DNA from: Candidatus Methylomirabilota bacterium
GTDB taxonomy: Bacteria > Methylomirabilota > Methylomirabilia > Rokubacteriales > CSP1-6
NCBI GenBank assembly: GCA_035650715.1
Contig: DASRHC010000004.1
Location: 85,160 to 149,159, forward strand
Length of the DNA: 64,000 nt
Direction of reading: 5' to 3'
The translations under genes and the position numbers were made by a program. Of the stretch, positions 1 through 64,000 are shown piece after piece. Within the stretch, counting starts at the first letter, position 1, and the number at the start of each line of letters is the position of its first letter. Under the pieces are notes generated by a model. It had not been told where the DNA came from. It saw nothing but the letters and a program-made list of their open reading frames with translations, and did no database searches.

Positions 1-3000
1 AGCGTGCCCTCCACCAGCAGGAACGACTCGTTCACCAGCGAGAGCCGGTGCTGGTGGAAGAGCGCGGGCCGGACGATCACGTTGATCAGCCCGGTCTCGT
101 CCTCCAGGTTGAGGAAGACGAACCCCTTGGCGGTGCCCGGCCGCTGGCGCACCACCACCGCGCCCGCCACCTTCACCCACGCCCCGTGACGGAAGGCGGC
201 GAGATCCGCCGCCCGCGACACGCCCATGCGCAGGAGCCGGCCCCGCCGGAACGCCATCGGGTGCGGCCCGAGGGTGAGGCCGGTGCCGTCGTAGTCGGCG
301 AGCAGCCGCTCCTCCGCGCTCATGGGCCGGAGCGGTGAGGCCTCGCGGGGGGCGGGCAGATCCTCGTAGAGATCGCCCGCGGGCCGCCCCGCCCGCTCCG
401 CCGCCCAGAGGGCCGCCCGGCGCTCCGGCTCCAGGCTGCCCAGCGCCCCCACCCGCGCCAGCTGCGCCACCTCGTCGCGCCGGAGCCGGCCGCGCCGGAC
501 CACGTCCTCGACCGAGTCGAACGGCCGCCGCGCGCGCTCGGCCTCGAGCCGTCGGCCCGCGTCCTCGCGCAAGCCGCGCACGTAGCGCAGCCCCAGGCGC
601 ACCGCCCCCCCGGTCGATCCCGGTGAACCGCCCGCGTCTTCGCCCACATCTTCGATGGTGCACAGCCAGCCCGAGAAGTTGACGTCGGGGGGACGGATGA
701 CCTGCCCGTGTCGGCCCGCGTCGTTGACGATGGTGGCGGGATCGTAGAAGCCCATCGGCTGGTTGTTCAGCAGCGCGGCGTAGAAGGCGGCCGGGTGGTG
801 CGTCTTGAGATAGGCGCTCCCGTAGGCCAGCAGGGCGAAGCTGGCCGCGTGCGACTCCGGGAAGCCGTAGAGCGCGAACGCGGTGATGGAGGCGATGACG
901 GCCTCGGCGGCGGCGCCTGCGATGCCCTTCCGGGCCATGCCCGCGCGAAGCTTCACCTCCACCTCCTTCATGGCGCGCTCCGAACGCTTGAACCCGAAGG
1001 CGCGGCGCAGCTCCTCGGCCTCGCCGCCGGTGAAGCCGGCGGCGGCCATCGCCATGCGCAGCAGCTGCTCCTGGAAGAGCGGGACGCCGAGCGTGCGGCG
1101 CAGGATGGGCTCGAGGTCCGGATGCGGCACCGTGATGGCCTCGCGGCCCGCGCGGCGGCGCAGATAGGGATGCACCATGTCGCCCACGATGGGGCCGGGC
1201 CGGATGATCGCCACCTGCACCACCAGGTCGTAGAAGCGCTCCGGGCGCAGGCGCGGCAGCGTCGCCATCTGGGCGCGGCTCTCGACCTGGAACACCCCGA
1301 TGGTGTCGGCCTCCTGCAGCATGCGGTAGACCGCGGGGTCCTGGGGCAGATGGGCCAGGTCCACCGCCCCGCCCCGGCGGCGGATCATCTCGAGCGCGTC
1401 CTGCAGCAGCGACATCATGCCGAGCCCGAGCAGGTCGACCTTCACGATGCCGAGCGCGGCGCAGTCGTCCTTGTCCCACTGCACCACGCTGCGCCCGGGC
1501 ATGGTGGCGGGCTCGAGCGGCACCACCCCGTCGAGGCGCCCCTGGGCGATCACCATGCCGCCCGAGTGCTGGCCGAGATGCCGCGGCAGGTCCTGGATCG
1601 CGGTCCACAGGCGCGCGAAGTCCTGCATGCGGGGCTCGGCCGGATCGCATCCCGCCTCCCCGAGGTGCGCGAGCAGGCTGTCGCCGGGGTCGGTGTACTC
1701 CCACGTGCTCACCAGCTGCGAGAGCCGCTCGATCACGTCCGGGGGCAGGCCGAGGACCTTGCCGACCTCGCGGGCGGCGCTGCGCCCGCGATAGGTGATG
1801 ACGTTGGCGGTCATGGCCGCGCCCAGGCGGCCGTAGCGCTCATAGACGTACTGGATCACCTGCTCGCGGCGGTCGCCGCTCGGCAGGTCGAGATCGATGT
1901 CGGGCCACTCCCCGCGCTCCTCGGAGAGGAAGCGCTCGAAGAGCAGCTCCATCCCCACCGGGTCCACCGCGGTGAGGCCGAGCGCGTAGCAGACCGCGCT
2001 GTTGGCCGCGGAGCCGCGTCCCTGCACCAGCACCCCGTGCGCGCCGCAGTACTGCACGATGTCCCACACGATGAGGAAGTAGCCCGCGAGATCCAGGCGA
2101 CCGATCACGTTCAGCTCGTGCTCGATCTGCCGGCGCGCCCTCTCCGCGAGGGGCCCCGAGCCGTACCGCCTCCGCGCCCCCGCCTCGGCGAGCGTTCGCA
2201 GGAAGCCGATGGGCGTCTCCCCGCGCGGCAGCGGATAGTCCGGAAAGCGATAGCCCAGGTCCTTGAGGGTGAAGCCGAGGCGCATCGCGAGCTCGCCGGT
2301 GTTGGCCACCGCTTCCGGGCAATCCGCGAAGAGCCGCTCCATGGCCGGCCCGCTCTGCATGAAGTGCTCGCTGTTGCGCGCGAGCCGCCGGCCCGCCTGC
2401 TCGAGCGTCACGTGCTCGCGGATGCACGTGAGCACGTCCAGCAGCGGCCGGTCGCGCCGCGCGACGAGGCGCGGCTCGTTGGTGGCCAGCGGGGCGAGGC
2501 GAAGCCGGGCCGCCTCCCCCCGCAGCCAGTCGTTGCGCGCCTCCTCCGGGCGGCTCAGGTGCCGCTGCAGCTCCGCGAAGACGTTGGAGCGGCCGTAGAT
2601 CGAGACCAGCCGCTCGAGGAGCCGCCGGCCCCCGGGCGCGCCCTCGCGCGCGAGCGCGGCGGCGACCGGTCCGCGGCCGCCCCCGGTGAGGCACACGAGC
2701 CCGCCCGCGAACTCCGCGAGCTCGTCCAGCGTGGCCGCGCCCGCGCCCTTGGCCGCGCGCATCTTGATGCGGGTGAGCAGCCGGCAGAGGTTCTGGTAGC
2801 CCTCGCGATCCTCGACCAGCAGCGGCAGCCGGCTGCCGTCGGTGAGCGTGACCTCCGCGCCCACCCGCGCGGAGATGCCGAGCCGGGTGCACGCGCGATA
2901 GAGCCGCGGGGCGCCGTAGACGCCGTCGGCGTCCAGCAGCGCGATGGCGGGCTGCCCGAGCGCGGCGGCCCGCTCGGCCAGCGCCTCCGGCAGGACCGCC

Positions 3001-3047
3001 GCCTCCAGGAAGCTGAAGGCGCTCCGGGCGTGCAGCTCGACGAACAC
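1..3047 (-). CDS. dnaE2: Error-prone DNA polymerase III alpha subunit DnaE2 (ImuC), partial. The C-terminal part lies beyond the window start.
   Basis: The minus strand in the imuB frame reads AVFVELHARSAFSFLEAAVLPEALAERAAALGQPAIALLDADGVYGAPRLY, the DnaE2 PHP-domain N-terminus. Mid-gene translation gives the DnaE-like VIAQGRLDGVVPLEPATM. No in-window stop, so it is absent from the ORF track. The start is probably GTG near 3047, just after the imuB stop. The plus-strand ORF 708..3092 is its antisense artefact. Confidence 0.8.
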   Translation of the reverse strand, partial: MFVELHARSAFSFLEAAVLPEALAERAAALGQPAIALLDADGVYGAPRLYRACTRLGISARVGAEVTLTDGSRLPLLVEDREGYQNLCRLLTRIKMRAAKGAGAATLDELAEFAGGLVCLTGGGRGPVAAALAREGAPGGRRLLERLVSIYGRSNVFAELQRHLSRPEEARNDWLRGEAARLRLAPLATNEPRLVARRDRPLLDVLTCIREHVTLEQAGRRLARNSEHFMQSGPAMERLFADCPEAVANTGELAMRLGFTLKDLGYRFPDYPLPRGETPIGFLRTLAEAGARRRYGSGPLAERARRQIEHELNVIGRLDLAGYFLIVWDIVQYCGAHGVLVQGRGSAANSAVCYALGLTAVDPVGMELLFERFLSEERGEWPDIDLDLPSGDRREQVIQYVYERYGRLGAAMTANVITYRGRSAAREVGKVLGLPPDVIERLSQLVSTWEYTDPGDSLLAHLGEAGCDPAEPRMQDFARLWTAIQDLPRHLGQHSGGMVIAQGRLDGVVPLEPATMPGRSVVQWDKDDCAALGIVKVDLLGLGMMSLLQDALEMIRRRGGAVDLAHLPQDPAVYRMLQEADTIGVFQVESRAQMATLPRLRPERFYDLVVQVAIIRPGPIVGDMVHPYLRRRAGREAITVPHPDLEPILRRTLGVPLFQEQLLRMAMAAAGFTGGEAEELRRAFGFKRSERAMKEVEVKLRAGMARKGIAGAAAEAVIASITAFALYGFPESHAASFALLAYGSAYLKTHHPAAFYAALLNNQPMGFYDPATIVNDAGRHGQVIRPPDVNFSGWLCTIEDVGEDAGGSPGSTGGAVRLGLRYVRGLREDAGRRLEAERARRPFDSVEDVVRRGRLRRDEVAQLARVGALGSLEPERRAALWAAERAGRPAGDLYEDLPAPREASPLRPMSAEERLLADYDGTGLTLGPHPMAFRRGRLLRMGVSRAADLAAFRHGAWVKVAGAVVVRQRPGTAKGFVFLNLEDETGLINVIVRPALFHQHRLSLVNESFLLVEGT

Positions 3048-3119
3048 GGCGTCACCGCCCGGGCGGTGCCGACAGCCGGGACGACGGCGTGAAGCCGCGG
3101 AACGCGACGTGGGTGGACA

Positions 3120-4433
3120 TCAGTCATAGACGCCGGCCAGGAGCCAGGCGGAGCCGTCGTGGGCCAGGCGGCAGAGCGTGCCGTCGGCCAGCTCCACGTC
3201 CCACTCGTCCTGCAGCCACGGATGAGGGGTCCACCACTCGCCCGACACCCGCCACGGGCCGACCCCGGCCACGATGCGCCCCCCGAGGCGACTCGATCGC
3301 AGCGCGACCGGCCGCCCCGATGCGACGGTGACCGCGGCGGGCGCGGGCGGGCGGAAGCGGCGGAGGGCGAGGACCGGGCCCCTCACCCTGCCCTCTCCTC
3401 GGTGGGGAGAGGTCGAGCCCCGGCGGGGAGGAGCAGATGTCCCTCGGCGGAGAGAGAGCGGGGCATAGGCGCCCAGGCCCACCGCGTCGGGGCGATGGCT
3501 GTCGAGCAGCGTCGGGGCGCCGACGCGGTCCGGGCCCACCAGCGCCACCAGGCGGTTCATGGTGGCCTCGAGGAAGCGCGGGCTCGGACGCGAAGGATCC
3601 GTGAACGACTCCTGCGCGGCGGCCGCACGGGTGGGGCGCACGCGCAGGACGATCGCGCGCACGATGCCGCGCGGCGGCCGGCCCTCGAGGGCCAGGCGCA
3701 GCAAGGCGGTCACCGCGCCGGACTCGGTCAGCGGCACCGCGGGCGTGAGCGCGCCCTCGTGCGCGCGTCCGTCGGCGAGCCGGCACGTCCACTCGAAGCC
3801 GTCGGCGGCCAGGCCGCGCGCGGCCAGTCTGGCGCAGAGGCGCTCGGCCATCGCCCCGAGCCGCTCCATCAGCGGCCCGAGCGCCTCGAGGCCCCACTCG
3901 CACTCGACCGACTCCTCGAAGACCGGCCCCGGCCGCCAGGCGCTGAGAGGCCGTGGGTCGTCGCCGCGGGCCAGCCGCTGGGCCCGGACGCCCTCGGCGC
4001 CGGCCCGCTCGAAGAGCCCCGTGGTCGGCAGCGCCGCCAGCTCGCCCATGGTCCGCAGGCCCCACCGCTCCAAGCGGGTGGCGAGCTCCTCCGATATCGG
4101 CAGCAGCGAGAGCGGTGCCGGGGCCAGCGCGGCCGCGTCGCCATCGGGCTCGACGATGGCGACCCCGGCACCGAGACGGGCCGCCACCAGCGCGGCGAGA
4201 CGGCTGCCGGCAACGCCCACCCGGATCGAGAAGCCCTCCGCGAGGGCGGCGGCGCGGAGCCGCTCGGCGAGGGTGGGCTCGTCGCCGAAGAGGCCCTCGA
4301 GTCCCGCCGCATCGAGATAGACGCAAGTGCTCGCTTCTTCGACACGAGGAGAATGTGCGAGCGCGACCTGGAGCAGGGCCCCCGGCGGGGGGAGCGACGG
4401 AGCCTCGGGGAGCAGGCAGCCGATGCGGCTCAC
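3120..4433 (-). CDS. imuB: ImuB, the Y-family-polymerase-like protein of the imuA-imuB-dnaE2 mutagenesis cassette
   Basis: 437 aa. N-terminus MSRIGCLLPEAP resembles Y-family MRRIACLWLPDFPL. Y-family-like VYLDAAGLEGLFGDEPTLAERLRAAALAEGFSIRVGVAGSRLAALVAARLG. C-terminal ImuB-like SGEWW motif. Sits immediately upstream of dnaE2 in the same frame. Confidence 0.7.
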   Translation of the reverse strand: MSRIGCLLPEAPSLPPPGALLQVALAHSPRVEEASTCVYLDAAGLEGLFGDEPTLAERLRAAALAEGFSIRVGVAGSRLAALVAARLGAGVAIVEPDGDAAALAPAPLSLLPISEELATRLERWGLRTMGELAALPTTGLFERAGAEGVRAQRLARGDDPRPLSAWRPGPVFEESVECEWGLEALGPLMERLGAMAERLCARLAARGLAADGFEWTCRLADGRAHEGALTPAVPLTESGAVTALLRLALEGRPPRGIVRAIVLRVRPTRAAAAQESFTDPSRPSPRFLEATMNRLVALVGPDRVGAPTLLDSHRPDAVGLGAYAPLSLRRGTSAPPRRGSTSPHRGEGRVRGPVLALRRFRPPAPAAVTVASGRPVALRSSRLGGRIVAGVGPWRVSGEWWTPHPWLQDEWDVELADGTLCRLAHDGSAWLLAGVYD

Positions 4434-5110
4434 GCGCCCCTCCGGTCACCGGCGCACCCGGCGCCGGAAGGCACGTCCTGAAGACTCCACTCGACCGCCC
4501 AGTGCCCCTCCCCCTGCCCTCTCCCCGGAGAGGAGAGGGTGGAGATGCGGACGCGGGTGATGGCGATCTCCGAGCGAAGACCGGCCAGCCGGGTGAGCGG
4601 TCGCAGGCCCATCCACTGCGGGCCGAGCCGTCGCGTGGTCAGCACCAGGGAGGCGGGGCTCCCCTCGCGGTGCCGGGCCACGCGGAGGATCAGGATCGTG
4701 TCGGTGTCCTCCACCGCCCGCTGCAGGCGGATGCACGTGGAGGCGGGCACCGGCCCCAGATCATCGAGGTCCAGCACGACCAGGGCAAAGCCCGGGCAGC
4801 GGGCCAGCAGGTCGGCGGCGCCGAGGGCCACCCGGAGGCGGCCGCCGCAGCGCACCCAGAGCAGCGCCGAGAGATCGGCGCCGGCCGCCGCAGCGGAATC
4901 GGGATCGAGCGAGTCGGTGGCGTCCACGAAGGCCACCTGTCCACCGGCCGTCGTGATGCGGGCGATGAGGGCCAGGAGCAGGCTGCTGGCTCCGGAGGAG
5001 CGGGAACCGACGACCTCGCTGAGCCGGCCCGGCGGAAACAGCCCGAGCAGGCCGTCGATCCCCTCGCGCTCCCACCCTGGCGGGGGTGAGGACTCGATCG
5101 GGATGCCCAT
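4430..5110 (-). CDS. imuA: ImuA, a RecA-fold SulA/ImuA-family protein
   Basis: 226 aa with a RecA-like core GRLSEVVGSRSSGASSLLLALIARITTAGGQVAFVDATDSLDP. Its stop abuts the imuB start. The 3' end contains a REP-like GC-rich palindrome sequence. Confidence 0.6.
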   Translation of the reverse strand: MGIPIESSPPPGWEREGIDGLLGLFPPGRLSEVVGSRSSGASSLLLALIARITTAGGQVAFVDATDSLDPDSAAAAGADLSALLWVRCGGRLRVALGAADLLARCPGFALVVLDLDDLGPVPASTCIRLQRAVEDTDTILILRVARHREGSPASLVLTTRRLGPQWMGLRPLTRLAGLRSEIAITRVRISTLSSPGRGQGEGHWAVEWSLQDVPSGAGCAGDRRGA

Positions 5111-5198
5111 CGCCTCGATTACACGTCACCTGTTAAGTATATTTCAACAACAAGATACAGGGGCTCAGGGGGGACACCGGCCCCAGATAGAGGGCCGA
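5111..5198 (-). promoter_or_regulatory. Candidate promoter/operator (possible SOS box) upstream of imuA
   Basis: A ~45-nt AT-rich island in a 70% GC background. Read toward imuA it is TTGAAA-N18-TGTAAT-N7-ATG with GAGG. It carries the imperfect palindrome TGTTAAG-TATAT-TTCAACA. imuA-imuB-dnaE2 cassettes are typically LexA-regulated. Confidence 0.3.
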
Positions 5199-5615
5199 CT
5201 ACCGCTGCACGCGCCGGCCGACCCGCCAGCGCACAAGGGCGACGTAGGCCACCGCGTACACCAGCACGCCGGCCACATTGCTCCAGGCCATCGCCCACAT
5301 CGTCGAGCCGGCCGCGTACCGGGTGAACCCCTCGTACGCGAAGATGCTGAGGAAGATCCCGGACGGCGCCATCAGCAGCGCCGCGACGATGCGCGGCGCC
5401 GAGCCGCGCGTGACCGCCCAGGGGGCCAGCAGCAGGCCGGCCTGCGAGACCAGGCCCATCACCCCGAAGATGGCGAGGCTGATCAGGTCCGTGCGCTCCG
5501 GCTCCGAGGCGCGCCCGAACCCATAGGCCGCGCTGGCGAAGGCCGCCGCCAGCGACAGTCCGGTCAGCCACGTGAGCACGAAGAAGACGACGAAGACGCG
5601 CTGGCGATCAGCCAA
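5199..5615 (-). CDS. Small integral membrane protein, hypothetical
   Basis: 138 aa with about four hydrophobic helices rich in W/Y/F. Composition is clean, unlike the overlapping ORFs. Confidence 0.5.
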   Translation of the reverse strand: MADRQRVFVVFFVLTWLTGLSLAAAFASAAYGFGRASEPERTDLISLAIFGVMGLVSQAGLLLAPWAVTRGSAPRIVAALLMAPSGIFLSIFAYEGFTRYAAGSTMWAMAWSNVAGVLVYAVAYVALVRWRVGRRVQR

Positions 5616-6216
5616 GCCAGGGCATCTCCGCGCGGCGGCGGGCCTCGAAGGCCTCGATGGCCGGCATCTGCTCGAGGGTCAGCGCCAGCTCGTCCCGCCC
5701 GGTGAGCAGCCCGTGCTTGCGGAATCCGTCGACCTCGAAGTGGATGGCGGCCCCGTCCGGCCCGGTGATGGTCTGCGCCTCCAGGTCCACCGTGAGCGCG
5801 GTGCCGGGCCGGGCCGCGAGCGTCTGCCGGAGCGCGGCCGCGGTCGCGGCCGGCACCACGATGGGCAGCGCGCCGTTCTTGAAGCAGTTCTCGAAGAAGA
5901 TGTCGCCGAAGCTCGGGCCGATGAGCACCCGGATGCCGTGATCGAGCAGCGCCCACACCGCCATCTCGCGCGAGGAGCCGCAGCCGAAGTTCTCGGCGGT
6001 CACCAGGATGCGCGCCGGCCGGTAGGCGGGCCGGTTCAGCACGAACTCCGGCCGCTCCGTCCCGCTCGCGTCGAAGCGCACGTCGTGGAAGAGCAGCGGC
6101 CCGAAGCCGCTCTCGCGCGGCCGCCGCAGGAAGCGCGCCGGGATGATGCGGTCGGTATCGATGTTGGGCAGGTCCATCGGGGCCGCCACCGCGGTGAGCC
6201 GGACGAAGGGCTCCAT
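5608..6216 (-). CDS. leuD: 3-isopropylmalate dehydratase small subunit
   Basis: 202 aa closely resembling E. coli LeuD: NIDTDRIIPARFL, ENFGCGSSRE, DVDLEAQ, FEVDGFRKH. Confidence 0.9.
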   Translation of the reverse strand: MEPFVRLTAVAAPMDLPNIDTDRIIPARFLRRPRESGFGPLLFHDVRFDASGTERPEFVLNRPAYRPARILVTAENFGCGSSREMAVWALLDHGIRVLIGPSFGDIFFENCFKNGALPIVVPAATAAALRQTLAARPGTALTVDLEAQTITGPDGAAIHFEVDGFRKHGLLTGRDELALTLEQMPAIEAFEARRRAEMPWLG

Positions 6217-6223
6217 GCCTCCC

Positions 6224-7624
6224 TCAGGCGAGGGTGCGCACGTCGGTGAGCCGGCCGGTCACCGCGGCGGCCGCGGCCATCGCGGGGCTCATCAGGTGGG
6301 TGCGGGCCCCCGGCCCCTGGCGGCCCTCGAAGTTGCGGTTGGACGTGCTGGCCACCCGCTCCCCCGCCGCCGCGGTGTCACCGTTCATGCCGACGCACAT
6401 CGAGCAGCCCGGCTCGCGCCACTCGAAGCCCGCGTCCCGGAACACGCGGTCGAGGCCCTCGGCCTCCGCCGCGCGCTTGACCCCGCCGGAGCCCGGCACC
6501 ACCCAGGCCGGCACCGCGGCCCGCCGGCCACGCGCGACCGCCGCGGCGGCGCGCAGGTCCTCCAGCCGGCTGTTGGTGCAGGAGCCGATGAACACGCGGC
6601 TGACCGGGGTGCCGGCGAGCGGGGCCCCGGGCGTGAGCCCCATGTAGGCGAGCGCGCGCTCCATGCTGGCGCGCCGGGCGGCGTCGCCCACCGCGGCCGG
6701 ATCCGGGACGCGCGCGCTGATCGGCAGCGCGTCCTGCGGGCTCGTGCCCCAGGTCACGGTGGGCGCGATGTCGGCCGCGTCGAGGGTCACCTCCCGGTCG
6801 AAGACCGCGTCCGGATCGGAGGGCAGCGTGCGCCAGTAGGCCAGCGCCTGCGCCCAGCGATCCCCGCGGGGCGCCAGCGGCCGGTTCTGGAGATACGCGA
6901 ACGTGGTCTCGTCCGGCGCCACCATGCCGGCGCGGGCGCCCGCCTCGATCGACATGTTGCACACCGTCATGCGCTCGTCCATCGACATGGCCCGGATGAC
7001 CGGCCCCGCGTACTCGATGGCGTGCCCGACCCCGCCGCCCGCCCCGATGCGCGCGATGATCGCCAGGATCACGTCCTTCGCCGCGATCCCGGGCGCGCGC
7101 GTGCCGCTGACGGTGATGCGCATCACGCGGGGCTTGCGCTGCCAGAGGCACTGGCTGGCCAGCACGTGCTCCACCTCGGTGGAGCCGATGCCGAAGGCCA
7201 GCGCCCCGAACGCGCCGTGGGTCGCGGTGTGGGAGTCGCCGCACACCAGCAGGATGCCGGGCTGGGTGGCCCCCTGCTCCGGGCCGATCACGTGCACGAT
7301 GCCCTGGCGCGGCTCGCCGCGTCCGAAGAACGGGATGCCGAGCCGCCCGGTATGACGGCCCAGGTCGGCGACCATGCGCCGCACCTCGGGATCCGCGATC
7401 TCCGGGGTGCCGGGGGCGGTCGGCACGTAGTGATCCGCGGTGGCCAGGCACGCCTCGGGGCGGCGCACCGCGAGCCCCTTCCGCTCCATGCGGCCGAAGG
7501 CGTGCGTGGAGCCCTCGTGGAGCAGGTGGCGATCGACGTAGAGCAGGCTCCGGCCGCCCGGGCCCTCCGTCACCACGTGACGGCGCCAGATCTTCTCGAA
7601 GAGCGTGAGACCGGAGCCCGCCAT
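6224..7624 (-). CDS. leuC: 3-isopropylmalate dehydratase large subunit (aconitase family)
   Basis: Starts [13 protein letters not shown] inside ORF 6224..8539. Near-identical blocks to E. coli LeuC: [75 protein letters not shown]. Its ATG overlaps the upstream gene stop (ATGA). Confidence 0.9.
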
Positions 7625-8487
7625 CAGCGCTGCGCGAACTTCTCCTCGATGCCGTGCCACCAGTCGAAGCCGACCCGGCGGAAGATGTCCATCGGGCTCA
7701 GCACCGGCCCCGGCTGCCAGTCGGTGCCGTGCTCCTTCAGGTACTGCAGCGACCTCTCCATCGCGGGCACCGCGGCCGCCATGCACACCGCCGGGAAGAT
7801 CACCATCTTGAAGCCGAGGCGCTCGAGCTCGGACACCTTCACCGCGGGCGTCTTGCCCCCGATCACCATGTTGGCGAGCAGCGGGGCCTTGATCTCGCGC
7901 GCCACCCGCCGGATCTCCTCCTCGGTCTGCGGCGCCTCGAAGAAGATCACGTCGGCCCCCGCCTCCGCGTAGCGGTTGCCGCGGTCGATCGCGTCCTCGA
8001 GCGAGGTGACCGCGCGGGCGTCGGTGCGGGCGATGATCACGAAGTCGGGATCGGTCCGGTACTCGGAGGCGGCGCGGATCTTGTCGCAGAACTCCTCGGT
8101 GGGGATCACCTGCTTGCCCGCGATGTGCCCGCACTTCTTGGGCGCGACCTGGTCTTCTAGATGTAACGCCGCGACCCCCGACCGCTCGTACTCTCGAACC
8201 GTGCGCACCACGTTCAGCACGTTGCCGTAGCCGGTGTCGGCGTCCGCGATCACCGGCAGCGACACGCACGAGGCCAGGTGCGAGGCGTGGGTCGCCATCT
8301 CGGTGAGGGTGGCCAGGCCCAGGTCCGGCTGCCCCAGGTGCGAGGCGGCGGTGCCGGCCCCGGTCATGTAGACGGCCGGGAAGCCGGCCGCCTCGATGAG
8401 GCGCGCGGAGAAGCCGTCGTAGGCGCCGGGGGCGACGATGATGCCGGGAGCCTGGAGCATCTGGCGGAGTCGGGTCGTGGTGCGCAT
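7624..8487 (-). CDS. Isocitrate lyase / PEP mutase superfamily enzyme (2-methylisocitrate lyase or dimethylmalate lyase-like)
   Basis: Starts [30 protein letters not shown] inside ORF 7624..8694. Has the KKCGH motif and a PrpB/ICL-like fold signature. Confidence 0.8.
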
Positions 8488-8692
8488 GAGCGGGAGCCTT
8501 TCCCGGGCGCGGGGCCCGTCGAGGGAGCTGACGCGCCATCCGAGACGGCGGCGGCGTCGACGATTGTGGGCCCAGGCCGCGGGCGGCGTCAAGGTGTCGT
8601 CACCCGCCGGCGCGGCAACCCCGGTCGGTGCGTCCGGATGGCTTGTTGTACAATCCGCGAGGATCGCACCCCAGATCGGAGCCGAGCCAGCC

Positions 8693-9595
8693 ATGCCATT
8701 CGCCGACGTCGCCGGGATCAGGCTGTTCTACGAGGAGGTCGGCGAGGGCGTCCCGCTGATCTTCGTCCACGAGTTCGCGGGGGACCACCGGAGCTGGCAC
8801 CTGCAGGTGCGATGCTTCTCGCGCCGCTACCGCACCATCGCCTACAACGCCCGCGGCTATCCACCCTCGGACGTGCCGGAGGACCCGGGCGCCTACTCGC
8901 AGGACCGCGCCGCCGACGACATCCTGGGCATCCTCGATCACCTGAAGATCCCGCAGGCCCACGTGTGCGGGCTCTCGATGGGCGGCTACGCGACGCTCCA
9001 CTTCGGCCTGCGCCATCCCGAGCGCGCGCGGTCGCTCACGGTGGCGGGGGCCGGCTACGGCAGCGTGCCCGGCGAGCGCGAGCGCTTCCGCAAGGACGTG
9101 GAGGAGACCGCGCGCCTCTTCGAGACCGAGGGCATGGCCGGGGTGGCCGCCTTCTACACCAAGGGCCCCACCCGGGTCCAGTTCATGGACAAGGACCCCA
9201 AGGGCTGGCAGGAGTTCTACGACCAGTTCGTGGCCCAGTCCGCCCGCGGGCACGCGCTCACCATGCGCGGCGTCCAGATGTCGCGGCCGTCCATCTTCGA
9301 CCTCGGGCCGGCGATGGAGCGCCTGGAGGTGCCCACGCTGATCATGACCGGCGACGAGGACGAGCCCTGCCTCGAGCCCGCGCTCTACATGAAGCGCAAG
9401 ATCCGCTCCTCGGGGCTGGTGGTGATCCCCAAGGCCGGCCACACCATCAACCTGGAGGACCCGGACCTCTTCAATCGTGCGCTGCTCGACTTCCTCACCG
9501 CGGTGGACGCGGGACGCTGGCCGCTGCGCAACCCGGCCTCGCTGAGCGGCTCCGCGATCATGCCCGCCTCCATGAAGCCGGGAGCCGCACGATGA
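8693..9595 (+). CDS. Alpha/beta hydrolase fold protein
   Basis: Starts MPFADVAGIRLFYEEVGEG inside ORF 8438..9595. Has a GLSMGG nucleophile elbow. Divergent from the leuCD operon. Confidence 0.8.
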   Translation: MPFADVAGIRLFYEEVGEGVPLIFVHEFAGDHRSWHLQVRCFSRRYRTIAYNARGYPPSDVPEDPGAYSQDRAADDILGILDHLKIPQAHVCGLSMGGYATLHFGLRHPERARSLTVAGAGYGSVPGERERFRKDVEETARLFETEGMAGVAAFYTKGPTRVQFMDKDPKGWQEFYDQFVAQSARGHALTMRGVQMSRPSIFDLGPAMERLEVPTLIMTGDEDEPCLEPALYMKRKIRSSGLVVIPKAGHTINLEDPDLFNRALLDFLTAVDAGRWPLRNPASLSGSAIMPASMKPGAAR

Positions 9596-9629
9596 CGCGC
9601 CCGCCGGCGGCCGCCCCCGGAGGGTCCCG

Positions 9630-10796
9630 ATGACGCCGCCCCTCGCGCCCTACACCGTGATCGATCTCACCCGCGCCCGCTCGGGCCCCACCTGCGTGCG
9701 GCAGCTCGCGGACATGGGCGCGCGGGTGATCCAGATCTCGGCCCGCGAGGACGTGGAGGGCGACTTCCCGCGGCGGGGCTTCGACTCCCAGAACCTCCAC
9801 CGCAACAAGCGCTCGCTCACGCTCGACCTCAAGGCGCCGCGGGGCATCGAGATCGTGCGCAAGCTGGTCAGGACCGCGGACGTGGTGGTGGAGAACTTCC
9901 GGCCCGACGTGAAGACGCGCCTGGGCCTCGACTACGAGACGCTCTCCCGCATCAACCCGCGCCTGGTCTACGGCAGCATCTCCGGCTTCGGCCAGGACGG
10001 ACCGTACCGGGACCGCCCCGGCTACGATCAGATCGCGCAGGGCATGGGCGGGCTCATGTCGATCACCGGGCTGCCCGGCCAGGGCCCGGTGCGGGTCGGC
10101 ATCCCGGTGGCCGATCTCACCGCCGGTCTGTTCCTGGCCCAGGGCATCCTGGTGGCCCTGCTGGAGCGCGAGCGCTCCGGCAAGGGCCAGTGGGTGCACA
10201 CCTCGCTGCTGCAGGCGATGGTCACCATGCTCGATTTCCAGGCCGCGCGCTGGCTGATCGGCAAGGAGATCCCGCCCCAGGCGGGCAACGACCATCCCAC
10301 CGCGATCCCCACCGGGGTGTTCAAGACCGCGGACGGGCACCTCAACATCGCCGCCTCCGGCCAGCACATGTTCAAGCGGCTGTGCGAGGCGCTCGGCACC
10401 GAGGCGCTGCTCGACGATCCGCGCTTCCGCACCGCGCCCGATCGCTCCCGCAACCGGAAGGCGCTCGCGGTCGAGCTGGAGAAGGGCTTCGCCCGGCGCA
10501 CCACCCGGGAGTGGGTGGACCTGCTCAACGCCAAGGGCGTGCCGTCGGGGCCCATCCTCGACATCAAGCAGGTCTACGAGGACCCGCAGATCCGTCACCT
10601 GAAGATGGCGGTGCCGGTGCAGCACCCGGCCCTGGGGGAGCTGATGCTGCAGGCCCCGCCGGTCACGCTCTCACGCACGCCCGGCTCGGTGCGCACCCAT
10701 GCCCCCGACACCGGCGAGCACAACGTCGAGATCCTGACCGAGCTCGGCTACTCCCCCGCCGACATCGAAACCCTGCGCCGGGAGAAGGTCATCTAG
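9630..10796 (+). CDS. CoA-transferase family III (CaiB/BaiF, formyl-CoA transferase-like)
   Basis: 388 aa: LAPYTVIDLTRARSGPTCVRQLADMGARVIQIS, and FRPDV...GLDYE. Confidence 0.85.
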   Translation: MTPPLAPYTVIDLTRARSGPTCVRQLADMGARVIQISAREDVEGDFPRRGFDSQNLHRNKRSLTLDLKAPRGIEIVRKLVRTADVVVENFRPDVKTRLGLDYETLSRINPRLVYGSISGFGQDGPYRDRPGYDQIAQGMGGLMSITGLPGQGPVRVGIPVADLTAGLFLAQGILVALLERERSGKGQWVHTSLLQAMVTMLDFQAARWLIGKEIPPQAGNDHPTAIPTGVFKTADGHLNIAASGQHMFKRLCEALGTEALLDDPRFRTAPDRSRNRKALAVELEKGFARRTTREWVDLLNAKGVPSGPILDIKQVYEDPQIRHLKMAVPVQHPALGELMLQAPPVTLSRTPGSVRTHAPDTGEHNVEILTELGYSPADIETLRREKVI

Positions 10797-10798
10797 CC

Positions 10799-10861
10799 GG
10801 GGTCAGGTCTTACATTCCGACATTTGACGCGTCGCGATGTCGGAATGTAAGACCTGACCCC
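10799..10861. repeat. Inverted-repeat element copy 1. Perfect 25-bp arms GGGGTCAGGTCTTACATTCCGACAT / ATGTCGGAATGTAAGACCTGACCCC with a 13-nt loop.
   Basis: Seen directly. Starts 3 nt after the CaiB-family stop and ends 13 nt before the next gene start. Confidence 0.9.
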
Positions 10862-10874
10862 ATCGGAGAGTCAC

Positions 10875-11666
10875 GTGAGAGAGAACGCGCTGAAGAAGAT
10901 CTGGGCCAAGGGCGAGGCGGTGGTGAACGGCTGGCTGTCGATCCCGAGCGGCTTCTCGGCCGAGGTGATGGCGCACCAGGGCTTCGACTCGCTCACCATC
11001 GACATGCAGCACGGCGTGGTCGACTACCAGGTGGCGGTGAGCATGCTCCAGGGCATCTCCACCCTCGCGGTGGTGCCGCTGGCCCGCGTGCCGTGGAACG
11101 ATCCGGCGCGCCTCATGAAGATCCTCGACGCGGGCGCGTACGGGGTCATCTGCCCCATGATCAACACCGCCAAGGAGGCGGAGGCGATGGTGCGGGCCTG
11201 CAAGTACCCACCGCGCGGCTATCGCAGCTGGGGGCCGGTGCGCGCCTCGCTCTACGCGGGCTCCGACTACGGCGACCACGCCAACGTGGAGACCATCGTG
11301 ATGCCGATGATCGAGACCGCGGAGGCGCTCAAGAATCTGGACGAGATCCTGAGCGTGGACGGCGTGGACGCCATCTACGTGGGCCCGTCCGACCTGAGCC
11401 TGGCCCTGGGCCTCAAGCCGCGCCTGGACCAGACCGATCCCCCGGTGGTGGAGGCCCAGCGGAAGATCGCGGCGGCGTGCCAGCGGCACAACGTGGTGGC
11501 GGGCATCCACAACGCCACCGCGACCTACGCCCTCAAGATGATCGCGGAGGGCTACCAGTTCGTGACCCTCGCGAGCGACAGCCGGCACATGGCGGCCAAG
11601 GCCGCCGAGGAGGTCGGCATCGTGCGCAAGACCGGCACCAAGACGGGCAGGCTCCCGGCCTACTAG
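10875..11666 (+). CDS. HpcH/HpaI-family class II aldolase (2-keto-3-deoxy-sugar-acid aldolase-like)
   Basis: 263 aa starting GTG with a GGAGAG RBS. Has DSLTIDMQHG and MIETAEAL. Confidence 0.85.
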   Translation: MRENALKKIWAKGEAVVNGWLSIPSGFSAEVMAHQGFDSLTIDMQHGVVDYQVAVSMLQGISTLAVVPLARVPWNDPARLMKILDAGAYGVICPMINTAKEAEAMVRACKYPPRGYRSWGPVRASLYAGSDYGDHANVETIVMPMIETAEALKNLDEILSVDGVDAIYVGPSDLSLALGLKPRLDQTDPPVVEAQRKIAAACQRHNVVAGIHNATATYALKMIAEGYQFVTLASDSRHMAAKAAEEVGIVRKTGTKTGRLPAY

Positions 11667-12289
11667 TGCCGGCGCTCCTCGACGACGCGCTGCTGGAGCG
11701 GGCGCGCGCCCACCTGGGGGCCTTCGAGCGCGTGCCCCTGCCCGACGACGGGCGGCGGCGCGCCGCGGTGGCCCAGGTGCTGGTGGCCGACGACGACGGC
11801 CGCGCGTGCTTCCTCATCACCCGGCGCGCTGCCACCCTGCGCAACCACACCGGCCAGTGGGCCCTGCCCGGCGGCCGCATCGACACCGGCGAGACCGCGG
11901 AGGACGCGGCGCTGCGGGAGCTGCGCGAGGAGGTCGGCCTCACCCTGGAGGCGGGCGCGGTGCTGGGGCTGCTCGACGACTACGGCACGCGCTCCGGCTA
12001 CATCATCACGCCGGTGGTGGTGTGGGGCGGCGCGGTGGGCGCGCTGGTGCCGAACCCGGCCGAGGTGGCCAGGGTCTTCCGGGTGCCCCTCGACGATCTC
12101 GAGGGCCCGGACGTGCCCCGGCTCGTCTCGATCCCGGAGTCGGATCGCCCGGTCATCCAGCTCCCGCTGCTCGGCACGCTGATCCACGCGCCGACCGCGG
12201 CGGTCGTCTACCAGATGCGCGAGGTCGTCGTCCACGGACGGCCCACGCGCGTGAGTCACTTCGAGCAGCCGGTGTGGGCCTGGCGGTGA
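11666..12289 (+). CDS. NUDIX hydrolase, CoA pyrophosphatase-like
   Basis: GTG start overlaps the aldolase stop (TAGTG), in frame with ORF 10190..12289. Nudix box GGRIDTGETAEDAALRELREEVGL. Confidence 0.75.
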   Translation: MPALLDDALLERARAHLGAFERVPLPDDGRRRAAVAQVLVADDDGRACFLITRRAATLRNHTGQWALPGGRIDTGETAEDAALRELREEVGLTLEAGAVLGLLDDYGTRSGYIITPVVVWGGAVGALVPNPAEVARVFRVPLDDLEGPDVPRLVSIPESDRPVIQLPLLGTLIHAPTAAVVYQMREVVVHGRPTRVSHFEQPVWAWR

Positions 12290-12318
12290 GCGCCGGGCGT
12301 CCCGGGCGGAGGAGCGGC

Positions 12319-13107
12319 ATGGGCGTTCTCGACGGGCAGGTCGCGATCATGACGGGCGGCGGCAGCGGCATCGGCCGCGCGGCGGCGCTGATGCTGGCCG
12401 CCGAGGGCGCGCAGGTGGTGGTGGCGGGCCGGCGCAAGGCGCCGATCGAGGCGGTCGCGGCCGAGATCGCCCGCGCGGGCGGCCGCGGGATCGCGCGCGT
12501 GTGCGACGTGGAGAAGCCCGCGGAGGCGCGCGGCCTCGCGGAGTGGACCATCGGCCAGTGCGGCCGCGTCGACATCCTGGTCAACAACGCGGGGCACTCG
12601 AGCCGGGCCCGCAACATCCGCTGGGTCGGCCAGGAGGAGTGGGACAGCGTGCTCGCGGTGAACCTGACCGGGGTCTACGCGCTCACCCAGGCGGTGCTGC
12701 CCGGCATGATCGAGCGCGGGGGCGGCACCATCATCACGGTCAGCTCGCTGGCCGCGCTCAAGCCCGGGCTGATCGGCGGGGCGCCCTATGGCGCCGCCAA
12801 GGCCGGGGTGCGGAACCTGATGGGCCACGTCCACACCGTGCTGCGCGAGAAGGGCATCCGCGCGACCACCATCATGCCCGCCGAGGTCGACACCCCGATC
12901 CTCGACAACCGCCCCCTGCGGCCCGACGCGCAGGCCCGGGCGACGATGATGCAGGCCGAGGACGTGGCGCGCGCCATCCTGCTCTGCGCCACCCTGCCCC
13001 CGCGCACCGTGATCGAGGAGATCGTGATGAGCCCGACGATCCTGCGGGATCAGTCCGCGGACATCCGGATCGCGCGCGACGAGGGGGCGCCGCCGGGGGC
13101 GCGGTAG
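12319..13107 (+). CDS. SDR-family oxidoreductase
   Basis: Starts MGVLDGQVAIMTGGGSGIGRA inside ORF 11806..13107. Has NNAG, YGAAKAG and GIR motifs. A GGAG lies upstream. Confidence 0.85.
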   Translation: MGVLDGQVAIMTGGGSGIGRAAALMLAAEGAQVVVAGRRKAPIEAVAAEIARAGGRGIARVCDVEKPAEARGLAEWTIGQCGRVDILVNNAGHSSRARNIRWVGQEEWDSVLAVNLTGVYALTQAVLPGMIERGGGTIITVSSLAALKPGLIGGAPYGAAKAGVRNLMGHVHTVLREKGIRATTIMPAEVDTPILDNRPLRPDAQARATMMQAEDVARAILLCATLPPRTVIEEIVMSPTILRDQSADIRIARDEGAPPGAR

Positions 13108-13138
13108 GCCGAGACCGCGGAGGTGCCCGGGGCCGGAT

Positions 13139-13606
13139 TCACCGGCCCAGCGAGGCCTGCTGCACGCGGTTGCGGAAGCCGATGGGGTCGCGCACGCGGC
13201 GGAAGACCTCGCGGGCCCCGCCGGTGCCGGTCACGATCAAATCGCCGAAGCCCAGCATGCGGCCGATCAGCCCTTGCTGGATGCCGATGCTCTCCACCTT
13301 GGAGAGGAGCAGCTCGGTGGTGTAGCGCGAGATGAGCCCCACCTTGAGGATGAGGCGGCTGGTGGTCACCGCGAACTCGGAGGTCATCAGCTCCACGTAG
13401 TGCACCAGCGCCCAGGCGGCCCCGATCACCACGACGCCCGCGCCGATCAGCCAGATCCAGGGCGGATCCTGCACCGGCCGCAGCACGACGGCGAGCGCGA
13501 TCCCCGCGATGATCACCAGGGCCGGCCGCAGGAAGAGGATCCAGTGCAGCCGCGTCTTGTACACGACGCGCTCCCCCTCCAGCAGGTGCCGCTCCACGTA
13601 CCCCAC
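13139..13606 (-). CDS. Membrane protein with bacterial PH domain (DUF304 / YdbS-like)
   Basis: 155 aa with two TM helices followed by a PH-like region. Confidence 0.7.
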   Translation of the reverse strand: MGYVERHLLEGERVVYKTRLHWILFLRPALVIIAGIALAVVLRPVQDPPWIWLIGAGVVVIGAAWALVHYVELMTSEFAVTTSRLILKVGLISRYTTELLLSKVESIGIQQGLIGRMLGFGDLIVTGTGGAREVFRRVRDPIGFRNRVQQASLGR

Positions 13607-13622
13607 GCGCCCAGCCTAGCGC

Positions 13623-13706
13623 GGGGTCAGGTCTTACATTCCTACATTTTCGGCGGCGGGGCGGCGGGGGGCGGAAGAGAAATGTCGGAATGTAAGACCT
13701 GACCCC
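13623..13706. repeat. Inverted-repeat element copy 2. 25-bp arms (one mismatch in the left arm) with a 34-nt GC-rich loop.
   Basis: Seen directly. Overlaps the 3' end and stop codon of the gamma-CA-like gene and lies 17 nt upstream of the PH-domain gene start. Confidence 0.9.
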
Positions 13707-14208
13707 GGTAGTCGCGGTGCCAGAGGTCGAGGTACTCGGTGGCGTTGCGGGCGATGTCGTCGAGCTCCTCCTGGCTCATCTTGCGCACCGGCTTGGCCGG
13801 GACGCCCATGACCAGCCAGCCCGACGGCACCACCTTGCCCGGCGGGACCACCGCGCCCGCCCCCACCTGCGCCCACTCCTCGATCACCGCGCCGGTGAGC
13901 ACCACCGCCCCGATGCCGATGCGCACGTTGTCCATCACCCGGCAGGCGTGCACCACCGCCCGGTGGCCGATCGTCACGTTGGCCCCCACGATGCACGGGA
14001 ACTGGGGCGTCACGTGCAGCACCGAGTTGTCCTGGACGTTGGAGTTGCGACCGAGCACGACGTAGTTGTCCTGGTCGCCCCGCAGCACGGTGAAGGGCCA
14101 CACGCTCGCGCCCGCCTCGATCGTCACGTCGCCGATGACCTGCGCGGCCGGATCCACGTAGGCCTCCGGGTGCACCCGCGGCGTCCGCCCCGGCACCGAG
14201 CGGATCAC
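13642..14208 (-). CDS. Gamma-carbonic-anhydrase-like hexapeptide-repeat protein (PaaY/CaiE family)
   Basis: GTG start overlaps the crotonase stop (GTGA). Reads MIRSVPGRTPRVHPEAYVDPAAQVIGDVTIEAGASVWPFTVLRGD... The C-terminal tail [20 protein letters not shown] and the stop are encoded by the inverted-repeat element. Confidence 0.8.
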   Translation of the reverse strand: MIRSVPGRTPRVHPEAYVDPAAQVIGDVTIEAGASVWPFTVLRGDQDNYVVLGRNSNVQDNSVLHVTPQFPCIVGANVTIGHRAVVHACRVMDNVRIGIGAVVLTGAVIEEWAQVGAGAVVPPGKVVPSGWLVMGVPAKPVRKMSQEELDDIARNATEYLDLWHRDYRGQVLHSDISLPPPAAPPPKM

Positions 14209-14987
14209 CGGCCGCTCCAGCGCGCGGGGCGCTTGTCGAGAAAGGCCCGCACGCCCTCGTGGAAGTCGGCGCTGGTGTAGGTCCACGCGATCAGATCCTC
14301 GTCCTCGGGGAGCGCCCGGCTGCGCGCCAGGCGCCGGATGGCCTCCTTGGTGACCGCCAGCGTGATCGGCGCGTGCTCGGCGATCTGCCGGGCCAGCGCG
14401 GCCACCCGCGCCGCGATGTCCTCCGGCGGCACGATCTCGTGGACGTAGCCGGCCGCGCGCGCCTCCTCGGCCCCGAGCAGACGCGCGGTGAAGAGCAGCT
14501 CGGTGACCCGCGAGGGCCCGAACACGTCCACCAGGCGCGCGTAGGCCGCCATCGACAGGCAGTTGCCGAGCGTGCGGGCGATGGGCGCGCCGAACCGGGC
14601 GTCGGGCGTGGCCACGCGGATGTCGCACGCGGTCGCGATCCGGAAGCCGCCGCCCACCGCGACGCCCTCGATCTGGGCGATCACCGGCTTGTTCACCGAC
14701 TCGAGCCGCGCGATGCGGCGATCGCCGTCGCGCTCGTAGGCGATGCCGTCCTCGGCGCGCTCGAACACCTGGAACTGGCTGATGTCCGTGCCGGCCACGA
14801 ACGCCTTGCCGCCCGCCCCGCGGAGCACCAGCACCCGGACGGAGTCGTCGGCGTCGACCTCCTCGCACACCTGGTAGAGCCGGTCGTACATCGCCCACGT
14901 CATGGCGTTGCGCGCGGCGGGCCGGTTGAAGGTGAGCGTCATCACCGGCCCCTCGCGGGTGACCAGCGTCTCGTCTTGCGTCGGCAC
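14205..14987 (-). CDS. Enoyl-CoA hydratase/isomerase family protein (crotonase)
   Basis: GTG start with a GGGAGG RBS 8 nt upstream. Reads MPTQDETLVTREGPVMTLTFNRP, with AFVAGTDISQF and VAVGGG. Confidence 0.85.
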   Translation of the reverse strand: MPTQDETLVTREGPVMTLTFNRPAARNAMTWAMYDRLYQVCEEVDADDSVRVLVLRGAGGKAFVAGTDISQFQVFERAEDGIAYERDGDRRIARLESVNKPVIAQIEGVAVGGGFRIATACDIRVATPDARFGAPIARTLGNCLSMAAYARLVDVFGPSRVTELLFTARLLGAEEARAAGYVHEIVPPEDIAARVAALARQIAEHAPITLAVTKEAIRRLARSRALPEDEDLIAWTYTSADFHEGVRAFLDKRPARWSGR

Positions 14988-15087
14988 GGCGTGCGCCTCC
15001 CGTTGCTCGTGATGGTGCCGCGTGGGTCGCCGCATCGTATCACCTTCCCGCGCACGGCCGCCCCGACCCTCGCGTTAGCATGGACGG

Positions 15088-15789
15088 ATGACGCGCCCCG
15101 CCGGCCTCGTGCTCGACTACGGCAACGTGCTGACCCTCCCGCAGGACGAGACCTTCATGGCGGATGCGGCGCGCCGCCTCGGCGTCGAGCCCGACGCCTT
15201 CCGCGAGGCGTACTGGCGCCACCGTCACGCCTACGACGCCGGTCTGCCCGCGGCCGCGTACTGGCGCCGCGTGGTGGCGGACGTGCGGCCGGGCGGCCCG
15301 ACGCTCGACGATCCCGCGTGGCTGATCGCGGCCGACGTCGCCTCGTGGACGATCTACCACGAGGCGGTCTGGAGCGTCGCGGCCGCGTTCCGGGCCGCGG
15401 GCGGGCGCACCGCGCTGCTCTCCAACAGCGGGCCCGAGGTCATGGCGCGCGTGCGCGCGGAGCGCGACCTCGAGGCGCGCTTCGACGCGGTGATCGTCTC
15501 CTGCGAGGTGGGGCTGGCCAAGCCCGACCCCGCCATCTTCCATCTGTGCCTGGACCGGCTGCGGCTGCCCGCCCGCTCGGTGCTCTTCGTGGACGACCGC
15601 GCCGACAACATCGAGGGTGCCGCGCGCGTCGGGCTGCGGACCCTGCACTTCGACGCGCCGGGCGCGGTGGACCGACTGCGCGCGGCGCTCGGCCAGGCTG
15701 CCGGTCGGTCGCACGTTCCCCAGGCTGGGAAATCCCCTTCTGGCCATGGGCCCGGCACTTCAGGCGCAACCTTTGCGGGCGACCCCTAA
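15088..15789 (+). CDS. HAD-superfamily hydrolase
   Basis: 233 aa: LVLDYGNVL, LLSNSGPE, LFVDDRADNIEGA. Confidence 0.8.
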   Translation: MTRPAGLVLDYGNVLTLPQDETFMADAARRLGVEPDAFREAYWRHRHAYDAGLPAAAYWRRVVADVRPGGPTLDDPAWLIAADVASWTIYHEAVWSVAAAFRAAGGRTALLSNSGPEVMARVRAERDLEARFDAVIVSCEVGLAKPDPAIFHLCLDRLRLPARSVLFVDDRADNIEGAARVGLRTLHFDAPGAVDRLRAALGQAAGRSHVPQAGKSPSGHGPGTSGATFAGDP

Positions 15790-15897
15790 GTGGCCGTCGG
15801 GCAATCGATGATTGCCTGGTCCGGCTCTTGCGTTTCAGGCCCGCCATCGTGGCAGGCGCGGCCGCGAGCCACGCCACTTCCGACGGGGGGACGACGC

Positions 15898-16377
15898 ATG
15901 AGGCGATGGGGCATGGTGCTGGTGGTCGGCGGCGCGCTGGCGCTCCTGGCCGGGCCGGCGGCGGCGCAGTGGCGGTACACGGACGACGAGGGGAAGAGCC
16001 GCGTCACCCAGTACAAGATCGACATCCCGAAGCACCTGCGCGACGGCGCGGAGTGGATCGGCCCGGTCGGGCCGGGCAAGCCGGGGCTCAGCGCGGAGCA
16101 GAAGCAGAAGGCCCAGCGCGAGGAAGCCAACCGCCGTCTCATCGCCGCGGAGGCCGGACTGATCGGCTACCGCCACCTCCCGCCTCCGGCGCGGCCCGCT
16201 CCGGACCGCGGGGGCCCCGACCGGATCCTGGCCACCATGTGCATCGCCGGCCAGCAGCGGGTGATGACCTCGCCCGGTAGCTGGAAGGTGGTCGGATCCT
16301 GCTCCTCCGACTTCTCGACGGGCTACGTGGGGGGCTACCCGACCCTCGGGGGCTGGGGCGGCTACCCCACGCACTGA
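15898..16377 (+). CDS. Secreted hypothetical protein (DUF4124-like)
   Basis: Signal peptide MRRWGMVLVVGGALALLAGPAAAQ followed by WRYTDDEGKSRVTQY. Confidence 0.55.
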   Translation: MRRWGMVLVVGGALALLAGPAAAQWRYTDDEGKSRVTQYKIDIPKHLRDGAEWIGPVGPGKPGLSAEQKQKAQREEANRRLIAAEAGLIGYRHLPPPARPAPDRGGPDRILATMCIAGQQRVMTSPGSWKVVGSCSSDFSTGYVGGYPTLGGWGGYPTH

Positions 16378-16413
16378 TCGGCACCCGGACGCGGGGCGGT
16401 CCGACGCGATCGG

Positions 16414-16968
16414 CTAGATCTTGAAGCGCGCGCGGATCTCGTCGGGCCGCTCCGAGTAGGGCGGGATCGCCTCCCGGGGATCGAACGCGATTTCCACCAC
16501 GATCGCGGCGGGACTTCCCGCCCGGCGGGCGGCGGCGAGGGCCTCGCGCAGCGCGGCCGGATCGCCCACGGTGGCGACGTGGCGCAGGCCCGCAGCCCGC
16601 GCCAGCCCGGGCCAGTCCACCGCCACCGGCGGCAGCGCCTGCCCGCCGGAGGACTCGTAGCGCCCGTTCACCCAGAGCAGCACCGTGAGGTTCGGCGGGG
16701 CCGCCGCGGCCACGGTGGCGAGCACGTTGGGGCTCATCAACAGGGAGCCGTCGCCCTCCAGGGCCACCACGTGGCGGTCCGGCCGCTGGAGCGCCACGCC
16801 CAGCGCCAGGGGAATCGCCGCGCCCATCGAGTCGCAGAGCGCGAACACCGGGCACGGCACCGTCATGTGCGGCAGGTAGCGCGCGTTCGCGCCGAGGCAG
16901 GAGATCAGCACGTCGGTCGGCGTCAGCGTCGCGACCAGCGCGTCCAGCAGCGGCTTGCGTGGCGTCAC
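16414..16968 (-). CDS. Sulfopyruvate/phosphonopyruvate-decarboxylase-like TPP enzyme, beta subunit (PP-binding domain)
   Basis: GTG start overlaps the alpha-subunit stop (GTGA). Has the TPP-binding motif ALEGDGSLLMSPNVLATVA. Confidence 0.75.
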   Translation of the reverse strand: MTPRKPLLDALVATLTPTDVLISCLGANARYLPHMTVPCPVFALCDSMGAAIPLALGVALQRPDRHVVALEGDGSLLMSPNVLATVAAAAPPNLTVLLWVNGRYESSGGQALPPVAVDWPGLARAAGLRHVATVGDPAALREALAAARRAGSPAAIVVEIAFDPREAIPPYSERPDEIRARFKI

Positions 16969-17455
16969 GCGAGATCCTCCCCGCTGATCAGCAGCACGAA
17001 GGGCCCGCGCGATTCCACGCAGAACTCGACGCCCTGCTTCACCTGCCCCGCCAGATCGCCGCGCCGGTCGGCGTGGGCGTGGGGCAGCCGCCAGGCCCGC
17101 AGCGTCTCCTCGGTGACCCGCCCCTTGGGGGCGTGGTAGTAGACCGGGTCGCGATGGTCCCCGCGCAGCGACACGATGAAGAAGCACGGCAGCCGGTAGA
17201 GCTCGACCAGGCCCGCCAGCACCCCGCCGCAGTTGAGCAGGCCCGCGTTCTGGATCAGCACCGCGCCGCGCCCGCCGGCCAGGTTGGCGCCGCACGCGAC
17301 CGCGACCGCCTCCTCCTCCCGGGCCACGTCGACCGCCCGCAGCCGGGGCGAGCGCCGCACACCCTCCATCAGCCGGCCGATCCAGGTGTCCGGCACCGAG
17401 GCCACCAGCGTGACCCCGGCGGCCTCGAGCCCGGACACGATCTGCTCCACGCCCG

Positions 17456-17459
<4 letters not shown>
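16965..17459 (-). CDS. Sulfopyruvate/phosphonopyruvate-decarboxylase-like TPP enzyme, alpha subunit (Pyr domain)
   Basis: 164 aa, MTGVEQIVSGLEAAGVTLVASVPDTWIGRLMEG. Pairs with the beta subunit, ComD/ComE-like. Confidence 0.75.
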
Positions 17460-18535
<1,076 letters not shown>

Positions 18536-18562
18536 CAGCTCACCGCCCGCCGCTCGAGCCCA

Positions 18563-19339
18563 TCAGCCGCGATGGTGGAGGAACACGCCCCCCAGGTCGA
18601 GGAAGCGGTCGGCGAGCCAGACCACCACGAACGTCACCACGATGAACAGGGTGGAGAGCGCGGCGATGGTGGGATCGGTGTAGTTCACCACGTAGGTGAA
18701 CATGGCCACCGGCAGGATCTCGGTGAGCCGCGTCGAGATGAACAGCGAGACCACGAACTCGTTCAGCGACACGATCACCGCGAACAGCAGCGCCGCCACG
18801 AGCCCGGGGCGGAGCAGCGGCAGGGTCACGCGGCGGAAGGCGCGCCACGGGGTGGCGCCCAGGCTGGCCGCGGCGCGCTCGAGGGTGGGATCGAGGTTGC
18901 GCGCGCTCACCCACACCGAGCGCACCACGAAGGGCAGCACCAGCGCCACGTGGGCCGCGATCAGCACCACCCGGCTCCGGAGGAGGCCGAGCGCGGCGCC
19001 CAGGATGAGGAAGCCGAGGCCGGCGGCCACGCCGGGCACCACCAGCGGCGACAGCAGCACGGTGGACCAGAGCGACGTCCCGCGCCGGCCCCGGGCCAGC
19101 GCGAGCGCGGCCGCGGTGCCGACCGGCATCGCCACCGCCACCGCGCCGAGGGTGACCACCAGGCTGTTCCACATCGCGCGCTGGAACTGCGGGTACGTGA
19201 GCACGTTGACGTACCAGCGCCACGAGAACCCGCTCGGGGGAAACGACAGGATGGCGGTCGGGTTGAACGATACCGCGATCACCACCACCGTGGGCAGGGT
19301 CATGAACGCGACCAGCAGGAGCACCGCGAGGCGGAGCAT
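18563..19339 (-). CDS. ABC transporter permease (PotC-like)
   Basis: Starts MLRLAVLLLVAF inside ORF 18563..19963. Six TM helices. Its ATG overlaps the upstream permease stop. Confidence 0.85.
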   Translation of the reverse strand: MLRLAVLLLVAFMTLPTVVVIAVSFNPTAILSFPPSGFSWRWYVNVLTYPQFQRAMWNSLVVTLGAVAVAMPVGTAAALALARGRRGTSLWSTVLLSPLVVPGVAAGLGFLILGAALGLLRSRVVLIAAHVALVLPFVVRSVWVSARNLDPTLERAAASLGATPWRAFRRVTLPLLRPGLVAALLFAVIVSLNEFVVSLFISTRLTEILPVAMFTYVVNYTDPTIAALSTLFIVVTFVVVWLADRFLDLGGVFLHHRG

Positions 19340-20133
19340 CACGCGCTCCGCGCGGGGCCCGCGGTGAGCCGGCCCACCGCGGCCAGCAGCAGCAGCGTCA
19401 CCGCCAGGGCGAAGACCGCGAAGGCCGCCCCGCCCGGCCAGTTGAAGGAGTCGAGCGCCAGGTCCCGCACCACGTTGGCGATCATCTTCACGCGCCCGCC
19501 GCCCAGCAATTCGGGCGTGGCGAAGGCGCTCAGGGTCCAGGCGAAGACGATGACCGAGCCGGAGACGACGCCCGGCATCGACAGGGGCAGGGTCACCCGC
19601 CAGAACACCCGCGCCGGGCTCGCCCCCAGGCTGGCCGCGGCCCGCTCGTAGACCGGATCGATGTGGCTGATGGCGGCCGCCAGCAGCAGGATCATGGTCG
19701 GCATCGAGAAGTGCACCAGCCCCACCAGCACGCCGCGCGCGGTGAACAGCATGGGGATCGGCCAGGTGACCACCGTGTTGCCCAGCACCAGCACCCACGC
19801 GTAGGTGCGCACGATGGCGCCGGTGAAGAACGGCGCCAGCGTGAGCACGAGCAGGATCGAGCGCGCCCGCGCGCTCCGGGTGCGGGCGAGCAGGTAGGCC
19901 ACCGGATAGGAGGCCACGAGGGTGAGCGCGGTGGTGGCCAGGCTCAAAACCACCGTGTCCCACACCGCGCCCAGGTACTGGCGACTCATGATGCCGGTGA
20001 AGTTGGCGAGGGTGAGCCCGCCGGTCTGCAGCGACCCCGGCACGAACTCGAGCACGCTGTAGCGCAGCAGCGCGCCGAGCGCGGCCGCGAACACCGCCAC
20101 CACGAGCACGGCCGGGGTCAGGAGCAGCCGCAT
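19339..20133 (-). CDS. ABC transporter permease (PotB-like)
   Basis: 264 aa hydrophobic protein, MRLLLTPAVLVVAVF. Confidence 0.85.
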   Translation of the reverse strand: MRLLLTPAVLVVAVFAAALGALLRYSVLEFVPGSLQTGGLTLANFTGIMSRQYLGAVWDTVVLSLATTALTLVASYPVAYLLARTRSARARSILLVLTLAPFFTGAIVRTYAWVLVLGNTVVTWPIPMLFTARGVLVGLVHFSMPTMILLLAAAISHIDPVYERAAASLGASPARVFWRVTLPLSMPGVVSGSVIVFAWTLSAFATPELLGGGRVKMIANVVRDLALDSFNWPGGAAFAVFALAVTLLLLAAVGRLTAGPARSA

Positions 20134-20146
20134 CGGCCGGAGCGCG

Positions 20147-21172
20147 CTACTTGACGATGTTGGCGGTGAACCACTCGCGCCAGGCGGGCAGGTTCTTGGC
20201 GCGGACCTCGTCGTTCATGATGTAGGCGCCCGCCTTCCACTCGGCCGGGGTCAGGAAGATGCCCGGCTGGCCGTGATAGGCCGCGGGCACCGTGGCTCCG
20301 CCGTTGACCGGGCCCGCCTTGAGCGCCTTGGCCAGCTCGGTCTGGATCTCCCTGGAGAGCGCCAGGTTGATGAACTGGTGCGCGGCGTCCGCCTTCGCGC
20401 TGCCCGCCATGACCGACATGCAGTCGATGCCCACGATGCCGGGGAAGTCCTTGGTCGCCACCAGCTTCACCTGGATCCCCTGCTCCTGCAGGTGATAGGC
20501 GTTGACCGAGAGCATCACCTGCACCGGCGCCTGCCCGGTCTTCATCAGGTCCTGGCTCTGGGCGTCGGTGGAGTAGAACGCGGCGATGCTCGGCTTGAGC
20601 GCCTTGAGCTTGTCCTGCCCCTTCTGCCACGTCGCCTCGTTGCCTCCCTCCATCAGGGCCGCGATCGTGATGATGTGGGAGGGGTCGAAGTCGGGCATCG
20701 CGATCTTGCCCTTGAGCGAGGGCTTCCACAGATCGGACCAGCGGGTGATCTCCTCCTTCACGAGATCCGGCCGGTAGACGATCGTGTACACGTAGCTCCA
20801 GCCGCCGATCTGGTAGTCGCTGCGCAGCGCCTCCCTGGCGACCTCCTTGGCGTTGGGCAGCTTGGCCATGTCGAGCTTGGCGAAGAGGCCGTCCGACATG
20901 TAGAGGCGGCCGACGTGGCTGGTGGTGAACGTGAGGTCGACCAGCGGGCTGCCCTTGGCCACCCGGGCCTTGGCGAGCCGGTCGATGGTGCCGCCCACCT
21001 CGAACTCCACCGGCATGCCGGTCTTGGCGGTGAACGCCTTGCCGATCACCTTCTCCACCGTGTCCTTCCAGTTGCCGCCCCACACGCTGACCACCAGCGA
21101 GTTCTGGGCGTGGGCGGGCGTGACCCCGAGCCCGAGCGCGAGCAGTGATGCCACGACGAGGCGAGCGAGCAT
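20147..21172 (-). CDS. ABC transporter periplasmic substrate-binding protein (PotD/PotF family)
   Basis: 341 aa with a signal peptide and an SBP fold. Confidence 0.85.
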   Translation of the reverse strand: MLARLVVASLLALGLGVTPAHAQNSLVVSVWGGNWKDTVEKVIGKAFTAKTGMPVEFEVGGTIDRLAKARVAKGSPLVDLTFTTSHVGRLYMSDGLFAKLDMAKLPNAKEVAREALRSDYQIGGWSYVYTIVYRPDLVKEEITRWSDLWKPSLKGKIAMPDFDPSHIITIAALMEGGNEATWQKGQDKLKALKPSIAAFYSTDAQSQDLMKTGQAPVQVMLSVNAYHLQEQGIQVKLVATKDFPGIVGIDCMSVMAGSAKADAAHQFINLALSREIQTELAKALKAGPVNGGATVPAAYHGQPGIFLTPAEWKAGAYIMNDEVRAKNLPAWREWFTANIVK

Positions 21173-21182
21173 GGCGTGTCTC

Positions 21183-21674
21183 CTATGGCCTGCGGGGTGG
21201 GGGCGGCGCGAGGGCCCTGGCGGCCGCCTCGATGGCCTCGACGATGAAGTGGTAGCCGGTGCAGCGGCACAGGTGCCCGGCCAGCATCTCGCGGATCTCC
21301 TCGCGCGAGGGCTGCGGCCGCTCGCGGAGGAACGCGCAGGTGCTCATGACGATGCCCGGCGTGCAGTAGCCGCACTGCAGCCCGTGCCTGGCCCAGAACG
21401 CTTCCTGGATCGGGTGCAGCCCGCCGTCGGCGGGCGCCACCCCCTCGATGGTGGTGATCCGGTGCCCGTCGGCCTGCACCGCGAGCATCAGGCAGGCGCG
21501 GACCGGCTCGTCGTCCAGCAGGACGGTGCACGCGCCGCACACCCCGTGCTCGCAGCCCACGTGGGTGCCGGTCAGGTCCAGGTCCTCGCGCAGGAAGTCG
21601 GCCAGCGTCTGGCGCGGCTCCACCGCGCGCGCGTGCTCCTGCCCGTTGACGGTGACGCGGATCGAGTGGGTCAT
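21183..21674 (-). CDS. Molybdenum hydroxylase small subunit, 2Fe-2S binding (CoxS/CutS-like)
   Basis: Starts MTHSIRVTVNGQ inside ORF 21183..22292. Cysteine motifs CEHGVCGACTV and CGYCTPG. Confidence 0.85.
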   Translation of the reverse strand: MTHSIRVTVNGQEHARAVEPRQTLADFLREDLDLTGTHVGCEHGVCGACTVLLDDEPVRACLMLAVQADGHRITTIEGVAPADGGLHPIQEAFWARHGLQCGYCTPGIVMSTCAFLRERPQPSREEIREMLAGHLCRCTGYHFIVEAIEAAARALAPPPPRRP

Positions 21675-22540
21675 CGGGGGCCTCCGCAGCGGCCGAGCGC
21701 CGCGGTCAGCGTGCGCTCGGCCAGCGTGGCCGCCACCCGGCGGCGATAGGCCGCGGTCGCGTGGATGTCGCCGTCCGGCGAGAGCCCGGCGGCGGCCGCC
21801 CGCGCCGCCTCCCGGATCCGCTCCGGGGTCGGGGCTTGGCCGGTCAGCGCCTGCTCCGCGGCGGTGGCGCGCACCGGCGTGCCGCCCGCCCCGAAGAAGG
21901 CGAGCCGCGCCGGGCCGAGCGTGCCGTTTCCATCGCGCGCGAGCACCGCCACCGCGCCCACCAGGGCGAAGTCGCCGTGGCGGCGCGAGACCTCCGCGAA
22001 GCCCCAGCCGGCCCCGGCGGGCGGCAGCGTGAAGCGCACCGCGGTCGCCAGCTCGTCGGGCCCCAGCGCGGTGGTGAGCGGGGCGCGGTAGAACCGGTCG
22101 GCCGGGATCATGCGCTCGCCGCGCGGCCCGCGCGCGACCACCACGCCCTCCAGGCACAGGAGCACCGCGGGCAGCTCGGAGGCCGGATCGGCGTGGACCA
22201 CGTTGCCCACCACCGTGCCCCGGTTCCGGATGGGCGGATGCGCCACGTGCCGGAGCACCTCCGCGAAGAGCGGCGAGCGGGAAACGGCCCACCGCTCGAG
22301 CGCACGCTGCCGCACCAGCGCGCCGATCTCGAGCATGCCGGAGGCTTCGCGGATGCCGTCCAGGCCCGGCAGCCGGTTGATGTCCACCAGCAGCGTGGGT
22401 CGCGCCAGGCGCAGCGCCAGCATCGGGATCAGGCTCTGGCCGCCGGCCAGGACCTTGGCGTCCCCCCCGCCGCCCGCGAGGGCGCCCACCGCCTCGTCGA
22501 GACTCCGCGGGGCCGCGTACTCGAACGGGGCGGGCTTCAC
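21671..22540 (-). CDS. Molybdenum hydroxylase FAD-binding medium subunit (CoxM/CutM-like)
   Basis: 289 aa: AGGQSLIPML, and a CO-dehydrogenase flavoprotein-like fold. Confidence 0.85.
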   Translation of the reverse strand: MKPAPFEYAAPRSLDEAVGALAGGGGDAKVLAGGQSLIPMLALRLARPTLLVDINRLPGLDGIREASGMLEIGALVRQRALERWAVSRSPLFAEVLRHVAHPPIRNRGTVVGNVVHADPASELPAVLLCLEGVVVARGPRGERMIPADRFYRAPLTTALGPDELATAVRFTLPPAGAGWGFAEVSRRHGDFALVGAVAVLARDGNGTLGPARLAFFGAGGTPVRATAAEQALTGQAPTPERIREAARAAAAGLSPDGDIHATAAYRRRVAATLAERTLTAALGRCGGPR

Positions 22541-24873
22541 GACTCCCCCAGGAGGCCCAGCACCACCGACGGGCCGAGCGGCGTCCGCGTGACCTTGGCG
22601 CCGAACGAGGCGAGGGCGTCCTCCACCGCGTTGGCGATGGCGGCGGGCGGCGAGATGGCCCCGCCCTCCCCGATGCCCTTCATGCCGAGCGGATTGCGCG
22701 GCGACGGATATTCGAGGTGCACGGTCTCGATGTCGGGCAGCTCCATCGCGGTGGGGACCAGGTAGTCCATGAACGTGCCGGTCAGCAGCTGGGCCTGCTC
22801 GTCGTACACCATCTCCTCGAGCAGGCCGCCGCCGACGCCCTGCGCGACCCCGCCGTGGATCTGCCCCTCCACGATCACCGGGTTGATGATCTTGCCGCAG
22901 TCGTGCGCGACCAGGTAGCGCCGCAGCGTGACCGCCCCGGTGCCGGTGTCGACGTCCACCACCGCCACGTGGACCGCGCTGGTGTAGGTCACGGTGGGCT
23001 GGTGGTGGTACACCGTCGCCTCGAAGTCGAGCTCGGTCACTCCGGGCCTGGCGAAGGTCGGCGTCGCGGCGCGGATGACCGCGGCGAGCGGCGTGGCCGA
23101 CCCGGGCGCGCCGCGCACCGACACGGCGCCGTCGCTCACCTCGATGTCGGCGGGCGACGCCTCCAGGAGCGCGGCGGCCGCGGCCACGATCTTGTCCCTC
23201 ACGCGGCCGGAGGCCTCGTGGATCGAGCTGCCCGCGTTGACCGCGCTGCGCGAGGCGAACGTCCCGACCCCGAACGGGATCGCCGCGGTGTCACCGCCCA
23301 CCACCGTGACCCACTCGAGCGGGATCCCGAGGGCGTCGGCCGCGATCTGGGCAAACGAGGTCTCGTGCCCCTGCCCCTGGCAGCAGGCGCCGGTGGCCAC
23401 CACCGCGTGCCCCGAGGGATCCAGGCGCACGGTCGCGCCCTCGTAGGGGCCGATCGCCGTGCCCTCCACGTACCCCGAGATGCCGATCCCGCGATGGATG
23501 CCCTGCTCGCGCAGGCGCGCCTGCTCCGCGCGCAGGGCCGGATAGTCCACCGCGGCGAGCGCGGCCTCCAGCCCGGCGCGGAAGTCGCCGCTGTCGTAGA
23601 CGAGCGGGTTGCCGTCGCGGTACGGGATGTGGAGCTCGTACGGCATGTCGGCCTCGGTGAGGTAGTTGCGCCGGCGCAGGTCGGCGGGGTCCATGCCGAG
23701 CGCGCGCGCGAGACGGTCGACGATGCGGTCCATCGCGAACACGGTCTCCGGCCGGCCCGCCCCGCGGTAGGGCGCGTTCGGGGTCTTGGTGGTGACCACG
23801 CCGAGGCACTCCACGTCGAGGCTCGGCACCCGGTGCGGGCCCAGCAGGTGCGCCACCGTGTTGTACGGCAGCACGATGCCCCACGAGTTGTAGGCCCCGA
23901 GGTCCACCCAGATGCGGTCCCGTACCGCGAGCATGGTGCCGTCGCGCCGGGCCCCGATCTCGATGTCGTGCACCTGCGCGCGGGCGTGGGCGGATCCCAT
24001 CATGTGCTCGCGGCGGTCCTCGATCCACTTCACCGGGCGGCGCGAGGCGATGGCCGCGGCCGGGATCAGTAGATCTTCCGGGTACCCGTTGGCCTTGGTG
24101 CCGAACCCGCCGCCCACGTCCGGGGCGATCACCCGGATCTTGTGGGGCGGCAGGCCGAGCGCGGCGACCAGCCCCTGCTGGACGAAGTGCACCACCTGGG
24201 TGCCGTTCCAGGAGGTGAGCGTGCCGTCGCGCGGGTCCCACTGCGCGATCACCCCGCGCGTCTCGATCGGCATGCCGACGTAGCGCGGGATCGTGAACCG
24301 CTCACGCACCCGGACATGGGCCTCCCGCAATCCGGCCTCCGCGTCGCCGAACCCGGTCCGGAACGAGAGCGCGATGTTGTCGCCCCACTCCGGGTAGAGC
24401 ACCGGGGCGTCCGGCTGCGCCGCCGCGATCACGTCCGCCAGCACCGGCAGCGGCTCGTAGTCCACCTGCACCCGCTCCGCGGCGTCCTCGGCCAGCGCGC
24501 GGCTGCCGGCCAGCACCATGGCCACGATCTCGCCGACGTGCCGCACCTCGTCGCGGCACATCGCCAGCTGGCCGACCTGCCTCATCGTCACCGCCACCCG
24601 GGCGGAGAGGCCGGGCGGGATCGCCCCGAAGAGCGGCAGCGGCTTCATCCATCGCTCGAGGTCCGCGAAGGTGTAGACGTGGGCCACCCCGGGCAGGGCG
24701 CGAGCCGGCTCGGTGCGGATCGCGGTGATGCGCGCGTGCGCGTACGGGCTGCGCACGAAGGCGGCGTGCAGCATGCCGGGCAGCTTGATGTCGTCCACGA
24801 AGCGGCCCTCGCCACGGAGGTAGCGCGGGTCCTCGCGGCGCCGGACGGAGGCTCCGAAGTACTTGGCGCCCAT
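22537..24873 (-). CDS. Molybdopterin-dependent oxidoreductase large subunit (xanthine dehydrogenase / CoxL family)
   Basis: Starts MGAKYFGASVRRREDPRYLRG with GGGAG 9 nt upstream. Has GGGFG, and an aldehyde-oxidase/XDH-like C-terminus. Confidence 0.85.
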   Translation of the reverse strand: MGAKYFGASVRRREDPRYLRGEGRFVDDIKLPGMLHAAFVRSPYAHARITAIRTEPARALPGVAHVYTFADLERWMKPLPLFGAIPPGLSARVAVTMRQVGQLAMCRDEVRHVGEIVAMVLAGSRALAEDAAERVQVDYEPLPVLADVIAAAQPDAPVLYPEWGDNIALSFRTGFGDAEAGLREAHVRVRERFTIPRYVGMPIETRGVIAQWDPRDGTLTSWNGTQVVHFVQQGLVAALGLPPHKIRVIAPDVGGGFGTKANGYPEDLLIPAAAIASRRPVKWIEDRREHMMGSAHARAQVHDIEIGARRDGTMLAVRDRIWVDLGAYNSWGIVLPYNTVAHLLGPHRVPSLDVECLGVVTTKTPNAPYRGAGRPETVFAMDRIVDRLARALGMDPADLRRRNYLTEADMPYELHIPYRDGNPLVYDSGDFRAGLEAALAAVDYPALRAEQARLREQGIHRGIGISGYVEGTAIGPYEGATVRLDPSGHAVVATGACCQGQGHETSFAQIAADALGIPLEWVTVVGGDTAAIPFGVGTFASRSAVNAGSSIHEASGRVRDKIVAAAAALLEASPADIEVSDGAVSVRGAPGSATPLAAVIRAATPTFARPGVTELDFEATVYHHQPTVTYTSAVHVAVVDVDTGTGAVTLRRYLVAHDCGKIINPVIVEGQIHGGVAQGVGGGLLEEMVYDEQAQLLTGTFMDYLVPTAMELPDIETVHLEYPSPRNPLGMKGIGEGGAISPPAAIANAVEDALASFGAKVTRTPLGPSVVLGLLGES

Positions 24874-24926
24874 GTCAGTGGTCTCCCCGGTGGTGGTGCG
24901 GCGGTCCACCGTTTAGATCTTCAAGG

Positions 24927-25062
24927 CTCTTCAGCTGCGGGGGCCCAGAAATGGCCCCCGCACTCCCCCAGCCGGCGGACGACCGTCTACTTCTGAAACT
25001 CTTCAGCTGCGGGGGCCCAGAAATGGCCCGCGCACTCCCCCAGCCGGCGGACGACCGTCTGT
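24927..25062. repeat. Two tandem ~65-bp units, each with a perfect 9-bp-stem hairpin GCGGGGGCC-CAGAAAT-GGCCCCCGC
   Basis: Seen directly. Unit: CTCTTCAGCTGCGGGGGCCCAGAAATGGCCCCCGCACTCCCCCAGCCGGCGGACGACCGTCT. Lies in the 207-nt gap between the livF stop and the coxL start. A third inverted copy is at ~34963-35030. Confidence 0.85.
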
Positions 25063-25080
25063 GGCTCAGGTTCATGGTGG

Positions 25081-25771
<691 letters not shown>

Positions 25772-25785
<14 letters not shown>

Positions 25786-26542
25786 GCGCGCCCGATCCCA
25801 GGTAGGCCCGCACCACCTCGGGGTCCCGCTGCACCGTGGCGGGGTCGCCGTCGGCGATCAGGCGGCCGTAGTTGAGCACCAGCACCCGGTCGGAGATACC
25901 CATGACCAGGCGCATATCGTGCTCGACCAGGAACACGGTGACGCCGCCGTCCCGGATGCGCGCGATCAGCCCGGCCACCGTGGCCTTCTCCGAGGCGGTC
26001 ATCCCGGAGGCCGGCTCGTCGAGCAGCAGGAGCCGCGGCCGCGCCGCGAGCGCGACCGCCAGCTCCAGCAGGCGCTGCTCGCCGTAGGAGAGCCCGCCGG
26101 CGAGCTCGTCGCGGCGGCCGCCCAGCCCCACGAACTCGATCACCCGATCGGCCTCCTCCGCGAGGCGCCGCTCCTCCGCGCGCACCCGTGCGCGGGCCAG
26201 CAGCGCCGCGGCCACCCCGACGCGGCCCTGCAGGTGGAGGCCGGTGAGCACGTTCTCGCGCACGGTGAGCCCGGCAAACACGCTGGTCTTCTGGAACGTG
26301 CGCACCAGGCCGCGCGCCGCGATCCGATGCGGCCGCCAGCCGGTGATCACCTGGCCGTCGTGCCGGACGGTGCCCTGCGTCGGTCGCTGAAAGCCGGTGA
26401 TCACGTTGAACGCGGTGGTCTTCCCCGCGCCGTTGGGGCCGATCAGGCTCGTCACAGTGCCGGGCGCCACCTGGAAGCTCACGCCCGCCAGCGCCGCCAC
26501 GCCACCGAACCGCACGGTGAGGTCCCGGGCCTCGAGGATCAC
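25772..26542 (-). CDS. livG: Branched-chain amino acid ABC transporter ATP-binding protein (LivG type)
   Basis: GTG start overlaps the livM stop (GTGA). Has GPNGAGKTT and LSYGEQRLLELA. Confidence 0.9.
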
Positions 26543-27504
26543 GCGGGGGAAGCGCGCCGGTGGGGCTCGGGCCGGAGCCGGCGCAGGGCCGGCACGATCC
26601 CCTCCGGCAGGAAGAAGAGCACCGCGACCAGCAGGATGCCGTAGAGCAGCATCTGCCACTGCCACGAGGTGGCGGCCCGCAGCGCCTCGGGCAGCACCGT
26701 GAACAGCACCGCGCCCACCACCGGACCCGCGAGGGTGCCCTTGCCGCCGGCCACCACCATGATCACCATCGTGACCGTGTAGGTGAAGAGGAACACTTCC
26801 GGGCTGACGAAGCGCGTGTAGTGGGCGTAGAGGCCGCCCCCGAAGCCGGCCATGGCGGCGCTGATCACCGCGGCCAGCACCAGGTAGTGGGTGCCGTCGA
26901 TGCCCACCGAGGCGGCCAGCGTCTCGTTCTCCCGCAGCGCGACCAGGGCCCGCCCCACCCGCGAGCGGATCAGCGCGAGGCACAGGAGGTACGCGAGCAT
27001 CACCGCAAGGAGCACCACGTAGTAGAACGCGGTCTTGCTGCGCAGCGGCAGCGCGGGCAGCCCGGGCAGCGCGATCTCGAGCGCGGGGACGCCGGGCAGC
27101 CCCAGCGGCCCGTTGGTCAGATCCATCCAGTTCACGCTCACCAGCGACACGCAGCCCGCGAACGAGATCGTGAGCAGCACGAAGTACGCCCCGCGCAGCT
27201 TGAGCGCGAGCCGCCCGATGACCCAGCCCGCCACCCCGGGCAGCACGATGGCGGCCAGGAGCCCGATCCACGGCGAGCAGCCGCCCTTCACGGAGAGCAG
27301 CGCGGTGGCGTAGGCGCCGATGCCGAAGAACGCGGCGTGGCCGAGCGAGAGCTGGCCGGTGTAGCCGAGCAGGAGGTTCAGGCTGAGGGCCAGCACCGCG
27401 AAGATGCCGGCCATGATCAGCGTGTGCAAGTGGTACGGGTTCCACACCCAGAGCGGCGCGGTGACCGCCACCGCGAGGCCGATCACGAACGCGAGCCGCC
27501 TCAT
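26539..27504 (-). CDS. livM: Branched-chain amino acid ABC transporter permease (LivM type)
   Basis: Starts MRRLAFVIGLAVAV inside ORF 26539..28068. Strongly hydrophobic. Confidence 0.85.
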   Translation of the reverse strand: MRRLAFVIGLAVAVTAPLWVWNPYHLHTLIMAGIFAVLALSLNLLLGYTGQLSLGHAAFFGIGAYATALLSVKGGCSPWIGLLAAIVLPGVAGWVIGRLALKLRGAYFVLLTISFAGCVSLVSVNWMDLTNGPLGLPGVPALEIALPGLPALPLRSKTAFYYVVLLAVMLAYLLCLALIRSRVGRALVALRENETLAASVGIDGTHYLVLAAVISAAMAGFGGGLYAHYTRFVSPEVFLFTYTVTMVIMVVAGGKGTLAGPVVGAVLFTVLPEALRAATSWQWQMLLYGILLVAVLFFLPEGIVPALRRLRPEPHRRASPA

Positions 27505-28373
27505 CCCACCCGCTCCGCGCGCGCGAAAATGCCGGAGGGCCGCAGCAGCAGGACGGCCACGATCATGAGGAAACCGACCGCGTCGCGGTAGCCGGAGGAG
27601 ACGTAGCCCGCGCCCAGCTCCTCGGCCACGCCCAGCACCAGGCCGCCCAGCGCGGCGCCCGCGAAGTTGCCGAGGCCGCCCAGGATCACCACCGAGAAGG
27701 CCTTCAGCGAGGCGAGATCGCCCATCGACGGATAGAGCAGGAACACCGGACCGAGCAGCGCGCCCGCGGCGGCGGCGAGCCCGGCCCCGAACGCGAACGT
27801 GATGGTGTGGATGCGCTCGATGCTCACGCCCATCAGGGCCGCGGTCTCCCGGTCCTGGAAGGTGGCGCGCATGGCGCGCCCGAGCTTGGTGCGCGCCAGC
27901 AGCAGGTGGGCGCCCAGGATCAGGCCCGCGGACACCACGAAGACGAACACCCGTAGCGGCGCCACCGACACCGGGCCAAGCACGAGCGGCTGGGTGGGGA
28001 ACGGGGTGGGCACGCTCCTGGCCACCCCGCCCCAGCCGAGCAGCTCCGCGTTCTGCATGGCGATCCACACCCCGATCATCACCAGCATCACGGTGTCGAT
28101 GGACTGCCCGCGGAGCGGTCGCAGGAGCAGGCGCTCGCAGATCGCGCCCGCGCCGGCGCCGGCCACGATCGCGAGCGGGATCGCCAGGAAGAAGTGGACC
28201 GACGCGAGCGCGAGGGCGGCGAACGCGGCGTAGGCCCCGAGCGTGTAGAACTCGCCGTGGGCGAAGTTCACCACGTTCATGAGGCCGAAGACCAGCGTCA
28301 GGCCGATGCCGAGCAGGCTGTACGTGGCCCCCAGCAGCAGCCCGTTCAGCAGGTGCTGGAGTAGCTGGTCCAA
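27501..28373 (-). CDS. livH: Branched-chain amino acid ABC transporter permease (LivH type)
   Basis: 290 aa, MDQLLQHLLNGLLLGATYSLLGIGLTLVFG. Confidence 0.85.
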   Translation of the reverse strand: MDQLLQHLLNGLLLGATYSLLGIGLTLVFGLMNVVNFAHGEFYTLGAYAAFAALALASVHFFLAIPLAIVAGAGAGAICERLLLRPLRGQSIDTVMLVMIGVWIAMQNAELLGWGGVARSVPTPFPTQPLVLGPVSVAPLRVFVFVVSAGLILGAHLLLARTKLGRAMRATFQDRETAALMGVSIERIHTITFAFGAGLAAAAGALLGPVFLLYPSMGDLASLKAFSVVILGGLGNFAGAALGGLVLGVAEELGAGYVSSGYRDAVGFLMIVAVLLLRPSGIFARAERVG

Positions 28374-28395
28374 GCGCTCGCGATCGTGGCCCGCG

Positions 28396-29568
28396 CTACT
28401 TCTTCACGAACGCGGGAAGCGCGATCTTGCCGTCCTTGACCTGGACGATGAAGATGCTCGGCTTGGACTGGCCGCTCTCCTTGCCGGCCGGGCCGTCCTT
28501 CTCGAACTTGATCGGCCCGTTGAGCCCCATCAGGTTCACCTTCCAGAGCGCCTGCTGCACCGCCTTGGGGTCGGCCTTGCCGGCCACCCGAATGCCCTCG
28601 ACCGCGGTGAGGATGCCGTCGTGACCGCGGAAGCCCTCGGTCAGGCCCTCGAAGGGATGACCGCGCTTGGCCCACTCGTCCACGAACGCCTTCGCGAGCT
28701 TGCCGTCCGGCATCGCCTCGGGGAACCAGGGCAGGAAGAACAGGATGTGGTAGGTGCCCTCCGCGGCCGCGCCGGCCTGCTTGATCAGCTGGCTGGGCGA
28801 CGAGCTGCCGCCGGTGGTGATCACCTTGCGGGTGAGCCGCTGCTCCTGCGCCTGCTTCAGCACCAGGGTGATCTGCTCCACGCTGGTGGTGAGGAACAGG
28901 GTGTCGGCCGAGCCCGCCTTCACCTTGGTGATCTGCGCGTTCATGTCGGTGGCGGCCTGGTCCATGAACTCCACCGCGCCCACCGACGCGCCCGACTTCT
29001 TGAGAAGGTTGCCGAACGCGGTGACCGAGCCGCGGCCCCAGTCGGTGTTGACGGCGAGGAAGTCGGCCTGCTTGATGCCGAAGTCCTTCAGGTACTTCTC
29101 GAGGCCGAGGGCCTCCATCTCGCTCGGGGGGCTGATGCGGAAGATCCAGGGGTTGCCGCTCTTGGTGATGCTGGCCGCGCTCGAGGTCTCCACCACCATC
29201 GGCACGCCGTACTCCTCGAGCTTCGGCATGGCGGCGAGCGTCATCGAGCTGCCCCAGGCCCCCATGATCACCGGCACCTTGTCCCGCACGATCAGCTTCT
29301 CGGCGGCGGTGGCGGCCTCCTTCGGGTCCGACTTGTTGTCCTCGATGAGGAGCTCGATCTTGCGTCCGAGCACGCCGCCCTTGGCGTTGATCCAGTCGCG
29401 CGCGATCTCGGCGCCCATGCGCACGTAGTTGCCGGAGGCCGCCACCGGGCCCGACAGGGGCTCGATCACGCCGATCTTCACCGTCTCCTGCGCCCACGCG
29501 GTGGGAGCGCCGAGGGCGAACAGCACGGCCAGCGCCACGGACAGGGCTCGGATTGCTCGCGTCATCAC
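28396..29568 (-). CDS. Periplasmic substrate-binding protein of the Liv-type ABC transporter (LivK/LivJ family, ligand unknown)
   Basis: 390 aa with signal peptide MMTRAIRALSVALAVLFALGAPTAWA and a type I PBP fold. Confidence 0.85.
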   Translation of the reverse strand: MMTRAIRALSVALAVLFALGAPTAWAQETVKIGVIEPLSGPVAASGNYVRMGAEIARDWINAKGGVLGRKIELLIEDNKSDPKEAATAAEKLIVRDKVPVIMGAWGSSMTLAAMPKLEEYGVPMVVETSSAASITKSGNPWIFRISPPSEMEALGLEKYLKDFGIKQADFLAVNTDWGRGSVTAFGNLLKKSGASVGAVEFMDQAATDMNAQITKVKAGSADTLFLTTSVEQITLVLKQAQEQRLTRKVITTGGSSSPSQLIKQAGAAAEGTYHILFFLPWFPEAMPDGKLAKAFVDEWAKRGHPFEGLTEGFRGHDGILTAVEGIRVAGKADPKAVQQALWKVNLMGLNGPIKFEKDGPAGKESGQSKPSIFIVQVKDGKIALPAFVKK

Positions 29569-29686
29569 CGATCTCCTCTGGCCCGGTCACCCGCTCGGGG
29601 GCCGGGGCCCTTCTCCTGGTTTGGACTGCGCCGCCACGCTGCGGTGGTTTCTGGAATCGCGCACTTATCCTACATTTCATGGAACG

Positions 29687-29741
29687 TGTCAAATGAAAAC
29701 CCGATTGACAACGTCGATTCGCGCGCCAAGAATACGGCGCC
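29687..29741 (+). promoter_or_regulatory. Sigma-70-like promoter with an overlapping inverted repeat (candidate GntR autoregulatory operator)
   Basis: TTGACA, a 17-nt spacer, then AAGAAT, 8 nt before the gntR ATG (near-leaderless). The inverted repeat TGTCAA-N12-TTGACA overlaps the -35. Confidence 0.4.
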
Positions 29742-30437
29742 ATGTCCCCGTCTCGCTCCACCGCCCCGCGGGCGGCGATCGCTCCGCTTCTCCACGAGAG
29801 CCTGGGCGAGCGCGTCTACCGCACCGTGCGCGACCTCATCCTGAGCCAGGTCTTCCCGCCCGGCTCGAAGCTGAACGTGGAGCAGCTCTGCCGCGACCTC
29901 GGGGTGAGCCGGACCCCGGTGTGGGACACCATGCGCCGCCTGGAGAGCGAGGGACTGGTCAACACGGTCGCCCGGCACGGGGTGTTCGTGCTGAACTACG
30001 GCGACGCGCAAATCCGCGACCTCTTCGCGGTGCGCGGGGCCCTCGAGGCCCTCGCGGTGCGGCAGGCCGCCGCCAACCCCGACGCGCGCGCGCTCCTCGA
30101 GCCGGCGATGAAGGAGATGGAGGAGGCGGTGGCGGCGGGCGCGATCGAGCAGTACTCGCGCGCGGCCATCGACTTCCACGACCGCATGCTGATGGCGGCG
30201 CGGAACCAGGTGCTCGGCCGGCTGCTGGAGAACGTCTACGCGCAGATCCTGGTGCTGCGCCTGCGCTCGCTCTACCTGCCCGAGCGTCTCGCGTCGAGCG
30301 TGGCCGAGCACCGCGCACTGTTCGAGGCGGTGGGGGCCGGCGACGGCGAGGGCGGCGAGCGGCTGGCCCGCTCCCACGCCGATCACGTGCTGCAGGACGC
30401 GCTCGAGTTCACGCGCCGGGCCGAGCAGGAGCGGTGA
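29742..30437 (+). CDS. GntR-family transcriptional regulator (FadR/FCD subfamily)
   Basis: 231 aa with an N-terminal wHTH (RVYRTVRDLILSQVFPPGSKLNVEQLCRDLGVSRTPVWDTMRRLESEGLV) and an FCD C-terminal domain. Confidence 0.85.
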   Translation: MSPSRSTAPRAAIAPLLHESLGERVYRTVRDLILSQVFPPGSKLNVEQLCRDLGVSRTPVWDTMRRLESEGLVNTVARHGVFVLNYGDAQIRDLFAVRGALEALAVRQAAANPDARALLEPAMKEMEEAVAAGAIEQYSRAAIDFHDRMLMAARNQVLGRLLENVYAQILVLRLRSLYLPERLASSVAEHRALFEAVGAGDGEGGERLARSHADHVLQDALEFTRRAEQER

Positions 30438-31107
30438 GCGGCCGGCTCGATGGCAGCGCGATCGTGGTCACCGGAGGCGCGGCCGGGCTCGGGCTGGCCT
30501 ACGCCCGCCGCTTCGTGCGCGAGGGGGCGTGCGTGTTCCTGGCCGACATCGTGGATCCGGCCCCCGCGGTCGCGAGCCTCGACGCGGGGGATCGCGCGGC
30601 CGGCTGCCGGGTCGACGTGGCCTCGTCCGCCTCGGTGGACGCGATGGTGGCCGCCGCGCTGCGCCACCTCGGGCGTATCGACGTGCTGGTGAACAATGCG
30701 GCGGTCTTCGCGACCCTCACCCCGAAGCCGTTCGAGACCATTCCGGAGGAGGAGTGGGACCGGGTCATGGCGGTCAACGTGCGCGGCATGTGGAACTGCG
30801 TGAAGGCGGTCACTACGTGGCGTCCAAGGGTGCGGTGATCGCCATGACCCGCGCGCTCGCCCGCGAGCTGGGCGACGACGGCATCGCGGTCAACGCGGTG
30901 GCGCCTGGCCTGATCCTGAGCGACACCGTGCGAGCCAATCCGGCGGTCACCGGCTTCCAGGCCGCGAGCGTGCTCCAGTCCCGCGCCTTCAAGCGGGAGG
31001 CGCTGCCGGAGGACGTGGAGGGCGCGGTGGTGTTTCTCGCCTCGTCGGACAGCGCCTTCATGACCGGCCAGACGCTGGTCGTCGACGGCGGATCGGTGTT
31101 CGTCTAG
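30434..31107 (+). pseudogene. SDR-family oxidoreductase disrupted by an internal ~85-nt deletion or frameshift
   Basis: GTG start overlaps the gntR stop (GTGA). The N-terminal part (IVVTGGAAGLG...VLVNNAA...NVRGMWNCVKAV) is in the frame of ORF 29429..30838. The C-terminal part (HYVASKGAVIAMTRALARELG...GGSVFV) is in the frame of ORF 30529..31107. About 28 residues around the catalytic Ser are missing between them. Confidence 0.5.
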
Positions 31108-31114
31108 GCCCGCC

Positions 31115-32128
31115 GTGCTGACCACCGTCCCCGTCATCGACATCGCCCCGTTCGCCCCCGGTGCGCACGGCCCTGCCGCGGCGCGCGACGCGGTCGCGAG
31201 GGCGGTGGATGAGGCCTGCCGCGACATCGGCTTCTTCACGATCGCCGGACACGGGGTGCCGCCCGCGCTGGTCGATCGCATGCTGGAGACCTCGCGCGCC
31301 TTCTTCGACCGGCCGCTCGAGGAGAAGCAGCGGGTCGCGCGCCCGCGTCCGGAGCAGAGCCGCGGCTACATCGCGCTCGGCGCGGAGAACCTCTCCTACA
31401 GCCGGGGCGACGCCTCCACTACCGATCTGAAGGAGTTCTTCGCCATCGGCCCGGTGGACGTGCCCGACGACGAGTATCACCGGCGGCCGGAGGCCTACCC
31501 GTCGTTCGCGCCTAACCTCTGGCCCGAGCGGCCCGCGGACCTCCGGGCGGTGTGGACGGAGTACTACCGCACGATGGAGGCGCTGGCCGGGCGCCTCATG
31601 GCCATCTTCGCGCGGGCCCTCGATCTGCCCGAGGACTACTTCCGCCGCTTCATCGAGCGCCACATCAGCGGCATCCGGGCCAACCACTACCCCGAGCAGG
31701 TGGAACCGCCCGCCCCGGGGCAGATCCGCGCCGGCGCGCACACCGACTACGGCGCGGTCACCATCCTGCTGCCCGAGAACGTGCCGGGGCTGCAGGTGCT
31801 GAACCGCGCCGGGGTCTGGACCGACGTGGTGGCCCCACCCGGCACCTTCGTCTGCAACATCGGCGATCTCATGCAGCACTGGACCAACGACCGGTGGATC
31901 TCCACCATGCACCGGGTGGTGAACCCGCCGCGCGAGGCGGCGGCCGGCAACCGGCGTCTGTCGATCCCGTTCTTCTTCCAGCCCAACTACGACGCCGTCA
32001 TCGAGTGCCTGCCCACCTGCTGCGGACCCGACCATCCGCCGCGCTACGAGCCGGTCACCTCCGGCCGGCACCGGCTCACCAAGTTCCTGCGGGGCGTCGG
32101 CGCGACCGCGCCGGGCCTCCGAGGCTGA
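31115..32128 (+). CDS. 2-oxoglutarate/Fe(II)-dependent oxygenase (isopenicillin N synthase family)
   Basis: 337 aa: the DIOX_N-like VPVIDIAP, and the HxD...H facial triad (HTDYG...H). Confidence 0.85.
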   Translation: MLTTVPVIDIAPFAPGAHGPAAARDAVARAVDEACRDIGFFTIAGHGVPPALVDRMLETSRAFFDRPLEEKQRVARPRPEQSRGYIALGAENLSYSRGDASTTDLKEFFAIGPVDVPDDEYHRRPEAYPSFAPNLWPERPADLRAVWTEYYRTMEALAGRLMAIFARALDLPEDYFRRFIERHISGIRANHYPEQVEPPAPGQIRAGAHTDYGAVTILLPENVPGLQVLNRAGVWTDVVAPPGTFVCNIGDLMQHWTNDRWISTMHRVVNPPREAAAGNRRLSIPFFFQPNYDAVIECLPTCCGPDHPPRYEPVTSGRHRLTKFLRGVGATAPGLRG

Positions 32129-32132
32129 CGCC

Positions 32133-33191
32133 ATGACCACCGATCGCTCGCCCCAGTGGGACCGCTACGCCACCGCGCTGTCCTCCATCGCCGCCGCGGT
32201 GGGCCGCACCCCGCTGGTGCGCCTCAATCGCCTGACCCGCGACCTCCGGCCCGCGATCTACGTCAAGGTGGAGTGGTACGGGGCGACCGGGAGCCTCAAG
32301 GACCGCATCTACCTCCACATGTTCGAGCGGGCCGAGGCGCGCGGCGACCTCAAGCCGGGCATGCAGGTGCTCGAGTGCTCCACCGGGAATGCGGGCATCG
32401 CGTGCGCGTGGGTCTCGGCGGTGAAGGGCTATCCGTGCACGATCGTGATGCCGGAGGGGATGAGCGACGAGCGCAAGAAGATCATGCGCGCCTACGGCGC
32501 CGAGCTGGTGTTCACGCCCGGCGGGGAGAGCGACGTGGACCTCTCGCTCGAGCGCCTCCGCGCCATCCGCGACGCGGCGCCCGGCCGCTACTGGGTGCCG
32601 GGCCAGTTCGACAACCCGGACAACGTGGAGGCCCACGTCCTCAGCACCGGTCCCGAGCTCTGGGAGCAGTCGGGCGGGCGCATCGGGGCGTTCGTGGACT
32701 CGCAGGGCTCGGGCGGCCTGCTCACCGGGGTGGGCCGCTACCTGCGCAGCCGCGATCCCCAGGTGAAGCTCTACGCGGTGGAGCCGGCGGAGTGCGCGCT
32801 GCTGTCGCGGCGGGCGTGGGGGCACCACGGCATCGAGGGCATCGGCGACGGCTTCGTGCCCCGCAATCTCGACGTCTCCCTGCTCACCGGCGTGATCACC
32901 ACCACCACCGAGGAAAGCGTGGACATCGCGCGCCGCCTCGCCCGCGAGGAAGGCATCTTCTGCGGGATCTCGAGCGGCTGCAACGTGGCCGCCGCGCTCA
33001 AGCTGGCCCGCCGCCATCCCGAGCTGCCTTCGGTGGTGACGGTCATCAACGACACCGGCCAGCGCTACTTCACCACCCCGCTCTGCGGGGAAGCCAAGCA
33101 CGTGGAGATCCCCGAGCGCGAGCATCCGCTCGACCCCTACACCGTGGAGCAGCTGGACCGCTACCAGAAGGGCTGGGAGGTGCTCGCGTGA
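32133..33191 (+). CDS. PLP-dependent cysteine synthase / cystathionine beta-synthase family enzyme (CysK-like beta-replacement enzyme)
   Basis: 352 aa: the Lys motif GATGSLKDR, STGNAG, and the GISSG loop. Confidence 0.85.
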   Translation: MTTDRSPQWDRYATALSSIAAAVGRTPLVRLNRLTRDLRPAIYVKVEWYGATGSLKDRIYLHMFERAEARGDLKPGMQVLECSTGNAGIACAWVSAVKGYPCTIVMPEGMSDERKKIMRAYGAELVFTPGGESDVDLSLERLRAIRDAAPGRYWVPGQFDNPDNVEAHVLSTGPELWEQSGGRIGAFVDSQGSGGLLTGVGRYLRSRDPQVKLYAVEPAECALLSRRAWGHHGIEGIGDGFVPRNLDVSLLTGVITTTTEESVDIARRLAREEGIFCGISSGCNVAAALKLARRHPELPSVVTVINDTGQRYFTTPLCGEAKHVEIPEREHPLDPYTVEQLDRYQKGWEVLA

Positions 33192-34150
33192 CGATCGCGC
33201 CGCGCGAGTACGACTTCGAGGCGGCGCGCCGCCGGCTCGAGGCCAAGCCGAAGGCGGCGGGGCCGAAGCTCGTGTCGCTGGAGGCGGCGGCCGCGCTGAT
33301 CAAGGACGGCGACCACGTGGCCATCGGCGGCTGCCTCTACTCGCGCACGCCCCTGGCCCTCGTCTGGGCGCTCCTGCGCCGGCGGCCGCGCCACCTCACC
33401 TTCTCGCGGAACCTGATGTGCTACGAGGGCGAGTGGGGCATGGTGGCGGGCGCGGTGGACAAGGTCGTCACCTCGTGGATGGGCATCGGGCTGCCGTGGG
33501 GGCTCTCGCGCATCCAGCGGGAGTTCGTGGAGGCCGGCCGCGTGGAGTTCGAGGAGTGGAGCCACCTGGGTTTGGGCCTCCGCTACCGCGCGGCCGCGAT
33601 GGGCGTGCCCTTCCTGCCGTCGCTCACCATGCTGGGCTCGGGGCTGATGGGCGTGGGCGGCTCCCGGATGGTGGAGTGCCCGTACACCGGCGCGCGCCTC
33701 CACGCGGTCCCGGCGCTCTTCCCGGACGTGGCGATCATCCACGTGCAGCGGGCCGACCGTCTCGGCAACTGCCAGATCGACGGCTACCCCCACATGGACG
33801 GCGACATCGCCCGCGCCGCCTCCACCGTCCTGGTGACCGCGGAGGAGATCGTGGACGAGGACGAGATCCGGCGGCACGGCGATCGCACCGTGATCCCCGG
33901 ATTCACCGTGGACGCCGTCGCCCACGTGCCGTACGGCTCCTACCCGCACGAGTGCTACGGGGCCTACGACTCCGAGCCCGAGCACTTCACCACGTACGTC
34001 GAGGCGATCCAGCAGCGCGGGGCCGGCGGCGTCGCGGACTACCTCGAGCGCTACGTCTACGCGCCCGGCAGCCACGCCGAGTACCTGGCCCTGTTCGGGG
34101 AATCCCGTCTCGCCCGAGCGGCCGAGCGGGGCCGGATGCTGACGACGTGA
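33188..34150 (+). CDS. CoA-transferase subunit A (glutaconate/3-oxoacid CoA-transferase family)
   Basis: GTG start overlaps the upstream stop (GTGA). C-terminal 320 aa of ORF 32156..34150. Confidence 0.8.
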   Translation: MTIAPREYDFEAARRRLEAKPKAAGPKLVSLEAAAALIKDGDHVAIGGCLYSRTPLALVWALLRRRPRHLTFSRNLMCYEGEWGMVAGAVDKVVTSWMGIGLPWGLSRIQREFVEAGRVEFEEWSHLGLGLRYRAAAMGVPFLPSLTMLGSGLMGVGGSRMVECPYTGARLHAVPALFPDVAIIHVQRADRLGNCQIDGYPHMDGDIARAASTVLVTAEEIVDEDEIRRHGDRTVIPGFTVDAVAHVPYGSYPHECYGAYDSEPEHFTTYVEAIQQRGAGGVADYLERYVYAPGSHAEYLALFGESRLARAAERGRMLTT

Positions 34151-34908
34151 GCGTGACCGCGAGCGAGCTGCTGGCCGTGATGGGGGCCCGCGAGCTGCGG
34201 GACAACACGACCGTGTTCACGGGAGTGGGCGCACCGATGATGGCCTCGGTGCTCGCCCAGCGCTCGCACGCCCCCGGCCTCACCATGATGGTGGAGGGTG
34301 GGGTCATCGGCCCGATGTGGAAGCCGGGGGAGCTGCCGATCTCCACCAACGAGATGCGCGCGGCGTACCGGGCCCAGGCGCTGCCCGGCATCACCGACGC
34401 CTTCCTGCTCGCCCAGCGCGGCTTCTTCGACGTGGGCTTCATCGGGGGCGCCCAGATCGACCGCCACGGCAACCTCAACACCAGCGCCATCGGCGGCTAC
34501 GCCCGGCCCAAGGTCCGGCTGCCCGGCAGCGGGGGCGCCAACGACATCATCTCGCTCTGTCGCGAGGTGATGATCCTGACCGTGCACGAGAAGCGCCGGT
34601 TCACCGAGCGGGTGGACTTCGTGACCAGCCCCGGCTACCTGGAGGGCGGCGACGCCCGCCGGCGCCACGGCCTGCTCTTCGGCGGCGTCTCCCGCCTGAT
34701 CACCACCCTGGGCATCTTCGGCTTCGACAACGAGGACCACCGCATGGAGGTCCTGGCCCTGCATCCGGGCTGCACCCTCGAGCAGGTCCGCGAGCACACC
34801 GGCTTCGAGGTCCTGGTGAGCCCCAGGCTCACGACGACAAAGCCGCCCACGGACGAGGAGCTCGCCATCCTTCGCATGCTGGACCCAGCGCGCCAGTTCA
34901 TAGGATGA
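34147..34908 (+). CDS. CoA-transferase subunit B
   Basis: GTG start overlaps the subunit A stop (GTGA). Subunit-B-like blocks: GVGAPMMASVLAQ, and GGAQIDRHGNLN. Confidence 0.8.
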   Translation: MSVTASELLAVMGARELRDNTTVFTGVGAPMMASVLAQRSHAPGLTMMVEGGVIGPMWKPGELPISTNEMRAAYRAQALPGITDAFLLAQRGFFDVGFIGGAQIDRHGNLNTSAIGGYARPKVRLPGSGGANDIISLCREVMILTVHEKRRFTERVDFVTSPGYLEGGDARRRHGLLFGGVSRLITTLGIFGFDNEDHRMEVLALHPGCTLEQVREHTGFEVLVSPRLTTTKPPTDEELAILRMLDPARQFIG

Positions 34909-34962
34909 CCACATGCCCGATCGCCCAGCGAGTCCGCGTACGACCAATCACCGGCCGAATCC

Positions 34963-35030
34963 ACAGTCGGTTGTCCGCCGGCTGGGGGAGTGCGGGGGCC
35001 ATTTCGGGGCCCCCGCAGCTGAAGAGCTTG
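34963..35030. repeat. Third, inverted copy of the 65-bp hairpin repeat seen at 24927-25062
   Basis: The reverse complement matches the tandem units: CTCTTCAGCTGCGGGGGCCCCGAAATGGCCCCCGCACTCCCCCAGCCGGCGGA. Lies between the CoA-transferase B stop and the LLM start. Confidence 0.8.
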
Positions 35031-35067
35031 AGGAAGCAGACGGTAGCCCGCTTTCGGCGAACAGGAG

Positions 35068-36012
35068 GTGCCGCCCGTGACCGACTTCGGCCTCGCCATT
35101 CGCAACTTCGTGGGCCCCGGCGAGGTGCCGGACATCCCTGCGCTCTACGCCTACGCCGAGCGCGCGGAGGCCCTCGGCTTCGAGTCCCTGTGGGCGTGGG
35201 ACCACGTCCTGCTGGGCGTGGAGCCCTCGTTCCCCATCGTGGACTCCATCACCATGCTGGGCGCGGTGGCGGCGCGCACCCGCACCATCAAGCTGGGCAC
35301 CGGGGTCCTGGTGCTGCCGCTGCGCAATCCGGTGGTGGCGGCCAAATCGCTCGGCAGCCTCGACGTGATCTCGGGAGGCCGCCTCGTCCTGGGCGTGGCC
35401 GCGGGCTGGTATGCGCGCGAGTTCGACGCGGTGGGCGTGCCGTTCAAGCAGCGCGGCCGCCAGTTCGAGCGGAACCTCGACATCCTGATGCGTCTCTGGA
35501 CCGAGGAGCGCGTCACCCTCAAGGTGGACGAGTTCAACCTGCGGGAGGCGGTGATGGTTCCCCGCACCGTGCAGCGCCCGCGCCCGCCAGTCCTGATCGG
35601 CGGCTACGTGGACGCGGTGCTCAAGCGCGCGGGCACCCGGGGAGACGGCTGGCTCACCTACTTCTACACCCCGGAAAGCTTCACCCGGGGGTGGGAGAAG
35701 GTGAAGGCCTTCGCCCGGGAGGCGGGCCGCGATCCCCGCACTCTCACCGCCACCAACCAGCTCGCGATCTACGTGGGGCGCTCGCGGCAGGAGACCGCCG
35801 CCGACATGCGCCAGTGGCTGTCCACCGAGTGGGATACCGCGGCGTGGAGCGAGTCCACCATCGACCACGCCGTGCACGGGTCCGCCGCCGAGTGCGTCGA
35901 GCAGCTGCGCGCCCACGTGCGGACGGGCGTGCATCGGATTATCCTGATCCCGTACCGTTACCAGGCCGAGCAGGTCGAGCGCATCGCCAAGGAGGTCTTG
36001 CCCAAGCTATGA
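35068..36012 (+). CDS. LLM-class (luciferase-like monooxygenase), F420/flavin-dependent oxidoreductase
   Basis: 314 aa with a TIM-barrel LLM signature: LGFESLWAWDH, LGTGVLVLPLRNPVVAAK. Confidence 0.85.
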   Translation: MPPVTDFGLAIRNFVGPGEVPDIPALYAYAERAEALGFESLWAWDHVLLGVEPSFPIVDSITMLGAVAARTRTIKLGTGVLVLPLRNPVVAAKSLGSLDVISGGRLVLGVAAGWYAREFDAVGVPFKQRGRQFERNLDILMRLWTEERVTLKVDEFNLREAVMVPRTVQRPRPPVLIGGYVDAVLKRAGTRGDGWLTYFYTPESFTRGWEKVKAFAREAGRDPRTLTATNQLAIYVGRSRQETAADMRQWLSTEWDTAAWSESTIDHAVHGSAAECVEQLRAHVRTGVHRIILIPYRYQAEQVERIAKEVLPKL

Positions 36013-36797
36013 GCCAGCCCGTCTACATCGACATCAACTGCGACATGGGGGAGAGTTACGGCCGCTGGACCCTCGGGAACGACGAGGAGGTCATGCCGAA
36101 CATCACCTCGGCCAACATCGCGTGCGGCTTCCACGGGGGCGACCCGCACGTGATGCGGCGCACCGTGGAGCTGGCGCTCCAGCACGGCGTGGCGGTGGGC
36201 GCCCACCCGGGCCTGCCCGACCTGATGGGCTTCGGCCGCCGGCGCATGGAGGTCTCGCCGGCCGAGCTGAAGGACTACCACCGCTACCAGATCGGGGCGC
36301 TCTCCGCCTTCGCCAAGGCCGCGGGGACCAAGGTGCAGCACGTGAAGCCCCACGGCATCCAGTACCACATGTTCGAGGAGAACCTCGCGCTCGCGCGGGC
36401 CACCGCCGAGCAGGTGCTCGAGCTGGATCCCGAGCTGATCCTGATGACGATGGCCATGACCAAGTACGATGCCGAGGCCCGCAAGGTGAAGGGCCTCCGC
36501 GTCGCGGCGGAGGGCTTCGCGGACCGGGTGTACGCCGACGACGGCCAGCTCGTGTCCCGCAGGCTCGGCAAGGACGCGCTGATCACCGACCCGTCCAAGG
36601 CCGCCGACCAGGCGGTGCGCATGGCCATGGAGGGCAAGGTGCGCACGATCACCGGCAAGGTCATCGACGCGCACGTGCAGACCATCTGCATCCACGGCGA
36701 CAGCCCGGGCTCGGACAAGATCGTGGCCGCGGTGCGTGACGGCCTGGTGAAGGCCGGCGCCACCGTGAAGCCGCTGCGCGACTGGCTTCCCCGCTGA
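36009..36797 (+). CDS. pxpA: LamB/YcsF-family protein (5-oxoprolinase subunit A, PxpA-like)
   Basis: ATG overlaps the LLM stop (ATGA). Has MSQPVYIDINCDMGESYG and ACGFHGGDP. Confidence 0.85.
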   Translation: MSQPVYIDINCDMGESYGRWTLGNDEEVMPNITSANIACGFHGGDPHVMRRTVELALQHGVAVGAHPGLPDLMGFGRRRMEVSPAELKDYHRYQIGALSAFAKAAGTKVQHVKPHGIQYHMFEENLALARATAEQVLELDPELILMTMAMTKYDAEARKVKGLRVAAEGFADRVYADDGQLVSRRLGKDALITDPSKAADQAVRMAMEGKVRTITGKVIDAHVQTICIHGDSPGSDKIVAAVRDGLVKAGATVKPLRDWLPR

Positions 36798-37260
36798 GAA
36801 GACCTGACGCGTAGCGCAGGTCCTGCAGGGTCGGACCGGGGCGTCCGAAAACGGTACACTGTCTGGCGCTCCTCGTCACCCGGCCTCGGAGCCCCGGCCG
36901 ACCTGCAGGGTGTAACCCTCCGGCCCGCCGTCCGTTTCCCCCCTCCGAAAACTGGCACCGACTTTGCCGTGGAAGAGCCGCGGCACCAACCATGGCGGAC
37001 TACACGGACGGCAGGAGCGTGAAGAGCACGAGGAGCGGCGGCCGCCGGCCCGGCGAGATCAAGCCGAGCGCGGGCCACCGCGGACATCGTCTCGCGGGTC
37101 TTCATGCTCCTCGCGGGGACTTCCGGGAGCGTCACGCCCTGGAGTTCCGACCGCACGAGCACCCCGGTCAGCTCGCGCGGGCTCATCGCCTCCCCCATCA
37201 TCCGCGGGGTCAGGGCCGATGAGCGCGACGGCCGGAATCGCCACAGGGGAGGAACGGACC

Positions 37261-37599
37261 ATGATGCTCACCGAACGCACCAGCGGGAACGCGACGCTTC
37301 GCCTGCTCGCCGGATCGGGGTACCGGCGCGAGCCCAGCGCCATGCCGTCGGATTCGCAGATCGCCCACGCCCTCTACGACGCGCAGAGCGTTCCCGGCAT
37401 GCGGAAGAGCTTCGACGAGATCCTCTTCATGGGCCAGCACAGCACGGGCTGGACGCAGGTCTTCAAGCAGCTGAAGTCGGAAGGCCTCATCGAGGAGCAG
37501 ACCCTCGGTCACGTGGTGGCGCGGTGGACCAACCGCACCGTCCGGAGCCGCCGGCCCGCGATCGCTCCCGCCGACCTCGCGGTCGGCGCGTCCGCCTAG
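37261..37599 (+). CDS. Hypothetical small protein
   Basis: Starts MMLTERTSGN with a GGGGAGGAA RBS 7 nt upstream. Non-biased composition. No family recognised. Confidence 0.4.
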   Translation: MMLTERTSGNATLRLLAGSGYRREPSAMPSDSQIAHALYDAQSVPGMRKSFDEILFMGQHSTGWTQVFKQLKSEGLIEEQTLGHVVARWTNRTVRSRRPAIAPADLAVGASA

Positions 37600-37617
37600 C
37601 CTCCCGTCGTCCCGGCG

Positions 37618-38637
37618 CTACCGCGCGGCCAGCAGCCCCTCGAACCGCGCGGTAGCGCGCTCCCAGTCGAACTGAGTCCTCACGAAGTCCCGCCCGTCCC
37701 GGGCCAGCCGCTCCCGTAGGTCCCTTCCCTCCACCAGCCGCAGCAGCGCCCACGCCAGCGCGTCCACGTCCCGTCGGGGCGCCACCAGCGCGGTGCGGCC
37801 GTCGATGGCGTAGTCGCGGCACCCTCCGTTGTCGTAGGTGCAGAGCGCGGCGCCGCAGGCCATCGCCTCCATGGCGGGCATGCCGAGGCCCTCGTCCCAC
37901 GACGGGCAGAGGTAGATCGGGCAGCGGCTGTAGAGCCAGGCCAGCCGCTCCTGGGGCAGGTTCTCGTGATACTCCGCGAAGGGCAGGCGGCGGGGCGGCG
38001 CCTTGACCCCGAAGCCCACCAGGCTGAGCTCGGGGTGACGCGCCTTCGCGCGGTCGAAGGCCTCGAGCCCGTCGGCCACGCCCTTCCACGGGTACTCGTG
38101 GAAGAGCATGAGCACCCGCAGGGTGTCGTCGGCCTCCACCGGCACCGGATGGAAGAGGGCCGGGTCCACCGGGGTCACGACCACCGCGGCCGGCGAGTCG
38201 AAGCGCTCGGCCATCACGTCGGCGAGCCAGGTCGAGATCACGATCTTGCGCAGCGGCAGCCGGTAGGTCGCGTCCACCCGCGCGGGGTCGCCGTGGTAGA
38301 GGCTCTCGTAGTGCTGGATGAAGTAGAACTTCCGGCCACAGCGGGCCGGCGCCGCGGCGACCGCCTCCACCGACTGCCACGAGGTGGCGATCAGCGCATC
38401 GCCGTCGGGCAGGCGCGCGGCGCTCCACTCGCGGACCCAGTGGATGCGGGCCTCGAGCCCGGGCATCCACTGCGGGCCGGAGCGCGCGCGGTTGCGCCAC
38501 CACGCCGCGATCGCGCGCTTCACCGGCACGATCACCGTCACCTCGTGGCCCCGGCGGGCCAGCCGGTCGGCGTGGATCAGGATCGCGCGGACGCCTCCCG
38601 CGATGCGCAGGTGGGGGCAGAGGAACGTGATCCTCAT
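37618..38637 (-). CDS. Glycosyltransferase family 4
   Basis: 339 aa, the GT4 C-terminal catalytic motif. Begins MRITFLCPHLRIAGGV. Confidence 0.85.
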   Translation of the reverse strand: MRITFLCPHLRIAGGVRAILIHADRLARRGHEVTVIVPVKRAIAAWWRNRARSGPQWMPGLEARIHWVREWSAARLPDGDALIATSWQSVEAVAAAPARCGRKFYFIQHYESLYHGDPARVDATYRLPLRKIVISTWLADVMAERFDSPAAVVVTPVDPALFHPVPVEADDTLRVLMLFHEYPWKGVADGLEAFDRAKARHPELSLVGFGVKAPPRRLPFAEYHENLPQERLAWLYSRCPIYLCPSWDEGLGMPAMEAMACGAALCTYDNGGCRDYAIDGRTALVAPRRDVDALAWALLRLVEGRDLRERLARDGRDFVRTQFDWERATARFEGLLAAR

Positions 38638-38655
38638 AACCTCATCGCACCCCGC

Positions 38656-40308
38656 TCAGATCGCCATGGACACCTGGCCGGTGCGGCGATACGCGGTCGG
38701 ATCGAGCACCACGTTGATGCACCAGACCTCGCCGGAGCCGAGCGCCCGCTCGAGCGCGGGCCGGAGCTGGCCCGGCTCGGTCACGTGGCGGCCGCGGCCG
38801 CCCAGGGCCTCCACCATCTGCTCGTAGCGGGTGAAGGGCAGCGAGGTCGCCACCGCCCGCTCCGCCCCGAAGAAGGCCAGCTGGGGGTTGCGGATCTGCC
38901 CCCAGCCCCCGTCGTTGCCCACCACCACCGTCATCGGCAGCTTGAAGCGCACCGCGGTCTCGAGCTCCATGCCGTTCAGGCCGAAGGCGCCGTCGCCCGC
39001 GATCAGCAGCACCCGCTGCGCGGGCCGCAGGAGGCGGGCCGCGATCGCGAACGAGGGACCGACCCCGAGACAGCCGAAGGGCCCCGGGTCGAGCCACTGT
39101 CCCGGGCGCGAGAGCGGCACGATCTTCGACGCGCAGCCCACCACGTCGCCCCCGTCGCCCACCACCGTGGTCTCCGCGTCCACCACCGCTGCGATCTCGT
39201 GGGCGAGCCGGTAGTGGCTGATGGGCACGTCGTCGGACAGCCGTTCCGCCATGAGCCGCCCCTGCGCCTCGGTCTCCTTCTTCCGCACCGCCTCCCGCCA
39301 CGGCGCCACGCGCCCGGACAGCGTCCGCGGCACCGCGTCGGCCAGCGCCCGCAGGGTGAGCCCGATGTGGCTCGTGAGCCCGAGCGCGAGCGGGCGATTG
39401 CGTCCGAGCTCCACCGGGTCGCAGTCCACCATGGCGACCCGGGCGTTCTCCGCGAAGGACGGCGGCCGGCCGTAGCCCAGCCGGAAATCGAGCGGCGTGC
39501 CCAGCACCAGCACCACGTCCGCCTGGCCCAGGGCGAAGCCGCGCGCCTGGGCGAAGGCCTGCGGATGATGGTGCGGCAGGCAGCCGCGGCCCGCGCCGTT
39601 GGTGAAGACCGGCACGCCGCTGGCCTCGGCGAGCGCCCGCAGCTCGGCCGCCGCGTCGTCCCAGTAGACGCCGCTGCCCGCCATGATCATCGGCCGCTCG
39701 GCCCCCGCGAGCAGCGCGGCCAGCTCCTCGACCGCCGTGGGATCGGGCGCGGTCGGCCGCCGGTGCACGTAGGCGGTGGGGATCGGGGCCAGCCGGTCCT
39801 CGACCACGGTCATCAGCAGATCCACCGGGATCTCCACGAACACCGGCCCGGGCCGACCGGTCAGCGCGTGGCGGATCGCGGTGGTGAGCACCTCCGGAAT
39901 CTGGCGCGTCTCGGAGACGGTCCACGAGCCCTTGGTGATCGGCCGCAGCAGGTCCACCTGCTCCACCTCCTGCAGCGAGCCGAGCCCGCGCAGCCCGAGG
40001 GGCGCCGCGCCGCCGATCAGCAGCACCGGGCTGCGCGCGGAGTAGGCGTTCGCGATGCCGGTGACCGCGTCGGTGACGCCCGGGCCCGCGGTGACCAGGG
40101 CCACCCCGATGTTCCGGGTGAGGCGCGCGTAGGCGTCGGCGGCGTGTGCGCAGGCCTGCTCGTGGCGCATGTCCACCACCTGCACGCCCTCGGTGAGGCA
40201 GCCGTCATAGATGGGCAGGATGTGGCCCCCGCAGAGCGTGAAGACGTGGCCCACGCCGGCCTGCCGCAGGGTGCGGGCGACGAGGTGCCCGCCGTTCAGG
40301 TCGGCCAC
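38656..40308 (-). CDS. Thiamine-pyrophosphate enzyme of the acetolactate synthase / POX family
   Basis: 550 aa with an N-terminal Pyr domain (GHVFTLCGGHILPIYD), the TPP motif GDGAFGLNGMELETAV, and NDGGWG. Confidence 0.85.
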   Translation of the reverse strand: MADLNGGHLVARTLRQAGVGHVFTLCGGHILPIYDGCLTEGVQVVDMRHEQACAHAADAYARLTRNIGVALVTAGPGVTDAVTGIANAYSARSPVLLIGGAAPLGLRGLGSLQEVEQVDLLRPITKGSWTVSETRQIPEVLTTAIRHALTGRPGPVFVEIPVDLLMTVVEDRLAPIPTAYVHRRPTAPDPTAVEELAALLAGAERPMIMAGSGVYWDDAAAELRALAEASGVPVFTNGAGRGCLPHHHPQAFAQARGFALGQADVVLVLGTPLDFRLGYGRPPSFAENARVAMVDCDPVELGRNRPLALGLTSHIGLTLRALADAVPRTLSGRVAPWREAVRKKETEAQGRLMAERLSDDVPISHYRLAHEIAAVVDAETTVVGDGGDVVGCASKIVPLSRPGQWLDPGPFGCLGVGPSFAIAARLLRPAQRVLLIAGDGAFGLNGMELETAVRFKLPMTVVVGNDGGWGQIRNPQLAFFGAERAVATSLPFTRYEQMVEALGGRGRHVTEPGQLRPALERALGSGEVWCINVVLDPTAYRRTGQVSMAI

Positions 40309-40350
40309 GCTAGCCTCGGCCCGCGGGCAGGTGCACGACCGCCCGGCACC

Positions 40351-41052
40351 TCACCAGAACTTCTCCCACTTCACGCTCTTGCGATCCATGCCCTTCTTGA
40401 CCAGCACCTCCCGCACCCGATTGATCGTCTCCCCGCCCCCGCACACGTAGACGACCAGCTTGTCCACGCCGAACACCAGCCGGTCGACCGCCTCCGCGGG
40501 CTCACCCCGCTCTCCCCGCCAGGTCGGGGGCGGCTCGCGCAGCACCGGCAGGTACGAGAAGCCCGGGTAGCGGCGCGCGAGCGACCGGAAGTCCGCGTCG
40601 TAGACCAGCCAGCCGAGGTTGCGCGCCCAGTAGATGAGCGCGGCGGGCCGGCCGTAGCCGGTCTCGAAAAGATGGGTGAGGATCGAGCGCACCGGCACGA
40701 TGCCGATCTCCTCGGCCACGAACACGGCGCGGCGGGGATCGGCGCGGTTGAACACGAAGCCGCCGGTCGGCCCCTTGAAGCGAAACTCGTGGCCGGGCTC
40801 GAGCGCCCGCACCCACTGCGAGCCGATCCCGCCCGGCGCCACGTCGATGGCGAGCGTGAAGCCGCCCCGGCGGGTGGGCGAGGACACCATGGTCCACGCC
40901 CGCACCGTCTTGGGGCCGAACGGCACCGAGATCCACTGCCCGGCGTCGAACGTGAACTCGGCGGGCTCGAGCACCTCCACGTCGACCTCGATGATCGCGG
41001 GCGTGAGCGCCCGCACCGCGGTCACGCGGCCCCGGCACTCCCGCGGCTTCAT
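40351..41052 (-). CDS. Ferredoxin-NADP reductase-like FAD/NAD(P)-binding oxidoreductase
   Basis: Starts MKPRECRGRVTAV inside ORF 40351..41877. FNR-like RAWTMVSSP (RxYS) and a GGIG motif. Its ATG overlaps the LLM stop. Confidence 0.75.
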   Translation of the reverse strand: MKPRECRGRVTAVRALTPAIIEVDVEVLEPAEFTFDAGQWISVPFGPKTVRAWTMVSSPTRRGGFTLAIDVAPGGIGSQWVRALEPGHEFRFKGPTGGFVFNRADPRRAVFVAEEIGIVPVRSILTHLFETGYGRPAALIYWARNLGWLVYDADFRSLARRYPGFSYLPVLREPPPTWRGERGEPAEAVDRLVFGVDKLVVYVCGGGETINRVREVLVKKGMDRKSVKWEKFW

Positions 41053-41978
41053 CGCGACGAAAAGCGCGGGAGGATCTCGCCGGCGATGGTCTCGAGCTGC
41101 GCCGCCTCCTCCGCCGGATCGCCGATGGGATTCAGGACGAAGTAGCGGCAGCCGGCCTGAACGAAGCGATCGATCTGCTCGGCGCACTGCTCGGGGGTGC
41201 CGATGACCCCGTACTTGCGGGCGAGCGGAGCGAAGTCCTGGGCGTAGCGGTTGGAGAGCACCCGCACCCACGCGCGCTCGGCGCTCTCGTAGTCCCGTCC
41301 CACCGTGATGAAGGTCAGGTGCGCGGCCACGAAGCGTGTGAGATCGCGCCCGGCCTCCGCGGCGGCACGGCGGATCTTCTCCAGGCTCTGCGCGTACCGC
41401 TCGGGCTGCACCACGTAGGAGATCCACCCGTCGCCCTGGCGGCCCGCGCGGGCGAGGGCCGCGTCGGAGCGCCCGCCGATCCAGACGGGCGGGCCGGGCC
41501 GCTGCACCGGCTTGGGGTCGATGCTGACGCCGTCGAACCGGGTGAAGCGCCCCTTGAACGAGGCGGGCGTGTCGCGCCAGAGCGCGCGCACGACGTCGAT
41601 GCCCTCGGTGACCCGCGCCCCGCGCTCCCGGTGCGGCACCCCGCAGGCCTCGAACTCCTTGGGGTTCTCGCCGCCCACGCCCACCCCGAAGATCAGCCGG
41701 CCCCCGCAGAGCGCATCGAGCGTGGAGGTGATCTTGGCCACCACGGTGGGGTGCCGCAAAGCGAGCAGGTAGACACCGCTGCCGAGCCGGATGCGGCTCG
41801 TGATCGACGCGTAGGAGGCCAGCAGGGTCAGCGACTCGTAGAGCGGGTTGTGGAACGACACGTGGTCGCCCGTCCACAGCGAGTCGAGGCCGAGGGCCTC
41901 GCAGCGGCGCGCCAGCGCGAACTGCTCGGCGGGCGCGTGCATCGACAGGAACGCGCCGAACTGCAACTCGGCAGCCAT
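41049..41978 (-). CDS. LLM-class F420/flavin-dependent oxidoreductase
   Basis: Starts MAAELQFGAFLS inside ORF 41049..42038. Has LGLDSLWTGDH. Confidence 0.8.
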   Translation of the reverse strand: MAAELQFGAFLSMHAPAEQFALARRCEALGLDSLWTGDHVSFHNPLYESLTLLASYASITSRIRLGSGVYLLALRHPTVVAKITSTLDALCGGRLIFGVGVGGENPKEFEACGVPHRERGARVTEGIDVVRALWRDTPASFKGRFTRFDGVSIDPKPVQRPGPPVWIGGRSDAALARAGRQGDGWISYVVQPERYAQSLEKIRRAAAEAGRDLTRFVAAHLTFITVGRDYESAERAWVRVLSNRYAQDFAPLARKYGVIGTPEQCAEQIDRFVQAGCRYFVLNPIGDPAEEAAQLETIAGEILPRFSSR

Positions 41979-41989
41979 GGCCGCGGCGC

Positions 41990-44050
41990 TCAGCGCGGGA
42001 AGGCGTCCTTGACGCCCCCGTCCACCGTGATCGTGCACCCGGTGGTCTTCGCGGACCGGTCCGAGGCGAGGAACAGCACCGCCTCCGCCACGTCCTCCGG
42101 GAGGATGGGCCGGGCCAGGATGTTGCGCCTGCGGTAGAAGTCCTCGAGCTCGTCCACCGTGATGCCCTGGGCCTTCGCCCGCTCGCGGCGGACGTCCTCA
42201 GACCAGAGCCTGGAGTCGCGGAACACCGCGTCCGGGTTCACGATGTTCGAGCGGATGCCGTGCGGCCCGCCTTCGAGGGAGAGCACCTTGGCCAGCTGCG
42301 CCTCCGCCGCCTTGGACGCCGAGTAGGCCGAGAAGTCCTTGCCGGGCGACATCACGTTCTTGGTGGCCACGAACACGAAGGCCCCGCCCAGGCCCTGGGC
42401 CTTCATCACCCGCACGCCCTCGCGCGCGACCAGGAAGTGGCCGGTGGCGTTGACCGCGAACGAGCGCTCCCAGTCCGCGAGCTCCATGCGATCGACCGGC
42501 GCCGAGTGCGCCACCCCCGCGTTGGACACCACGATGTCCACGCCCCCGTAGGCCAGCACCGCCTCCTCGAAGGCGGCCCGCACGGAGGCCTCGCTGGTCA
42601 CGTCCATGCCGAGCCCGATGGCCCGCCCCGCGCCGTTGGCCCCCACGATCTCCTCGGCGGCCTTGCGCGCGCCCGCCGCGTCCAGGTCGCCGAGCACCAC
42701 GTGCGCACCCTCCGCGGCCAGGCGCTGCGCGGCCGCGCGGCCGATGCCGCTGGCCGCGCCGGTGACCAGCGCGATCCGCCGCGCCAGCTCCTTCTCGGGC
42801 GGCGCGAGCGAGAGCTTGTAGAGCTCGAGCGGCCAGTACTCCACGTCGAAGGCGTCGCGGGCCGAGAGCGACACGTAGTTGCCGAAGCTGGTGGCGGCGC
42901 CCAGGACCGAGATCGTGTGATGGTAGATGTCGTCCACGATCCCGGCGGTGCGCCGGTCCTTGCCCGCCGCGAAGAGCCCGAGCCCACCCACCACGATCAC
43001 CCGCGGGTACGGGTCGGTGAGCGTGGCCCCGCCGGTGTTGTGCGCCTCGAAGTAGGCGGTGTAGTCGGCGACGAAGCGCTCCACCGCCGCGGTGACCCCG
43101 GTCCGCACCGCCTCCGGGTCCCCCGGGTCCGAGACCGGCGCGAAGCACGGCAGGCGCTTGGTGAAGATGGTGTGGTCGGGGGTGGCGGGGCCGATGCGGC
43201 AGAGCGCGTCCGCCTCGCGCGAGCTCGCGAACTCCAGCACGTCGGGCGCGTCGTCGAAGGTCACCACCTGTCGCCGGCTCCGCCCGAGCAGGCCCCGCAG
43301 GTGCGGGGCGACCCGGATCGCGACGCGACGACGCACCTCGGCGGGCGGACTCGCGAGGGCGACGCCTCCGAAGCGCGTGCGTCCCCGGGCCCGATGCGCG
43401 ATGGCCTCCTCCGCCCGGCTGATCAGCTCGATGGTGGCCTGGTAGGCTTCCTTCACGGAGTCGCCCCAGCAGATCGTCCCGTGCTTCTGGAGCAGGATCG
43501 CCCGGGCCTTCGGATGCGCCGCGAACACGTCCGCGACCTCGCGCGAGATCAGGAAGCCGGGCCGCCGGTAGTCGAGCGCGACGACCTCGTCGCCGTAGAC
43601 CTCGCGCAGCACCTCCCGGCTCTGGTCGTTGTTGGTCAGCGAGACCACCGCGTCGGCGTGGGTGTGGATCACCGCGGCGGCGGGCAGGAAGCCGTGCAGC
43701 AGGGTCTCGATGGACGGCCGGGGGCTCGCCGGCTCCTGCAGCGCGTGGGCGAGATAGTCCACCATCTCCTGGTCGCCCATGTCCTGCCGCTCCAGCAGGG
43801 CCAGGACGTCGTCCATGCGCACGCCCGGGAAGTCCTTCCGCTGGATCGACTTGAGGTCGGAGCCGCTGCCCTTCACGCGGAGGACGCGGGTGGGACGCCC
43901 GCGGTGGTCACGCTCCTCCCGCTTGATGGAGGTGTTGCCCCCGCCCCAGACCACGAGCGTGGTCTCCGCGCCGATCAGCCGCGAGGCGTAGACCAGGAGA
44001 TCGAGATCGCTCTTGCCCTGCGCCTCGGCGTCGCTCCAGCGGGAGTGCAT
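41990..44050 (-). CDS. Bifunctional class II aldolase/adducin-domain and SDR protein (rhamnulose-1-phosphate aldolase / alcohol dehydrogenase-like)
   Basis: Starts MHSRWSDAEAQGKSDLDLLVYASRL inside ORF 41990..44155. The N-terminal ~430 aa are aldolase II-like. The C-terminal SDR has VTGAASGIGRA, NAG and YSASKAA. Confidence 0.85.
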   Translation of the reverse strand: MHSRWSDAEAQGKSDLDLLVYASRLIGAETTLVVWGGGNTSIKREERDHRGRPTRVLRVKGSGSDLKSIQRKDFPGVRMDDVLALLERQDMGDQEMVDYLAHALQEPASPRPSIETLLHGFLPAAAVIHTHADAVVSLTNNDQSREVLREVYGDEVVALDYRRPGFLISREVADVFAAHPKARAILLQKHGTICWGDSVKEAYQATIELISRAEEAIAHRARGRTRFGGVALASPPAEVRRRVAIRVAPHLRGLLGRSRRQVVTFDDAPDVLEFASSREADALCRIGPATPDHTIFTKRLPCFAPVSDPGDPEAVRTGVTAAVERFVADYTAYFEAHNTGGATLTDPYPRVIVVGGLGLFAAGKDRRTAGIVDDIYHHTISVLGAATSFGNYVSLSARDAFDVEYWPLELYKLSLAPPEKELARRIALVTGAASGIGRAAAQRLAAEGAHVVLGDLDAAGARKAAEEIVGANGAGRAIGLGMDVTSEASVRAAFEEAVLAYGGVDIVVSNAGVAHSAPVDRMELADWERSFAVNATGHFLVAREGVRVMKAQGLGGAFVFVATKNVMSPGKDFSAYSASKAAEAQLAKVLSLEGGPHGIRSNIVNPDAVFRDSRLWSEDVRRERAKAQGITVDELEDFYRRRNILARPILPEDVAEAVLFLASDRSAKTTGCTITVDGGVKDAFPR

Positions 44051-44076
44051 CGCGTCACACCATACCCGAATCCGCC

Positions 44077-44970
44077 ATGGCGGTAAAGGTTGCGGGACGC
44101 TATGGTGGACGCGTGATCGCGACGGCAAGACGGCGGCTCGCGCGGGGCGGCGCACTCGCGCTCGCCGGCCTGGCGGTCCTCGTCGGCGGCACGGCGACGG
44201 GGCCGCGCGCGGCGCGCGCCGACGGGATCATGCTGATCGAGGCCGGCGCGTTCTGGATGGGCAGCGACACCGACTCGCCCGACGAGGCGCCGCTCCACCG
44301 CGTGTACGTGCGCGACTTCTGGCTCGACCGCCACAAGGTCACCAACCGCGAGTACGCGCGGTTCCTGGAGGCGCGCGGGCTCCGGAGCGCCGAGGGCCTG
44401 CCCTACCATGACCTCGACGACCCGGACGCGCGGATCGTCCGCTCCGGTCCCGGCTTCGCGGCCCGGCCGGGCTTCGAGGACCACCCCGCGGTCGAGGTCA
44501 CCTGGGTCGGCGCCCGGGACTACTGCCTCTGGCGCGGCCGGCGCCTGCCCACCGAGGCCGAGTGGGAGAAGGCGGCCCGCGGCGCGGACCGCCGCCGCTA
44601 CCCGTGGGGGGACGAGCCGCCGACCGACGATCGTGCGGTGGTGGGCCGCCCGTACGGCGCGACCGATCGCGGCGACCGGCGGCCGGCCGGGGCGGGCCCG
44701 GGCGGCGTCCAGGACCTGCTCGGCAACCTCCGCGAGTGGACGTCCTCCGCCTACCGGCCCTACCCGTACCGCGCCGACGACGGCCGCGAGAGCGCGCCGC
44801 TCGAGGCCGGCCGGGTCGTCCGGGGCGCGAGCCACGACGATCCGCTCGACGCGCTGCGCGTGACGATCCGCCGGCTGTCCTCGTATGATGAGGGCCGTGG
44901 CGGGCTGGCTCACGGCCACCACCACACCGGCTTTCGCTGTGCCACCTCGGAGGACCTCGGAGGACGATGA
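44077..44970 (+). CDS. Formylglycine-generating enzyme (SUMF1/FGE-sulfatase) family protein. The start is uncertain and is possibly the GTG at ~44113.
   Basis: Tat-like signal RRRLARGGALALAGLAVLVGG, an FGE-like WMGSD motif, and RGGSWxx-like C-terminal motifs. Confidence 0.75.
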   Translation: MAVKVAGRYGGRVIATARRRLARGGALALAGLAVLVGGTATGPRAARADGIMLIEAGAFWMGSDTDSPDEAPLHRVYVRDFWLDRHKVTNREYARFLEARGLRSAEGLPYHDLDDPDARIVRSGPGFAARPGFEDHPAVEVTWVGARDYCLWRGRRLPTEAEWEKAARGADRRRYPWGDEPPTDDRAVVGRPYGATDRGDRRPAGAGPGGVQDLLGNLREWTSSAYRPYPYRADDGRESAPLEAGRVVRGASHDDPLDALRVTIRRLSSYDEGRGGLAHGHHHTGFRCATSEDLGGR

Positions 44971-44974
44971 CGCC

Positions 44975-46600
44975 ATGAAGGGCCTGATGATGGACTACCC
45001 CCTCACCCTCACCCAGTTCTTCGAGCGCACGCGCCGGCTCTTCCATCGGAAGACCCTGGCCACCCGCGTGCCCGGGATGGGGCTGCAGCGCTACACCTAC
45101 GCGGACTACGCCGACCGGGTGTGCCGCCTGGCCGGCGCGCTGCGCGGACTGGGCCTGCAGAAGAGCGCGCGGGTGGGCACCTTCGCCTGGAACTCGCACC
45201 GCCACATGGAGGTGTACATGGCGGCGCCGCTCATGGGCCTGGTGCTCCACACCGTGAACATCCGCCTCTCCGCCCAGGACATCACCTACATCGTCAACCA
45301 CGCGGGCGACGAGGTGCTGATCGTCGACGCGAGCCTCTGGCACCTCCTGCAGCCGATCCGGAAGGACCTCACCACCGTCAAGCACGTGATCGTGATGAGG
45401 GACACCCCCGATGCGGCGGTGCCGCCGGGGGCGCTCGACTACGAGCAGCTCGTGATGGGCACCGAGCCGGTGACCGAGTGGCCGCGCCTCGAGGAGACCG
45501 ACGCGGCCGGCATCTGCTACACCTCCGGCACCACCGGGCATCCGAAGGGCGTGGTCTACAGCCACCGCGCCATCTACCTCCACTGCTTCGCCTCGTCCAC
45601 CGTCGACGTGATGGGCATCTGCGAGCGCGACGTGATCCTGCACGTCGTGCCCATGTTCCACGCCAACGCGTGGTGCGTGCCCTTCGCGGGGGTGATGAAC
45701 GGCTCCACCCAGATCTTCGGCGGGCCCAATCCCCAGCCGCGGGACATCGTGGAGATCGTCCACAACGAGAAGGTGACGGTGGTGGGCGCGGTGCCGACGG
45801 TGTGGATCGCCATCCAGGCCATCCTCGAGAAGGAGCCGCACTGGGACATCTCCTCGATCCGCTGCATTCCCATCGGCGGATCGGCGGCCCCGCGCACCCT
45901 CATCGAGCAGTTCGACAAGAAGTACGGGGCCTACATGCTCCACGCGTGGGGCATGACCGAGATGACCCCGCTCGGCACCGTCTGCCGCCCGCGCTCCTAC
46001 ATGGACGCCCTCTCGGAGGACGAGCGCTACGCGGTGCGGGCCAAGCAGGGCGCGCCGGTCGCCGGCGTGGACATGCGGATCGTCGACGACGCGGGCCACG
46101 TGCTGCCGTGGGACGGCAAGAGCGCGGGCGAGATCCAGGTGCGCGGGCCGTGGATCACCAGCGGCTACTACAACAACCCCCAGGGCGCCGACCAGTTCAC
46201 GCCCGACGGCTGGTTCCGCACCGGCGACGTGGCGACCATGGATCCCGACGGCTACATCCAGATCACCGACCGCACCAAGGACCTCATCAAGTCGGGCGGC
46301 GAGTGGATCTCGAGCGTGGACATGGAGACCACCATCATGGGCCACCCCAAGGTGCTGGAGGCGGCGGTGATCGCGGTGCCGCACGAGCGCTGGGTGGAGC
46401 GGCCGCTCGCCTGCGTCGTGCCCAAGCCGGAGTTCAAGGCGACGCTGACCGCGGAGGAGATCTACGAGTACCTGAAGCCCCGCGTGGCCAAGTGGTGGCT
46501 CCCCGACGGCGTGGTCTTCATCGACGCGGTGCCCAAGACCAGCGTCGGCAAGTTCGACAAGAAGGTCCTCCGCGACCGCTTCAAGACCTGGAAGCCGTAG
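44975..46600 (+). CDS. Long-chain/medium-chain fatty acid-CoA ligase (AMP-dependent synthetase)
   Basis: Starts [19 protein letters not shown] inside ORF 44885..46600. Has [12 protein letters not shown] and GWFRTGD. Confidence 0.9.
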
Positions 46601-46601
46601 G

Positions 46602-46688
46602 GGGGTCAGGTCTTACATTCCGACATTTTTCCCGCTGGAGGCGTCACCACGCCACCCACGAAAATGTCGGAATGTAAGACCTGACCCC
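46602..46688. repeat. Inverted-repeat element copy 3. Perfect 25-bp arms with a 37-nt loop.
   Basis: Seen directly. Lies between convergent genes, 2 nt after the CoA-ligase stop and 4 nt before the M48 peptidase stop. Confidence 0.9.
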
Positions 46689-46692
46689 ATCT

Positions 46693-47787
46693 TCAGCAGC
46701 GCCGGGTGAGGGCGGGCCAGTCGGCGCCGGGGAGGAGGGGCTCGGGGGTGCCCTTCCAGGCCTGGGCCATCGCGCGGAGCCGCGCGATGCGCTCGGCGGG
46801 CTCGGGGTGGGTCGAGAGGTACGTCAGGGGCCGGGGCGTGGGGCCTTCCTCCTGCCGGATCCGGTCGAAGAACGCGATCATCCCGGCCGGATCCACCCGG
46901 GCCGCCAGCAGCATCTTCATCCCCTCCACGTCCGCCTCGTCCTCCGCCCGGCGCGAGTAGCGCAGCTCCCCCAGCGTGCGCGCCGTCTGCAGCCCGTAGG
47001 CGAGCGGCCCGGTGACGTCGCCGGTCAGCGCCATCAGCAGGAGCCCGGTGGAGGCGTCCTGGATCACCGCGCGCGTGGCGTGGCGCCGCACGATGTGCTG
47101 CAGCTCGTGCGCCATGACGCCGGCCAGCTCCTCCGGGGTGCGCGTCTCCCGGAGCAGCGCGGTGAAGATCACCATGCGGCCCCCCGGCAGCGCGTACGCG
47201 TTCACCACCGGGTGGCTCACCACGTACACCCGGAACGTGTACGGTGAAGGCGGCGCGGCCCCGGCGAGACGCCGCACGATGGCGTCCGTCGCGGCCGCGA
47301 GCTCGGGATCGCCGCAGCGGCGCTCCGGCGGCGCGAGGTAGCCCACGGCGGAGCGGCCGACGCTCTCCTCCCACGCCACCGGCACGCGCGGGGCGAGCAG
47401 CGCGGCGAGGGCCGGGATCCCCCAGAGATAGATCCCGGCGGTGATCGCCAGCACCGCGACCGCCGCCCCGATGGTGAGGCGCAGGCGCGCGGCCCGCCGC
47501 CGCGGATCGTGGAAGCGCAGCCCCAGCTGCGGCGCCACCTCGTGCAGGCTCTCCAGGAATCCGCGCTCGGCCACCACGAGCGTCTCGGGCAGCGGGGCGC
47601 CGCGCTCGATGCGCACCTCCTCGCCCTCGTAGAAGCCCTGGGTCTGCCGCACCTCGCGGTAGGGCCAGAGCCGGGTCGCGGCGCCCACCGGGCTGATCTC
47701 GAGCCCCTCGCGCATGAGCCGGACGGTGGCGGGGCGCCGTGTCGCGGTCTGCCCGTCGAGATGGAAGCCCGGCCAGTCGGTGCGCAT
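46693..47787 (-). CDS. M48-family zinc metallopeptidase
   Basis: 364 aa with a HELQH (HExxH) motif and TM helices. Confidence 0.8.
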   Translation of the reverse strand: MRTDWPGFHLDGQTATRRPATVRLMREGLEISPVGAATRLWPYREVRQTQGFYEGEEVRIERGAPLPETLVVAERGFLESLHEVAPQLGLRFHDPRRRAARLRLTIGAAVAVLAITAGIYLWGIPALAALLAPRVPVAWEESVGRSAVGYLAPPERRCGDPELAAATDAIVRRLAGAAPPSPYTFRVYVVSHPVVNAYALPGGRMVIFTALLRETRTPEELAGVMAHELQHIVRRHATRAVIQDASTGLLLMALTGDVTGPLAYGLQTARTLGELRYSRRAEDEADVEGMKMLLAARVDPAGMIAFFDRIRQEEGPTPRPLTYLSTHPEPAERIARLRAMAQAWKGTPEPLLPGADWPALTRRC

Positions 47788-47802
47788 GGAGCGGGCGGCG
47801 GC

Positions 47803-48915
47803 TCAGGCCAGGTCGAAGCCGGAGTCGAAGAAGCCGGAGAGCCCCTCGCCGATGCTGCCCGCCTGCTGGGCCTCCTGGCGGATGCGCTCGAAGTCGAGCG
47901 GCCCCACGAGGGCCAGGTTGCGGAAGGCGAAATCGATGTTGCGCACGCGGACCCACGGCCACGCGAGGCCGATCGTCGCGATCAGCAGCAGCGCGTTCAC
48001 CAGCCACAGCTTGAGCAGGGCGAAACCGTTCACCGTGCACGCGAAGCGCGCGGTGGAGAACGACGTGTGCCGCCAGAAGTACCGCCGCTTGAAGGCGACG
48101 TACCAGATCCAGCACAGGCCCAGGGTGGGCAGCGTGAGCAGGATCGCCACCACGAAGGCACTGAAGAGATCGCGCCCGCGGCCGGTGAAGTCGAAGCGCT
48201 CGTTCCCGAAGTAGGAGTACGACACCAGGAACGCCTGCCGCGACACCAGGAAGAACGGATAGTAGAGGCCGAAGGTGACCGCGGTGAGCAGGCTGCCGAC
48301 GAGAAAGATCTTCAGCAGCTCGGCCACCCGGCCCCGGAAGGAGAACCGGATCCCGCGCCACGACGTCCGGCTCAGACGGTAGCGCCGCGCCCCCACCATG
48401 GCGATCGGGAAGAAGGCGTAGGCGAGCACCGCCACCAGCAACGCGGCCAGCCCGCGCACCGCGGGCGGCACGTCCAGCACGTCACGCACCGCCTGCAGGA
48501 TGAGGATCGGCACGCCGAAGACCAGCACGGCCTTGATGGTCCCCAGCAGCAGCTCGCCCGCGGTGCCGTGATAGGCGAAGCGGTCGCCCTCGAACTCGCT
48601 CTGGCTCGCGAGGTAGGCGCGCACCCGCGTCTTGGCCCAGAAGTAGTAAATGCCGACGGTGACGATCGTCAGCAGGACGTTCACGACGTGGATGCCGAAC
48701 AGGGTGCCGCCCCGCCCGTGGAAGACCGGACGCCGCACGGCGGAGGCCCGGGAGGGCTCGGGGCCGGGCGTCGAGCCGCCCGCGGCGGTCGGGAGCGGCG
48801 GCTGCGCGGGAGGCGGCGGCGGGGGCGGCAGGGACGGTCGCAGGTGCGACGGCGTGGAGGGCGGGGTCGGCTTGCGGAAGAACGACGGGCCGCCTTCAGC
48901 TCCCTCCCCGACCAT
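47803..48915 (-). CDS. DUF898-family (YjgN-like) inner-membrane protein. The real start is possibly downstream, near 48738.
   Basis: Multi-TM protein with FHGRGGTLFGIHVVNVLLTIVTVGIYYFW. The N-terminal Pro-rich extension may be an artefact. It is the usual partner of M48 peptidases. Confidence 0.7.
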   Translation of the reverse strand: MVGEGAEGGPSFFRKPTPPSTPSHLRPSLPPPPPPPAQPPLPTAAGGSTPGPEPSRASAVRRPVFHGRGGTLFGIHVVNVLLTIVTVGIYYFWAKTRVRAYLASQSEFEGDRFAYHGTAGELLLGTIKAVLVFGVPILILQAVRDVLDVPPAVRGLAALLVAVLAYAFFPIAMVGARRYRLSRTSWRGIRFSFRGRVAELLKIFLVGSLLTAVTFGLYYPFFLVSRQAFLVSYSYFGNERFDFTGRGRDLFSAFVVAILLTLPTLGLCWIWYVAFKRRYFWRHTSFSTARFACTVNGFALLKLWLVNALLLIATIGLAWPWVRVRNIDFAFRNLALVGPLDFERIRQEAQQAGSIGEGLSGFFDSGFDLA

Positions 48916-48977
48916 ACCGATCGATCATGGGCGGAACGCCCGGATCAGTCAAACTTTCGGTCGGCCGCTCGTGGAAG

Positions 48978-50117
48978 TCAGCCGCTCGCCTGGCGCGCGA
49001 ACCGCTCCAGGTGGTGCTCCGCGTCGCCGAAGGTCTGGGCGATCATGGTGAGCCGGCGGAACGTGTGGCTCACCTTGAGCTCCTCGGTCATGCCCATGCC
49101 TCCGTGCAGCTGGACGGATTCCTGGCTCACGTGGCGGCAGGCGTCGGCCACCTTGATCTTGGCCGCGGAGACCGCGCGGCGGCGCTCGTCGGGCGGCGCG
49201 GTGTCCACCTTCACGCAGGCCAGGCAGGCCATGGAGCGCGCCTGCTCGTAGCTGATCACCATGTCGACCATGCGGTGCTGCAGGGCCTGGAAGCTGCCGA
49301 TCGGCACCCCGAACTGCCGCCGGGTCTTGAGGTACTCGAGCGTCGCCTCGTTGGCGAAGCGGATGCCGCCCACCGCCTCCGCGCAGAGCAGCGCGGTGGC
49401 GTAGTCCGCCGCGTCCTCGATCAGCGGCAGCGCGCGCCCCTCCTCGCCGAGGCGCGCCTCCTCCGGGACGGTGACGCCCGAGAGCCACACGTCGGCGGCC
49501 CGGAGCTCGTCGATGGTGCGGTACTCCTTGAGGGTCACGCCGGGCGCCCCGCGCTCCACCAGGAACAGGCTGATGCCGGCCGGGTCGGTGTCGGCGCCGC
49601 CGGTGCGGGCGGACACGATCAGGGTGTCGGCGGACCGTCCGTGCAGCACCGCGCGCTTCTCGCCCTCCAGCGTGTAGCCCCCGCCGGTGCGCTTGGCCCG
49701 CAGGCCCACGTGGGCCAGGTCGTAGCGGGCGGTGCGCTCGGTGTGCGCGAACGCGACGCGATGCTTGCCCTGGATCAGGGCGGGGAGGATCCGCTTCTGC
49801 TGCGCCTGGGAGCCGGCGCGCGCCACCAGCCGACCCGCAAGCCCCACGTTCACCCAGTAGGGCTCGACCACCAGGCTCTCGCCGAGCGCCTCCATGACCA
49901 GCATCACGTCCACCGCGTTGCCGCCGAAGCCGCCGTGCTCCTCCGCGAACGGCACGCCGAGCAGCCCCATCTCGGCGAACGCGGCCCAGACCTTCTCGCT
50001 CCAGCCCGTGTCGGAGTCGACGATCCTCGCCCGCGCATCCAGCGAGTACTCGTTCGCCAGATATCGCTTGAGGCTGTCCGCCAGCAGCTGCTGCTCTTCA
50101 GTCAGATCAAAGTTCAT
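48978..50117 (-). CDS. Acyl-CoA dehydrogenase
   Basis: 379 aa, an ACAD N-/middle-/C-domain signature. Begins MNFDLTEEQQLLADSL. Confidence 0.9.
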   Translation of the reverse strand: MNFDLTEEQQLLADSLKRYLANEYSLDARARIVDSDTGWSEKVWAAFAEMGLLGVPFAEEHGGFGGNAVDVMLVMEALGESLVVEPYWVNVGLAGRLVARAGSQAQQKRILPALIQGKHRVAFAHTERTARYDLAHVGLRAKRTGGGYTLEGEKRAVLHGRSADTLIVSARTGGADTDPAGISLFLVERGAPGVTLKEYRTIDELRAADVWLSGVTVPEEARLGEEGRALPLIEDAADYATALLCAEAVGGIRFANEATLEYLKTRRQFGVPIGSFQALQHRMVDMVISYEQARSMACLACVKVDTAPPDERRRAVSAAKIKVADACRHVSQESVQLHGGMGMTEELKVSHTFRRLTMIAQTFGDAEHHLERFARQASG

Positions 50118-50149
50118 CCGATGCTCCTAGCGGGAATGTGCACTCGGCA

Positions 50150-50345
50150 CCGCGACGTGGGCGGGGTGGAGGGCGAGCGGGGCGGGGCGTGGGGGGGCCG
50201 GGTGACCCGTTCCCGCCCGGGGCGGACCGCCCGACATCCGCCCAGGTTGGGAACTCCTCCGAAGGTGGCCGCGGAGGACACGGTCGTGGTCAGAGGCCCC
50301 CCACGCCCCGCACCGCCCGCCCCCCACCCCGCCGGACCTCGCCAC
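50150..50345. repeat. Large imperfect inverted repeat: a ~42-bp G-tract-rich arm and its C-rich complement, separated by a ~95-nt loop
   Basis: Arm 1 is GTGGGCGGGGTGGAGGGCGAGCGGGGCGGGGCGTGGGGGGGCC. The reverse complement of arm 2 is CCGGCGGGGTGGGGGGCGGGCGGTGCGGGGCGTGGGGGGCC. Intergenic, between the two ACAD genes. Confidence 0.7.
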
Positions 50346-50349
50346 TGCG

Positions 50350-51531
50350 CTACAGCCCGAGCGTCGCCTTGGCGATGATGTTTCTCTGGATCTCGTTGGA
50401 GCCGGCGTAGATCGTCGCCTTGCGGAGGTTGCAGTATCTCGGCGCGAGGCGCGCGGTGAAGTGGTCGAAGTCCATGGCGTCCACGGGGCGGAAGGCCTGG
50501 GCGAGCGGGCCGGCGGCCTGCATCATCAGCTCGGTGATCGCCTGCTGGATCTCGGTGCCCTTGATCTTCAGCATCGACACGTCGGCGCCGGGTGGCCGGC
50601 CGCTGCGGCGCATCTGATCGAGGAAGCGCAGGTTGGTGATCTCGAGCGCCATCAGCTCGACCTCGACCCGGGTGAGACGGTCGCGGAAGCGCGGATCCTC
50701 GATGAGCGGGCGGCCGTCCTTCATCTGCTCCGCGGCCAGCTCCTTCAGCTTCTGCAGCTCGCGCTTGGAGGCGCCGATGCGGCCGGTGCCCATGCGCTCG
50801 TAGCCCAGCAGGTACTTGGCCACCGTCCAGCCCTTGCCCTCCTCGTGCACGAGGTTCTCGACCGGCACCTTCACGTCGTCGAAGAACACCTCGTTGACCT
50901 CCCTGCTGCCGTCCATCAGGACGATCGGCCTCACCGTGATGCCGGGCGTCTTCATGTCGATGAGCAGGAACGAGATGCCGTCCTGCCGCTTGCTCGTGTT
51001 GGGATCGGTGCGGACGAGGCAGAAGATCCAGTCCGCGTAGTGCGCGAGGGTGGTCCAGATCTTCTGGCCGGTGACCACGTAGTGGCCGTTCTCGCGCACC
51101 GCCCGCGTCTTGAGCGAGGCCAGGTCCGAGCCCGAGCCCGGCTCCGAGTAGCCCTGGCACCAGAAGTCGTCGCCGTTGTAGATGCGCGGCAGGAACCGCT
51201 TCTTCTGCTCCTCGGTGCCGAAGCGCAGCAGCACCGGCGCGCACATGCGCACCCCGAAGGGCACGATCATGGGGGTGGCCGCGTAGCCGCACTCCTCCTC
51301 GAAGATGTAGCGCTGCACCACGTTCCAGTCCGTCCCGCCCCACTCCTTCGGCCAGTCGGGGGCGACCCATCCCTTCCGGGCCAGGATCTTGTGCCAGCGC
51401 AGGAGCTCTTCCTTGCTCAGCTCCTGGTAGCTCTCCATCTTCTGGCGCAGATCCGCGGGCAGGTTCGTGCGGAGCCACCCGCGCACCTCGTCGCGGAACG
51501 CCAGCTCCTCGGGGGAGTAGTTCAGATCCAT
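50350..51531 (-). CDS. Acyl-CoA dehydrogenase
   Basis: 393 aa: MDLNYSPEELAFRDEVRGWL, and the C-terminal YAGSNEIQRNIIA. Confidence 0.9.
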   Translation of the reverse strand: MDLNYSPEELAFRDEVRGWLRTNLPADLRQKMESYQELSKEELLRWHKILARKGWVAPDWPKEWGGTDWNVVQRYIFEEECGYAATPMIVPFGVRMCAPVLLRFGTEEQKKRFLPRIYNGDDFWCQGYSEPGSGSDLASLKTRAVRENGHYVVTGQKIWTTLAHYADWIFCLVRTDPNTSKRQDGISFLLIDMKTPGITVRPIVLMDGSREVNEVFFDDVKVPVENLVHEEGKGWTVAKYLLGYERMGTGRIGASKRELQKLKELAAEQMKDGRPLIEDPRFRDRLTRVEVELMALEITNLRFLDQMRRSGRPPGADVSMLKIKGTEIQQAITELMMQAAGPLAQAFRPVDAMDFDHFTARLAPRYCNLRKATIYAGSNEIQRNIIAKATLGL

Positions 51532-51576
51532 CGTCGGGCTCCTTTGAGCAGGATGGCCTCGGGGCCGGGGGCCATG

Positions 51577-52611
51577 CTATCCCAGCGCGCGGATGAGGTC
51601 CAGCAAGCGGCCCAGGGTGGCCAGGCGCGCGGCGAGCCCCTCCCCCGCCGGCTCGACCCGGAGGGTCGTGATGCCGGCGCGGCGATAGGTCTCGAGGCGG
51701 GCGCGGACCATGGCCTCGGTGCCCAGGAGGTTGGTCTTGAGCACGAGCTCGTCCGGGACCCGGGCCGCGGCCTCCTCGCGCTTGCCGGCCAGCCAGAGCC
51801 GCTGCACCTCGATGGCGGCGTCCTCGTAGCCGGCCCGCCGGAAGGCGTCGTTGTAGAAGTTGTGCTGGCGGGAGCCCATGGCCCCGAGGGTGAAGGCGAG
51901 GCCGGGCTTGCGGGCGGGCAGGAGGCGCTCCACGTCGTCGGAGAAGGCCACGAAGCCGCCGGCCTGCAGGTCCAGGTCGGAGAGCGACCGGCCCGCCCGC
52001 GCGGCGCCGGCGGCCAGAGGGGCGGTGAAGATGCTGGCGTGGTCGGGCATGAAGGAGGTGCCGAGCCACCCGTCGGCGATCTCGCCCGTCATCTCAAGGC
52101 TACGCGGCGAAAGTGTCGCCAGATATATCGGAATACCTTGCTCTGGCCTGGCCGCAGACCGAAGGGCCTTGCCCTCGCCGCCGGGCAGCGGCAGCTGGTA
52201 GATCCGCCCCTTGTAGATGAGGTGCTGGCCGGTCACCGCCCGGCGGACGATCTCCACGATCTCTCGCATGCGCTGCACCGGCCGGTCGAACCGGATGCCG
52301 TGCCAGCCCTCGATCACCTGCGGCCCGCTCACGCCCAGCCCCAGCACGAACCGGCCGTTGGACATGGAGGCCAGGCTCATGGCGGTCATGGCGACCAGCG
52401 CGGGAGTCCGCGTGCCCGCCTGGATGATGCCCGTCCCCAGGCGAATGCGGGACGTGCGCGCGGCCATGAAGGCGAGCGGGGTGACCGCGTCGTGGCCCCA
52501 GGCTTCGGCGGACCAGACATCGTGGACCCCGAGGCGCTCCGCCTCGGTCACGTAGGCGCTCGCCTCCGCCCAGTCGGTCTGGGCCAGGCGCAGCGAGATC
52601 GAGACCCGCAT
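51577..52611 (-). CDS. LLM-class F420/flavin-dependent oxidoreductase
   Basis: Starts MRVSISLRLAQTDW inside ORF 51577..52989. Has VHDVWSAEAWGHD. Confidence 0.8.
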   Translation of the reverse strand: MRVSISLRLAQTDWAEASAYVTEAERLGVHDVWSAEAWGHDAVTPLAFMAARTSRIRLGTGIIQAGTRTPALVAMTAMSLASMSNGRFVLGLGVSGPQVIEGWHGIRFDRPVQRMREIVEIVRRAVTGQHLIYKGRIYQLPLPGGEGKALRSAARPEQGIPIYLATLSPRSLEMTGEIADGWLGTSFMPDHASIFTAPLAAGAARAGRSLSDLDLQAGGFVAFSDDVERLLPARKPGLAFTLGAMGSRQHNFYNDAFRRAGYEDAAIEVQRLWLAGKREEAAARVPDELVLKTNLLGTEAMVRARLETYRRAGITTLRVEPAGEGLAARLATLGRLLDLIRALG

Positions 52612-53153
52612 CAGGCGGGGCGGTCGGGGGGCGCCGAGGCGGGCGCGGCGAGGGCGGCGGCGATCTTCTGCAGCTGGCCGGCGTGATCCAGGTCGTGCAG
52701 GCGGGTGAAGAGCAGCGTCTCCCGCCAGGAGAGGGGCCCGAACATCGGGTGCTCGATCCGCCGGTCGGCGGCCGCCGCGGGGTCGGCGGCCAGGACGTCG
52801 GCGAAGAGCGTTTCGCGCTGGGCGTCCAGGGCGGCACACCACGCCTGGGCGGTCTGGAGCGGCGCGTCCTCGACGCGCTCCCGCGGCAGCCGGGGCTCCG
52901 CGGGGCGGCCGGCGAGGGCGGCGCGGATGCCACCGCCGAAGTAGCGGTCCGCCGCCAGCACGTGGGCCATCACCTCGTTGCCGCTCCACTCCCCGGGCTC
53001 GGGGCGCTCGCCGAAGCGCGCGGCCGGCACCGCCAGCGCCGCCTCGCGCAGGTCGGCCATGGCCGCCCGCACCTTGTCCACGATGGCCGTCGGCGTCAGC
53101 TTCGCGCCCTGCGCCACCAGGTAGCTCCGGATCCGCGCCAGCTCCTCGTTCAT
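52611..53153 (-). CDS. DinB_2 / DinB-superfamily (mycothiol-dependent isomerase-like) metal-binding protein
   Basis: Starts MNEELARIRSYLV inside ORF 52611..53192. His-rich C-terminus, HDLDHAGQ. Confidence 0.65.
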   Translation of the reverse strand: MNEELARIRSYLVAQGAKLTPTAIVDKVRAAMADLREAALAVPAARFGERPEPGEWSGNEVMAHVLAADRYFGGGIRAALAGRPAEPRLPRERVEDAPLQTAQAWCAALDAQRETLFADVLAADPAAAADRRIEHPMFGPLSWRETLLFTRLHDLDHAGQLQKIAAALAAPASAPPDRPA

Positions 53154-53193
53154 CGCGCCTCGGACTCTATCCCGCCCACCCGCCCCCCGCAAC

Positions 53194-53279
53194 GGGGTCA
53201 GGTCTTACATTCCGACATTGCCCAAACGCGAGACCCGACGCCATCCGCAATCAATGTCGGAATGTAAGACCTGACCCCA
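53194..53279. repeat. Inverted-repeat element copy 4. Perfect 25-bp arms with a 35-nt loop.
   Basis: Seen directly. Immediately 3' of the alpha/beta hydrolase gene stop. Confidence 0.9.
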
Positions 53280-53280
53280 T

Positions 53281-54045
53281 CTAGAGGACGCCGGTGGCGG
53301 TGAGGAATCGGGCGATCACCTGCTGGACCTCGGCGCGGTGGCTGCGGTTCGGGAAGTGGGGGCCGCCCTGCACCACGTGCAGGCGGGCGCCGGGGATGGT
53401 CTCGGCCACCCGACGCGACATGGCGACGGTGGGGTAGCGGTCGTCGGAGCCCGCGATGATCTGTACCGGGCAGCGGATGCGGCGGCAGTCGGCGAGCCAC
53501 TCGTGGCGGCTGTAGGTCTCGTCCAGCAGCGCCAGCAGCGAGGCGACCGAGTGGCGATGGAGCATCGCCACCATCTCCGCGTGACGCTCGGGCCGCGCCT
53601 TGAGCCGGGCCAGCGCCTCCTCCCCCATGCGCAGGCGCACGTTGGCGTCGAAGTAGTCGGCGAAGCGCCCCGTCTCCACCAAAGGTCGGTGGCGGGCCCA
53701 CCACGCCTTGTCCTCGGCGCTGGGCTCGTAGGGCGGGCCGCTGATCGAGATCACCGCCCGCGCCCGCTCGGGGGCGTGGACCGCGATCCACAGCGACAGC
53801 GCCGCGCCCATGGAAGCGCCGCCCCAGACCGCCTCCCGCACCCCGAGCACGTCGAGCCACGCCAGCAGGTCCTCGGCCTTCCGCGCATAGGTGTAGTCGG
53901 CCGCCCGCTCGAACCGCGTGGAGAGCCCGTGGCCGCGCGTGTCCGGGAACAGCGCGCGCACGCGGCCGACGAAGGGCTCGAGGTCGGCCACCATCATCGA
54001 CGAGTCCTCCACCGAGCCGCCGTGGATCCACACCATGACCGGCAC
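53281..54045 (-). CDS. Alpha/beta hydrolase fold protein
   Basis: 254 aa: VWIHGG, and GASMGAA. Confidence 0.8.
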   Translation of the reverse strand: MPVMVWIHGGSVEDSSMMVADLEPFVGRVRALFPDTRGHGLSTRFERAADYTYARKAEDLLAWLDVLGVREAVWGGASMGAALSLWIAVHAPERARAVISISGPPYEPSAEDKAWWARHRPLVETGRFADYFDANVRLRMGEEALARLKARPERHAEMVAMLHRHSVASLLALLDETYSRHEWLADCRRIRCPVQIIAGSDDRYPTVAMSRRVAETIPGARLHVVQGGPHFPNRSHRAEVQQVIARFLTATGVL

Positions 54046-54136
54046 CGGCCCCGCAGCCGAACCTGACGATGCGGACGACGATGGTGGCGACCCGGCCTCC
54101 CGCCAGTGGAGGCGGACGCCGGTGGGCAGGTCGACT

Positions 54137-54814
54137 TCAGGCAGGGCCCATCCTCTTCTCCAGGTAACGCGCGTAGCGGGACATGGAGTACGTGCACACC
54201 CAGTACACCACCGCGATGAAGAGGTAGATCGGGAACGGGCGGATCTCGCGGTTGTTCACCACCTGGGCGGCCTTGGTCAGGTCCATGAAGCCGATGATCG
54301 AAGCCAGCGAGGTGTCCTTGAACAGCACGATGAACTGGGTCACCAGCGACGGGATCATGTTCTTGAGCGCCTGCGGCAGGATCACGAAGCGCATGCCCTG
54401 CGCGCCCGAGAGGCCGAGCGCGGTGGCGGCCTCCACCTGCCCGCGCGGCACCGACTGGATGCCCGCCCGCACGATCTCGCCCAGGTACGCCGCCTCGAAG
54501 ATCACGAACGCGGCCAGGGCCACCCCGAACTCGGGGATCGTGGTGTTGAGCACGATCGGCATGATGAACCACATCCAGAAGATCACCATGACGAGCGGGA
54601 CGCCGCGGAAGAACTCCACGTACAGGACCGCGGGAGTGCGGATCCACCACTGCGGCGCGAGGCGGGCGATGCCGATGAAGATGCCGAGGATGAACCCGAG
54701 CACGATGGACGGGATCGCCAGCCGCACCGTCCCGCCCACGAAGTTGCCGATCCCCAGGAAGCCCTGCAGGAGCAGGAAGGGCAGGTTGCGCCAGATGACG
54801 TCGAGGTCGAGCAT
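54137..54814 (-). CDS. Polar amino acid ABC transporter permease (His/Glu/Gln/Arg/opine family)
   Basis: 225 aa, an EAA-loop-containing permease. Confidence 0.85.
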   Translation of the reverse strand: MLDLDVIWRNLPFLLLQGFLGIGNFVGGTVRLAIPSIVLGFILGIFIGIARLAPQWWIRTPAVLYVEFFRGVPLVMVIFWMWFIMPIVLNTTIPEFGVALAAFVIFEAAYLGEIVRAGIQSVPRGQVEAATALGLSGAQGMRFVILPQALKNMIPSLVTQFIVLFKDTSLASIIGFMDLTKAAQVVNNREIRPFPIYLFIAVVYWVCTYSMSRYARYLEKRMGPA

Positions 54815-54817
54815 GGC

Positions 54818-55540
54818 TCAGCGCCGCCGGCGGCCGCCGGTGATCAGCCCCGGGATGGCGGTGCGGCGCTCCACCCACGCCATGATGGTCGCGATGGAGA
54901 TGCACAGCACCAGGTAGATGAGCGTGCCGGCGGTCAGCGCCTCGATGGCCTTGGCGGTGTACGTCTCGATCTGACGCGTCTGGAAGGTCAGCTCGGCCAC
55001 GCTGATGGTGAGCGCCACCGAGGAGTTCTTCAGCAGGTTCAGCGACTCGTTGGTGCCGGGCGGGATGATCAGCCGCAGGGCCACCGGCAGGACCACGTAG
55101 CGGTAGGACTGGAAGGTGGTGAGCCCGGAGGCCACCGAGGCCTCGAGCTGGGTGCGGGGGATGGCCTGGATGCCGGAGCGCAGCACCTCGGAGAAGCGCG
55201 CCCCGCTGTAGACGCCGAGGGCGCACACCGCCGCCCAGAACTCGAGGCCGTGGGCGAAGAGCCAGCCCTGCACCTCCACGGGAAGGAGCGGCGGCACCGC
55301 GAAGTACCAGAAGAACATCCACACCAGCAGGGGGACGTTCCGGAAGAACTCCACGTAGACCGTGGCCGCGACGCGCAGGGGCGCGAAGCGCACCGTGCGG
55401 AGCGCGCCCGACACCACCCCGAGGACCGCCGCCAGCAGCCACGCCGCCGCGGACAGCTCGAGCGTGGTGATCAGGCCGCTCAGGAGCCAGGCGCCGGACT
55501 CGCCGGTCCAGAGCACCGACCAGTTGAACTGGTATCTCAT
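54818..55540 (-). CDS. Polar amino acid ABC transporter permease
   Basis: Starts MRYQFNWSVLW inside ORF 54818..55579. Hydrophobic. Confidence 0.8.
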   Translation of the reverse strand: MRYQFNWSVLWTGESGAWLLSGLITTLELSAAAWLLAAVLGVVSGALRTVRFAPLRVAATVYVEFFRNVPLLVWMFFWYFAVPPLLPVEVQGWLFAHGLEFWAAVCALGVYSGARFSEVLRSGIQAIPRTQLEASVASGLTTFQSYRYVVLPVALRLIIPPGTNESLNLLKNSSVALTISVAELTFQTRQIETYTAKAIEALTAGTLIYLVLCISIATIMAWVERRTAIPGLITGGRRRR

Positions 55541-55579
55541 CGACGGGGCCGCGACCCTCTCGACTCCGAACCCCCTCAC

Positions 55580-55650
55580 CCTGCCCTCCCCCCCGAGGGG
55601 GAAAGGGTGAGCGAGAGCCCTCCGGGGAGAGGATTGGGGTGAGGGGTTGA
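55580..55650. repeat. GC-rich REP-like palindromic element (family CCCTCACCCTGCCCTC...GGGGAGAGG...GGTGAGGG)
   Basis: Intergenic, between two minus-strand ABC genes. A related copy is at ~59330-59437, and partial matches fall inside imuB (~3380-3425) and imuA (~4500-4545). Confidence 0.6.
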
Positions 55651-55658
55651 GGGCGCTG

Positions 55659-56522
55659 CTACTTCGGCACCACCTGCAGGAGCATGAAGCTGCGGACCTG
55701 CGGGCTCATCGGATACGGCAGCTCGCCCTTGGGGCCGAACCACTTGTCGTAGATCTCGAAGAACTTCCCGGACTCGATGCCCTCCATCAGGCCCGCGTTC
55801 ACCACGTTGCGGAAATCGGCGTCGCCCTTCCGCATCGCCATGCCGTAGGGCTCGTAGGAGTAGAAGTCGCCCACGATCTCCCACTGGGCCGGGTTCTGGG
55901 CCTTCGACTTGAGCCCGGCCAGCTGGATGCCGTCGTTGGTGTAGGCATCGACCTGCCCCTGGACGAGGGCCTGGAAGGCGGCGGGCTGGTCCGGAAACTC
56001 GCGCAGCACCGCCTTGGGCGCCCTCTCGCGGAGGATCCGCGCGTTGGTCGAGCCCTGCTGGGCCGCGATGCGCTTTCCGTCGATGCTCTTGATGCCCTTG
56101 ATGGGGCTGCCCTTCTTGACCAGGAACTGGGCCCCGGTCACGAAGAACGTCAGCGAGAAGTCCACGCTCTCCCGCCGGGTCCGGGTGTCGGTCATGGTCT
56201 CGGCGATCAGGTCCACCGCGCCCGAGGACAGCAGCGGGATGCGGGTCGGCGGCGTGGATTCCTTCTTCTCGATCTTGATGGTCTTGCCGAGCTTCTTCTC
56301 GATCGCGGGCTTGATCAGCTCGTCGACCAGGTCGATGGAAAAGCCGACCCACTCGTTCTTGGCGTTGACGTAGGCGAAGGGCGGCGAACCGGTCCGGGTG
56401 CCGATCGTCAACGTGCCGGTCTCCCCGATCTTGTCGAGCGTGCTCTTCTGCTGGGCCGCCCCGGGGCCGACGCCCGCCACGAGCACCGTCAAGGCCACCA
56501 ACAATCCCATCAATCTCCGCAT
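55659..56522 (-). CDS. Polar amino acid ABC transporter substrate-binding protein (SBP family 3)
   Basis: 287 aa with a signal peptide. Begins MRRLMGLLVALTVLVAGVGPGAAQQ. Confidence 0.85.
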   Translation of the reverse strand: MRRLMGLLVALTVLVAGVGPGAAQQKSTLDKIGETGTLTIGTRTGSPPFAYVNAKNEWVGFSIDLVDELIKPAIEKKLGKTIKIEKKESTPPTRIPLLSSGAVDLIAETMTDTRTRRESVDFSLTFFVTGAQFLVKKGSPIKGIKSIDGKRIAAQQGSTNARILRERAPKAVLREFPDQPAAFQALVQGQVDAYTNDGIQLAGLKSKAQNPAQWEIVGDFYSYEPYGMAMRKGDADFRNVVNAGLMEGIESGKFFEIYDKWFGPKGELPYPMSPQVRSFMLLQVVPK

Positions 56523-56544
56523 GCACGTCCTCCTGGGTGAAAGG

Positions 56545-57282
56545 TCAGTGGGTCAGGATCTTCGACAGGAAATCCTTCGCGCGGTCGGACTGCGGGTTGG
56601 CGAAGAAGGCCTCCGGCTTCTGCACCTCCACGATCTTTCCGTAGTCCATGAATACGATTTGGCTCGCCACCCGTCGGGCAAAGCCCATCTCGTGAGTCAC
56701 CACCATCATCGTCATGCCCTCGCGGGCCAGATCCGTCATGACGTCCAGCACCTCGTTGATCATCTCGGGATCCAGCGCCGAGGTCGGCTCGTCGAACAGC
56801 ATGATGCGCGGCTGCATGGCCAGCGCCCGCGCGATGGCCACGCGCTGCTGCTGGCCTCCCGACAGGTTGGCCGGGTAGTAGTCGGCGCGGTCCGGGATGC
56901 GCACCCGCTCCAGCAGGGCCCGGGCGATCCGCTCGGCCTCCGCCGCGTCCAGCCCCTTCACCTTCCTCGGCGCCAGCGTGATGTTCTGCAGCACCGTCAT
57001 GTGGGGGAAGAGGTTGAAGGACTGGAAGACCATCCCCACCTCGGTGCGCAGCTTCACCAGGTTCACGCGCGGGCCGGTGATGGGCTCGCCGTGGACCCGG
57101 ATCTCGCCCCCCTGCACCGGCTCCAGCCGGTTCACGCAGCGGATGAGCGTGCTCTTGCCCGAGCCGGAGGGCCCACACACCACGATGACCTCGCCCGCGT
57201 CCACCGTGAGGTCCACGTCGGTGAGCACGTGGTGCGACCCGAACCACTTGTTGACACCCTTGAACTCGATGGCGGGCGGCAT
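56545..57282 (-). CDS. Polar amino acid ABC transporter ATP-binding protein (GlnQ/HisP-like)
   Basis: GPSGSGKST, LSGGQQQRVAIARAL. Confidence 0.9.
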   Translation of the reverse strand: MPPAIEFKGVNKWFGSHHVLTDVDLTVDAGEVIVVCGPSGSGKSTLIRCVNRLEPVQGGEIRVHGEPITGPRVNLVKLRTEVGMVFQSFNLFPHMTVLQNITLAPRKVKGLDAAEAERIARALLERVRIPDRADYYPANLSGGQQQRVAIARALAMQPRIMLFDEPTSALDPEMINEVLDVMTDLAREGMTMMVVTHEMGFARRVASQIVFMDYGKIVEVQKPEAFFANPQSDRAKDFLSKILTH

Positions 57283-57283
57283 G

Positions 57284-57781
57284 CTACTCGATCACCACCA
57301 GCACGTCGCCCGGATTGACCGCCTGGCCCGCCTCGACCCGGATCTCCTTCACGGTGCCGGCCACCGCCGCCTTGAACTCGTTCTCCATCTTCATGGCCTC
57401 GAGCACGATGAGGCCGTCGCCCGGCGCCACCGTCTGACCGATCGTGACCTCGACCACCGTGACCTTGCCCGGCATCGGCGCCTTGAGCACCTGGCCCCGG
57501 GCGCTCGCGGTCGCGCCGCGGGTGCGGATGAGGTAGCGCGTTTGCTCCTCGACCCGGATCGTGTAGCGCTCGCCCGCGACGTCGACCGCGTAGCCCGCCT
57601 CCTGCTCGGCGACGGCGGCCACGTGGGAGGCGCCGTCCAGCAGGATCGACCAGATGCCCTCCGCGGTCTGTCGCGCGTCCACGGTGACGGCGGCGCCGTC
57701 GATCACGAGCGTGTACCGCCCCGCCTCCCCGGTGACCTCGACCGGCACCGTGCGGCCGTCGTGCTCGGCCTGGAACTTCAC
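57284..57781 (-). CDS. Biotin carboxyl carrier protein / biotinyl-domain protein (BCCP)
   Basis: C-terminal biotinyl domain with EAMKMEN. A GTG start would overlap the biotin carboxylase stop (GTGA). It may instead be the frameshifted C-terminus of a fused BC-BCCP alpha subunit. Confidence 0.6.
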   Translation of the reverse strand: MKFQAEHDGRTVPVEVTGEAGRYTLVIDGAAVTVDARQTAEGIWSILLDGASHVAAVAEQEAGYAVDVAGERYTIRVEEQTRYLIRTRGATASARGQVLKAPMPGKVTVVEVTIGQTVAPGDGLIVLEAMKMENEFKAAVAGTVKEIRVEAGQAVNPGDVLVVIE

Positions 57782-59283
57782 CGGTGTCGCCACCCGGGCC
57801 GGAGCGCGCGCCGCCACTCGCTGCCGGACGGTGCCTTCGACAGCGGCGCCTGCCGGCCGGCCCGGTCGTAGGCGGCGAGTGCCGCCGCGATCAGCGCGAC
57901 CTGCCGGTGCCGGCCGGCGCCCTCGGGGCGGTCGGCGGCCAGCAGCCGCTCCATGAACGCGGTGGAGAGCCGGCCGGCCACGAAGTCCGGGTGCGCGACG
58001 ATCCGCCGCAGCACCGGGATCGTGGTGCGCACGCCCGCCACCTGGTACTCGCCGAGCGCGCGCTGCATGCGGGCGATGGCCGCGTCGCGGTCCGGCCCCC
58101 ACACGATCAGCTTGGCCATCAGGGTGTCGTAGAAGCGGGGGATCGTGTAGCCCGCGTACACCCCGGTGTCGTCGCGCACCCACGGGCCGCCCGGCGCGCG
58201 CAGGCTCGAGATCCGCCCCGGCGAGGGGATGAACGACGCGGAGGGATCCTCGGCGTTGATCCGGCACTCGATCGCCCAGCCGTGCGCGACCACGTCGTCC
58301 TGGGTGAAGCCCAGCTTGTCGCCCGCCGCGATGCGGATCTGGTCCTTCACGAGATCGCGCCCGGTGGTCAGCTCGGTGACCGGGTGCTCCACCTGCAGCC
58401 GCGTGTTCATCTCGAGGAAGTAGAAGTTCCGGTCGCGGTCCACCAGGAACTCGACGGTGCCCGCGTTGACGTAGCCGACCGCCGCGGACACCCGGCACGC
58501 GGCCTCTCCCATGCGCCGGCGCAGCTCCGGGGTGACGAAGGGCGACGGGCTCTCCTCGACCAGCTTCTGGTGCCGCCGCTGGATCGAGCACTCGCGCTCG
58601 CCCAGGTGCACCACCCCGCCGTGGCCGTCGGCCAGCACCTGGATCTCGATGTGCCGCGGCTCCTCCACGTAGCGCTCGATGTAGACGGCGGCGTCGCCGA
58701 AGGCCGCCCCCGCCTCCCCGCGCGCCGCCCGCAGCGAGCCCGGCAGCTCCGCCGGCGTCCGCACCAGGCGCATGCCCTTGCCGCCGCCGCCCATCGCCGC
58801 CTTGAGCATCACCGGATAGCCCACCGCCGTCGCCACCCGCGCCGCCTCGGCGTCGTCGGCCACGGGCTGCTCGGTTCCCGGGACCACCGGCACCCCCAGC
58901 CCGATCGCGACACGCCGGGCCGCCATCTTGTCGCCCATGGCCCGGATCGCGGCCGGCGGCGGGCCGATGAAGGTGAGCCCGGCCGCCTCGCACGCCTCCG
59001 CGAACGCCGCGTTCTCGGCCAGGAACCCGTAGCCCGGGTGCACCGCCTCCGCGCCGGTGGCGCGCGCGGCCGCAACCAGGCGATCGATGACCAGGTAGCT
59101 CTCGGCGGCAGGCGCGGCGCCGATGGGCACCGCCTCGTCGGCGGCGAGGACGTGGAGGGACTCACGGTCGACATCGGAGAACACCGCGACGGTCGCGATG
59201 CCCAGCTCGCGGCACGCCCGGATGACCCTCACGGCGATCTCGCCGCGATTGGCGATGAGGATTTTTCCGAACGGGGCGCTCAC
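57778..59283 (-). CDS. Biotin carboxylase (acyl-CoA / acetyl-CoA carboxylase alpha, BC domain)
   Basis: Probable GTG start giving MSAPFGKILIANRGEIAVRVIRA. ATP-grasp GGGGKGMR, and EMNTRLQVEHPVTE. Confidence 0.85.
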   Translation of the reverse strand: MSAPFGKILIANRGEIAVRVIRACRELGIATVAVFSDVDRESLHVLAADEAVPIGAAPAAESYLVIDRLVAAARATGAEAVHPGYGFLAENAAFAEACEAAGLTFIGPPPAAIRAMGDKMAARRVAIGLGVPVVPGTEQPVADDAEAARVATAVGYPVMLKAAMGGGGKGMRLVRTPAELPGSLRAARGEAGAAFGDAAVYIERYVEEPRHIEIQVLADGHGGVVHLGERECSIQRRHQKLVEESPSPFVTPELRRRMGEAACRVSAAVGYVNAGTVEFLVDRDRNFYFLEMNTRLQVEHPVTELTTGRDLVKDQIRIAAGDKLGFTQDDVVAHGWAIECRINAEDPSASFIPSPGRISSLRAPGGPWVRDDTGVYAGYTIPRFYDTLMAKLIVWGPDRDAAIARMQRALGEYQVAGVRTTIPVLRRIVAHPDFVAGRLSTAFMERLLAADRPEGAGRHRQVALIAAALAAYDRAGRQAPLSKAPSGSEWRRALRPGWRHR

Positions 59284-59329
59284 GACAGCATGATCATAGC
59301 AGCAGTGGCCCCTCCGGGCCAACGCTCAA

Positions 59330-59437
59330 ACCCGCGCCCCGTCTAGCCAAATCCCCGCTCTCCTCTCTCCCTCCACCCCTGGAGAGGCCCCCTGTCCCTC
59401 TCCCCTCAGGGGAGAGGGCAGGGTGAGGGGCTGTGAC
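59330..59437. repeat. GC-rich REP-like palindromic element with a hairpin CCCTGTCCCTCTCCCC-TCA-GGGGAGAGGGCAGGG
   Basis: Intergenic, between the biotin carboxylase start and the SBP stop. Same family as 55580-55650. Confidence 0.6.
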
Positions 59438-60478
59438 CTACTTCTCCAACCCCTTCACCGCCTCCTCCACGAAGGAGGTGTCCACGACCGCCCGCACCGG
59501 CAGCGGCTTCTTCATGAACCCGTTCGCCACCCACCACGTGATCTGCCGCTCGATGTCGGGCACCAGCAGCCGCCCGTTCCGGTCCTGGAAGGGGAACCCG
59601 AGCTTGATGATCTCGGGGCGCGCTCCCGTGTACTTCGCGGTGATGGCCACCACCTCGTCGTAGGCGGGGCCGTGCGCCCGCTGCCCGTCCTTCTGCACCA
59701 GCGCCGCGTCGTAGTAGTAGCGCGAGGCCTTCACGTAGCCCTTCATGAACGCCACCGCTCGGGCCCGGTCGCGGGCGAGCGCGTCCGAGTAGAACACGGC
59801 CGCGATCTGCCACGGGTAGAGATCGCCCGCCCAGGCCAGGATGTGGCCGAAGCCCTGGGCCTCCGCGGCGCCGGGAAACGGCTGCGGCACCAGGATCGCG
59901 TCCACCTGCTTGCCCTTGAGGGCTTCCATGGTGGCCGGCATGGCCTGGAGCGGCACCATCCGCACGTCGGCGAGCGTGAGCCCTTCCTTCTCCAGGATGT
60001 GGCCGATGTGGTAGTGGAAGGTCGAGCCGAGCTGGGTCACCCCGATCCGCTTGCCCTTGAGATCCTTGATCGACCGGAGCCCACCCTCCCACAGGTCCTT
60101 CTGCACCACGATGGCCACCAGCGGATAGCCCGGCCACTCACGGCCCTTGTCGGCCACGATCCACAGCTTCTCGCCGCCCAGCACGATGTTGTAGAGCGCC
60201 GCGGTGAGGCCGGTGGCGCCCACGTCGAGCTGGCCGGCGGCCAGCGCGGTGGCGATCGGCGCGGCGGCCTGGAAGTAGACCAGCTCCGGCTCCACGCCGA
60301 ACTCCTTGAAGAAGCCCTTCTCCACCCCGACGAAGATCGGCGCGGAGGAGGTGAGCTTCAGCACTCCCACCTTCACGGGCCGGGACTGGGCCTGCGCGCT
60401 CCCGGTCAGCATCACCGCGGCGGTGCAGGCCACGGCCAGCAGGGCGACGACACGACGACGCGTCACGGACATGCGCAC
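59438..60478 (-). CDS. ABC transporter substrate-binding protein (NitT/TauT family, NMT1-like)
   Basis: 346 aa with signal peptide MRMSVTRRRVVALLAVACTAAVMLTGSAQA. Confidence 0.8.
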   Translation of the reverse strand: MRMSVTRRRVVALLAVACTAAVMLTGSAQAQSRPVKVGVLKLTSSAPIFVGVEKGFFKEFGVEPELVYFQAAAPIATALAAGQLDVGATGLTAALYNIVLGGEKLWIVADKGREWPGYPLVAIVVQKDLWEGGLRSIKDLKGKRIGVTQLGSTFHYHIGHILEKEGLTLADVRMVPLQAMPATMEALKGKQVDAILVPQPFPGAAEAQGFGHILAWAGDLYPWQIAAVFYSDALARDRARAVAFMKGYVKASRYYYDAALVQKDGQRAHGPAYDEVVAITAKYTGARPEIIKLGFPFQDRNGRLLVPDIERQITWWVANGFMKKPLPVRAVVDTSFVEEAVKGLEK

Positions 60479-60515
60479 GAGCCTCCTATCGGGTTTCTCG
60501 GTTCCTCAAGTTGCA

Positions 60516-61313
60516 TCAGATATGGCGCCAGCGGACCACCAGCCGCTCCAGCGCGCCGAGCGCCCAGTAGGAGGCGACGCCCAGCAGCGAGAGCACCACG
60601 ATGCCCACCATGAGCCGGGTGGTCTCCATCAGGTTGCCGGACTGCAGGATCAGGAAGCCGATGCCCGCGTCCGCCGCGATCTGCTCCGCGGCCACCAGCA
60701 GGAGCAGTGCGGTCCCCGCCCCCAGCCGGAGGCCGGCGAACACCATGGGCAGGGCCGACGGCACCACCACCTTGCGGATCACGCTCCAGCGTCCCGCGCC
60801 GAAGGAGACCGCGGCGCGGATCAGCAGCGGGTCCGCCTGGCGCACGCCCGCGTAGGTGTTGATCGCCATCGGGAAGAACACCCCGAGGGCCACCACCGCG
60901 ACCTTCGAGGCCTCCCCGATGCCGAGCCAGAGGATCAGCAGCGGCAGCAGCGCGATCTTGGGGATCGGGAACGTGGCCGCGATGATCGGCTGCACCACCG
61001 CCTCCGCCATCGCGAAGAATCCCACCGCCACGCCCACCCCCACCCCGGCCAGCGCCCCGACGCCGAAGCCCCACGCCAGGCGCTGGAGGCTCTTGCCCAG
61101 GTGCACCAGGAGCTGGCCCGAGCGCGCCATGTCGAGTCCCTCCGCCAGCACGCCGGAGGGCGACGGCAGGAACAGCGACGAGACCCACCCGGTGCGCGTC
61201 ACCGCCTCCCACAGCAGCACGAGGGCGACCAGGGCGAGCGCGCGCACCACCCGGTAGTCCGGACGCCGCAGGAACGCGGTGCGATCGACGACGACCAGCC
61301 GCTCGACCGCCAT
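60516..61313 (-). CDS. ABC transporter permease (NitT/TauT family)
   Basis: Starts MAVERLVVVDRTAFL inside ORF 60516..61844. Hydrophobic, with an EAA loop. Confidence 0.8.
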   Translation of the reverse strand: MAVERLVVVDRTAFLRRPDYRVVRALALVALVLLWEAVTRTGWVSSLFLPSPSGVLAEGLDMARSGQLLVHLGKSLQRLAWGFGVGALAGVGVGVAVGFFAMAEAVVQPIIAATFPIPKIALLPLLILWLGIGEASKVAVVALGVFFPMAINTYAGVRQADPLLIRAAVSFGAGRWSVIRKVVVPSALPMVFAGLRLGAGTALLLLVAAEQIAADAGIGFLILQSGNLMETTRLMVGIVVLSLLGVASYWALGALERLVVRWRHI

Positions 61314-62109
61314 CAGCGCTCGGCCTCGCCGTCGCCGTCCAGCAGCGCGGCCTGCGCCTGCGACTTGATCAGCCCCCAGATCCGGTCGGCGGTCTGCACG
61401 AACACCGGCTCGCCCTGCTGCCCCTCGTGCCGCGGGCGCGGCAGCTTGATCGGCACCACGTCCAGCACCTCGCCCGGCCGCCGCGACAGGACGATCACCC
61501 GGTCGGCCATGAACACCGCCTCCTGGATGTTGTGGGTCACGTAGAGGATGGTCTGCCGCGTGCGCGCCCAGATGCCGAGCAGCTCGTCCATCATCAGCGT
61601 CCGGGTCTGCGCGTCCAGGGCCGAGAACGGCTCGTCCAGCAGCAGCACCGCCGGCTCCACCGCCAGCGCCCGCGCGATGCCCACCCGCTGGCGCATGCCG
61701 CCCGAGAGCTGGTGCGGGTACTTCCCCTCGAAGCCGGTGAGGCCCGTCATCTCCAGATACCGGCGGCTGCGCTCCGCCCGCTCCGCCGCGGGCAGGCCCA
61801 GCTCCTCGAGCCCCAGCTCCACGTTGGCCCGCACCGTGCGCCACGGGAACAGCGCGAACTCCTGGAACACGGTGGCGGTGACCGGCGCGCCGCCCGGACG
61901 CGGCTCGCCCTCGAAGTACACGCGACCCGCGCTGGGCGGCAGAAGCCCCGCGATGATGTTGAGCAGCGTCGACTTGCCGCAGCCGGAGGGCCCGAGCAGC
62001 GCCACGAACTCCCGCGGCTCCACCGCGAAGTCGACCTGGCCCAGAGCCACCACGTCGCGGCCGCGGCGATCGTGGAAGGTCTTGGTGACCCGGTCGACGA
62101 CGATGCGCA
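61313..62109 (-). CDS. ABC transporter ATP-binding protein (NitT/TauT family)
   Basis: Starts MRIVVDRVTKTF inside ORF 61313..63283. Has GPSGCGKSTLL and LSGGMRQRVGIARAL. Confidence 0.85.
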
Positions 62110-62118
62110 TGGCGGCGG

Positions 62119-63669
62119 CTACGGCCGACGGAGCGCGTACCGCTGGACCTTGCCGGTCGGCGTCCGCGGCAGCTCCGTGACGAACTCCACCCAGCGAGGG
62201 GACTTGTAGCCGCCCAGGCGCTTGCGCACGCCCTCGCGCAGCTCCGCGGCCAGCGCCTCGGAGCCGGTCACCCCGTCGCGCAGCACGCAGTAGGCGTGCG
62301 GCTTGGTGAGGCCGTCGGCGTCGCCGCGCCCGACGACCACCGCCTCCAGGACCGCGGGATGGTCCCCGAGGACCGCCTCCACCTCGGCGGGCCCCACCCA
62401 CATGCCGCCGACCTTCAGCATGTCGTCGGTGCGGCCGCAGAAGTAGAAGTAGCCGTCGGTGTCCTGGTAGAACATGTCGCCGGTGCGCAGCCACTCGCCC
62501 AGCATGGTGGCCCGGGTGCGCTCGTGCCGGTTCCAGTAGCCGGGCGAGGTGGAGTCGCCCTTGACGAGGAGCTGGCCGATCATCCCCGGCGCCACCGGCC
62601 GACCCTCGTCGTCCACCAGCCGCGCCTCGAAGCCGGGGATCACCTGCCCGCTGGATCCGGCCCGCGAGTGGCCCGGCCGGTTGGCGATGAAGTCGTGGAG
62701 CGCCTCGGTGGAGCCCACCACGTCGAGCAGCTCGTGGCCGAAGCGCTCGTGCCAGGCGTGGTAGATCGCCGACGGCAGCGGCTCCCCCGACGAGACGCAG
62801 CAGCGCAGCGAGGAGAGGTCGAAGCGCTCGGCCGCGTCCTCCACCTGCAGCAGGCGGCGGTAGACGGTGGCCACCGCGAACAGCAGGGTGGGCCGCTCGA
62901 TCTGGATCAGCTCGAAAATCGCCTCCGGGTCCGGCCGCTCCGGCACCAGGATGGACGCCGCGCCCACGAGCGCCGGGAAGTAGAGCGTGTTGCCGAGGCC
63001 GTACGCGAAGTGGAGCTTGGACGCCGAGAGGATCACGTCGTCGGGCCCGATGCCGAACACGCCCCGCCCCACCAGCTCCGCGGCGTATACCAGGTCGTGG
63101 TGCAGGTGCAGCGCCGCCTTCGGGCGCCCGGTGGAGCCCGAGGTGTAGAGCCAGAGCGCCACGTCGTCGCGGCTCGTGTCCGCCGCGGTCAGCTCGGGCG
63201 AGGCGCGCTCCAGCAGCCGCTCGTAGTCGAGCGCCCCGCGGCGCCCGCCGCCCACCGCGATGACCGCCTGCAGCGCGGGACACCGGCCGCGCACCTTCAG
63301 GATCTCGGCCGCCGCCGCGTGCGAGGCGACGACCGCCCGCGCGCGGCTGTCCTGCAGCACGAACGCCAGGTCCTCAGCGGGGAGCGCGTCGCTCACCGGC
63401 ACCGGCACCGCGCCGATCTTCATGGTGCCCCAGAAGGCCTCCGCGAACTCGGGCCGGTCGGGCAGCACCAGCACCACGCGCTGCTCCATCTGCACGTCGC
63501 GCGCGAGCAGCGCGTTGCCGAGCCGGTTGGCCCGCACCGCGACCTCCGCGTAGGTGATCGGCCGGCCCCGGAAGCGGAAGGCGGTCCGGCCGCCGCGGCC
63601 CTCGGCGAGGTGCCGGTCGACGAAGTGGGTGGCGGCGTTGAAGCGCTCCGGCACCTCGATCGCCGCCAT
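62119..63669 (-). CDS. AMP-binding acyl/aryl-CoA ligase (benzoate-CoA ligase-like family)
   Basis: 516 aa: YTSGSTGRPKA, and GKVQRYALR. Confidence 0.85.
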   Translation of the reverse strand: MAAIEVPERFNAATHFVDRHLAEGRGGRTAFRFRGRPITYAEVAVRANRLGNALLARDVQMEQRVVLVLPDRPEFAEAFWGTMKIGAVPVPVSDALPAEDLAFVLQDSRARAVVASHAAAAEILKVRGRCPALQAVIAVGGGRRGALDYERLLERASPELTAADTSRDDVALWLYTSGSTGRPKAALHLHHDLVYAAELVGRGVFGIGPDDVILSASKLHFAYGLGNTLYFPALVGAASILVPERPDPEAIFELIQIERPTLLFAVATVYRRLLQVEDAAERFDLSSLRCCVSSGEPLPSAIYHAWHERFGHELLDVVGSTEALHDFIANRPGHSRAGSSGQVIPGFEARLVDDEGRPVAPGMIGQLLVKGDSTSPGYWNRHERTRATMLGEWLRTGDMFYQDTDGYFYFCGRTDDMLKVGGMWVGPAEVEAVLGDHPAVLEAVVVGRGDADGLTKPHAYCVLRDGVTGSEALAAELREGVRKRLGGYKSPRWVEFVTELPRTPTGKVQRYALRRP

Positions 63670-63762
63670 GCGGCCGATTCTAGCAGGACCGCGCCCGCGC
63701 CCCGCGCTCCCGCTCCCTCCGCATGCGCGGCCCGGCCGGAAGGTCTACCATGAATCGCGACC

Positions 63763-64000
63763 ATGTCCGACCTCATCGCCGCGCGCTCGCAGATGGCCAT
63801 GTCGCTCGGCTTCCACATCATCTTCGCGGTGGTGGGCATCGGCATGCCGCTGCTGATGGTGCTGGCCGAGCGGCGGTGGCAGCGCACCGGCGACCGCATC
63901 TACCTCGAGCTGGCCCACCGCTGGGCCAAGGGCACCGCGATCCTCTTCGCGGTGGGCGCGGTCTCGGGCACCGTGCTCTCCTTCGAGCTGGGCCTGCTCT
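63763..64000 (+). CDS. cydA: Cytochrome bd ubiquinol oxidase subunit I, N-terminal fragment running off the window
   Basis: MSDLIAARSQMAMSLGFHIIFAVVGIGMPLLMVLAERRWQRTGDRIYLELAHRWAKGTAILFAVGAVSGTVLSFELGLL is the canonical CydA N-terminus. Not in the ORF track because there is no stop in the window. Confidence 0.8.
   Translation, partial: MSDLIAARSQMAMSLGFHIIFAVVGIGMPLLMVLAERRWQRTGDRIYLELAHRWAKGTAILFAVGAVSGTVLSFELGLL

What the first reader, a model, noticed from the sequence alone, without database searches (positions are those of the whole stretch)
31115..36797. Six-gene plus-strand operon: 2OG/Fe(II) oxygenase, CysK-like PLP enzyme, CoA-transferase A and B, LLM oxidoreductase and an orphan PxpA/LamB
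Four of the five junctions overlap (GTGA/ATGA). The fourth junction holds one copy of the 65-bp hairpin repeat. An IPNS-family oxygenase with a beta-replacement PLP enzyme suggests synthesis or modification of a non-proteinogenic amino acid. PxpA/LamB normally works with PxpB/PxpC in 5-oxoprolinase but is alone here with an LLM-family enzyme. LamB/YcsF proteins are also linked to lactam utilisation. The combination is not a described pathway.
Basis: inference. Interest (0 to 1): 0.55.

Follow-up and report, generated by a model that had tools for sequence, protein, structure and literature searches.

The report
Conserved N-heterocycle breakdown gene cluster
The six genes are real and co-transcribed, but they most likely belong to a larger, widely conserved and uncharacterised gene cluster for taking up and breaking down a nitrogen-ring carboxylic acid, not for making an unusual amino acid.

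Summary
Three of the five junctions overlap, not four. The hairpin repeat is real.

Comparison with about 70 related loci from at least six phyla changes the unit. The invariant core is a glutaconate-type CoA-transferase (A and B subunits) plus an F420-class LLM oxidoreductase. This core sits repeatedly next to:
- a three-subunit molybdenum hydroxylase (window 21183-24912, minus strand);
- an importer;
- a fold-type-II PLP enzyme, either a distinct CysK-like clade with a conserved C-terminal tail or, in actinomycetes, a diaminopropionate ammonia-lyase;
- a cyclic-amide hydrolase: PxpA, PxpA with PxpB, hydantoinase A/B, creatininase or DUF6282.

The 2OG oxygenase and a decayed SDR gene occur only in the closest Rokubacteria.

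Best reading (inferred): a catabolic pathway for a heteroaromatic carboxylate. It would run through CoA activation, Mo-dependent hydroxylation, F420H2-dependent ring reduction, lactam or ureide opening, and PLP-dependent beta-elimination. The substrate is unknown. I found no paper describing this cluster. Cultured actinomycetes carry a version of it, so it can be tested.

The parts
21183..21674 (-). Small [2Fe-2S] subunit of the molybdenum hydroxylase (CoxS-like)
   Evidence: The translation carries the two Cys-rich ferredoxin motifs (printout). It is 41-76% identical to the neighbouring gene in other loci. The corresponding genes in L075-L078 are annotated Fer2/Fer2_2. The window copy itself was not scanned with Pfam.
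21671..22540 (-). FAD-binding medium subunit of the molybdenum hydroxylase (CoxM-like)
   Evidence: Pfam FAD_binding_5 6.3e-44 and CO_deh_flav_C 5.6e-23.
22537..24912 (-). Molybdopterin large subunit (CoxL / quinoline-oxidoreductase-like), not a CO dehydrogenase
   Evidence: Pfam Ald_Xan_dh_C, MoCoBD_1 and MoCoBD_2. Best solved relatives are CoxL 8uem (1.7e-159), quinoline 2-oxidoreductase 1t3q (2.5e-153) and 6-hydroxypseudooxynicotine dehydrogenase 7dqx. It scores below every NCBIfam cut-off. No AYxCSFR or AYRGAGR motif was found. A hydroxylase large subunit lies within 10 kb of the CoA-transferase in 35 of 67 loci.
24926..25064 (-). Two tandem copies of the ~60-nt hairpin repeat, between the hydroxylase and the ABC transporter genes
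   Evidence: (family D16, 98% identical).
25081..29568 (-). Liv-type ABC importer: two ATPases, two permeases and a Peripla_BP_6 binding protein (28396-29568)
   Evidence: Pfam. Gene calls on the identical contig L001. The binding protein is 83-95% identical next to the cluster in Rokubacteria loci.
29705..29733 (+). Sigma-70-like promoter match (TTGACA-17-AAGAAT) in the divergent intergenic region
   Evidence: one match found against 0.2 expected. This is a consensus match only.
29742..30437 (+). GntR/FCD transcription regulator, probably the first gene of the plus-strand unit
   Evidence: Pfam GntR + FCD. Its stop overlaps the SDR start (GTGA). Present in 18 of 67 loci, all in the close subclade.
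30434..31107 (+). Short-chain dehydrogenase pseudogene (85-bp frameshifting deletion)
   Evidence: Sequence inspection. The gene is split in all six independent assemblies. Alignment with the intact copies in L020 and L024 shows an 85-bp deletion that removes the catalytic-Ser region.
31115..32128 (+). G1: 2OG/Fe(II) oxygenase, an accessory gene found only in the closest subclade
   Evidence: Pfam. The HxD...H triad and RxS motif are visible in the sequence. Best solved relatives are an ethylene/succinate-forming-type enzyme 9ovh (8.5e-53) and thymine dioxygenase 5c3p (2.1e-42). Present in 14 of 67 loci.
32133..33191 (+). G2: CysK-like fold-type-II PLP enzyme of a distinct, cluster-linked clade with a ~30-aa C-terminal extension
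   Evidence: Scores just below the cysK/cysKM cut-offs. The PLP-lysine motif SLKDR is kept, the Asn loop reads STGNAG, and the tail ...VPEREHPLD..QLDRYQ..WE is shared with the Dehalococcoidia cluster copies and with P0241. Only one full-length 50%-cluster representative is close (60% identity, 490 bits). Canonical CysK proteins score 294 bits or less.
33188..34150 (+). G3: CoA-transferase subunit A, glutaconate CoA-transferase type
   Evidence: Pfam CoA_trans. GctA 1poi_A 7.1e-40. Far below the PcaI and AtoD cut-offs. Found in all 67 related loci because it was the search query.
34147..34908 (+). G4: CoA-transferase subunit B, with the catalytic glutamate retained
   Evidence: GctB 1poi_B 3.2e-40. 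Query MMVEGGV aligns with GctB IIVESGL, the position I recall as catalytic Glu54. Present in 63 of 67 loci.
34975..35035 (+). One copy of the hairpin repeat in the G4/G5 spacer
   Evidence: The RNA fold shows a 9-10 bp GC stem, but the z-score is only -1.6. The element is absent from this junction in L010 and L016, where the gap is only a few nt.
35077..36012 (+). G5: LLM-class oxidoreductase, TIGR03619 (F420-dependent family)
   Evidence: NCBIfam 201.8 bits against a cut-off of 166.9. The best solved relative is F420-dependent Mer (4e-19). Present in 60 of 67 loci.
36009..36797 (+). G6: PxpA / LamB-YcsF lactamase-type subunit
   Evidence: Pfam 2e-94. NF003814 scores 333 bits against a cut-off of 226. 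PH0986 1v6t 8.3e-76. Present in 30 loci, all Rokubacteria-type, and independently next to the LLM gene in Pseudonocardia acaciae L075.
37261..37599 (+). Small conserved ORF (112 aa) downstream, no family match; membership uncertain
   Evidence: Called in L001-L007. 77-85% identical in the close subclade. No Pfam hit.

Best explanation
The six genes are the enzymatic half of a catabolic island that spans about 21183-36797.

The island contains:
- a three-subunit molybdenum hydroxylase;
- a Liv-type ABC importer;
- a GntR/FCD regulator;
- a decayed SDR gene;
- a 2OG oxygenase;
- a CysK-like PLP enzyme;
- a glutaconate-type CoA-transferase (A and B subunits);
- an F420-class LLM oxidoreductase;
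- PxpA.

Proposed mechanism. All steps are inferred from enzyme families and conserved gene neighbourhoods.
1. A heteroaromatic carboxylic acid is imported.
2. The CoA-transferase converts it to its CoA thioester.
3. The molybdenum hydroxylase adds an oxo group next to the ring heteroatom. This creates an unsaturated lactam or cyclic ureide.
4. The LLM enzyme uses F420H2 to reduce the ring double bond, which is conjugated to the thioester.
5. The CoA is passed on to the next substrate molecule.
6. PxpA opens the resulting 5-oxoproline-like ring. Other lineages use PxpA with PxpB, hydantoinase A/B, creatininase-family or DUF6282 enzymes at this step.
7. The PLP enzyme eliminates the beta substituent from the beta-substituted alanine that results. 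This gives pyruvate and ammonia, or cysteine if sulfide is added.

The 2OG oxygenase, and formerly the SDR, would be a lineage-specific feeder step that oxidises a side chain to the carboxylate.

The candidate substrate class that accounts for the most components is an azole-4-carboxylate or imidazolone-4-carboxylate, possibly derived from a purine. It would pass through 2-oxoimidazolidine-4-carboxylate to albizziine or 2,3-diaminopropionate. Pyrrole-2-carboxylate, passing through 5-oxoproline to glutamate, is the main alternative.
For: Shown by tool results:
1. Deep synteny. CoA-transferase A, B and the LLM gene are adjacent in essentially all of 67 loci from Methylomirabilota/Rokubacteria, Binatia, Dehalococcoidia and other Chloroflexota, Acidobacteria, Dormibacterota, ANGP1 and Actinomycetota. 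The same holds in four further actinobacterial loci. Gene order is rearranged in some loci (L009, L028, L031, L032, L034, L037, L067), yet linkage is kept.
2. A three-subunit XDH/CoxL-family hydroxylase flanks the core in 35 of 67 loci and in all five actinobacterial loci examined. In actinomycetes it lies in the same operon.
3. The PLP position is filled either by the CysK-like clade (46 loci) or, in actinomycetes, by a diaminopropionate ammonia-lyase family protein (NF006058, 348.7 bits against a cut-off of 276). Both are fold-type-II enzymes that act at the beta carbon of an alanine derivative.
4. The ring-opening position is filled by different enzymes in different lineages:
- PxpA in Rokubacteria;
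- PxpA with PxpB in Pseudonocardia L075, and PxpB-like genes in L039 and L040;
- hydantoinase A/B (the oxoprolinase/caprolactamase family) in L054, L056, L062 and L073;
- creatininase-family proteins in L057, L062 and L063;
- DUF6282 in actinomycetes and L060.
5. The context is catabolic. The clusters carry ABC or NCS1 (Transp_cyt_pur) importers and GntR/FCD, IclR or PucR regulators.
6. G4 keeps the catalytic glutamate of GctB. G5 passes the F420-LLM family cut-off.

Precedents from the literature:
- 2-Furoate is degraded as its CoA thioester. A molybdenum-dependent furoyl-CoA dehydrogenase hydroxylates it, and the lactone is then hydrolysed to 2-oxoglutaroyl-CoA (PMC3223595).
- The reductive urate pathway combines an XDH homologue, a ring reductase, cyclic amidohydrolases, albizziin and diaminopropionate intermediates, and the PLP lyase YgeX. 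Chloroflexota variants have an F420 luciferase-family enzyme in place of the reductase (PMC12507026).
Against: - No substrate, intermediate or activity has been measured. The order of steps and the direction of the LLM reaction are guesses.
- The window's hydroxylase large subunit is only about 30-34% identical to the one in the actinobacterial, Binatia and Dehalococcoidia clusters. The association may therefore involve different hydroxylases with different substrates.
- Several core-containing loci show no hydroxylase or PLP gene within 10 kb, for example L043, L047, L052 and L055. Contig ends explain only some of these cases.
- The window has no carbamoylase, so the imidazolone route requires the CysK-like enzyme to expel urea directly. 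That activity is undocumented for this clade.
- PxpA is only known to work together with PxpB and PxpC and with ATP (my knowledge of the family). Neither partner is in the window.
- Some CysK-like copies in other phyla just pass the cysK cut-off (L058 and L060). An ordinary cysteine synthase role is therefore not excluded.
Confidence: 0.55

Rival explanations
1. Biosynthesis or tailoring of a non-proteinogenic amino acid. The 2OG oxygenase and the beta-replacement PLP enzyme would build a modified amino acid, and the other enzymes would process it.
For: CysK-family enzymes do make non-protein amino acids. O-ureidoserine synthase DcsD is among the solved relatives (3x43, 5.6e-66). G1 is an intact IPNS-family oxygenase.
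Against: - The oxygenase is absent from 32 of the 46 loci that carry the CysK-like gene, and from every non-Rokubacteria locus.
- The cluster is flanked by importers, not exporters.
- It is controlled by GntR/FCD, IclR or PucR regulators.
- It travels with a molybdenum hydroxylase and with lactam-opening enzymes.
- None of the ORFs I scanned in the window or in selected loci matched an NRPS, ATP-grasp ligase or resistance-gene family.
Confidence: 0.07
2. Ordinary housekeeping genes that happen to be neighbours: CysK for cysteine synthesis, PxpA for 5-oxoproline repair, and a generic CoA-transferase and oxidoreductase.
For: - G2 is about 44-47% identical to the two canonical-length CysK-like representatives I aligned (P0260, P0273) and keeps the PLP-binding residues.
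- G6 is a typical PxpA.
- The L058 and L060 copies just pass the cysK cut-off.
Against: - Start/stop overlaps are conserved, and linkage survives rearrangement across phyla.
- G2 belongs to a compact clade with its own C-terminal extension. That clade is separated from canonical CysK by a drop from 490 to 294 bits.
- An ammonia-lyase fills the PLP position in actinomycetes.
- Two different oxoprolinase-type systems fill the PxpA position.
Confidence: 0.1
3. Catabolism of a sulfur heterocycle such as thiophene-2-carboxylate, thiazole-4-carboxylate or 2-oxothiazolidine-4-carboxylate. The CysK-like enzyme would capture released sulfide or desulfurise the cysteine formed.
For: - The logic of CoA activation followed by molybdenum hydroxylation matches the thiophene-2-carboxylate pathway. 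2-Oxothiazolidine-4-carboxylate is a known 5-oxoprolinase substrate. Both points come from my own knowledge and were not tested here.
- CysK-family enzymes handle sulfide and cysteine; NCBIfam lists a weak match to a cysteine desulfhydrase.
Against: The actinobacterial clusters use a diaminopropionate ammonia-lyase family enzyme at the same position. That points to a nitrogen substituent at the beta carbon, not sulfur. PucR regulators and NCS1 nucleobase/hydantoin-type permeases also point to N-heterocycles.
Confidence: 0.1
4. A variant of the already described reductive urate (2,8-dioxopurine) pathway.
For: It shares the same kinds of parts: an XDH-family enzyme, a ring reductase, cyclic amidohydrolases and a PF00291 PLP lyase. 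F420 luciferase-family reductases are reported in Chloroflexota variants. PucR regulators and NCS1 transporters occur in the actinobacterial loci (PMC12507026).
Against: - The marker enzyme SsnA, and YgfK/UacX, YgeW/UacY, YgeY and carbamate kinase, were not found in any window ORF scanned.
- The published pathway uses no CoA; the paper contains no occurrence of the term. The CoA-transferase is the most conserved part here.
Confidence: 0.1

Closest known systems
2-Furoate (Trudgill/Hmf) pathway: furoyl-CoA synthetase, molybdenum furoyl-CoA dehydrogenase HmfABC, lactone hydrolysis, 2-oxoglutaroyl-CoA thioesterase
   Same: A heteroaryl carboxylate is handled as a CoA thioester. A three-subunit XDH-family molybdenum enzyme hydroxylates the ring, and the ring is then opened by hydrolysis to a C5 dicarboxylyl-CoA. 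That product is the kind of acid a glutaconate-type CoA-transferase accepts (PMC3223595).
   Different: Here a CoA-transferase stands in place of the ligase and thioesterase. An F420-class LLM oxidoreductase, a PLP enzyme and PxpA are added. The window's large subunit was not compared with HmfA.
Reductive urate / 2,8-dioxopurine pathway (XdhD, YgfK or UacX, SsnA, HyuA, YgeW/UacY, YgeY, YgeX)
   Same: An XDH homologue, reductive dearomatisation, cyclic amide hydrolysis, albizziin and 2,3-diaminopropionate intermediates, and a terminal fold-type-II PLP lyase. Chloroflexota variants have an F420 luciferase-family reductase (PMC12507026).
   Different: That pathway has no CoA-transferase. SsnA, YgeW, YgeY and carbamate kinase are absent here. 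In the window the PLP enzyme is CysK-like, not a diaminopropionate ammonia-lyase. The ring-opening enzyme is PxpA, not a dihydropyrimidinase-type HyuA.
PxpABC 5-oxoprolinase
   Same: G6 is a clear PxpA-family protein: NF003814 above the cut-off and 8.3e-76 to PH0986. Relatives L075, L039 and L040 carry PxpB-like genes beside the cluster.
   Different: There is no pxpB or pxpC in the 64-kb window. G6 is translationally coupled to an LLM oxidoreductase. It scores below the equivalog cut-off (295 against 392).
Glutaconate CoA-transferase GctAB (Acidaminococcus fermentans), with its relatives AibAB and IpdAB
   Same: Two subunits of matching size, best solved matches 1poi_A (7e-40) and 1poi_B (3e-40), and the catalytic glutamate conserved.
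   Different: The genomic context is entirely different. There are no hydroxyglutarate-pathway genes. The substrate is unknown.
O-acetylserine sulfhydrylase CysK and related beta-replacement enzymes (CysM, DcsD, SbnA, beta-cyanoalanine synthase)
   Same: Same fold and PLP-binding residues. E-values to many CysK structures range from 1e-79 to 1e-60.
   Different: G2 scores below the cysK and cysKM cut-offs. Its Asn loop is altered, and it has a conserved 30-aa C-terminal extension. It forms a separate clade and sits inside a catabolic operon.

Membership tests
CysK (O-acetylserine sulfhydrylase A, TIGR01139 / cysKM TIGR01136) | Score at or above the curated family cut-off | tested here: not met
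   319.8 bits against 350.95 (cysK) and 329.4 against 344.15 (cysKM). The Dehalococcoidia and ANGP1 cluster copies just pass.
CysK (O-acetylserine sulfhydrylase A, TIGR01139 / cysKM TIGR01136) | PLP-binding lysine (SxKDR), glycine-rich phosphate loop and the Ser that contacts the pyridine N | tested here: met
   SLKDR, GSGGLLTG and GISSGC align with the canonical positions.
CysK (O-acetylserine sulfhydrylase A, TIGR01139 / cysKM TIGR01136) | Canonical substrate (Asn) loop TSGNTG and a length of about 300-325 aa with no C-terminal extension | tested here: not met
   The loop reads STGNAG. The protein is 352 aa and has a 30-aa tail...VEIPEREHPLD..., conserved in the clade.
CysK (O-acetylserine sulfhydrylase A, TIGR01139 / cysKM TIGR01136) | Makes cysteine from O-acetylserine and sulfide | not testable with these tools
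   Needs an enzyme assay or complementation.
PxpA (5-oxoprolinase subunit A, LamB/YcsF) | Family profile match above the cut-off | tested here: met
   Subfamily NF003814: 333.3 bits against 226. Pfam LamB_YcsF: 2e-94. The equivalog NF003813 scores 295.1 against 392, which is not met.
PxpA (5-oxoprolinase subunit A, LamB/YcsF) | Encoded together with PxpB (CT_C_D) and PxpC (CT_A_B) | tested here: not met
   No such domain was found in any window ORF scanned. The rest of the genome is unknown. PxpB-like genes are present beside the cluster in L075, L039 and L040.
PxpA (5-oxoprolinase subunit A, LamB/YcsF) | ATP-dependent hydrolysis of 5-oxoproline | not testable with these tools
   Needs an assay.
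Family I CoA-transferase, glutaconate CoA-transferase subfamily | Adjacent A (~320 aa) and B (~255 aa) subunits, both with the CoA_trans domain, closest to GctA and GctB | tested here: met
   Pfam 1.3e-28 and 2.5e-24. 1poi_A 7.1e-40 and 1poi_B 3.2e-40.
Family I CoA-transferase, glutaconate CoA-transferase subfamily | Catalytic glutamate in the B subunit | tested here: met
   Query VEGG aligns with GctB VESG. The residue identity (Glu54) comes from my knowledge of GctB.
AtoDA / PcaIJ 3-oxoacid CoA-transferases (housekeeping alternative) | Score at or above the curated cut-offs | tested here: not met
   42.5 bits against 128.5 (PcaI/ScoA), 36.5 against 315 (AtoD) and 45.4 against 243.55 (PcaJ/ScoB).
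F420-dependent LLM oxidoreductase (TIGR03619, Rv2161c family) | Score at or above the curated cut-off | tested here: met
   201.8 bits against 166.9. The Saccharopolyspora orthologue scores 182.9.
F420-dependent LLM oxidoreductase (TIGR03619, Rv2161c family) | Uses F420/F420H2, and the organism makes F420 | not tested
   No F420 biosynthesis gene was recognised among the window ORFs scanned. The rest of the genome is not available.
2OG/Fe(II) oxygenase, DIOX_N/IPNS-type | Both Pfam domains, the HxD...H iron triad and the RxS 2OG-binding motif | tested here: met
   Pfam 2.7e-30 and 3.2e-21. HTD, a downstream H (STMHRV) and RLS are visible in the sequence.
Aerobic CO dehydrogenase (CoxL form I or II) | Active-site loop AYxCSFR (form I) or AYRGAGR (form II), and a family score above the cut-off | tested here: not met
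   Neither motif was found. Scores are 776.6 against 950 and 566 against 991.
Reductive urate (2,8-dioxopurine) gene cluster | SsnA marker amidohydrolase with YgfK or UacX, YgeW/UacY, YgeY and YgeX | tested here: not met
   None of these families appears among the window ORFs scanned. A YgeX-type lyase is present only in the actinobacterial versions.

The most novel reading that the evidence does not exclude
The cluster encodes an undescribed pathway for azole or imidazolone carboxylates, possibly purine-derived, that depends on both CoA and F420. Three points would be new:
- A glutaconate-type CoA-transferase would activate the ring acid so that an F420H2-dependent LLM enzyme can reduce it.
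- A PxpA would open a 5-oxoproline analogue, such as 2-oxoimidazolidine-4-carboxylate, without PxpB or PxpC.
- A dedicated CysK-clade enzyme would work in reverse of its usual role, as a C-N lyase that expels urea or ammonia from albizziine or diaminopropionate.
Probability: 0.2. Interest if true: 0.75.

Novelty: new variant of a known kind. Interest (0 to 1): 0.55.

Why it matters
If the reading is right, this is a widespread and unstudied route by which abundant uncultured soil and ocean bacteria mineralise nitrogen-ring compounds. The lineages include Rokubacteria/Methylomirabilota, Binatia, Dehalococcoidia and Dormibacterota, plus cultured actinomycetes.

It would:
- assign a physiological role to an F420-class LLM family;
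- assign a role to a CysK-like clade that annotation pipelines name 'cysteine synthase';
- explain PxpA genes that lack adjacent partners;
- add a CoA-transferase-driven variant to the short list of pathways in which molybdenum hydroxylases act on CoA thioesters.

Pseudonocardia acaciae and Saccharopolyspora elongata carry versions of the cluster, and Tamaricihabitans halophyticus has a 65%-identical CoA-transferase A whose gene context could not be retrieved. The hypothesis can therefore be tested in culture.

Tried and rejected
- Literature. Seven full-text searches covered isonicotinate/citrazinate, glutaconate CoA-transferase with molybdenum hydroxylase and luciferase-like enzymes, DUF6282, pyrrole-2-carboxylate, and F420 with CoA transferase and the XDH family. 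None found a paper on this cluster. One search was spoiled because 'CoA' matched 'coated'.
- Asn loop as a clade signature. Rejected. The loop reads STGNAG in Rokubacteria, S/TTGSTG in Dehalococcoidia and TTGNTG in ANGP1. The C-terminal extension is the shared character.
- Downstream minus-strand block as part of the pathway. Rejected. The block (glycosyltransferase, TPP enzyme, reductase, second LLM, aldolase-SDR fusion; 37618-44155) is conserved only within the close Rokubacteria subclade. TPP enzymes near other loci are only 26-30% identical.
- CO dehydrogenase reading of the hydroxylase. Rejected on motif and score.
- AtoDA/PcaIJ reading of the CoA-transferase. Rejected on score.
- AibAB- or IpdAB-like non-transferase reading. 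Considered unlikely, because G4 keeps the catalytic glutamate.
- Technical failures. A fuzzy-regex scan for the hairpin timed out and was replaced by blastn-short. The context look-up for the Tamaricihabitans protein P0212 returned nothing.
- RNA folding of the hairpin copies. Z-scores ranged only from -0.35 to -1.64. Folding energy alone does not set the copies apart in this GC-rich background.

Full report
**What is in the window**

The window is 72% G+C, so mechanical ORF lists are unreliable. I called genes from third-position GC and from start/stop inspection. Six plus-strand genes fill 31115-36797:

| Gene | Coordinates | Family |
|---|---|---|
| G1 | 31115-32128 | 2OG/Fe(II) oxygenase |
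| G2 | 32133-33191 | CysK-like PLP enzyme |
| G3 | 33188-34150 | CoA-transferase subunit A |
| G4 | 34147-34908 | CoA-transferase subunit B |
| G5 | 35077-36012 | LLM oxidoreductase |
| G6 | 36009-36797 | PxpA |

G5 passes the curated cut-off of the F420-dependent TIGR03619 family. G6 passes a PxpA subfamily cut-off.

The junctions are as follows:
- G1/G2: a 4-nt spacer
- G2/G3: GTGA overlap
- G3/G4: GTGA overlap
- G4/G5: a spacer of about 160 nt
- G5/G6: ATGA overlap

Three junctions overlap, not four.

The hairpin repeat in the long spacer is real. Three copies lie in the window, against 0.09 expected by chance. All three have the same orientation relative to local transcription. The element recurs at the same two junctions in related genomes but is missing from some. 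It behaves like a small, mobile, REP-like intergenic element and not like an operon boundary.

**The unit extends upstream**

A GntR/FCD regulator (29742-30437) precedes G1. Its stop overlaps the start of a short-chain dehydrogenase gene. Compared with the intact copies in L020 and L024, this dehydrogenase carries an 85-bp frameshifting deletion that removes the catalytic-serine region. Another relative has an independent 96-bp deletion, and others lack the gene altogether. The split is present in all six independent assemblies that carry the identical PLP protein.

The only sigma-70-like promoter match in 29400-37700 sits just upstream of the regulator.

Divergently transcribed are a Liv-type ABC importer (25081-29568) and, beyond it, a three-subunit XDH/CoxL-family molybdenum hydroxylase (21183-24912).

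**Origin**

Proteins 83-94% identical to G2 come from soil metagenomes and from MAGs labelled Methylomirabilota or Rokubacteria.

**Synteny**

Contexts of two 83-85% identical PLP proteins already showed that the conserved set is importer + PLP + CoA-transferase A/B + LLM + PxpA. The oxygenase is absent from both, and one locus has the genes in a different order.

I then scanned one genome per species with an alignment of the CoA-transferase A subunit. This returned 65 loci. Tblastn of the window proteins, and of accessory proteins, against these loci gave the counts below.

| Gene | Loci with the gene, of 67 |
|---|---|
| CoA-transferase A | 67 |
| CoA-transferase B | 63 |
| LLM oxidoreductase | 60 |
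| CysK-like PLP enzyme | 46 |
| Hydroxylase large subunit | 35 |
| PxpA | 30 |
| GntR regulator | 18 |
| 2OG oxygenase | 14 |

Many loci are cut by contig ends, so these counts are lower bounds.

- The CoA-transferase/LLM triad occurs in Methylomirabilota, Binatia, Dehalococcoidia and other Chloroflexota, Acidobacteria, Dormibacterota, ANGP1 and Actinomycetota.
- PxpA is confined to the Rokubacteria-type loci.
- The oxygenase and the regulator are confined to the closest subclade.

An all-against-all ORF clustering showed the three hydroxylase subunits beside the triad in several phyla.

**Accessory genes in other lineages**

Pfam and NCBIfam on genes that recur near the triad gave:
- hydantoinase A and B, the family of 5-oxoprolinase, N-methylhydantoinase and caprolactamase (L054, L056, L062, L073);
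- creatininase-family proteins (L057, L062, L063);
- an arylmalonate-decarboxylase / Asp-Glu-hydantoin-racemase-like protein;
- DUF6282;
- DUF1989;
- M20 peptidases;
- IclR regulators.

A second homologue search and context look-ups in Actinomycetota revealed a very regular operon. It reads PucR regulator | LLM - CoA-transferase A - B - racemase/decarboxylase-like - hydroxylase M - S - L - (CoxG) - PALP - DUF6282, often with an NCS1 nucleobase/hydantoin-type permease.

In these actinobacterial operons the PALP protein is not CysK-like. It belongs to the diaminopropionate ammonia-lyase family (348.7 bits against a cut-off of 276).

Pseudonocardia acaciae has PxpA - LLM - CoA-transferase A - B, with a divergent PxpB gene and a hydroxylase operon with PucR nearby. 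PxpB-like genes also lie directly after the LLM gene in L039 and 7 kb downstream in L040.

**The individual proteins**

- *G3/G4.* They are closest to glutaconate CoA-transferase (1poi: 7e-40 and 3e-40) and far below the AtoDA and PcaIJ cut-offs. G4 keeps the catalytic glutamate.
- *G2.* It retains the PLP-binding residues but falls just short of the cysK cut-offs. It shares a roughly 30-aa C-terminal extension (...VPEREHPLD...) with the cluster-linked copies from Dehalococcoidia. In a library of 1.84 billion 50%-identity representatives, only one full-length protein is close (60% identity, 490 bits, same tail). After it, scores drop to 294 bits or less for canonical CysK proteins. G2 is therefore a distinct clade, not a housekeeping CysK by these criteria.
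- *G1.* It has an intact iron triad. Its nearest solved relatives are an ethylene/succinate-forming-type oxygenase and fungal thymine 7-hydroxylase.
- *Hydroxylase large subunit.* It is closest to CoxL-like and quinoline-oxidoreductase-type enzymes. It lacks the CO-dehydrogenase active-site motifs and passes no curated family cut-off.
- *PxpB/PxpC.* No such domain was found in any window ORF scanned.

**Interpretation**

What is shown is the anatomy and the conservation. The mechanism is inferred. The recurring parts are:
- an importer and a catabolic-type regulator;
- a molybdenum hydroxylase;
- a CoA-transferase for dicarboxylate-like acids;
- an F420-class reductase;
- an enzyme from one of several lactam- or ureide-opening families;
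- a fold-type-II PLP enzyme that acts at the beta carbon of an alanine derivative.

This fits the breakdown of a heteroaromatic carboxylic acid.

Two published pathways supply the logic.
- 2-Furoate is degraded as a CoA thioester. A molybdenum furoyl-CoA dehydrogenase hydroxylates it, and the ring is then hydrolysed to 2-oxoglutaroyl-CoA (PMC3223595).
- The reductive urate pathway combines an XDH homologue, a ring reductase and cyclic amidohydrolases. It passes through albizziin and 2,3-diaminopropionate and ends with the PLP lyase YgeX. Its Chloroflexota variants have an F420 luciferase-family enzyme in place of the reductase (PMC12507026).

That pathway uses no CoA and depends on SsnA. SsnA is absent here, so this cluster is not simply that pathway.

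**Candidate substrates**

The route that uses every Rokubacterial enzyme starts from an azole- or imidazolone-4-carboxylate.
1. The acid is activated with CoA.
2. It is hydroxylated at C2.
3. The C4=C5 bond is reduced.
4. The product is 2-oxoimidazolidine-4-carboxylate, a 5-oxoproline analogue.
5. PxpA opens the ring to a ureido- or amino-alanine.
6. The PLP enzyme cleaves that product to pyruvate.

This route also accounts for the actinobacterial ammonia-lyase, the hydantoin-type accessory enzymes, and the PucR and NCS1 context.

Pyrrole-2-carboxylate, going through 5-oxoproline to glutamate, explains PxpA/PxpB and hydantoinase A/B even more directly. It leaves the PLP enzyme without a role.

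I put about 0.55 on the general catabolic mechanism and no more than about 0.2 on any specific substrate.

The 2OG oxygenase, and formerly the SDR, is best seen as a lineage-specific feeder. It may oxidise a methyl or hydroxymethyl side chain to the carboxylate, as thymine 7-hydroxylase does. This is inference only.

**Caveats**

- The window's hydroxylase is only about 30-34% identical to those in the actinobacterial, Binatia and Dehalococcoidia clusters.
- Some triad loci show neither a hydroxylase nor a PLP gene within 10 kb.
- The window has no carbamoylase.
- PxpA has no local partners.
- Some CysK-like copies in other phyla just pass the cysK cut-off.

**Verdict**

The claim that this is not a described pathway stands as far as I could search.

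The biosynthetic interpretation is not supported. The six-gene set is also not the conserved unit. It is the Rokubacterial form of a widespread, uncharacterised catabolic cluster whose core is the CoA-transferase and the F420-class LLM enzyme, together with a molybdenum hydroxylase, a PLP enzyme and a ring-opening hydrolase.

I rate it a new variant of a known kind of system (CoA-dependent heteroaromatic acid catabolism initiated by a molybdenum hydroxylase). Interest is moderate (0.55). Cultured actinomycetes carry versions of the cluster, which makes it experimentally tractable.

Noticed in passing
window 30434-31107: The short-chain dehydrogenase gene is a pseudogene. Relative to intact copies (L020, L024) it has an 85-bp deletion that removes the catalytic-Ser region and shifts the frame. 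L017 has an independent 96-bp deletion at a slightly different place. L010-L012 lack the gene. This looks like repeated, independent loss of an accessory gene.
   Followed up: yes
window 10798-10865, 13622-13710, 46601-46692, 53193-53282: A second repeat family, unrelated to the GC-rich hairpin. It is a low-GC, near-perfect palindrome (GGGGTCAGGTCTTACATTCCGACATT ... AATGTCGGAATGTAAGACCTGACCCC) present four times in intergenic positions (families D6 and D7).
   Followed up: no
window 24926-25064 and 34975-35035; L011, L012, L013, L016, L018-L025, L072: The ~60-nt GC-rich hairpin element varies in copy number between species at the same two junctions. L012 has two copies at the CoA-transferase/LLM junction and a run of partial copies at the other junction. 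It is absent from the junction in L010 and L016. It behaves like a REP-like mobile intergenic element.
   Followed up: partly
L015, L017, L019, L020, L022, L024, L037, L038: Contigs carrying a cluster 84-89% identical to the Rokubacteria version are filed under MAGs named Dormiibacterota, Deferrimicrobiaceae, Acidoferrum, Verrucomicrobiia, Limnocylindria, Binatia and even the archaeon Nitrosotalea (a 285-kb contig). Binning errors in that MAG set seem more likely than lateral transfer.
   Followed up: no
window 37618-44155 (minus strand): A block of glycosyltransferase, TPP-dependent enzyme, FAD/NAD reductase, a second LLM oxidoreductase and a class-II aldolase-SDR fusion. It lies next to the cluster only in the close Rokubacteria subclade. 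Function unknown.
   Followed up: partly
window 35077-36012, 41049-42038, 51577-52989: Three luciferase-like (LLM) oxidoreductase paralogues lie within 17 kb. The window also carries two acyl-CoA dehydrogenases, a family III CoA-transferase, an enoyl-CoA hydratase and two AMP-binding ligases. This is a region rich in CoA-dependent catabolism.
   Followed up: no
window 3-5110 (minus strand): A RecA-like small protein (4430-5110; PF00154, 1.1e-12) lies next to an ORF with a weak impB/mucB/samB match (3120-4433; E = 0.0019) and a 1039-aa ORF running off the window start. The layout resembles an ImuA-ImuB-DnaE2 mutagenesis cassette. The large ORF was not scanned.
   Followed up: no
L009 5200-6300: In this long-read contig the binding-protein gene of the linked ABC importer is broken into several frames. 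This is either a pseudogene or indel errors in the assembly.
   Followed up: no
L007 12875-13711: A methyltransferase gene is inserted between CoA-transferase B and the LLM gene. This is the same junction that holds the hairpin repeat in the window, so the junction is a hot spot for insertions.
   Followed up: no
window 37261-37599: A 112-aa ORF downstream of PxpA is conserved at 77-85% in the close subclade but matches no Pfam family.
   Followed up: partly
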